DNA of 50,226 nt. Origin: Anaeramoeba ignava BMAN (lineage: Eukaryota; Protista; Anaeramoebae). The stretch lies in NCBI GenBank assembly GCA_028826165.1, contig JAPDFW010000047.1, positions 1 through 50,226 on the forward strand, given 5' to 3'. Numbering within the stretch: position 1 is the first letter of the stretch; the number at the start of each line of letters is the position of its first letter. The position numbers were made by a program, and so were the translations under genes. A model generated the notes under the pieces. It saw nothing but the letters and a program-made list of their open reading frames with translations. It ran no database searches and was not told the DNA's origin. Shown here in pieces: positions 1 to 50,226 of the stretch.

Positions 1-2414
1 TATGGATTGAGTTGATAAAACAAGAGATTTCTTCATAAAGATATTGTTACGCATAATTCAGATCCAGCATTTCAGTTAAATACTTGGAATTGTTCAAGTA
101 TGGGATTAGATACTTGCAATAAAGAAAACATTTTCCTGCAATTAATTGGTTGATTTCTTATAGTAAATATATGAAAGCTTTAGATAATATGGATAAAATG
201 ATTCCTGAATTTACAAATTTGAGAACGAAAAGCAGAAATTTTATCATCGTAGAAGAAGAACGAAATTGTTCAATTAGTTGGAAAAGTACAATTATAATTC
301 ATTTATTTAACAATTTATTTAACAATTTATTTCAATATTTATTTAAATATTTATTTATTTATTTATAAATTTATTTCAATATTTATTTATTTATTTACAA
401 ACTTATTTATTTATTTATTTACTTATTTATTTATTTATAAATTTATTTGAATATTTATTTAAATATTTGTTTAAATATTTCTATTTATTTATTTGTCAAT
501 TTATTTATTTATTTTAACAATTTATTTACAATTTATTTAAATATTTATTTCAAATAATCCTAGATTAAAATTTATTATGAATAATAATTTTATTTATTTT
601 ATTTATTTATTTATCTGATTTATTTTAAAATTTATTTATTTATTTAAATTTTATTTTATTTATTTTAATAATTTATTATAAAATTAATTTAATAATTTAT
701 TTCACATTATTTTATTTATTTAAATATTTATTTGGGCACAATTTATTTTAAATAAATTTATTTAACAATTCCTATTTCATTTTATTTAAATAATGAATTT
801 ATTTATTTATTTCACAATTTATTTATAACTTATTCTTTCACATTTATTTAATAATTTCATAACAATTATTTAAAATTTATTTAAAGTTTAAATTTGATTA
901 AATATTTATTTCATAAATTTATTTACTAATAATTTATTTGGAATAATTTGTATATATAAATTCTATTTAAAATATTTATTTTAAAGACATTTAATAATTT
1001 ATTTCTAAAAATTTATTTAAAATATTTATTTGGAAAAATTTATTTTAAAAATTTATTTAAAAATTTATTTAAAATTTATCAGATTTAATAATTTGATTTA
1101 AAAATTTATTTATGCTTATAAAATTCATATTTAAATATTTATTTCAAAGAGGCCATTTGCAATCATTATTTAAAAATTTAGATAAATTTATTTTAAAATT
1201 TATTTAAAAATTTATTTTAATAATTTATAAAAAATTTATTTTATTCTATTTAAAATTTTATTAAAAATTCTATTTTAAAAATTTATTTAAAAATTTATTT
1301 TAAATATTATTTAACAAATTTATTTAACAATTTATTAACAATTTATTTTCGAAAAATTTATTTTAAATAATTATTTCAAAATTTATTTTAAAGTTCTATT
1401 TGGGAATATTTATTTAACAATTTATTTCAAAATTTATTTTCAATATTTATTTAAAAATTAATTTAAATATTTATTAATTTAAATATTTATTTAAATATTT
1501 ATTTTCAAAATTTATTTTTAACAATTTATTTATAAATTTTATTTTAAAAATTTATTTAAATATTTTATTTAATAATTTATTTAAAAATTTATTTAACAAT
1601 TTATTTAAAAATTTATTTAACAATTTATTTCAATATTTATTTAAAAATTTATTTAACAATTTATTTCAATATTTATTTAAAAATTTATTTCACAATTTAT
1701 TTAAAAATTTATTTCAAAATTTATTTATAAATTTATTTAAATATTTATAATAATTTATTTAAAATTGGTCTATTTATAAATTTATTAACAATTTATTTAA
1801 TAATTTATTTTAAAAATTTATTTAAATATTTATTTAATAATTTATTTAATAATTTATTTCAAAAATTTATGGAAAATATTTATTCGGCCAATTTTATTTA
1901 ACAATTTATTTAAAAATTTATTTAACAATTTATTTAACAATTTATTTATAAATTATTTAACAATTTATTTAAATATTTATTTAACAATTTATTTAAATAT
2001 TTATTTTAAAAATTTATTTAAAAATTTATTTTAAAAATTTATTTAATAATTTATTTTAGGATTCTTTTGGATGAAAGTGAAAAGTTATTTTTAGAAACAG
2101 CTAAAATTTTAAAAGATGATTTTCTTCAACAAAATTCATATACAGAATATGATAGATATTGTCCATTTGGAAAACAATTTGGATGTTAAGAAAACATTAT
2201 AACTTGGCATAATTTAGCAATGAAAGCAGTAAAAAGATCAACAAGAGAAAAAAGAATTACACTTGCAAAAATTCAAGCAGCAATGGGTCCAGTTATTGAA
2301 AGAATTAGTTCTCAAAAATTCGAATTACCAAATGAAGGAAGAAAAGTTATTGAAGAAAAATATCAAAGATTAAATGAAGATATTAATATTTCTTTCCGTG
2401 AATTGGATGATTAA
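1..2414 (+). CDS. ATP6V1A: V-type H+-ATPase catalytic subunit A, C-terminal part (5' truncated); exons <1-285 and 2060-2414
   Basis: Hand translation gives [21 protein letters not shown] ... EIVQLVGK | [35 protein letters not shown], matching the conserved V-ATPase A C-terminus. Intron GT at 286, AG at 2058-2059. Several single-base indels are present (likely assembly errors). Confidence 0.9.
286..2059 (+). repeat. Intron filled with a degenerate ~12-nt tandem repeat (AATTTATTTAAC / AATTTATTTAAA)
   Basis: Periodic sequence directly visible between the V-ATPase A donor and acceptor. Confidence 0.85.
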
Positions 2415-2603
2415 TTTTCAAAATCAATTTTCTTAACAATTTTCTTAAAAATTTTCTTAATAATTTCCTTTTTCTTTCAAAATAAAAATTCATTTCGATT
2501 TTAATTTTTTCATTTTTTATTTTTTCATTTTTTATTTTTTCATTTTTTCATTTTTTCATTTTTTATTTTTTTCATTTTTTTCTTTTCAAAAAAAAAAATT
2601 TAA

Positions 2604-4067
2604 ATGGAAAATCATATAATTCTTTCAACAGAAAAACTTTTAAATACACCTTCAAATAAAGATGGAGTTTCTGATGAAGATGAAAGAAAAATAAGAGTTT
2701 ATGGAGCAATTTTAATAAGAAAAATAGGATTAATTTTAAAATTGTAAATTGAAAGAAAATTTTATTTATTTCAAAAAAAGGAAAAGATTTTTAAAAAAAA
2801 ATTTGGAATTAAAAATCAAACAAAAAAAAGACCACATTATACAATAGCAACTGCACAAACAATTTTTCAACGATTTTATTATACAAAATCAATTAAAAGA
2901 ATTGAAGTGAAAGTAATTTCTATGGCAAGTGTTTTTTTAGCTTCAAAAATAGATGAAACACCAAGAAGAATTGTTCATATTATTAATAGTTTTATTCATG
3001 TTCAACAACTTGAAGAAAATCAACAAATTCATCCTATTGATCCTTATTCTCAAGAATATACTGATATTAGCAGTGAAATTGTTAAAGGAGAATCTTATAT
3101 GCTTCATCAATTTGGTTTTGTTATTCAAGTTGAACATCCTTTTAAATTTTTATTAAATTATTGTAATAGTTTAGAATGTAGTCAAGAATTAACTCAAACT
3201 GCTTGGAATATTTTGAATGATAGGTTATTCATCCTCATTTAAATTTAATTTTAATTTTAATTTTAATTTTAATTTTAATTTTAATTTTAATTTTAATTTT
3301 AATTTTAATTTTGATTTTGATTTTAATTTGATTTAATTTTAATTTAATTTTAATTTTAATTTTGATTTTAATTTAATTTTTATTTTAATTTGATTTAATT
3401 TTAATTTTAATTTTAATTTAATTTTAATTTTGATTTAATTTTAATTTTGATTTTAATTTTAATTTTAATTTAATTTTAATTTAATTTAATTTTAATTTTG
3501 ATTTAAATTTGATTTTAATTTAATTTTAATTTAATTTTTGATTTTAATTTAATTTAAATTTGATTTTAATTTAATTTTGATTTGATTTAATTTTAATTTA
3601 ATTTTAATTTTTATCCGATTTTGATTTTAATTTGATTTAATTTTTATTTAATTTTGATTTAATTTTAATTTTAATTTTGATTTTGATTTTAATTTTGATT
3701 TTAATTTTAATTTTATTTTGATTTAATTTTAATTTAATTTAATTTTTATCCGATTTTGATTTAAATTTGATTTAAATTTAATTTTTATCTGATTTTGATT
3801 TTAATTTTAATTTTAATTTAATTTAAATTTTAAAATTATAGTTATTTAACAACTATTTGTGTTCAATTTCCACCAGAAGTTATTGCATCATCATGTATAT
3901 ATTTTGCATCACGTTTAATTGATGAAGAAATTGTTAGAAATGTTGAATGGTATAAATTATTTGGAACAACAATGGATGAAATTTTAGATGTTTCTTTAGA
4001 ACTTATGCTTTTATATCTTCAAAATATTGAAAGTCCAAAATATATTCAATTTTCTGATGAAAAATAA
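2604..4067 (+). CDS. CCNL: Cyclin L-like transcriptional cyclin; exons 2604-2743, 2831-3223, 3842-4067
   Basis: Spliced product MENHIILSTEKLLNTPSNKDGVSDEDERKIRVYGAILIRKIGLILKL-PHYTIATAQTIFQRFYY...VFLASKIDETPRR...VEHPFKFL...AWNILNDS-YLTTICVQFPPEVIASSCIYFA matches the cyclin L cyclin boxes. GT-AG junctions are phase-consistent. Confidence 0.88.
3224..3841 (+). repeat. Intron made of (TTTTAA/TTTTGA)n hexamer repeat
   Basis: Visible tandem hexamers inside cyclin L intron 2. Confidence 0.9.
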
Positions 4068-4135
4068 TTTTAATAATTTTAATAAATTTTTTCATTTTTC
4101 ATTTTTCATTTTTTTCTTTCATTTTTTTATTTGAA

Positions 4136-7100
4136 ATGGAAAGTGGTCAAAAAGGAGTTAAATTAATTAAAATTGATAATAGATTTTATCGTTTTCAACA
4201 AATTAGAGGAAAAGATTCAGAATTAAAATCAGAAGAAAAAGAAACTCAAAAAGAAAATCAATTAGAAAATCAATTTAAAATTGAAGAAGAAAAAGAAATA
4301 GAAAATCAAATAGAAAATCAATTTAAAAATCAATTAGAAAATCAATTTAAAATTGAAGAAGAAAATAATTTTGAAAATAATTTTGAAAATAAACAAAATA
4401 ATCAATTAACTACTGATAAAACTAAAGTTTGGAAAAGACCTCATGTTTGGATACGAAAAGAACAACAAAATTCATTTATTTCTTCAAATGAAACAAATTC
4501 ACAAAATAATCAAAATCAAAATCAAAACCAAAATATAAATCAAAATCAAAATCAAAATCAAAATCAAAATCAAAATCAAAATCAAAATCAAAATCAAAAT
4601 TCTCAAGAAAACAAATGGAAACATAAACAAAATAATGAAAAATCAAAAAAATTTTCTCATTCAATTAATCTTCAAATTCCAAGTGATTTTATTCCATTAA
4701 TTGCAGGAAAACAATTTAGAACTAAAAAAAGAATTGAATTTTCAAGCAAAACACAAGTAAAATTGATTAGAATAATTTAATAATTTTAATAATAATTTTA
4801 ATAATAATTTTAATAATTAATTTAATAATAATTTTAATAATAATTTTAATAATAATTTTAATAATAATTTTAATAATAATTTTAATAATTAATTTAATAA
4901 TAATTTTAATAATAAATTTAATAATTAATTTAATAATAATTTTAATAATAATTTTAATAATAAATTTAAAAATAATTTTAATAATAATTTTAAAAATAAT
5001 TTTAATAATAATTTTAATAATAAATTTTAATAATAATTTTAATAATCAATTTAATAATCAATTTAATAATCAATTTAATAATCAATTTAATAATAATTTT
5101 AATAATAATTTTTAATAATTTTTAATAATAATTTTAATAATAATTTTAATAATATTTTTAATAATAATTTTTAATAATAATTTAATAATAATTTTAATAA
5201 TCAATTTAATAATCAATTTAATAATAATTTTAATAACAAATTTAATAATAAATTTAATAATAATTTTAATAATAAATTTAATAATCAATTTAATAATAAT
5301 TTTAATAATAAATTTAATAATAAATTTAATAATAAATTTAATAATCAATTTAATAATAAATTTAATAATAATTTTAATAATAATTTTAATAATAAATTTA
5401 ATAATAAATTTAATAATAATTTTAATAATAAATTTATAAATAATTTAATAATAATTTTTAATAATAAATTTTTAATAATAATTTTAATAATTAATTTATA
5501 AATAAATTTAATAATTTAATTTAATTAATTTATAAATAAATTTAATAATAATTTTAATAATAAATTTAATAATCTTAATAATAAATTTAATAATAAATTT
5601 AATAATAATTTTAATAATAAATTTAATAATCAATTTAATAATAATTTTAATAATCAATTTAATAATAATTTTAATAATAAATTTAATAATCAATTTAATA
5701 ATAAATTTAATAATCAATTTAATAATCAATTTAATAATCAATTTTAATAATAATTTTAATAATAATTTTAATAATAATTTTAATAATATTTTAATAATCA
5801 ATTTAATAATAAATTTAATAATCAATTTAATAATCAATTTAATAATAAACTTAATAATAATTTTAATAATTAATTTAATAATAATTTTTAATAATAATTT
5901 TAATAATCAATTTAATTAATAATTTTAATAATAAATTTATAAATAATTTAATAATAATTTTATAAATAATTTTAATAATAATTTTAATAATAATTTTAAT
6001 AATAAATTTAATAATTAATTTAATAATTAATTTAATAATAATTTTAATAATCAATTTAATAATAAATTTTAATAATTTAATAATTTTAATAATAAATTTA
6101 ATAATAAATTTAATAATCAATTTTAATAATCAATTTAATCAATTTAATAATAATTTTAATAATAATTTTAATAATAATTTTTAATAATAATTTTAATAAT
6201 AATTTTAATAATAATTTTAATAATCAATTTTAATAATAATTTTAATAATAATTTTAATAATCAATTTAATAATAATTTTAATAATAAATATAATAATAAA
6301 TTTAATAATAAATTTAATAATAATTTTAATAATAATTAATTTAATAATAATTTTAATAATCAATTTAATTAATAATTTTAATAATCAATTTATAAATAAT
6401 TTTTGTTAAAATAGATTTTTATTCCTCCAAAATCATCTAAAAATCACGAAATAAAAATTATTGGAGAATCAGAAGCAAATATACAACAAGCAAAAATGGA
6501 AATTGATAAAATTATTGAAAATGCAAAATCACGATTACCTTATACACACTTTGTTTCTTTGCCATTAAACAACAATACAATAAAAGAAAATTTACAAAAT
6601 TTACAAAAAAACATAGAATCATTATATAAATCAAATCCAAATCAAAAATGTGGATTTCGAACAAATTTTTTACAAAAACCAGAAAAATTACATATAACTT
6701 TACTTTTAATTAAAATATTCAATGAAAAAGAACTTCAAAAAGCAAAAAAAATATTCAAAAATTTAGATCTTGAATTTCTTCAACTCAAAAATTCAAAGTT
6801 AATGATTCGAGGATTAGGAGCATTTTATGATTCAACACTTTCCAATTCAAGAGTAATTTATGGTAAAATTGAGAAGAATATGAATCAAGAATGTTATGAA
6901 AAAATTGAAACTCTTCATGATATTTTAGTTTCCAAATTTAAAGAAGAAGGTTTTTATGTTGATTTATCACCTTTTCAACTTCATACAACAATTATCAATA
7001 CTCGATATGGAGCTGAAAATGAGAATCATTTGTTTTTTGATTCAAATCCAATTTTTAATCAGGAAAATTTGGAAAATTTCTTAATTGGTGAACAAGTTTT

Positions 7101-7182
7101 AAATGAAATTCATCTTTCTTCTAGATTGTCTTTTGATCCAAAAACTGGTTATTATTCTTCAGAAGAAATACTTAAATTTTAA
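4136..7182 (+). CDS. ASCC1: ASCC1-like protein (N/Q-rich N-terminus, KH domain, 2H-phosphoesterase/AKAP7-like domain); exons 4136-4756, 6415-7182
   Basis: KH-like segment IPSDFIPLIAGKQFRTKKRIE..TQ|IFIPP..IKIIG; YTHFVSLPL; two HxT motifs (KLHITL, QLHTTI); C-terminal GYY. Phase-0 intron 4757-6414 joins the two ORFs in frame. Confidence 0.85.
4757..6414 (+). repeat. Intron made of 12-nt repeat AATAATAATTTT / AATAATCAATTT / AATAATAAATTT
   Basis: About 1.6 kb of almost G-free periodic sequence. Confidence 0.9.
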
Positions 7183-8410
7183 ATCAAATTCAAAATCATT
7201 TACAAATTTTAAATCAAATTCAAAATTATTTAGAAATTCAAATTCAAAATCATTTACAAATTCAATTCAAAATCATTTAGAAATTTTAAATCATTTAGAA
7301 ATTCAATTTCAATTTCAAAATCATTTAGAAATTCAATTCAAAATTAAATTCAATTTTAAATTCAAAATCAATTTCAATTTCAATTTCAATTTTAAATTCA
7401 AAACCAAATTCAAATTCAAAATCATTTAGAAATTCAATTTCAATTTCAAATTCAAATTCAAAATCAAATTCAATTTCAAAATCAATTTCAATTTCAAATT
7501 CAATTTCAATTTCAATTCAAAATCAAATTCAATTTCAAATTCAAATTCAAAATCAAAATCAATTTCAATTTCAATTTCAAATTCAATTTCAATTTCAATT
7601 TCAATTTCAATTTCAAAATCAATTTTAAATTCAAAATCATTTAGAAATTTTAAATCAAATTCAATTTCAAAATTAAATTCAATTTCAATTTCAATTTCAA
7701 ATTCAAATTCAATTTTAAATTAAATTCAAAATCAAAATCAAATTCAAAATCAAATTCAATTTCAATTTCAATTTCAATTTAAATTTCAAAATCAAAATCA
7801 AATTCAATTTCAATTCAAAATCATTTAGAAATTTTAAATCAAATTCAAATTCAAAATCAAATTCAATTTTAAATTCGATTTCAATTTCAATTTCAATTTC
7901 AATTTCAATTTCAAATCAAATTCAATTCCAAAATCAAATTCAAAATCAAATTCAAAATCAAAATCAAATTCAAAATCAAAATCAAAATCAAAATCAATTT
8001 TAAATTCAAATTCAAATTCAAAATCAAATTCAAAATCAAATTCAAATTCAATTTCAAAATTAAATTCAAATTCAAATTCAATTTCAAATTCAATTTCAAA
8101 TTCAAAATCAATTTCAATTTCAATTTTAAATCAAAATCAATTTCAATTTCAAAATCAATTTCAATTTCAATTTCAATTTCAAATTCAATTTCAAATTCAA
8201 ATTCAAAATCAAAATCAAAATCAATTTTAAATTTAAATTCAAATTCAAATTTAAATTCAAATTTAAATTCAAAATCATTTAGAAATTCAATTTCAATTTC
8301 AAAATCAAATTCAAAATCAATTTAAATTTTAAATTCAAAATTAAATTCAAAATCAAATTCAATTTCAATTTCAATTTCAAATTCAAATTCAATTTTAAAA
8401 ATCAAATTTA
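7183..8410. repeat. Intergenic hexamer repeat (AATTTC/AAATTC/AAAATC) with recurring AAAATCATTTAGAAATT motif
   Basis: Visible in the sequence; begins immediately after the ASCC1 stop codon. Confidence 0.85.
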
Positions 8411-8469
8411 ATAAAAAATTTTTTTTTCATTTTTTTCTTTCATTTTTTTTTCATTTTCATTTTTATTTT

Positions 8470-11400
8470 ATGGAAGATTTAATTAAAATATTTCAAAAAA
8501 GTAATAATATTAAAGAAATTAAAAAGGCTTTAAAAGATTATCCAGAAGAAAACTTAAATCAAGTAATAAATTTAAAAACAAATAGAAAATTTCAATTTAA
8601 AACACAAAAAACAATTTTAAAATATAATTTTAAAGGGAAAAACACCACTTCATTTATATTTGACACAAAAAAATAAAAAAATTGAGATTTTAGAAGCCAT
8701 TTTAAAAATGCCTAAATTAAATATTAATGCAAAAAATGTAAAAAAAAAATCATTTATAAATTTAATTTAAAAAATTTAATTTAAATTTAATTTAAATTTA
8801 ATTTATTAGGAATCTGTAATTATATTGTTTTAAAATTCTTTTTAAAATTGTTTTAAAATTGTTTTTTATATTGGCTTTTTTATATTTATTATTAAAGAAT
8901 GAAACACCTTTAGCTGTTCTTTTAAAAGAAACAGATTCTTCAAATTTCTTACAATTTGTTGAAAAATTATTGAAAGCTGGAGCTGATCCTAATTTAGTTT
9001 CTGTATAAATAATAATATTTTTTATAAATAATAATATTTTTTATAAATAATAATATTTTTATAAATAATAATATTTTTATAAATAATAATATTTTTTGTA
9101 AATAATAATATTTCTTTAGAATTCTCCTCTTTATAGATTATCCCAACATTCTTCACAAAGCAATGAACTACTGGAATTATTATTAAAATATAAAATAAAT
9201 CCAACTCCAACAAATGTAAAAAAAAACCAGAAAGAGAAAATCAAATAAAAGATTTAACTTTTTTTTTTTTCCAATCAAAAAAAAAATAGACTGTAAATAA
9301 TAAATTTACTTCTTTTTAATTAAATAGAAAATTTAAAATATTCTTTAATTTTTTTCCAAGTATGTAAAATAAAATATTTTCAAATCAAATTTTAGTAAAT
9401 AATTTTATTGAAAAAAAAAATAATTTTCCTATAGATGGAAACTGCATTACATTATGCATGTTATTTTAAAGCTGATTTAAGTACAATTCAATTATTAATT
9501 GATTACGGAGCTGATGTTAATGCAAAATCTGTAATCAATTTTGTTTCAGAACAAAAACAAAAATTATTAAAATAAAAATATCTTTTGTTTAATAATTTTT
9601 TTTTCTTTAGAAAGTAAAAAAACAAAGCATTATTTTTCTGTTTTTTTTTTTACAAAAAATGTTTAAATTATATTTTGGAAAATTTCTTTAAAAATTAGTC
9701 TGTGATTATTATTATTATTTTTATTTTTATTTTGATTTTGATTTAAATATATTGATTTAAATATTCAAAAGGGATATAGTCCTTTACATTATGAATGTTA
9801 CACAGGTCCAAGAAAAGAATCTATTTTATTGCTCATTTCAAAAGGAAGTAAAATTAATTTCCAACATGTAATTTTGATTAATTTTTAATTCAAAAAAAAA
9901 TTTTTTTTTTTTCTTTCTTATTTATCAAAATTCTAAATAATTTTTCATTTTAGAATGTATAATCCAAACAAAAAAATTTACATTAATGATTAAGAATTAT
10001 TAATTTTTATTATTTAATTTTGATTTAAAAGAATGTAAAATTAATAATATAAAATTAAAATAATTTGAAAAATTAAAAAGAAAATATATAAAAAATATAA
10101 AAAGGGAGAAACTGCTCTTCATTTTGCAATTAAAGCAAGTGCTCCTCATGAAGTTATTGAGACTTTGTTAGATCAGGGAGCAGATCCAAATATTGATGAT
10201 GTTATTTTTGCTTTTTCTTTTTTATTAAATTATTCTTCTAAAATAATAATTTAAATATTTAAATAATAAAACAATAGAATGTAAAAAAAAGACTTTTTTC
10301 TCTTTCTCTTTCCATTTTGTGATTAAATTTTAAATGAAAATTTAAAACAAAAATTTTAGACTGTAAACAAAAAATATTTATTTTTTTTTTCTTTTTTAAA
10401 TTTTAAATTTTAATATTTTGAATAATAGAAATCATCAGGATTCTCTTTAATTTGTTCTTCTACAAGATATGGTGTTGAAACATTTGAAAAAATGCTTCAA
10501 TGCTCAGCAGATATTAAAAGCGACAAATATGTATATTTTTTTTTTCAATTCTTTCAAAAAAACTTTTTTTATAAATTGCCTTATTATTATTATTTTAAAT
10601 AGAATGGAAAAACTCCTCCTTTAATTTCAATTTTAAATCACAATAATTTTCTTCATCTTGTCGATTTATTTGCAAAATATGGTGCAAATTTTGAAGTTTC
10701 TAATGTTTGATTTCATCATTTATTATTTTAAAATCAATTTAATAATTAATTTCATTTTATTTATTTTTTTAATAGAATGTTTGATTAATTTTAATTTTAA
10801 ATTTATTTTTAATTTTAATTTTAATTTTAATTTTATATTTTTTTAGGAAGTTTGATTTCATTTTTCATTTCTTTATAGTTAATTTTATAATTATGATTTA
10901 AAAATTAATTTTAGGGAGATACTCCTATTATTGCAGCTTGTAGACAAAAAATTACACAATCATCAATTCATAAACTATTAGAATTTAATGTGAACGTGAA
11001 TGCAAAAAATGTATTTATATTTATATTTGTATTTATATTTTGATATTTATATTTTTCATAAATGATTAGAATGTAATATTAATTATTTAATAAGTATTTA
11101 TTTATAATGATTTATTTACATAAAAAAAATCAATAGGAAGTATTTTTTTTGTTTAAAAAAATCATTATAAAAATAATAAAATATTTTTTGTTTCAATTAT
11201 TAAAATAAAATTATTAAGGGAAAAACTGCACTTCATTATGCTTCAAGTGAAAGTTTATCAACTCAAATTCTTGAAGATTTAATATTACATGGAGCTAATA
11301 TTGATGAATATGATGTAAATTTTTTTTCATGATTTTTCACAATAAAAACAAATAATATTCAATACAAATTAATTAATTTATTAACTTAAATCAAAAGAAT

Positions 11401-12186
11401 GTAAAAAAAAAAAAAGGAATTTTTTTGTAAAAAAAAAGTAATTAAAATGTAATTAAAAAAAAATATAAATAGTATAATAAAACACCATTAGATTATTCAA
11501 GTAATCCTGATGTTACTCAATTTCTTCAAAGTTTTAGTTCTTTAGCTTTGGATTATAGTTTACTATTGGAAAGACAAGAACTAACTGATATTGAAATTGA
11601 AACGATTGATAAAACAATTCACGCTCATAAAGCCATTCTTCAAGCAAGATTTGGAACTGATATTAATTTCAATCTTGCTTTATCAATTTTGAAAAAAAAA
11701 ACATACAAAGAAGTTTATCCTTTTATTCAGTTTATTTACACAGGAATGATTAAAGGAAGTATTGAGAATTTAAGGGAAATTTCAAAAGAAATTGGAATTA
11801 ATTTTGATTCGAAAATTGGAAGAAAAGGAATTGTTGATGATATGATGCGTTTATATGAAGATGAAAGTTCAAAAGATTTTAAAATTATTGTTGATGATCA
11901 AAATATTTTTGTTCATAAATTTATTTTACTTGCAAGAAGTGATTTATATAGAGGAATGTTTATCAATGTTCATGATGAATCAAATGCTGTTACTGATTAT
12001 TCTGGAAAGTCTTTTCAAACACTTGAAGCTTTGATTAAGTTTTTATATTTGGATCGTTTTGATTCAAATCTTTCTGATGAAGTTATTGATGAATTGGCTG
12101 ATGCTAGTGATTTTTATCAACTTAATGAAAAGATTAATCTTGATTTGAAACTTCAAGAAAGTGGAAACATTATTAATCGGAAATGA
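8470..12186 (+). CDS. Ankyrin-repeat + tandem BTB/POZ protein (~612 aa, 26 exons). Large exons: 8470-8562, 8636-8737, 8898-9002, 9120-9215, 9435-9530, 9772-9867, 10105-10200, 10429-10530, 10603-10704, 10915-11010, 11219-11314, 11473-12186, plus 14 microexons
   Basis: Each internal exon (96-105 nt) translates to one ankyrin repeat (GKTPLHLY, NETPLAVL, METALHYAC, GYSPLHYEC, GETALHFAI, GDTPIIAAC, GKTALHYAS). The last exon contains YNKTPLDY and two BTB signatures (LTDIEI..IHAHKAILQAR; SKDFKIIV..IFVHKFILLARSDLYRGMF). All 25 introns are GT-AG and phase 0. Confidence 0.9.
8810..11400 (+). other. Microexon series: 8810-8815 GAATCT (ES); 3-nt exons 9290-9292 ACT, 9361-9363 TAT, 9611-9613 AAA, 9699-9701 TCT, 9954-9956 AAT, 10032-10034 AAT, 10278-10280 AAT, 10360-10362 ACT, 10776-10778 AAT, 10847-10849 GAA, 11070-11072 AAT, 11137-11139 GAA, 11398-11400 AAT
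   Basis: Each is AG|NNN|GT, spaced by 59-86 nt introns (the same size as other short introns in the window). Including them restores ankyrin consensus spacing, e.g. NAKN-N-E-GKTALH. Confidence 0.85.
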
Positions 12187-12585
12187 ATTTCTTTTGAACA
12201 TGAATCAGAAAAACAACAAAAAATTAAAATTGATTTACAATTAAAATTCAATTCAAAATTCAATACAATTAAAATTCAATTTACAATTAAAATTCAAAAT
12301 TAAAATTCAATTACAAAATTCAAAATTCAATTCAAAAAAAGGAATAAAAAAGTTATCAAATTTTGTTTCAATTTTCTCATTTTTTAATTTTCCCAAAATT
12401 TAAAAAAAGATAAAAAGATAAAAATGTCAAAAAAATTAATAAAAAATAAAATTTATTTTAATTTGTTTTGTTTTTAATTTTTATTTCTGGCAAATTCAAT
12501 TAAAAAAATTTTCTTCTTTTTCAAAATTTTTTTTTTTCATTTTTTTTTTTTCAATTTAAAAAAAATTTAATTTTAAAAGTATTAA

Positions 12586-14277
12586 ATGGAAGAATTTCAA
12601 TCAGTTTCAAAAATCGCAAATATTTTTGAAGAAAAACATCGAGCATTAGCAGAAGAAACAAGGAAATTTGCACCAAAAAAAAACATAAGACAGATGATCA
12701 ATCGATCTAAAATGCAAACAAAACAAACAAGACAAACGACACAAACAAGACAAACAAGACAAGCAAGAACTCCAATTAAAAAAACGATGTCAAATTTAGA
12801 AAACAAACCAATTAAAAATGAAGTAAAAGAAATGGAAGCAAAAATTTCCACTTTAAATCAAAGAATAAAAGAATTAGAGCAAAAAATTCAAAATAAAGAT
12901 GAATTAATTATTGAAAAAGAAAATTCCGTTATTCAAGTTAAAGAAGAACTTACAAAAGTTGAAGAAGTTAAAAGAAATTTAATTGGTTTAGTTGGAAAAT
13001 ATGTTGATGAAATTGAAGATTTAAAAAATTATCAAAATAAAATTGAAGAAGAAAAAAAAAAGCAAAAGGAAGAAGAATTAAAAAAGCAAAAAGAAGAAGA
13101 ATTAAAAAAGAAAGCAATTAAATTTTATGAAAAAGAAGTTCAAACTGAAAAAGAAAATTCAAACCAAAATTTAAATCAAACTGAAAAAGAAAATTCAAAT
13201 CAAAATTTAAATCAAAATTTAGAAGAAAATGTAAATCAAAATTTAAATCAAGATTCTTTACTTCAAACTATTAAAGAACTTAAAATTCAAAATGAAGATC
13301 TTACTCGTGAATATCAATCAAAACAAACCAAAAAAAAAAATAAATTGAAACTTGCTTTAGAACAAAATAAAACACTTACTTCCAAAATAGAAGAACAAAA
13401 TTTATTAATAAATGAACTCAAAAAAAAACAAGATCAAACAAATCAAGAATCCAATAAAATTGCAAAAAATTTAACACAAAATATTGAGCAAATGCAAGAA
13501 CAGAATAAAATACTTGAAAAACAAAAGCAAAATTTGGAAAAGCAAAACGAAGGATTAAAACAAGAGAATATTCAAGTCAAGAATAAATTGGAAGAAAAAA
13601 TGAATGAAACACAAGATGAAGATGAAGATAGCTTTTCAGTCAAATTAACAACAGATTTCTTTGAGAAACTTGATTCATTGAATTTGGATTTTGATTCAGT
13701 TAATGTAACTGATGTTGACGAACTTCCAATGTTTTTATTAAAAACAATAGAAGAAGGTCGAGAACACACAATTAAATTGCAATTATCAATAGTTGAAGAA
13801 TCAAAAAAATTGAAGAAATTGAAAAAACAGCATAAAATTTTGAATGAAAATTATGAGAATGAAAACTCAAATTTAATTGCGCAAATCCAAAAATTACAAC
13901 AAGAAAGAGATGATATTCTTTCTGAATTTACTCACATGGAAAATGAATATTTACAATTAAAAATGAGAGAAGAAATGGTTCAAAATGATTCTCAAATCAT
14001 CGCAAAAATTCAAGAAGAGAATAATCAACTTACACAAGAAATTTCCGAAATGGACCAGCAATTAATCCAAAGGAATGAAGATCTTGAACAACTTTATCTT
14101 CAATTTACTGAATCAAAAAGTGAAATTGATCAAAAACAAAAGGAAATTGTTTTTCTTCAAAATGAAATTCAAAAGAAAAATTTGGAAATTGAAAGTTCAT
14201 TGAAAACTATTAAAGAATTTGAAGAAATTGTTGATTTAATGGATGCTGAAATTAGTCATTTAAAATCACAAAATTAA
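12586..14277 (+). CDS. Intronless long coiled-coil protein, function unknown (563 aa)
   Basis: ATG-to-stop ORF rich in E/K/Q/N with heptad-like patterning; no domain recognised. Confidence 0.8.
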   Translation: MEEFQSVSKIANIFEEKHRALAEETRKFAPKKNIRQMINRSKMQTKQTRQTTQTRQTRQARTPIKKTMSNLENKPIKNEVKEMEAKISTLNQRIKELEQKIQNKDELIIEKENSVIQVKEELTKVEEVKRNLIGLVGKYVDEIEDLKNYQNKIEEEKKKQKEEELKKQKEEELKKKAIKFYEKEVQTEKENSNQNLNQTEKENSNQNLNQNLEENVNQNLNQDSLLQTIKELKIQNEDLTREYQSKQTKKKNKLKLALEQNKTLTSKIEEQNLLINELKKKQDQTNQESNKIAKNLTQNIEQMQEQNKILEKQKQNLEKQNEGLKQENIQVKNKLEEKMNETQDEDEDSFSVKLTTDFFEKLDSLNLDFDSVNVTDVDELPMFLLKTIEEGREHTIKLQLSIVEESKKLKKLKKQHKILNENYENENSNLIAQIQKLQQERDDILSEFTHMENEYLQLKMREEMVQNDSQIIAKIQEENNQLTQEISEMDQQLIQRNEDLEQLYLQFTESKSEIDQKQKEIVFLQNEIQKKNLEIESSLKTIKEFEEIVDLMDAEISHLKSQN

Positions 14278-14561
14278 AAAGAAAAGAAAATAATCAGAAA
14301 CTTTTCCATTTTAAAATTTGGATCATTCTTTTTTTTTTTTTTGTAAAACTTGAAAAATTTGTTTTTCTTTTTCTTTTTCTTTTTCTTTTTCTTTTTTTCA
14401 TTTTTAATAATTTTTCCCAAAAAGAAAAAAAATTTATTTCTTCTCTTTTTAAAAAAGAATTATTTTATTAATTATTTTTTTTTTTTTTGAATTTTAAAAG
14501 AAAGAAAAAATTTTTTTGGTTTTTTTTTTTTGAAAGAAATTGAATTGAATTAAAAAGAAAT

Positions 14562-18159
<3,598 letters not shown>

Positions 18160-18319
18160 TTTTCTTTTGTTAATTTTCTTAATAAAATTAAAAATGAAAC
18201 AAAAAAATTAATTAATAATTTAATTATTTAATTAATTATTGAATTAAAAAAAAATTTTAAGTAAAATTGGAAAAAGAAAAAATGATTTTGATTATTTACA
18301 AAAATTTTTAATTAAAAAA

Positions 18320-19490
18320 GAAAATTGATTTTATTTAATTTTTAATATAAATTAATAATAATTTATTTAAAAATCTTTATATTAATTTTAAAGAATTAAT
18401 TTTTATTTAATTTTTAATATAAATTAATAATAATTTATTTATAAATATCTTTATATTAATAATTTAAAATTAATTTAAAGTTTAGTTCTTATTTTTATTA
18501 TTTAAAATAAATAAAAAAAAGCAAATAAATTAATTAATTTTTATTTAATTTTAATAATAAATTAATAATAATTTATTTATAAATATCTTTATATTAATAA
18601 TTTAAAATTAATTTAAAAGTTTAATTCTTATTTTTATTATTTAAAAATAAATAAAAGAAAAAGCAAATAAATTTATTAATTTTTTATTTAATTTTTAATA
18701 TAAATTAATAATAATTTATTTATAAATATTTTTATAATAATAATTTAAAATTTAAAAATTTTTATTTTTATTATTTTAAAAAAAAATATTTAATTTTATT
18801 TTTATTTTTAATTTTATTTAAAATAAATAGAAAGAAAAGCAAATAAATTTATTAATTTTTATTTAATTTTTAATATAAATTAATAATAATTAATTTTATC
18901 TTTATATTTTAATTTAAAATTGATTTAAAAATTTAGTTTTATTATTTTTAAAAATGTTAAATTAATTAATTTTTATTTAATTTTTAATAATAATTAATAA
19001 ATTTATTTTAATTTTTTTATAAAATATTTTAAAATTAATTTAAAAGTTCTTATTTTTATTATTTAAAAATAAAGAAAAAAAAAAAAATTAATTAATTTTT
19101 ATTTTTAATTTTTAATATATAAATTAAAATTTATTTATAAATATCTTATAATAATTTAAAATTAATTTAAAGTTTAGTTCTTATTTTTTTATTTAAAAAT
19201 AAATAAAATAAAAAGCAAATAAATTAATTAATTTTTATTTAATTTTTTAATATAAATTAATAATAATTTATTTGTAAATATTTTTATATTATTAATTTAA
19301 AATTGATTTAAAGTTTAATTCTTATTTTTTATTATTTAAAATAAATAGAAAAAAAAGCAAATAAATTTATTAATTTTTTATTTAATTTTTTAATATAAAT
19401 TAATAATAATTTATTTATAAATATCTTTATAATAATAATTTAAAATTGATTTAAAGTTTAGTTCTTATTTTTTATTATTTAAAATAAAAG
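18320..19490. repeat. Intergenic degenerate tandem repeat, unit ~140 nt
   Basis: GCAAATAAAT recurs at ~18521, 18663, 18839, 19215, 19357. GTTTA(G/A)TTCTTATT recurs at ~18480, 18619, 19172, 19313, 19456. Confidence 0.75.
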
Positions 19491-19534
19491 GAAATGATTT
19501 GAAAAACAAAAAAAAAAGAGAATGAAAAAATGAA

Positions 19535-21521
19535 TTATTTATTTCTTGCACTTCTTTTTTTTGAAGGATTCTTTGCTAATAACTCTTCATATTGAGCCAA
19601 AAAACGTTTATGTTGTTCTTCTTTTTTTAATCTTTCTTGATCTTCTTGTTGTTGTTTCAAAGCCTTTTGAAGAATTTCAGTTTTCATTCGATTATTTCTT
19701 TCCACAATATCAGCTAATTGACTTTGAAGGATACGAATTTTTGTGCAAACTTGGTCATCTTTTCTGTTAGAAAGGTCAACAGGTTCATTAATTAAACCAA
19801 CGGATTTTAATTCAAATTCAAGTTTTTTTTCAAGTGATAAATTTTGATAAGAATCTAAGTCGTTCTGAGTATTTAATTTCTGAGAGTGAGTCGGATCAAT
19901 ATTTTGTTTATCTTGATTCAAATCAGGTGTAAGAGGGGAAGTTGGGACTCCGAGCCTTCTATCATGTGAATGATTACGAGCTGGTGAATTTTCATTTTGG
20001 AAATCAATTATTCCGTTTGTTTTAAATTTATTTAAAAATTCCATTGATGTGTCTTCATCCTCGACTAAAATGGCTGATAATAATCTATGCACCAAATTGT
20101 GTGATGAGGTGAATTCCGGGGGTATTTCAAACCCGATGTTTTTTTGTGCGTTTTTTTCATTAATCATTTTAAAAAATCTTCTTTGATCGTTTCGGAAATT
20201 TTCATCTGTTGCTTGTTCGCTTTGTGTGTCTGTTTGTCCTGTCGCCCCCTTTCTTTTGGATTTCCTTTTCTTCTTTGTTGTCGTTTTTTTTTCGTCTTCT
20301 CGTGCCCATTTGTCTTTATAAAGTTCCCCAAGTGGGGGAATATCCATCAACCCTGTTTCTTGAAGATTCTTTTTTTTATAAAAAATATATAATATTAAAT
20401 AATAAATATAAAATAATAAATATTAAATAAATAATAAATAATAAATAATAAATATAAAATAATAAATATAAAATAAATATAAAATAATATAAATATTATA
20501 AATATTAAATATTAAATATAAAATATTAAATATTAAATATAAAATATAAAATAATAAATATTAAATATAAAATAATAAATAATAAATAATAAATATTAAA
20601 TATAAAATATTAAATATTAAATATTAAATATTAAATATTAAATATTAAATATTAAATATTAAATATTAAATATTATAAATATTAAATAATAAATATTAAA
20701 TAATAAATATTAAATAATAAATATTAAATAATAAATATTAAATAATATAAATATTAAATATTAAATATTAAATATTAAATAATAAATATTATAAATATTA
20801 AATTCATAAGTTCAATAATCACAGTTGTCTTAAGAAGAGAAAGATCAGAATCAGTAATTTCACGAAAAAATAAATCAGTAACTTTCCAAAGAGCAGCAGG
20901 ATCACTATTATTTGAATCAAAAAGTTGGTCATCAAAAAAGAATTTTTTACGAGGTTTTCTTTCATTTTCCTGAAAAGATTTAGCCTTTTTAGGACGAGCT
21001 TGATCACCAACTTTTCTTTTTGACCTGAATTTACGTTTTGAGTCTTGAATGGATGTATTTTTTCTTGTATTTAAAGTAGGTTTTTTTGATTTTGATTTTG
21101 ATTCTTTTGTTTTTGTGTAATTTGACTTTCTATTATTTGCCTGTTCAACTTCCATTGATTTTTTTATTCCTTTTTTTTTGGATTCTTGAAATTTGCGATG
21201 TTTTTCTTCTTCTAATTTTCGTTGTTTTTCTGCTTTTTCTGCTTCTTTTGCTTTTTGATTTTCAATTTCTTTTTCTTTTTCCATTTTTCTTTGTTTTTCT
21301 TCTTCTTCAGCTTTTTTTTTAAAATAACCATTTTTTTCTTTTATTATTTCTTGTTGTTCATCAAATAAATGTTTTTTAATTGCTAATAAAAAATGGTTTA
21401 TTTGCATATGAGATCCAATTTGGTCAATAAATCTTGAATGAGGAGTTGTAGATAAAGATAAAATTGTTGAAATTGTTCTTAAACAATCATCTCTTGTAAA
21501 ATTTGAAAGAATTGTTGACAT
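19535..21521 (-). CDS. TADA3: ADA3/NGG1-like SAGA HAT-module subunit; exons 20823-21521, 19535-20368
   Basis: ALWKVTDLFFREITDSDLSLL...IPPLGELYKDKWARED, RLLSAILVE, LEKKLEFELKSVGLI, DDQVCTKIRILQSQL match Ada3 motifs. Phase-0 intron 20369-20822 (TATTAAA repeat). Confidence 0.82.
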
Positions 21522-21718
21522 TTTTTTTTTTAATAACAATAATAATAAAAAAGAAAAAAATGAAAAATGAAAAATAAAAAAATGAAAAAAAAATAACGAA
21601 AAAAAAATAAAAGGAGAAAAAAAAATTTTTTTTATATTTTTCTCCTTTTATTTTTCTTTTTATTTTAATTAAATAAAAAAAGTGGAATGAAAAATATCCA
21701 AATTTAATTTTTCTTCTT

Positions 21719-24700
21719 TTATTTTTTTTCATCTTTAATTGAAACAAAATGTTGTTCGTTATAATTTATTTCTTCATTTCTTTCTCTGATAATAATTTGA
21801 TTCAAATCATAAATTCCTTTTTTTAAAAAACAAGCATAAAGTTGAAAAGAAAATAACTCATTCATTTGAAATTTATGTTTAAATTTTGTACATCCAATCC
21901 AATAAAAGAAATCTGGATATTTATTTTGAATATGAATAACAACTGGTAATTCAGAATTTTCTTCTGATTGAATATAAAAATCAACAGGCATTTTACAAAT
22001 AAAATCTGATTCAAAATCATGAACAATTTCCTTTTGAGAGGAAATGATAATTGTGAACTTTTTCTGTTTTTGATTGGAAAAATTCATTTCTGTTTCGTTT
22101 TTTGTCATATTTTTCCGCAAATCCAAAATAAAAATATCATGTTGTCCAATTTCTTTTTTTGGATTTTCCCAAAACAAAATCAATCCAATTTCGTTTTTTC
22201 CTTTGTTTTTAATATTTTGTTGATATTCATCAAAATTATTCATCGATTCAATTTTTTCAATTGAATAATATTCTCTTTTTATTTCCAATTTTCTTGAAAT
22301 TTCTGATCTCGATTGATTTATATTATTTTCTATTGTTTTTGACGTTATTTTATTTTCAGTATTTTTTTCAAGAGTTTGTAAATCATCTTTATATCTTCTT
22401 CTGTTTTGAAAAAACATTTTTTGGAATGGATAATTTTCTAAGCGATGGTTTTCAATATTTGAATGAAGGTGAATGTGTTTCCAATAATATTTATCATCAT
22501 CAATTTTGTCTTTTTTTGGGATAATTTTCAGCATTACTAATATTTCTTCATATTGTTTCAAAGAAAAATTTTGATTAGATTTATCCTGTGAAAACTGCTT
22601 AAAATCAAGTGGTTCAATTTCCCAATATTTTGAAACAGAAGTTAATTGCAATAAATTCACATATTCGAATTGTTCTTTGTGTGAAATTGTTAGAATTAGT
22701 GTGAATTCATTAATTTTAAAAGGATCTTGGATAATTTCCTTTTGAATTGTTAAAGATGGTTTGCATTTATATAGTTTGATTTGACGAAATAATCGATATT
22801 TCATTTTCTGGTTTTCTTTGATAGGTTGATAAAAAAACAGAAATCTATTGATTGGTGGATTTGAACAAGATGGGCGAAACCAAACAGAGATTGTCAATGA
22901 ATCTTGAGGTTTGATTTTTGGTTTATGAAGTAAAATTATCGAATTATTCTTATTCTTGTTCTTATTCTTATTCTTATTATTTTCTTGATTTTGTTGTAAA
23001 TTATCAATAACAAAACATTCACAATTTTCAAATTTAACATGCAAATTGTTTAACGATTGATGTCCAATGTTTTGGATTTGAAATTCCATTTTAGAAATTA
23101 TTCCATGAAATATTTTTTTGTTCCAATTTGTAATATCAATTTGTAATTGTGGTAATTCAGGTATAATATTTAGAAATAATTTATTATTCAATAAATGTGT
23201 TTGTCTTGTTATATGATGTTGAATTGTTTCTGATGTTTTGGATGGTGTATTAAATCTAGAGAAAATAACCAATTGATTTCCAATATGAAATTCAACTCCA
23301 ATTATTTTCAATATTCCTTCTTTTTTTGGTGTTATTTGTAGTTTGATAAGTTTTCTTTCATTAGGAAACATTGATAATTCTGTATTTTCAACAATAAAAT
23401 CTTGTGCATTTATGTGATTTTCATATTGAATGAAAATATTTTCAATTTCTTTTGAATTACAATTTGGGTTTTTAATCAAAATTTTTTTTGAAGGTTTATT
23501 TTGATTTTCATTTTCATTTTGATTTTGATTTTTATTTTTATTTTTATTTTGATTTTCATTTTGATTTTGATTTTCAATTTCATTTTGATTTTTATTATTT
23601 TCATTCATATTTTGATTTTGATTTTGATTTTTATTTTGATTTTTATTTTGATTTTTATTTTGATTTTTATTTTCATTTTGATTTTCTAATTGATTTTCAT
23701 TTATATTTTGATTTTGATTTTGATTTTGATTTTGATTTTGATTTTGATTTTGAATTTGATTTTGATTTTGAATTTTATTTTCATTTTCATTTTTAATTTG
23801 ATTTTCATTTTGATTTTGATTTTGATTTTTATTTTGATTTTTATTTTGATTTTGATTTTTATTTTGATTTTCATTTTGATTTTGATTTTGATTTTGATTT
23901 TGATTTTGATTTTGATTTTTGATTTTCATTTTGATTTTCAATTTCATTTTCAATTTCAATTTCAATTTCATTTTTATTTTCATTTTGATTTTCATTTTGA
24001 TTTTGATTTTGATTTTCAATTTCATTTTCAATTTCATTTTTATTTTCATTTTGATTTTCATTTTGATTTTGATTTTCATTTTGATTTCGATTTTTATTTT
24101 GGTTTTGATTTTCATTTTGATTTTGATTTTGATTTTGATTTTGATTTTCATTTTCATTTTCATTTTGATTTTCATTTTGATTTTGATTTTCATTTTGATT
24201 TTGATTTTGATTTTTATTTTGATTTTCATTTTGATTTTCATTTTCATTTTGATTTTCATTTTGATTTTGACTTTGAATTTGAATTTGAATTTGATTTTGA
24301 TTTTGATTTTGATTTTCATTTTGATTTTCATTTTGATTTCCATTTTCATTCATATTTTTATTTTGATTTTGATTTTGATTTTGATTTTGATTTTGATTTT
24401 TATTTTGATTTTCATTTTCATTTTGATTTTTATTTTCATTTTGATTTTGATTTTCATTTTGATTTGTACTTCTGGAATCATTATCAAAAATTGCAATTAA
24501 ATAAACTTGATCAAAATTCAAAATAAATTGAAGACTATTATAAATAATAAAATGAACATAAATTGGTTCACCAATCGGACTTGTTCTTTTTGGAACTTGC
24601 TGAAATAATTGAACTTCATGCTGTTTATTCATTTTATAAATAACTTTCTTTGTTGGAGAATTTCGAGAAGATTTGGTCGAATCATCATCAATTAAAGTAG

Positions 24701-27137
24701 AAAGTAAATCTTTTTCTAAATAATCCCAAATTTTACTATCAGGAGATTCAATAGAATGATCATTATGAACAAAATCATCACTCAATAAAACATCAATAGA
24801 ATCCATAACAATTTCTGGAAATTTAAACCCAAAAATTCTACTTTTGTTATGCTTTGAAAATTTACGGACAATTGTTTGTAATTCTTCAAAATTTCTTTTT
24901 TGTTGTTGAGGAGATTTTTCAGATCTCCCGATAATTTTGCGAAAACATTCAATTGATTGATTGTAATCTTGATTATAAAAAGAATGAGAGCCCAAAACAT
25001 AATAAAGATGATTTTCAAGAATTTTCCAATTTTTTCCGTTTAAACGATGCAAAATATTTGAATAGCATCGAATTGAATTATTTGTTTGGCCTGCACGACC
25101 ATATCTATTTCCAGCAAGAAGAAGATAAAAAGTAGATTTCCTCAAACGAGATGGAGTTGTCAAATAAAAACAATACGATGCCTGTTCTAGTGATATTGCC
25201 GATGTTAAATTTGATTCCTTGGAATTCGCTTTTATGTATAAACTGACTGATTTTTTCAATTTGTTTGTGAGAGTTTTAAACAATCCTGCAAAAATCCAAC
25301 ACAAATTAGTAATAAAAGATGTTGGTGCTTTTGATTTTCTATATCCATAGTTTCCTGCATCAAATAAGGAATCAATTATTTTATTTTCATAAATAAAACT
25401 ACAAATTGTGACCATTTCTTGAACATTCGCAAAATGATCCCAAAGATTTAAATTTTTAAATTCGTTTGAAACTGTTCTGTAATTGATTAAAGCTTGCTCA
25501 TAATTTTTAAGAAAGAAATGATAATCTGCTAATCTTCGAACTTGTAATTCATTTGGATTAGAATTTCCATCTTGATTTGTTTGTTCTTTTTGTTTTGTGA
25601 AAAAATTTTTCCAACTAAAACCAAAAATCAAAAATCAAAAATCAAAAATCAAAAATCAAAAAATCAAAAATCAAAAAATGAAATTGATAATTTTTGATTA
25701 AATTACGCTTTTTTAAATCCTTTTTTGGAATTATTGATTGATTCTGTTAAAGAAATAATTTTTTGTTGTAAAAATGGAATTAATGATTCAGAAACAAATA
25801 ATTGACCAAAAGTTGATATAAAAGAAATATCACTTTGACTTAGTTGATTTTCTAATTTTTTTTGATTAGAATTTGTTTGATCTATAACAGAATTTATTGG
25901 TAAAAAAAAACAAAATTTTTTTCCAAAATTTTCTTCCATATTTCCCAACATTTCAGAAATTAATTTGCTATTGAAAAAAAAAATTTTTTTAATTTGAATT
26001 ATTTTTTAATTTGAATTATTTTTTAATTTGAATTATTTTTTAATTTGAATTTTACTTTTCTGTATTTGGATTTTGAATATCATGAATTAACACAAAGTAT
26101 CTTAATATATTATTATCCATATTATTTTCAATCATAAATTTTGGTTGATTTTTTGGATCAATTTTATTTTTAAGAAATTCAATTGCAATTGATGGAGTTC
26201 CGATTTCTGTACTTATTACATAAATTATTGCTACAGGATGATTTACAGTTTGAAATTTTGATAAATAACAAAGTTTAAAGAGTTGTTTATGATATTCATT
26301 GAACCAAGGCATTGGATCTTGGGAATCTATTAATTATTTTTTGATTTCAATTTTGATTTTGATTTTAATTTTAAATTTTGAATTTAATTTTAAATTTTCA
26401 ATTTAATTTTAATTTTAATTTTAATTTTAAATTTGAATTTAATTTTGATTTAATTTTAATTTTAATTTTAATTTTAATTTTGATATTGAATTTTATATTA
26501 AATTTTAATTTTAATTTTAATTTTAATTTTAATTTTAATTTTGATTTTAATTTTGAATTTTAATTTTAATTTTAATTTTAATTTGAAATTTTAATTTTGT
26601 ATTTAATTTTGAATTTTAAATTTAATTTTTATTTCAATTTTATATTAAATTTAGAATTGAATTTATTTGCCAGTCAGAATCTTAATTTATTTTCATACTA
26701 TCTAATAAATTTGAAATATTATTTTCTGATGAAATTTCCATATTTCCAGAAAGACAATTATCAAAAGCAATTTTAGATAAAGAATCCTCAATTGATTGTC
26801 TTTTAAAATTTTTAAAAACACCAAAACTTTCAAATCTAACAAAAAATTTTGAAGAAAATGATCGACTAAATGAATCATTAACAATTTTTTCATTCTTTTC
26901 ATTCTTTTCATTCTTTTCATTCTTTTCATTTTTTTCATTCTTTTTGATTTGAGATGATTTAACAATAAAAGAATTTGGACAATAAAGATGAATCATTTCA
27001 AGAAAAGTTAATTTATTTTTTAAACAAATTGTTTCAGCATCAGGACTAACTGATACTATAACTAATGGTGAATAAAGTTCTGTTAACCAATTTTCAACTT
27101 CTTCTTTACTTTTATTCCAATTTTTTTTTGAATTCAT
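21719..27137 (-). CDS. TRAPPC8: TRAPPC8/Trs85 (TRAPP III subunit); exons 26699-27137, 26056-26326, 25707-25967, 24470-25614, 21719-23685 (last junction tentative)
   Basis: PLVIVSVSPDAETICLKNKLTF, PWFNEY, NHPVAIIYVIS, ELQVRRLADYHFFLKNYEQA, EQASYCF, LLAGNRYGRAGQ are Trs85-family motifs. Junction phases are consistent. Confidence 0.87.
23500..24465 (-). repeat. (AATCAA/AATGAA/AATAAA)n hexamer tract, part coding (NQ/NE/NK) and probably part intronic
   Basis: Visible repeat in which the two TRAPPC8 ORFs overlap out of frame. Confidence 0.85.
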
Positions 27138-27280
27138 TTTATTATTATTTTTTGAATTTTTTAAAAAGAAATTTTAATTAAAAAAAAAGTGAAAAAAAAA
27201 AATGAAAAAAAAAACCTTTAATTTGAAAAGAAAAAAAAATTTTTTTTTGATGATTTTCTTTTGTTTTTTTTTTCTTTTCC

Positions 27281-30600
<3,320 letters not shown>

Positions 30601-30810
30601 TATAATTTAATAAAGAAAAAAAACTTATTTTTATTTTTATTATTAATTGATTTTTTTAATTGATTTTTTTTTTAACGTTAAATTACTTTTTAATTGGAAA
30701 ATTAAATGAAAAAAATGAAAAAAATCAAAATTAAATTTTTAAATCTTTTTTTCTTCTTTATTTGAAATAAAAAATAAAAACAACAAAGAAAATGATATAA
30801 AAATAACAAT

Positions 30811-33800
30811 TTAAAAAACGTTTGGAGAAATAAGTTGAAGATCTCGTCGAAATTTATAAAGAGATATCATAATTGAATCAACAAGTTCAGAAGCATTTTC
30901 AACTTTAATAAAAGCAGTTAATTCTTCTTCAAATTGAATTCCAACAAATTGACTTTTTTTTTTGCAAATAGAAGAAGATAAATAAACATTTTTAATCAAA
31001 CTAAAAGGGATTTCAGTTTCAATTTTAGAGGAATTTTTCACAATTAAAAGTGAATCATTTGTAATATAAACTGTTCTTGATTCACGATCCAAATTTAATG
31101 GACAATTTGAATCATTTTTCTTTTTATTTTTTGACATTTCTTCAAAAATATTCATTTTTGGAAAATCAATTCCTTGGATTTTAAATTTGGATTTTGTTTG
31201 ATTATGGATTCCATATCCACATGATAAAACTGATTCAATAAAACAATCACGTTGTTCTATTGATGAGAAAATATAATGTCGATATTCTAAATCTGTTGAA
31301 CATTCAAGAAATTTTTTTTGTTTTGTTTGTTCTTTTGTTGGTTGATTAAACATTAAAACTACTTCTATTTTTGATTCAAGAACAAAGATAAAATGTATTT
31401 CCGAAATTTGTTTTTCGTTTTTAATTTTCCAATTTTTAGTTCCGATATTAAGAATTGAATTTTGAGTCACTTTTACAAATCTAGAATTTTAATTTCAAAT
31501 TTCAAAATGAATTTTAATTTTAATTTCAAATTTCAAAATGAATTTTAATTTTAATTTTAAATTGAATTTCAAAATGAATTTTAATTTCAAATTTCAAAAT
31601 GAATTTTAATTTTAATTTCAAAAATGAATTTTAATTTCAAAATGAATTTCAAAATGAATTTTAAATTGAATTTTAATTTCAAAATGAATTTCAATTTCAA
31701 AATTGAATTTTAATTTTAAAATGAATTTCAAAATGAATTTCAAAATGAATTTTAATTTCAAATTGAATTTTAAATTGAATTTTAAATTGAATTTTAAATT
31801 GAATTTTAAATTGAATTTTAAATTGAATTTTAAATGAATTTTAAATGAATTTTAAATGAATTTTAAAATGAATTTCAAAATGAATTTTAATTTCAAATTG
31901 AATTTCAAAATGAATTTTAATTTCAAAATGAATTTCAAAATGAATTTCAAAATGAATTTCAAAATGAATTTCAAATTGAATTTTAATTTTAAATTTAATT
32001 TTAATTTTAAATTGAATTTTAAATTGAATTTCAAAATGAATTTTAATTTTAAATGAATTTTAAATGAATTTTAAATTTAAATGAATTTTAAATGAATTTT
32101 AAATTTAATTTCAAACCTTTTTTGTCTTTTTCCTTTTGTATTAACTTTAATCACTGAAAATGTTTTAGGAAGAAAAAATTGTGATTCATTTGGTAATTTT
32201 AAATTATTTAAATCAAAAAAATCTTGAAATTCAAAAAGATTATAAATATTAATTAATTTGGACTTAAAATCATGAAATTCACAAGTAATTGTATTCCAAT
32301 GTTTGCTAAAATGAAAAAAGAATGTTGGATAAAAGAAAAATATTTTTGCATTAAAAGAATTTTCTCTAAAAAAAAAGAATAAAAAAAAAGAATAAAAATT
32401 TTTGGAAAGTTTTTTTTTGAATTAATAATTACTCTTGTTCAATTTTCTCTTTGATTAATTTTAATGCTTGATGAATATAATTTTGTTTTGAAATTGAAAG
32501 ATAACTAAAAGTAAGATCAACAATAATAGATAATTTTGTATTAAAAGTTGAACGAATTGAATCTATTGAATATGTTATTAGTGAATTTAAATCATTGAAG
32601 AAAGAAGTATCAATTCGATGAATAACAATATAAATTATTGATTCTTTTTTAAGGTTTTGAATTGTATAATAAATGAAATTTTTCTGTTGGTAAATTTTAA
32701 GTAAAGATTGTTCATGGAAACTCAAGTAATTATATCTTGGATAAAAACGTGGTTTTGAAATAGAAAGTGGTGGTGGTCCCATTTCATTAAAAAGTTCAAC
32801 AAATAAACATAATTCTTTTTCCCATCTTTGAGTTTTGTTTGTATTTTTCCAAAGTGGAGAAACGTGTTTTAAATTTGCTAAGTTTTCATAAAAGACTCGA
32901 TGAATTATAAAAATATCTCTTAATGGAATTTCATATTTTTCTGTAAATTTTGATTTTTCAAATGCTAATAAATCGTCTATAATATGATTTTGTTGATAAT
33001 TTTCATTATTTTTATCCTTTTGGATTGTATTATTATTTTTTTGATTTTGATTAACTTTATTTTCTTTATTTTTTCCATTTTCTTTATTTTGATTATTTTC
33101 TTCATTTTTTCCATTTTCTTTATTTTCTTGATTTTGATTATTTTCTTCATTTTTTCCATTTTCTTTATTTTCTTGATTTTGATTATTTTCTTCATTTGCT
33201 TTATTTTGATTATTTTCTTCATTTGCTTTATTTTGATTATAACTGTTTAAAAAATCTATATTTGGATGAACTACATCTGAATCTCTTTCGGAACAAAAAT
33301 CTGGATCAATATCATTTTCATTCCAAAAAGAATCAACTGGTTGACAAACTTTAGAAATGAATGAAATGAAATCTTCTTTATTTTTATCAATAAAATCATT
33401 AAAATCTGAACCAATAGTTATATTTTCATTTGAAAAATATGTAAAATTGGATAAATTTTGAAGTAATTTTGAAATGAGAATTAAATTATTTCGAGTTATT
33501 GTTGTAACTGTATATTCTGAAGGAATTAATCCAAAATTTTCAGGAGAAACAATTGCAGAATTCAAGAAACTAAAAGAAAGAAAAGATAATGAATTTTAAT
33601 TTTAATTTTAACTTTAATTTTTAATTTTAATTTTAATTTTAATTTTAATTTTAACTTTAATTTTTAATTTTAATTTTAATTTTAATTTTAATTTTAATAT
33701 TAAATTTAATTTTAATTTTAATTTTAATTTTAATTTCAAAATGAATTTTAATTTTAATTTTAATTTTATAAATGAATTTTAATTTTATAAATGAATTTTA

Positions 33801-35643
33801 ATTTTGTTATACCGAAGAATTAAATATCCACCAACTAATTTATATGTTTGATTTGGAGTATATTTTTGTGAAAATTCCCAAATAATATTTGCAATTTTTC
33901 TCATTCCAAGTGGGAAAGTTGATATACTTTCATCAGATATAATTTTTTCAAAAATAGCTTGAGCAAAACATCTAAGATCTGATTTTCTTTGTTTAATTAA
34001 TTCTTGAATTTTATCAGGTTCTAATTTCATTTTTTCTTGAATAGAACTAAAAAAAGTAATAAATTTTTTTTTTGGATTGAAAATGAATTTTTTTTTGAAA
34101 TGGTATTAATTCTTTTAATTGAATACAATTCATCAATCTCAAGATCAAGATTTTTATCTGTAACAATCCCAACAATAACATTACCAAGTAAATTTAATAA
34201 ATAATCATTTCCAAATTGTTCTAAATTGAATTAAATTAAATATTTTGAATTAAATATTATTTTGAATTAAATATTATTATTTTGAATTAAATATTATTTT
34301 GAATTAAATATTATTTTGAATTAAACAATATTTTGAATTAAATATTATTATTTTGAATTAAATATTATTATTTTGAATTAAATATTATTATTTTGAATTA
34401 AATATTATTTTGAATTAAATTATATTTTGAATTAAATAATATTTTGAATTAAACAATATTATTTTGAATTAAATATTATTATTTTGAATTAAATATTATT
34501 ATTTTGAATTAAATATTATTTTGAATTAAATATTATTTTGAATTAAATATTATTTTGAATTAAATATTATTTTGAATTAAATATTATTTTGAATTAAATA
34601 TTATTTTGAATTAAAAAATATTATTTTGAATTAAATATTATTTTGAATTAAATCTATACGTGAATAACAACTACAAATTTTTGTTGCTAATGAATTCCCT
34701 CGAAGAATTGATGATTGCTCTTTTGTATGATGAGCTTTGAATTCTATTTTTATAAGTGAACGAATTGTTTTGAAAAGAGTTTTTGTTTGTATTCCTATAA
34801 ATACAAGAGATCTAGTCACTACATCAATTTCTGATATATCTGGAATTTTAGAAAGCATTTTTATGTAACTGTTTGAATTTTTAATTTTAATTTTAATTTT
34901 TAATTTTTAATTTTAATTTTAATTTTAATTTTTAATTTTAATTTTTAATTTTAATTTTAATTTTAATTTTAATTTTAATTTTAATTTAAATTTAGATTTA
35001 TATTTAGATTTATATTTAGATTTAGATTTAGATTTAGATTTAGATTTTAATTTTAATTTTAATTTCAATTTTAATTTAGAATTAGATTTAGATTTAGATT
35101 TTGATTTATATTTAGATTTTGATTTAGATTTAGATTTAGATTTTGATTTAGATTTAGATTTAGATTTAGATTTAGATTTAGATTTAGATTTAGATTTTGA
35201 TTTTGATTTAGATTTAGATTTAGGTTTAGATTTAGATTTTGATTTTGATTTTGATTTTGATTTAGATTTAGGTTTAGATTTTGATTTTGATTTTGATTTA
35301 GATTTAGATTTTAATTTTGATTTTAATTTTGATTTAGATTTTAATTTTAATTTTATAAATGAATTTTAATTTTGATTTAGATTTTAATTTTAATTTTTGA
35401 TTTTAATAGATATTTATAAAAAAATTAATAAAAAAAAATAGCGTTAGAAAAAAAAAATAAGATTAAGTTGATAAAAAAGAGATAGATTAAAAAAATCGAA
35501 ATAAAATAAAAAAAATACCGTTTGTTTCTTAAAATTAAAGAAAGAAATTGATTATAAAAGTTGGATCGTTGTAAAACATTTTTTTTTGAAAAAGTTTGGA
35601 TAGATTTGCTATTTTTAAGTTGTTCAATTAAAACTCGAGACAT
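30811..35643 (-). CDS. RasGAP-domain protein with Sec14-like and PH-like regions (neurofibromin-like architecture), 7 exons
   Basis: Arginine finger ILRGNSLATK; LVGGYLILR|FLNSAIVSPE RasGAP signature; LSIIVDLT (Sec14-like); KVNTKGKRQKR|FVKVTQNSILNI (PH-like). Junction phases are consistent. Confidence 0.82.
31481..32116 (-). repeat. Intron made of 12-nt repeat (AAATGAATTTCA / AATTGAATTTTA)
   Basis: Visible repeat. Confidence 0.88.
34221..34659 (-). repeat. Intron made of 17/20-nt repeat TTTTGAATTAAATATTA(TTA)
   Basis: Visible repeat. Confidence 0.88.
34869..35518 (-). repeat. Intron containing (GATTTA/GATTTT/AATTTT)n
   Basis: Visible repeat in the first RasGAP intron. Confidence 0.85.
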
Positions 35644-36287
35644 GAATTTTAAAAAGAAATAAAAAAATAAAAATAAAATAAAATAACAGAAATAATAAAA
35701 AACAATTTTAACAAAAGAAAAAGAAAAAGAAAAGAGAAAAAATGAAAAAAAAAATTTAAATTTATTTTTTTTTTTTGTTTTTTTTTTTTTTAAATTTCTC
35801 AATTAAATTTTTGCTTTTAAATTTTAATTTAAAATTGAAAGGATTTGCTATAATTTATTTTTAAAATATTAATTTATTTTGAAAATATTGATTTATTTCA
35901 TTTTGATTTATTTTTATTTTTTAATTAAATTAAAATTTTTCTTCTTTTTTTTTTTTTGGATTTGATTTTTTCTCCTTTTTTAATTTTTAATTAAAATTTT
36001 AATTTAAAAAAAAAAGGGGATTAAAAATTAATTAAAAATTAATTTAAATTTAATTTAGATTTAAAAGTAAAAATTAAATAAAAAATTTAAGTTCCATTTC
36101 CCATCAAATAATTGAATAAATAAAAAATAAAAATCGAATAAATAAAAAATAAAAATTAAATAAAAAAAAAATTAAAAGGAAAAAAAAATTAATTCATTTG
36201 CATTTTCATTTTTTTCCTTTTAAACAAAATAATATCAATTAAGAACAAATCCATCAAAACTGACAAAGAAAAAATAAACAGAAAAGA

Positions 36288-38330
36288 ATGGATTTATTTG
36301 CAGAGATAGACACACATTCATTTACAATCCGCAGAAACTTTAACCGCAAAGTGGAAAACCAAACAAACTCCTCATTATGTCTGAAGTGGATGAGGGAAGT
36401 ATTGAACGAACCAGATCTAAAACCGGAAGAAGCGTTCCATCGAAACGGTGTATATGTTTGCAAGCTATTGAATGCAATTTCGGCTCCAGATGTGCCAATT
36501 ACCAAAATTGAAACAAATGAGAACTTTCGACAAATCGAAAATTTAAAAAGTTTTAAACTTAGTTTAGAAACTAGATTTGGAATTGATGAGTTTACTTGGG
36601 GGGATATTCAAAGTTTGACTAACCAAGATCCTGCAGGAAAAGATAAACTTCTTTATGTTCTTCTTCTTTTGAGAAATCAAGTCCTTTTGAATAGAATTAC
36701 TCAAACTGAAAGTGAAGATGATAAATCAAATAATTCAAATGATCCAAATAATTCAAATGATCCTGATTTTATTTTGGATCCTAAAAAAAAACCTAAAAAG
36801 AAAAGTTCGAAATCTAAAAAGAATCAAAAGAATCAAAAGAATCAAAAAAATCAAAAAAATCAAAAAAATCAAAAGGTTGTTAATAATGACCAAGATTATC
36901 ATCCTGTTGTTTATCAAACTTTGAAACGGAAGGAAAAACAAAGATTTGAAAAAATGAAAAGAAAGGAAAGTAAAAAAGAATTAGATGAAAACACAAATGA
37001 GATTCCAAATGAGATTCCAAATGAAAAACCAAAAGAAAAACCAAAAGAAAAACCAAAAGAAAAATCAAAACAAGTTCCAATTCCTGTTCAAATTCCAAAA
37101 GAAAAATCAAAAGAAATTCCAAAAGAAAAATCAAAAGAAATTCCAAAAGAAAAATCAAAAGAAAAATCAAATGAAAAATCAAAAGAAAAATCAAAAGAAA
37201 AATTAAAAGAAAAATCAAATGAAAAATCAAAAGAAAAATCAAAAGAAAAATCAAAAGAAAAATCAAATCAAGTTCCAATTCCTGTTCAAATTCCAAATGA
37301 AAAATCAAATCAAATTCCAAATGAAAAATCAAATGAAAAATCAAATGAAAAATCAAATGAAAAATCAAGCGAAAATGAAACACATTCAAATTTTGTTTTG
37401 AATGTTATAACATCATCAGAAAGTGAAACAGAAGAGAATTCTGAAGATAAATCAGATGATGAATCAGAAGTAGCCAAAATCCTTGAAGAAAACAACAAAA
37501 AACTAGCGGAAGCAGTTTTAGCAAACATTGAAAAAGGAGAATGTATTTTTGAATTGGAACCGATTTTACGGAAAAATTCGAAAATGAAATTAGACTCTGT
37601 GATGGTTTCTGTTCATGCAAAAAACGGGATCCGAATAACTGCACAGAAATTCGGAGAGATTTTCCACAGCAAATGGGGTCCGCAAATCCAAGCTGTTGCA
37701 TACAGTCTTGACTCATTATATATCATCATGAATTTTGGATCAAAAGATAAAATTTTCATTTCAAAAGCAAAAAATCTTTTCATCAGAGACGTTATTCTTG
37801 AAACAATTACATCTTTCAATCGTGCGCACAAAATCAAGGTGAATCTTGTCCAAACAAAAGAGCGAGAAATGAACAAATCGGATCCAAAAATTCCACAACA
37901 TTTAAAAAAGGGATTGTCAACATATGAAGAACTCAAAGAACATTTTCTACTTGAAAATGACAAGTATCTTGATGAATTTGATGCGCACAAAGGCGCAAGT
38001 TTTTTAGTGGGTGTTTATGTCCAAGAGAAGTATGTAATTGGCTATCTCAAGATCCGAAAACAAGGAATCAAAGTTGGTGTTTATGTGAATGAAAGATATA
38101 AGACAATTGCTTTTAACAAGTTTTCTAAGTATTTCGAGATTCAAACTTCCAAATCTGATCTTTGTGGAATAAGAATTCTTCCTGATAATAGGAGAACTAA
38201 TTCTTTTTTGGTAAAGGCAGTTTCAACTGAGGAAAGATCCGTTATTGTCAAAACAATTCTTCATTTCTTATCTAAAGTTGCTGGTGAAGTTGTTAAGAAA
38301 TCTTCAAAAAAAGATTCTAAGAAAAAATAA
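36288..38330 (+). CDS. Intronless calponin-homology-domain protein with central KEKS/NEKS low-complexity linker (680 aa)
   Basis: CLKWMREVL...RNGVYVCKLLNAI...IENLKSF...FGI is a CH-domain pattern. The C-terminal beta-rich region is unassigned (possibly PH-like). Confidence 0.75.
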   Translation: MDLFAEIDTHSFTIRRNFNRKVENQTNSSLCLKWMREVLNEPDLKPEEAFHRNGVYVCKLLNAISAPDVPITKIETNENFRQIENLKSFKLSLETRFGIDEFTWGDIQSLTNQDPAGKDKLLYVLLLLRNQVLLNRITQTESEDDKSNNSNDPNNSNDPDFILDPKKKPKKKSSKSKKNQKNQKNQKNQKNQKNQKVVNNDQDYHPVVYQTLKRKEKQRFEKMKRKESKKELDENTNEIPNEIPNEKPKEKPKEKPKEKSKQVPIPVQIPKEKSKEIPKEKSKEIPKEKSKEKSNEKSKEKSKEKLKEKSNEKSKEKSKEKSKEKSNQVPIPVQIPNEKSNQIPNEKSNEKSNEKSNEKSSENETHSNFVLNVITSSESETEENSEDKSDDESEVAKILEENNKKLAEAVLANIEKGECIFELEPILRKNSKMKLDSVMVSVHAKNGIRITAQKFGEIFHSKWGPQIQAVAYSLDSLYIIMNFGSKDKIFISKAKNLFIRDVILETITSFNRAHKIKVNLVQTKEREMNKSDPKIPQHLKKGLSTYEELKEHFLLENDKYLDEFDAHKGASFLVGVYVQEKYVIGYLKIRKQGIKVGVYVNERYKTIAFNKFSKYFEIQTSKSDLCGIRILPDNRRTNSFLVKAVSTEERSVIVKTILHFLSKVAGEVVKKSSKKDSKKK

Positions 38331-38593
38331 TTTTTTTTCCCTTTTTTCACTTATTCTTTTTTTCATTCTGCTTTCATTCCACTTTCTTTCTTTCAAATTT
38401 ATTTTTTTTTTGGAAAATTGAAAAAAAAATGAAAAATGAAAAATGGAACAAAATCTTTTAAATTAAATCAAAATCAAAATCAAAATCAAAAAATAATAAA
38501 TTTGGTTTTGTTTTTTTTGATTTTGGAAAATTGGAATTGAAAAGAAAAAAGAAAAAAGAAAAAAGAAAAAAGAATTTGGAATTGGAATTGGAA

Positions 38594-41347
38594 TTAAATA
38601 TCTAAATCATCTTGAAGTTCTTTTTCTTCTTGTTTTTGATTTAGATTTTTGGTTTGTTTTTGTTTTTTTGTTCTTGTTTTTTTCTGATATAAAAGAATTG
38701 CAATAATAACTATTAAAATAATAAGAATTGGAATAAATATTCCAATAGTTATTGCTGTTGTGTTGGAATTGTTTGAATCAGTTGATTGAGTTGGTTGATA
38801 AGGAGATAATGTTGTAATTGATGTTGTTGAATTAATTCCTGAATATTCATTATTTAAACAATTTAATGTAGATGATTGTTGAACTGAAATTTCATAATAT
38901 TCTCCTCCTTGTAATCCTGAAATTGAATAGTAATTGATTAAATTTGTTAAACAAATTGAAGTTGAATTATAAGTAAATGAATATGCTTTTAATCCACTTG
39001 ATAAAATTAATGAATTCCAAGTACAAATAAATCCATTAATTAATGAATCACACTTTAATGAAGTAATATTTCCTAATTTAGCTCTTGTTGAAATAATTGA
39101 ACTTGGTTCTCCTAAATATGGTGTTTCACAATTTAAATCAACACATCCTCGAATTGAAATATTATATTCAATATTTCCTGATATTTCACTTATTATTCCA
39201 ATTACTTCATTTCCACTTAAATCAAGAGATGTGAAATTTTGCCAACTTGTTCCATTATTAAGTGAAATTGAATAATTATTTGCATTTGTTAATTTTGTAA
39301 AATTAAATTCAATTTCTTCAATTTTGGAAATTGTTTCATAAATTGTTGGAGAAGTTGTTAAATTATCAGTTTTAATTGAAATTGAAGAAATATCTCCACA
39401 TTTTCCATTTGAATTACATGCTGATATATTGATTTGATATTCTTGATTTTGAAATTGAGCTGTAAATTGTTGATTTAATGAAGTTGGTTGATAATTTCCT
39501 GAATCATTTTGATAAATTGATTGATAAGTTAAATTATAATAAAATGGAATTGAACAATTAATTGGTTGATTCCAATTACAATTAATATCTAATGAATATT
39601 GAATTGAACATGTTAAATTTGTAACTTCTCCAAATAATAATGAAATTGATGATTCAACAATTTCTCCTTTATCATCTCCTTCACATTCATGCGTTCTACA
39701 TCCACAAATTGAAATATTATAATCATTTTCAGATTCTAAATTATTCAAAAGATAATCAAGTGAAGAATTATCAACTGAAATGAAAGATATTAAATCAGGT
39801 TGAGATTGAATGAAATAAGAAAGATTATAATGATCAAGATGAGCAATTCCTTCATTGATTTGAACATTTGGATAATTCCATGTAACATTAATTGAATTAT
39901 TTGAAGGATTTGATAATTGAAAATCTTTTACAGAATCAATTTTTGTTGTTAAATTAATGAAAGAAGAAGATTCACCACATTTCATTGATGTTTCATTATC
40001 ACAAGCTTTGATTTGAATTGAATAATATTCATTTCCAGTAATATTATCATAAATTGAAGAATTAAATTGTTGATAATAAACATTTTCATTTTCAAGAATT
40101 GGATAATCAATATCAATCCAATCATATCCATAATTAATTTGATATTTCAAAGTTGAAGGAAATTCAATTTTATTCCAATAACAATCAAATGATGAAAACG
40201 AAGATGAACAATTAATAATATTAACTTGTGGAATTAAACTAACTTCATAAACAAATGTTTGATTTGCACTAAAGGCTCCAATAACAGTAAAATTCTCATA
40301 AATTGAAACAGAATCTCCAAAATCTGTAACTGATTCATTCAAATTTTGTTCTTGATTCCAAATTAATCCATTATATCTGTAAATAAATGCTTTGTTTGCA
40401 TTTGTTCCAATAACAGTAACATTCTCATAAATTGAAACAGAATATCCAAAATCTGTAACTGAAGATTCATTCAAAATTTGTTCTTGATTCCAAATTAATC
40501 CATTATATCTGTAAATATATGCTTGATTTGCACCATTAGTTCCAATAACAGTAACATTCTCATAAATTGAAACAGAATATCCAAAATTTGTAACTGAAGG
40601 TTCATACAAATTTTGTTCAAGATTCCAAATTGATTCATTATATCTGTAAATAAATGCTTTACTCACATAATTTGTTCCAATAACAGTAACATTCCCATAA
40701 ATTGAAACACTTATTCCAAAATATGAAGCTGGTTCACTCAACATTTGTTCTTGATTCCAAAATGTTCCATTATATCTGTAAATAAATGCTTTATCTGCAC
40801 CATAAGTTCCAATAACAGTAACATTCTCATAAATTGAAACAGAATATCCAAAATCTGTAACTGATTCATTCAAAATTTGTTCTTGATTCCAAATTGTTCC
40901 ATTATATCTGTAAATAAATACTTGTTTTGCACCATCAGTTCCAATAACAATAACGTTCTCATAAACTGAAACACTTCTTCCAAAATCTGTAACTGATTCA
41001 TTCAAAGTTTGTTCTTGATTAAAATTTGTTCCATTATATCTGTAAATAAATGCTTGATTTGCATAATAAGTCCCAATAACAAGAACATCTTTATAAATTG
41101 AAACACTCCATCCAAAATAATCTCCTGATGAACCTGAAAATTGATCTAATAAATTCCAAATCCAAGCTTCATTGAAAGAAGAATAATATCTTGTTGTTTC
41201 TGTTAATGTTTTTATTTCTTTTAATATTGGTGATATTGATATTAATGATGATTGAATTGATTTTTGATTTTGATTTTGATTTGATTGAATTAAGAAAATA
41301 TTGATAATTAAGAAAAAGAAAAAGGAAAAGAAAAGATTTAATTTCAT
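38594..41347 (-). CDS. Type I membrane protein: signal peptide, 7 FG-GAP-like repeats, FN3-like stalk, TM, short tail (copy 1)
   Basis: Hydrophobic N-terminus; 7x FGxSVSIY..V.VIG..; FN3-like segments (INVTWNYP, YNISI); TM IGIFIPILIILIVIIAILLY followed by a basic patch. Confidence 0.9.
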   Translation of the reverse strand: MKLNLFFSFFFFLIINIFLIQSNQNQNQKSIQSSLISISPILKEIKTLTETTRYYSSFNEAWIWNLLDQFSGSSGDYFGWSVSIYKDVLVIGTYYANQAFIYRYNGTNFNQEQTLNESVTDFGRSVSVYENVIVIGTDGAKQVFIYRYNGTIWNQEQILNESVTDFGYSVSIYENVTVIGTYGADKAFIYRYNGTFWNQEQMLSEPASYFGISVSIYGNVTVIGTNYVSKAFIYRYNESIWNLEQNLYEPSVTNFGYSVSIYENVTVIGTNGANQAYIYRYNGLIWNQEQILNESSVTDFGYSVSIYENVTVIGTNANKAFIYRYNGLIWNQEQNLNESVTDFGDSVSIYENFTVIGAFSANQTFVYEVSLIPQVNIINCSSSFSSFDCYWNKIEFPSTLKYQINYGYDWIDIDYPILENENVYYQQFNSSIYDNITGNEYYSIQIKACDNETSMKCGESSSFINLTTKIDSVKDFQLSNPSNNSINVTWNYPNVQINEGIAHLDHYNLSYFIQSQPDLISFISVDNSSLDYLLNNLESENDYNISICGCRTHECEGDDKGEIVESSISLLFGEVTNLTCSIQYSLDINCNWNQPINCSIPFYYNLTYQSIYQNDSGNYQPTSLNQQFTAQFQNQEYQINISACNSNGKCGDISSISIKTDNLTTSPTIYETISKIEEIEFNFTKLTNANNYSISLNNGTSWQNFTSLDLSGNEVIGIISEISGNIEYNISIRGCVDLNCETPYLGEPSSIISTRAKLGNITSLKCDSLINGFICTWNSLILSSGLKAYSFTYNSTSICLTNLINYYSISGLQGGEYYEISVQQSSTLNCLNNEYSGINSTTSITTLSPYQPTQSTDSNNSNTTAITIGIFIPILIILIVIIAILLYQKKTRTKKQKQTKNLNQKQEEKELQDDLDI

Positions 41348-42006
41348 TTTTTGTTTTGTTTTGTTGTTTTTTGCTTTTTTTTTTTAAATAAAAATAAAAA
41401 TAAAAAATAAATTAATATAAGTAAATTTAATAAATAAATTGTGTGTTTTTGTGTTTTTTATGTTTGTTTTTCTTTTTTTGAATTTTTTTGTTTTTTTTTG
41501 GTTTTTTTAAAAAGAAAAATAAAAATAAAAATGATCTTTTTGTTTTTATTAATTTTAATTTTAATTTAAATTTAAAAAAAATTTTAGTTTTTGTTTCTTT
41601 TTAATCTTTTTCTTTTTTTTTTTAATTTAATCCCCTTTTTAATATAAAATAAATATAAAATAAAAATAAAAAATAATTTCTAAATTTTAAATTAATTTAA
41701 AAACTTATTTTATTTTATTTTTCATAAATAAATTCTTTTTAATTTTTAAAAATAAAAATTAAATTTATTATTATTTAAATTTTATCAAATATTTCTTGTT
41801 TTAAATTTAATTAATTATTTCTTCATTTTTCTTTTTTAAATTAATTTAATCAAAATCAAAATCAAAATCAAAAAATAATAAATTTGTTTTTTGTTTTTTG
41901 TTTTTTTGAAATTTTGGAAAATAGATTGTTTTGAATTTTTTGAAAAGAAAAAAGAAAAAAGAAAAAAGAAAAAAAATTGGAATTGAAATTAGAATTGAAA
42001 TTGGAA

Positions 42007-44754
42007 TTAAATATCTAAATCATCTTGAAGTTCTTTTTCTTCTTGTTTTTGATTTAGATTTTTGGTTTGTTTTTGTTTTTTTGTTTTTGTTTTTTTCTGA
42101 TATAAAAGAATTGCAATAATAACTATTAAAATAATAATAATAGGAATAAGCATTCCAATAGTTATTGCTGTTGTGTTGGAATTGTTTGAATCAGTTGATT
42201 GAGTTGGTTGATAAGGAGATAATATTGTAATTGATGTTGTTGAATTAATTCCTGAATATTCATTATTTAAACAATTTAATGTAGATGATTGTTGAACTGA
42301 AATTTCATAATATTCTCCTCCTTCTAATCCTGAAATTGAATAATAAGGTTCTAGTAAATTATGTAAACAAATTGATATTGAATTAAATTTAAATGAATAT
42401 GCTTTTAATTCACTTGATAAAATTAATGAATTCCAACTACAAATAAATCCATTAATTAATGAATTACAATTTAATGAAGTAATATTTCCTAATTTAGCTC
42501 TTGTTGAAATAATTGAACTTGGTTCTCCTAAATATGATATTTCACAATTTAAATCAATACATCCTCGAATTGAAATATTATATTCAATATTTCCTGATAT
42601 TTCACTTATTATTCCAATAACTTCATTTCCATTTAAATTAAGAGATGTGAATTTTTGCCAATTTGTTCCATTATCAAGTGAAATTGAATAATTATTTGCA
42701 TTTGTTAATTTTGTAAAATTAAATTCAATTTCTTCAATTTTGGAAATTGTTTCATAAATTGTTGGAGATGTTAAATTATCAGTTTTAATTGAAATTGATG
42801 AAATATATCCACATTTTCCATTTGAATTACATGCTGATATATTGATTTGATATTCTTGATTTTGAAATTGAGCTATAAATTGTTGATTTGATGAAGTTGG
42901 TTGATAATTTCCTGAATCATTTTGATAAATTGATTGATAAGTTAAATTATAATAAAATGGAATTGAACAATTAATTGGTTGATTCCAATTACAATTAATA
43001 TCTATTAAATTTGAAATTGAACATGTTAAATTTGTAACTTCTCCAAATAATAATGAAATTGATGATTCAACAATTTCTCCTTTATCATCTCCTTCACATT
43101 CTTGTGTTCTACATCCACAAATTGAAATATTATAATAATTTTCACATTCAAAATTATTCCAAAGATAATCAAGTGAAGAATTATCAACTGAAATGAAAGA
43201 TATTAAATCAGGTTGAGATTGATTGAAATAAGAAAGATTATAATGATCAATATGAGCAATTCCTTCATTGATTTGAACATTTGGATAATTCCAAGTAACA
43301 TTAATTGAATAATTTGAAGGATTTGATAATTGAAAATCTTTTACAGAATCAATTTTTGATGTTAAATTAATGAAAGAAGAAGATTCACCACATTTCATTG
43401 ATGTTTCATTATCACAAGCTTTGATTTGAATTGAATAATATTCATTTCCAGTAATATTATCATAAATTGAAGAATTAAATTGTTGATAATAAATATTCTC
43501 ATCTTCAAGAATTGGAGAATCAATATCAATCCAATCATATCCATAATTGATTTGATATTTCAAAGTTGAAGGAAATTCAATTTTATCCCAATAACAATCA
43601 AATGATGAAAACAAAGATGAACAATTAACAATATTAACTTGTGGAATTAAACTAACTTCATAAACAAATGCTTGATTTGCAGCAGAAGCACCAACAACAG
43701 TAAAATTCCCATAAATTGAAACAGGACATCCAAAATATAAAGCTGGTCCATTCAAATTTTGTTCTTGATTCCAAATTGATCCATTATATATGTAAATAAA
43801 TGCTTGACTTATCCAATAAGCTCCAATAACAGTAACATTTTCATAGATTGAAACAGAATATCCAAAACCTGAAGCTGAAGGTCCATTCAAAGTTTGTTCT
43901 TCATTCCAAATTGTTCCATTATATCTGTAAATAAATGCTTGATTTGCACCAGAAGCTCCAATAACAATAACATTCTCATAAATTGAAACAGAATATCCAA
44001 AATTTGTAGCTGATTCACTCAAATTTTGTTCTTGATTCCAAAATGTTCCATTATATCTGTAAATATATGCTTTATTTGCACCATCAGTTCCAATAACAGT
44101 AACATTCTCATAAATTGAAACACTTATTCCAAAATATGAAGCTGATTCATTCAAAGTTTGTTCTTGATTCCAAAATGTTCCATTATATCTGTAAATAAAT
44201 GCTTTATTTGCACCATTAGTTCCAATAACAGTAACATTCTCATAAATTGAAACAGATTCTCCAAAATTTGTAACTGATTCACTCAAAGTTTGTTCTTGAT
44301 TCCAAATTGATCCATTATATCTGTAAATATATGCTTGATTTGCACCAGGAGCTCCAATAACAATAACATCTTCATAAACTGAAACACTTCTTCCAAAATT
44401 TGTAACTGATTCATTCAAAGTTTGTTCAAGTTCAAAATTTGATCCATTATATCTGTAAATAAATGCTTGTTTTGCATTAGGAGCTCCAATAACAAGAACA
44501 TCTCTATAAATTGAAACAGAATTTCCAAAAGATCCTGAACCTGAAAATTGATCTAATAAATTCCAAATCCAAGCTTCATTGAAAGAAGAATAATATCTTG
44601 TTGTTTCTGTTAATGTTTTTATTTCTTTTAATATTGGTGATATTGATATTAATGATGATTGAATTGATTTTTGATTTTGATTTTGATTTGATTGAATTAA
44701 GAAAATATTGATAATTAAGAAAAAGAAAAAGGAAAAGAAAAGATTTAATTTCAT
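42007..44754 (-). CDS. FG-GAP/FN3/TM surface protein (copy 2)
   Basis: Colinear paralog of copy 1 with 7 repeats. Confidence 0.9.
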   Translation of the reverse strand: MKLNLFFSFFFFLIINIFLIQSNQNQNQKSIQSSLISISPILKEIKTLTETTRYYSSFNEAWIWNLLDQFSGSGSFGNSVSIYRDVLVIGAPNAKQAFIYRYNGSNFELEQTLNESVTNFGRSVSVYEDVIVIGAPGANQAYIYRYNGSIWNQEQTLSESVTNFGESVSIYENVTVIGTNGANKAFIYRYNGTFWNQEQTLNESASYFGISVSIYENVTVIGTDGANKAYIYRYNGTFWNQEQNLSESATNFGYSVSIYENVIVIGASGANQAFIYRYNGTIWNEEQTLNGPSASGFGYSVSIYENVTVIGAYWISQAFIYIYNGSIWNQEQNLNGPALYFGCPVSIYGNFTVVGASAANQAFVYEVSLIPQVNIVNCSSLFSSFDCYWDKIEFPSTLKYQINYGYDWIDIDSPILEDENIYYQQFNSSIYDNITGNEYYSIQIKACDNETSMKCGESSSFINLTSKIDSVKDFQLSNPSNYSINVTWNYPNVQINEGIAHIDHYNLSYFNQSQPDLISFISVDNSSLDYLWNNFECENYYNISICGCRTQECEGDDKGEIVESSISLLFGEVTNLTCSISNLIDINCNWNQPINCSIPFYYNLTYQSIYQNDSGNYQPTSSNQQFIAQFQNQEYQINISACNSNGKCGYISSISIKTDNLTSPTIYETISKIEEIEFNFTKLTNANNYSISLDNGTNWQKFTSLNLNGNEVIGIISEISGNIEYNISIRGCIDLNCEISYLGEPSSIISTRAKLGNITSLNCNSLINGFICSWNSLILSSELKAYSFKFNSISICLHNLLEPYYSISGLEGGEYYEISVQQSSTLNCLNNEYSGINSTTSITILSPYQPTQSTDSNNSNTTAITIGMLIPIIIILIVIIAILLYQKKTKTKKQKQTKNLNQKQEEKELQDDLDI

Positions 44755-45423
44755 TTTTTGTTTTGTTTTGTTGTTTTTTGCTTTTTTTTTTTAAATAAAA
44801 ATATAAATAAAAATAAATAAATATAAGTAAAATTAATAAATAAATTGTGTGTTTTTGTGTTTTTGTTTATGTTATTTTTATGTTGTTTTTCTTACTTTTT
44901 TTTGGTTTTTTAAAAAGAAAAAATAAAAAAATAAAAAATAAAAAATGATCTTTTTTTTTGTTTTTATTAATTTTAATTTTAATTTAAATTTAAAAAAAAA
45001 AATTTTTTTTGGTTTGTTTCTTTTTTTTTTTTAATCTTTTTCTTTTTTTTTTTTTTTTAATTTAATCCCCTTTTTTAATATAAAATAAATATAAAATAAA
45101 AATAAAAATATTTTTCTAAATTTTTAAATTAATTTAAAAACTTATTTTATTTTATTTTTCATAAATAAATTCTTTTTAATTTTTAAAAATAAAAATTAAA
45201 TATATTATTATTTTAAATTTTATCAAATATTTCTTGTTTTGAATTTAATTAATAATTTCTTCATTTTTCTTTTTTAAAATAATTTAATCAAAATCAAAAT
45301 CAAAATCAAAAAATAATAAATTTGTTTTTTGTTTTTGTTTTTTTTGATTTTGGAAAATTGGAATTGAAAAGAAAAAAGAAAAAGAATTTGGAAATGAAAT
45401 TGGAATTAGAATTGGAATTGGAA

Positions 45424-48159
45424 TTAAATATCTAAATCATCTTGAAGTTCTTTTTCTTCTTGTTTTTGATTTAGATTTTTGGTTTGTTTTTGTTTTTTTG
45501 TTTTTGTTTTTTTCTGATATAAAAGAATTGCAATAATAACTATTAAAATAATAAGAATTGGAATAAATATTCCAATACTTATTGCTGTTGTGTTTGAATC
45601 AGTTGATTGAGTTGGTTGATAAGGAGATAATATTGTAATTGATGTTGTTGAATTAATTCCTGAATATTCATTATTTAAACAATTTAAATCAGCTGATGAA
45701 TAAACTGAAATTTCATAATATTCTCCTCCTTCTAATCCTGAAATTGAATAATAATTGATTAAATTTGTTAAACAAATTGAAATTGAATTAAATTTAAATG
45801 AGTATGATTTTAATCCACTTGATAAAATTAATGAATTCCAATTACAAATAAATCCATTAATTAATGAATAACAATTTAATGAAGTAATATTTCCTAATTT
45901 AGCTCTTGTTGAAATAATTGAACTTGGTTCTCCTAAATATGGTGTTTCACAATTTAAATCAACACATCCTCGAATTGAAATATTATATTCAATATTTCCT
46001 GATATTTCACTTATTATTCCAATAACTTCATTTCCATTTAAATCAAGAGATGTGAATTTTTGCCAATTTGTTTCATTATCAAGTGAAATTGAATAATTAT
46101 TTGCATTTGTTAATTTTGTAAAATTAAATTCAATTTCTTCAATTTTGGAAATTGTTTCATAAATTATTGGAGCTATTGTTAAATTATCAGTTTTAATTGA
46201 AATTGAAGAAATATATCCACATTTTCCATTTGAATTACATGCTGATATATTGATTTGATATTCTTGATTTGGAAATTGAACTGTAAATTGTTGATTTAAT
46301 GATGTTGGTTGATAATTTCCTGAATCATTTTGATAAATTGATTGATAAGTTAAATTATAATAAAATGGAATTGAACAATTAATTGGTTGATTCCAATTAC
46401 AATTAATATCTAATGAATATAAAATTGAACATGTTAAATTTGTAACTTCTCCAAATAATAATGAAATTGATGATTCAACAATTTCTCCTTTATCATCTCC
46501 TTCACATTCTTGTGTTCTACATCCAAAAATTGAAATATTATAATCATTTTCACATTCAAAATTATTCCAAAGATAATCAAGTGAAGAATTATCAACTGAA
46601 ATGAAAGATATTAAATCAGGTTGAGATTGATTGAAATAAGAAAGATTATAATGATTAAGATGAGCAATTCCTTCATCGATTTGAACATTTGGATAATTCC
46701 ATGTAACATTAATTGAATAATTTGAAGGATTTGATAATTGGAAATCTTTTACAGAATCAATTTTTGTTGTTAAATTAATGAAAGAAGAAGATTCACCACA
46801 TTTCATTGTTGTTGGATTACAAGCATGAATTTGAATTGAATAATATTCATTTCCAGTAATATTATCATAAATTGAAGAATTAAATTGTTGATAATAAACA
46901 TTCTCATCTTCAAGAATTGGAGAATCAATATCAATCCAATCATATCCATAATTAATTTGATATTTCAAAGTTGAAGGAAATTCAATTTTATCCCAATAAC
47001 AATCAAATGATGAAAACAAAGATGAACAATTAATAATATTAACTTGTGGAATTAAATTAGCTTTATAAACAAATACTTCATTTGCAGCAGGAGCACCAAC
47101 AACAGTAAAATTCTCATAAATTGAAACAGAATATCCAAAAAATGAAGCTGATTCACTCAAATTTTGTTCTTTATTCCAAAATGTTCCATTATATCTGTAA
47201 ATAAATGCTTCATTTATACTATTAGTTCCAATAACAGTAACATTCTCATAAATTGAAACAGAATATCCAAACCATGTAGCTGATTCACTCAAAATTTGTT
47301 CTTCATTCCAAATTGATCCATTATATCTGTAAATAAATGCTTGTTTTGCATTAGGAGCTCCAATAACAATAACATCTTCATAAATTGAAAGAGATTCTCC
47401 AAAATTTGTAGCTGATTCACTCAAATTTTGTTCTTGATTCCAAAATGTTCCATTATATCTGTAAATAAATGCTTTATTTGCACCATCAGCTCCAATAACA
47501 ATAACATTCTCATAAACTGAAACACTTATTCCAAAATTTGAAGCTGATTCATTCAAAATTTGTTCTTGATTCCAAAATGTTCCATTATATCTGTAAATAA
47601 ATGCTTTATCTGCACCATAAGTTCCAATAACAGTAACATTCTCATAAATTGAAAGAGATTCTCCAAAATTTGAAGCTGATTCATACAAATTTTGTTCTTG
47701 ATTCCAAAATGTTCCATTATATCTGTAAATAAATACTTGATTTGCACCATTAGCTCCAATAACAATAACATCTTCATAAACTGAAACAGAATATCCAAAA
47801 TATGAAGTTGATTCATTCAAAGTTTGTTCTTGATTCCAAATTGTTCCATTATATCTGTAAATAAATGCTTGTTTTGCACTATAAGCCCCAATAACAAGAA
47901 CATCTTTATAAATTGAAACAGAATATCCAAAATCTCCTAATGAACCTGAAAATTGATCTAATAAATTCCAAATCCAAGCTTCATTGAAAGAAGAATAATA
48001 TCTTGTTGTTTCTGTTAATGTTTTTATTTCTGTTAATATTGGTGATATTGATATTAATGATGATTGAATTGATTTTTGATTTTTATTTTGATTTGATTGA
48101 ATTAAGAAAATATTGATAATTAAGAAAAAGAAAAAGGAAAAGAAAAGATTTAATTTCAT
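45424..48159 (-). CDS. FG-GAP/FN3/TM surface protein (copy 3)
   Basis: Colinear paralog of copy 1 with 7 repeats. Confidence 0.9.
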   Translation of the reverse strand: MKLNLFFSFFFFLIINIFLIQSNQNKNQKSIQSSLISISPILTEIKTLTETTRYYSSFNEAWIWNLLDQFSGSLGDFGYSVSIYKDVLVIGAYSAKQAFIYRYNGTIWNQEQTLNESTSYFGYSVSVYEDVIVIGANGANQVFIYRYNGTFWNQEQNLYESASNFGESLSIYENVTVIGTYGADKAFIYRYNGTFWNQEQILNESASNFGISVSVYENVIVIGADGANKAFIYRYNGTFWNQEQNLSESATNFGESLSIYEDVIVIGAPNAKQAFIYRYNGSIWNEEQILSESATWFGYSVSIYENVTVIGTNSINEAFIYRYNGTFWNKEQNLSESASFFGYSVSIYENFTVVGAPAANEVFVYKANLIPQVNIINCSSLFSSFDCYWDKIEFPSTLKYQINYGYDWIDIDSPILEDENVYYQQFNSSIYDNITGNEYYSIQIHACNPTTMKCGESSSFINLTTKIDSVKDFQLSNPSNYSINVTWNYPNVQIDEGIAHLNHYNLSYFNQSQPDLISFISVDNSSLDYLWNNFECENDYNISIFGCRTQECEGDDKGEIVESSISLLFGEVTNLTCSILYSLDINCNWNQPINCSIPFYYNLTYQSIYQNDSGNYQPTSLNQQFTVQFPNQEYQINISACNSNGKCGYISSISIKTDNLTIAPIIYETISKIEEIEFNFTKLTNANNYSISLDNETNWQKFTSLDLNGNEVIGIISEISGNIEYNISIRGCVDLNCETPYLGEPSSIISTRAKLGNITSLNCYSLINGFICNWNSLILSSGLKSYSFKFNSISICLTNLINYYSISGLEGGEYYEISVYSSADLNCLNNEYSGINSTTSITILSPYQPTQSTDSNTTAISIGIFIPILIILIVIIAILLYQKKTKTKKQKQTKNLNQKQEEKELQDDLDI

Positions 48160-48900
48160 TTTTTGTTTTGTTTTTGTTTTGCTTTTTAAATAAAAATAAA
48201 AAATAAAAATAAATAATATAAGTAAAATTAATAAATAAATTGTGTGTTTTTGTTTATGTTTTCGTTTATGTTTGTTTTCTTACTTTTTGTTTTTAATTTT
48301 TGTTGTTTTTGCTTTTTAAATAAAAATAAAAAAAAATAAAAATAAAAATAAAAATAAATTGTGTTTTTTGTTTTTGTGTTATTTTTATGTTTTTCTTACT
48401 TTTTGGTTTTTAAAAAGGAAAAGAAAAAGAAAAATGATCTTTGTTTTTAATTTTAATTTTAAAAATTTTTGTTTTTAATTTTAATTTTAATTTTAAAAAT
48501 TTTTGAATATTTATCTGTTTTATCTTTTTATTGGTTTCTTTTCAATAATTTCTTTTTAAATTGTTTTTCTTTTTCTTTTTAATTTTGATTTAAATTAAAT
48601 TTATTAATAAATCAAATAAAATTTTTGGATTTTTGTTTTGATTTAATTGAAAATAATTAATTTCTATTTGAATTTAATTAATTATTTCTTCATTTTTCTT
48701 TTTAAAATAATTTAATCAAATCAAAATCAAAATCAAAAATAATAAATTTGTTTTTGTTTTTGTTTTTGAAATTTTGGAAAATAGATTATTTTGAATTTTT
48801 GAAAAGAAAAAGAAAAAGAAAAAGAAAAAGAAAAAAGAAAAAGAATTTGGAAATGGAATTAGAATTGGAATTAGAATTGAAATTGGAATTGGAATTAGAA

Positions 48901-50226
48901 TTAAAGATCTAAATCATCTTGAAGTTCTTTTTCTTCTTGTTTTTGATTTAGATTTTTGGTTTGTTTTTGTTTTTTTGTTCTTGTTTTTTTCTGATATAAA
49001 AGAATTGCAATAACAACTATTAAAATAATAAGAATTGGAATAAATATTCCAATAGTTATTGCTGTTGTGTTGGAATTGTTTGAATCAGTTGATTGAGTTG
49101 GTTGATAAGGAGATAATATTGTAATTGATGTTGTTGAATTAATTCCTGAATATTCATTATTTAAACAATTTAATGTAGATGATTGTTGAACTGAAATTTC
49201 ATAATATTCTCCTTCTTGTAATCCTGAAATTGAATAGTAATTGATTAAATTTGTTAAACAAATTGATATTGAATTGTAAGTAAATGAATATGCTTTTAAT
49301 CCACTTGATAAAATTAATGAATTCCAACTACAAACAAATCCATTAATTAATGAATAACAATTTAATGAAGTAATATTTCCTAATTTAGCTCTTGTTGAAA
49401 TAATTGAACTTGGTTCTCCTAAATATGATATTTCACAATTTAAATCAATACATCCTCGAATTGAAATATTATATTCAATATTTCCTGATATTTCACTTAT
49501 TATTCCAATAACTTCATTTCCACTTAAAATCAAGAGATGTGAATTTTTGCCAATTTGTTCCATTATCAAGTGAAATTGAATAATTATTTGCATTTGTTTA
49601 ATTTTGTGAAATTAAATTCAATTTCTTCAATTTTGGAAATTGTTTCATAAATTATTGGAGATGTTAAATTATCAGTTTTATTGAAATTGATGAAATATCC
49701 ACATTTTCCATTTGAATTACATGCTGATATATTGATTTGATATTCTTGATTTTTGAAATTGAACTGTAAATTGTTGATTTGATGAAGTTGGTTGATAATT
49801 TCCTGAATCATTTTGATAAATTGATTGATAAGTTAGTTAAATTATAATAAAATGGAATTGAACACTTAATGGTAATTTGATTCCAATTACAATTAATATC
49901 TATTAAATTTGAAATTGAACATGTTAAATTTGTAACTTCTCCTCCAAATAATAATGAAATTGATGATTCAACAATTTCTCTTTATCATCTCCTTCACATT
50001 CTTGTGTTCTACATCCACAAATTGAAATATTATAATCATTTCATTTCAAAATTATTCAAAAATAATCAAGTGAAAGAATTATCCTTTGAAATGAAAGATA
50101 TTAAATCAGGTTGAGATTGAGTTGAAGTGAAAGATTATAATGATTAGATGAGCAATTCCTTCATTGATTTGAACATTTGGATAATTCCATGTAACATGGT
50201 GGTGTATTGTATTTTGAAGGATACCA
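48901..50226 (-). CDS. FG-GAP/FN3/TM surface protein (copy 4), 5' truncated by the window end, with indels
   Basis: C-terminal ~200 aa nearly identical to copies 1-3. Indels accumulate from ~49520 towards the window end. Confidence 0.75.

What the first reader, a model, noticed from the sequence alone, without database searches (positions are those of the whole stretch)
8738..11472. Single-codon (3-nt) microexons encode the variable beta-hairpin residues of ankyrin repeats
Seen in sequence: the ~210-240 nt gaps between ankyrin-repeat exons are each split by two AG|NNN|GT signals into three introns of 59-86 nt. There are thirteen 3-nt exons (9290 ACT, 9361 TAT, 9611 AAA, 9699 TCT, 9954 AAT, 10032 AAT, 10278 AAT, 10360 ACT, 10776 AAT, 10847 GAA, 11070 AAT, 11137 GAA, 11398 AAT) and one 6-nt exon (8810 GAATCT). 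None is a stop codon. Spliced junctions read NAKN-ES-NETPL, PTN-T-Y-METALH, NAKS-K-S-GYSPLH, NFQH-N-N-GETALH, NIDD-N-T-KSSG, EVSN-N-E-GDTPII, NAKN-N-E-GKTALH and DEYD-N-YNKTPL. Internal control: the residue count fits what is missing. There are two 3-nt exons or one 6-nt exon where two residues are absent, and only one where the next exon already carries the second. Established: these are the 'xx' positions of the ankyrin D/N-x-x-G-x-T-P-L-H hairpin, which contact the target and are among those randomised in DARPins. Inference: a gene architecture that isolates individual specificity residues as their own exons. All are frame-neutral, so skipping could vary loop length and sequence combinatorially (up to 2^14 states in principle). 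I know of no description of serial one-codon exons used this way, and gene finders would miss them.
Basis: partly seen in the sequence, partly recalled or inferred. Interest (0 to 1): 0.95.

Follow-up and report, generated by a model that had tools for sequence, protein, structure and literature searches.

The report
One-codon exons in ankyrin repeat loops
In the anaerobic amoeba Anaeramoeba, many ankyrin-repeat genes encode the binding-loop residues of each repeat as separate exons of one codon each; transcripts of four sister genes show that these exons are really spliced in, and public gene models miss all of them.

Summary
The microexons are real. The window is a whole Anaeramoeba ignava contig. 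The gene at 8470-12186 encodes an ankyrin-repeat/BTB protein with one ~96-nt exon per repeat. Thirteen 3-nt exons and one 6-nt exon sit at the stated coordinates (13 seen, 0.6 expected, maximum 5 in 5000 shuffles); all introns are phase 0. No transcript of this gene was found. For four paralogs, transcriptome-derived proteins carry 53 residues that the genome models lack. A DNA-only AG-NNN-GT rule predicts them exactly at 32 of 33 junctions, and all 52 predicted exons are included. The pattern is specific to ankyrin genes (95 sites against 4 elsewhere). It is also present, by DNA evidence only, in A. flamelloides, with runs of up to 13 candidates. Combinatorial skipping is not supported: inclusion is the dominant form at every testable site, and the encoded residues are no more diverse than in intact hairpins. 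Best model: constitutive one-codon exons, spliced by intron definition and spread by duplication of the whole repeat unit. Minor skipping, and a choice among alternatives in the long runs, remain untested.

The parts
8470..8562 (+). exon 1, start codon and N-terminal cap (31 aa)
   Evidence: matches start of P0003
8636..8737 (+). ankyrin-repeat exon (34 aa)
   Evidence: (Pfam Ank E 0.0014)
8810..8815 (+). 6-nt exon, Glu-Ser
8898..9002 (+). ankyrin-repeat exon (35 aa)
9003..9119 (+). 117-nt intron made of a 19-nt tandem repeat; no microexon, hairpin short
9120..9215 (+). degenerate ankyrin-repeat exon (32 aa)
   Evidence: no Pfam hit on its own
9290..9292 (+). one-codon exon, Thr
9361..9363 (+). 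one-codon exon, Tyr
9435..9530 (+). ankyrin-repeat exon (32 aa)
   Evidence: Ank E 1.3e-7
9611..9613 (+). one-codon exon, Lys
9699..9701 (+). one-codon exon, Ser
9772..9867 (+). ankyrin-repeat exon (32 aa)
9954..9956 (+). one-codon exon, Asn
10032..10034 (+). one-codon exon, Asn
10105..10200 (+). ankyrin-repeat exon (32 aa)
   Evidence: Ank E 2.2e-7, profile positions 2-32
10278..10280 (+). one-codon exon, Asn
10360..10362 (+). one-codon exon, Thr
10429..10530 (+). degenerate ankyrin-repeat exon (34 aa), carries first hairpin residue itself
10603..10704 (+). degenerate ankyrin-repeat exon (34 aa), carries second hairpin residue itself
10776..10778 (+). one-codon exon, Asn
10847..10849 (+). one-codon exon, Glu
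10915..11010 (+). ankyrin-repeat exon (32 aa)
11070..11072 (+). one-codon exon, Asn
11137..11139 (+). one-codon exon, Glu
11219..11314 (+). ankyrin-repeat exon (32 aa)
   Evidence: Ank E 3.4e-5
11398..11400 (+). one-codon exon, Asn (only one; the next exon carries the second residue)
11473..12186 (+). last exon: C-terminal cap and two BTB/POZ stretches, stop codon
   Evidence: (BTB E 2.8e-17, two stretches)

Best explanation
A large subfamily of Anaeramoeba ankyrin-repeat genes (ANK-BTB, ANK-kinase and others) is built from a repeating genomic unit: one ~96-nt exon for the helix-turn-helix body of a repeat, then short phase-0 introns that isolate each hairpin codon as its own exon. The one-codon exons are included constitutively, or nearly so, and yield an ordinary ankyrin protein with full D-x-x-G hairpins (shown for four paralogs; inferred for the window gene). 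Inferred: splicing works by intron definition. Each very AT-rich GT-AG intron of 56-90 nt is recognised on its own, so exon size does not matter. Inferred: the unit spread by duplication of whole repeats and genes, and single junctions have since gained or lost introns, giving 0, 1, 2 or more one-codon exons and some 6-12-nt exons. A new AG-NNN-GT inside a lengthened intron adds one residue where the loop tolerates it; this would be a slow evolutionary way of changing loop length and sequence, not a per-transcript switch. By family knowledge (BTB adaptors), the window protein is probably a Cullin-3 substrate adaptor whose ankyrin surface binds targets; this was not tested.
For: Exact spliced parses of transcriptome-derived proteins onto the genome need one-codon exons: P0152 on L002 has 8, P0272 on L007 has 14 and P0273 on L008 has 10, and P0270 on L003 has 20 of 21 residues placed. 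The DNA-only rule is exact at 32 of 33 junctions. Strict sites number 95 in 7 ankyrin genes and 4 in 27 other gene ranges, and two of those four lie in another ankyrin gene. All 159 flanking introns are at least 56 nt, median 73. Residue profiles match intact hairpins position by position. A recent internal duplication in L004 copied introns and microexons together, with one codon since changed. In A. flamelloides L011 two runs end in a canonical D-x-x-G before the next repeat when all are included, and the first exons of both genes hold equally long intact loops.
Against: No transcript of the window gene itself was found. Assembled transcripts report only the dominant isoform. One transcript residue (Gln, L003 ~13502-13672) has no matching exon in the assembly. 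Introns within a junction show no sequence kinship, so the origin steps are not directly shown. No A. flamelloides transcript was found.
Confidence: 0.72

Rival explanations
1. Regulated or stochastic skipping of the frame-neutral one-codon exons generates a repertoire of hairpin variants from each gene.
For: All exons are multiples of 3 and phase 0. They sit at specificity positions. AlphaFold2 models the all-skipped paralog P0010 almost as confidently as the included form P0152 (mean pLDDT 93.2 against 94.9), so skipping is not obviously fatal. Repeat-per-exon ROCO genes of brown algae are alternatively spliced (PMC11378527).
Against: 52 of 52 predicted exons are included in four independent transcript assemblies. 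The skipped NCBI models keep some 12-nt exons but miss every 3-nt one, as expected from a detection limit rather than from real isoforms. There is no excess residue diversity.
Confidence: 0.15
2. In A. flamelloides the long runs (4, 5 and 13 one-codon exons in L009; up to 6 small exons in L011) are arrays of alternatives from which only two or three are chosen per transcript, in the manner of a cassette system.
For: The runs exceed the three residues a canonical hairpin needs there. They are evenly spaced at ~90-140 nt, strand-specific (25, 24 and 18 sense sites against 1, 0 and 2 antisense) and kept in two strains.
Against: Reading all in order restores canonical motifs. The loop it gives is as long as the intact loop in exon 1 of the same gene (19 against 17 residues from the conserved Asn to the Thr of TPLH). 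A. ignava transcripts include everything.
Confidence: 0.1
3. The sites in the window gene are chance motifs or dead relics, and the mRNA joins the large exons directly, as in the NCBI model.
For: The NCBI model skips them, and no transcript of this gene was seen.
Against: 13 sites were seen against 0.6 expected. The ORF is intact, there are no stop-codon microexons, and the same rule is verified in four paralogs.
Confidence: 0.03

Closest known systems
Schistosoma micro-exon genes (MEGs)
   Same: Serial, mostly frame-neutral very short exons that automatic annotation misses (bioRxiv 10.1101/2023.06.21.545858).
   Different: MEG exons are mostly 15 bp, make up most of a short secreted protein with a signal peptide, lie between introns of 0.1-5 kb and are alternatively spliced. 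Here the exons are single codons at one fixed structural position of a folded repeat domain, between ~70-nt introns in a cytosolic-type ANK-BTB protein, and are included in every transcript seen.
Repeat-per-exon ROCO-LRR and NB-ARC-TPR genes of brown algae (Ectocarpus)
   Same: Each repeat is one phase-0 exon, in expanded families with signs of repeat-unit duplication (PMC3341825; PMC11378527).
   Different: There the variable residues lie inside the repeat exons and diversity comes from shuffling or skipping whole repeats. Here the loop residues are split off as their own exons, and the repeats are ankyrin.
Isolated 3-nt microexons of animals and 1-15-nt microexons of plants
   Same: 3-nt exons exist (mouse Ncam, Drosophila troponin T; PMC8042270), and conserved plant microexons are widely mis-annotated (PMC8831610).
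   Different: The known cases I found are single exons in single genes, often tissue-regulated. I found none with two or more consecutive one-codon exons repeated at each repeat of a gene family (open-access library only).
Ankyrin repeat / DARPin hairpin
   Same: The included form of paralog P0152 folds as a standard ankyrin stack, about 1.3-1.8 A rmsd over ~155 columns to DARPins and other designed ankyrin proteins. The one-codon exons fill consensus positions 2-3.
   Different: The protein is ordinary; the novelty is the gene architecture.

Membership tests
Ankyrin-repeat/BTB protein | Tandem ~33-34-aa ankyrin repeats with TPLH-type motif | tested here: met
   Pfam Ank-family hits on 7 of 9 single exons tested, E 1e-7 to 0.03; Ank_2 on the called gene
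Ankyrin-repeat/BTB protein | C-terminal BTB/POZ domain | tested here: met
   PF00651 E 2.8e-17, two stretches, in the last exon
Ankyrin-repeat/BTB protein | Cullin-3 binding and adaptor activity | not testable with these tools
   inferred from family knowledge only
Coding microexon (3-nt) | AG/GT-flanked exon of at most 30 nt present in mature mRNA | tested here: met
   Met for four paralogs, 52 of 52 predicted exons in transcript-derived proteins; for the window gene only the DNA signals were tested
Schistosome-type micro-exon gene (MEG) | Most of the coding sequence lies in microexons | tested here: not met
   45 of 1839 coding nt are in microexons
Schistosome-type micro-exon gene (MEG) | Secreted protein with a signal peptide and long introns | tested here: not met
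   Exon 1 shows no hydrophobic leader by eye (no predictor run); introns are 59-117 nt
Schistosome-type micro-exon gene (MEG) | Protein variants by alternative splicing of the microexons | tested here: inconclusive
   No skipping in four assembled transcripts; raw reads not available
Ectocarpus-type repeat-per-exon receptor genes | One phase-0 exon per repeat | tested here: met
Ectocarpus-type repeat-per-exon receptor genes | Duplication or shuffling of repeat exons | tested here: met
   Recent unit duplication with introns in L004; one case only
Ectocarpus-type repeat-per-exon receptor genes | Diversifying selection on binding residues | tested here: inconclusive
   1 of 75 microexon nt differs between two A. 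flamelloides strains (non-synonymous) against ~2% in intron flanks; too few changes; entropy not raised
Ectocarpus-type repeat-per-exon receptor genes | ROC-COR or NB-ARC signalling core | tested here: not met
   The partner domains found are BTB or a kinase

The most novel reading that the evidence does not exclude
One-codon exons act as switchable or selectable units. A minority of A. ignava transcripts skip them, or the long A. flamelloides runs (up to 13) are sampled as alternatives, so that one ankyrin gene yields many binding-loop variants: a splicing-based natural DARPin library in a symbiont-housing protist.
Probability: 0.2. Interest if true: 0.97.

Novelty: new variant of a known kind. 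Interest (0 to 1): 0.85.

Why it matters
It shows that a spliceosome can routinely join strings of consecutive single-codon exons (2 per junction verified, up to 13 predicted), across at least eight genes of a family. That is an extreme natural test of intron-definition splicing and of the minimum exon size. It raises a sharp evolutionary question: why did introns pile up at consecutive codon boundaries exactly in the target-binding hairpin of ankyrin repeats and not in neighbouring genes? It also means that many public Anaeramoeba ankyrin models lack their binding-loop residues, and in A. flamelloides whole repeat exons are missing. Because public RNA-seq exists for both species, the diversification idea can be tested at once.

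Tried and rejected
1. Looking for a transcript of the window gene: last-exon search, representative search, cluster look-up and a search with the database model P0003 returned only the genome model.
2. Looking for an A. flamelloides transcript twin of P0114: none.
3. Tandem duplication of intron plus codon as the origin: introns of the same junction are hardly more alike than others (mean z 0.62 against 0.32-0.55), and no pair in the A. flamelloides runs exceeds z 4.2. Not supported for recent events; the three GTTTGATT donors at 10705, 10779 and 10850 are suggestive but isolated.
4. Selection on splice sites between two A. flamelloides strains: 0 of 100 dinucleotide positions differ against ~2% in flanks; too few to be significant.
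5. Structure prediction as a test of skipping: not discriminating.
6. Genome-wide tendency to make microexons: rejected for the sampled neighbours. Control ankyrin genes without the architecture exist: intronless L006 and L003 15413-17686 in A. ignava, and A. flamelloides L005 and L012 with no sense-strand excess; the exact parse of L005 failed past residue 203.
7. Two papers recalled from memory (the original MEG paper; intron positions in repeat proteins) were not held and are not used as evidence.

Full report
Source. An exact look-up of a neighbouring single-exon protein shows that the window is the whole 50,226-nt contig JAPDFW010000047.1 of GCA_028826165.1. The gene's database model is KAJ5078719.1 of Anaeramoeba ignava. 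This is a free-living anaerobic protist whose introns are 91.9% A+T (PMC11550330). Nothing here is human, a toxin or a virus.

Observation. The gene runs from 8470 to 12186 on the + strand. Twelve large exons encode an N-terminal cap, ten ankyrin-like repeats of 32-35 aa and a last exon with two BTB stretches. Pfam places the best repeat exons on profile positions 2-32 of 33, so each stops at the start of the hairpin and the next resumes at its Gly. No other spacing from 1 to 9 occurs, and 5000 dinucleotide shuffles give a mean of 0.6 and a maximum of 5. All pieces are phase 0, and the 22 flanking introns are 59-86 nt. Random placement would split all six two-site gaps into introns of at least 56 nt with probability about 2e-8. 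The NCBI model is 597 aa and joins the twelve large exons directly, leaving out all 15 residues.

Transcript test. No transcript of this gene was found, but four paralogs have EukProt transcriptome-derived twins that are longer than their genome models: P0152 (+8), P0270 (+21, an ankyrin-kinase), P0272 (+14) and P0273 (+10). P0152, P0272 and P0273 parse exactly onto the genome only with one-codon exons. P0270 parses likewise up to its last junction. Predicting the extra residues from DNA alone (every AG-NNN-GT at least 45 nt inside a gap) gave the exact transcript residues at 32 of 33 junctions, including six junctions correctly predicted empty. All 52 predicted exons are included. The one miss is a Gln with no exon in the assembly, at a spot occupied by a pentamer microsatellite. 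This establishes one-codon exons in the family and makes them near-certain for the window gene. It also shows that inclusion, not skipping, is the dominant form.

Extent. A strict scan finds 95 three-nt sites in seven ankyrin genes and 4 in 27 other gene ranges; two of those four are in a further ankyrin gene. Of 74 junctions, 47 have two sites, 7 have one, 1 has three and 19 have none; flanking introns are never below 56 nt. Some junctions use 6-, 9- or 12-nt exons instead. Many other A. ignava models show the same two-residue hairpin deficit. Intronless ankyrin-BTB genes with intact hairpins also exist. The residues on microexons follow the position-specific profile of intact hairpins (Asn/Lys first; Ser, Asn, Glu and others second) and are not more diverse overall.

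Second species. A. flamelloides shares only 37.3% average identity with A. ignava. Two of four ankyrin-BTB genes examined have the architecture by DNA evidence. Strict sense-strand sites number 25 and 24 in two strains' copies of one gene and 18 in another gene, against 1, 0 and 2 on the antisense strand. Here the repeat exon starts one residue later, so the hairpin Gly position is itself a one-codon exon. Runs of 2, 5, 4, 13 and 1 candidates are kept at the same places in both strains, with one codon changed. The database models also miss whole repeat exons. Read in order, two runs in L011 end in a canonical D-x-x-G before the next repeat, and the 13-run gives a loop about as long as the intact loop in exon 1 of the same gene. 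This favours full inclusion, but no transcript was available.

Mechanism. Shown: exon-per-repeat layout, phase-0 symmetry, inclusion in transcripts of paralogs, a sharp minimum intron size, and one recent duplication that copied introns and microexons as a unit. Inferred: intron-definition splicing of short, very AT-rich introns makes exon length irrelevant. The unit was multiplied with the repeats, and individual introns were gained or lost afterwards. A new AG-NNN-GT in a lengthened intron would add a residue at the one place the fold tolerates it. Introns within a junction show no kinship, so the founding events are old and not directly readable. AlphaFold2 gives a standard DARPin-like stack for the included form but models the skipped form almost as confidently, so structure prediction does not decide whether skipped forms would be viable.

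Comparison. The nearest systems are schistosome MEGs, repeat-per-exon ROCO/TPR genes of brown algae and isolated 3-nt exons. The gene fails the MEG membership tests, and shares layout but not domain core with the algal genes. Searches of the open literature found no report of microexons in Anaeramoeba or of serial one-codon exons in repeat domains; subscription journals are not covered.

Verdict. The architecture is family-wide, probably shared by two distant species, and apparently undescribed. The diversification-by-skipping claim is unsupported at present (about 0.15-0.2).

Noticed in passing
L009 11863-18791 and L010 11049-18057 (A. flamelloides, two strains): A run of 13 one-codon exon candidates between two ankyrin exons, mostly ~100 nt apart and interrupted by one ~4.8-kb insertion; one codon differs between strains (TCT/TAT).
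   Followed up: partly
L009 18792-18884; L011 1605-1697 and 7805-7900: Whole ankyrin-repeat exons that the database models of P0114 and P0197 leave out.
   Followed up: partly
window 9003-9119: The intron is 6.1 copies of a 19-nt unit, and the hairpin at this junction is about three residues short: possible loss of microexons or assembly collapse.
   Followed up: partly
window 8563-8635: The first junction has a single 73-nt intron and a loop about four residues short of consensus; probably a capping-repeat feature, unexplained.
   Followed up: no
L003 13502-13672: The transcript has a Gln with no AG-CAA-GT in the assembly; a TTAAA microsatellite lies there.
   Followed up: partly
window 10705, 10779, 10850: The three introns of one junction all start GTTTGATT, an uncommon donor here; a hint of local duplication or conversion not borne out elsewhere.
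   Followed up: partly
window 38594-49593, - strand: A tandem array of at least four near-identical intronless ~915-aa surface proteins (hydrophobic leader, FG-GAP repeats, fibronectin type III, C-terminal membrane segment). The fourth is only partly covered by an ORF. Candidate adhesins for symbiont or prey binding.
   Followed up: partly
L004 18323-20953: An ankyrin gene with no Pfam call next to P0153, with single one-codon exons and introns swollen by simple repeats.
   Followed up: partly
L007 18553-19797 (gene of P0062): A 1245-nt gap with three one-codon candidates (Ser, Asp, Phe), the only three-site junction among the A. ignava genes checked.
   Followed up: no
window 4136-7182: A gene ending in an AKAP7-type 2'-5' RNA ligase-like (2H phosphoesterase) domain, probably ASCC1-like.
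   Followed up: no
window 21719-27137, - strand: A TRAPP Trs85-like gene with very long Asn/Gln/Glu low-complexity inserts.
   Followed up: no
window 14562-18159, - strand: An Arf-family GTPase gene of only 213 aa spread over 3.6 kb; no 3-nt sites in the strict scan.
   Followed up: partly
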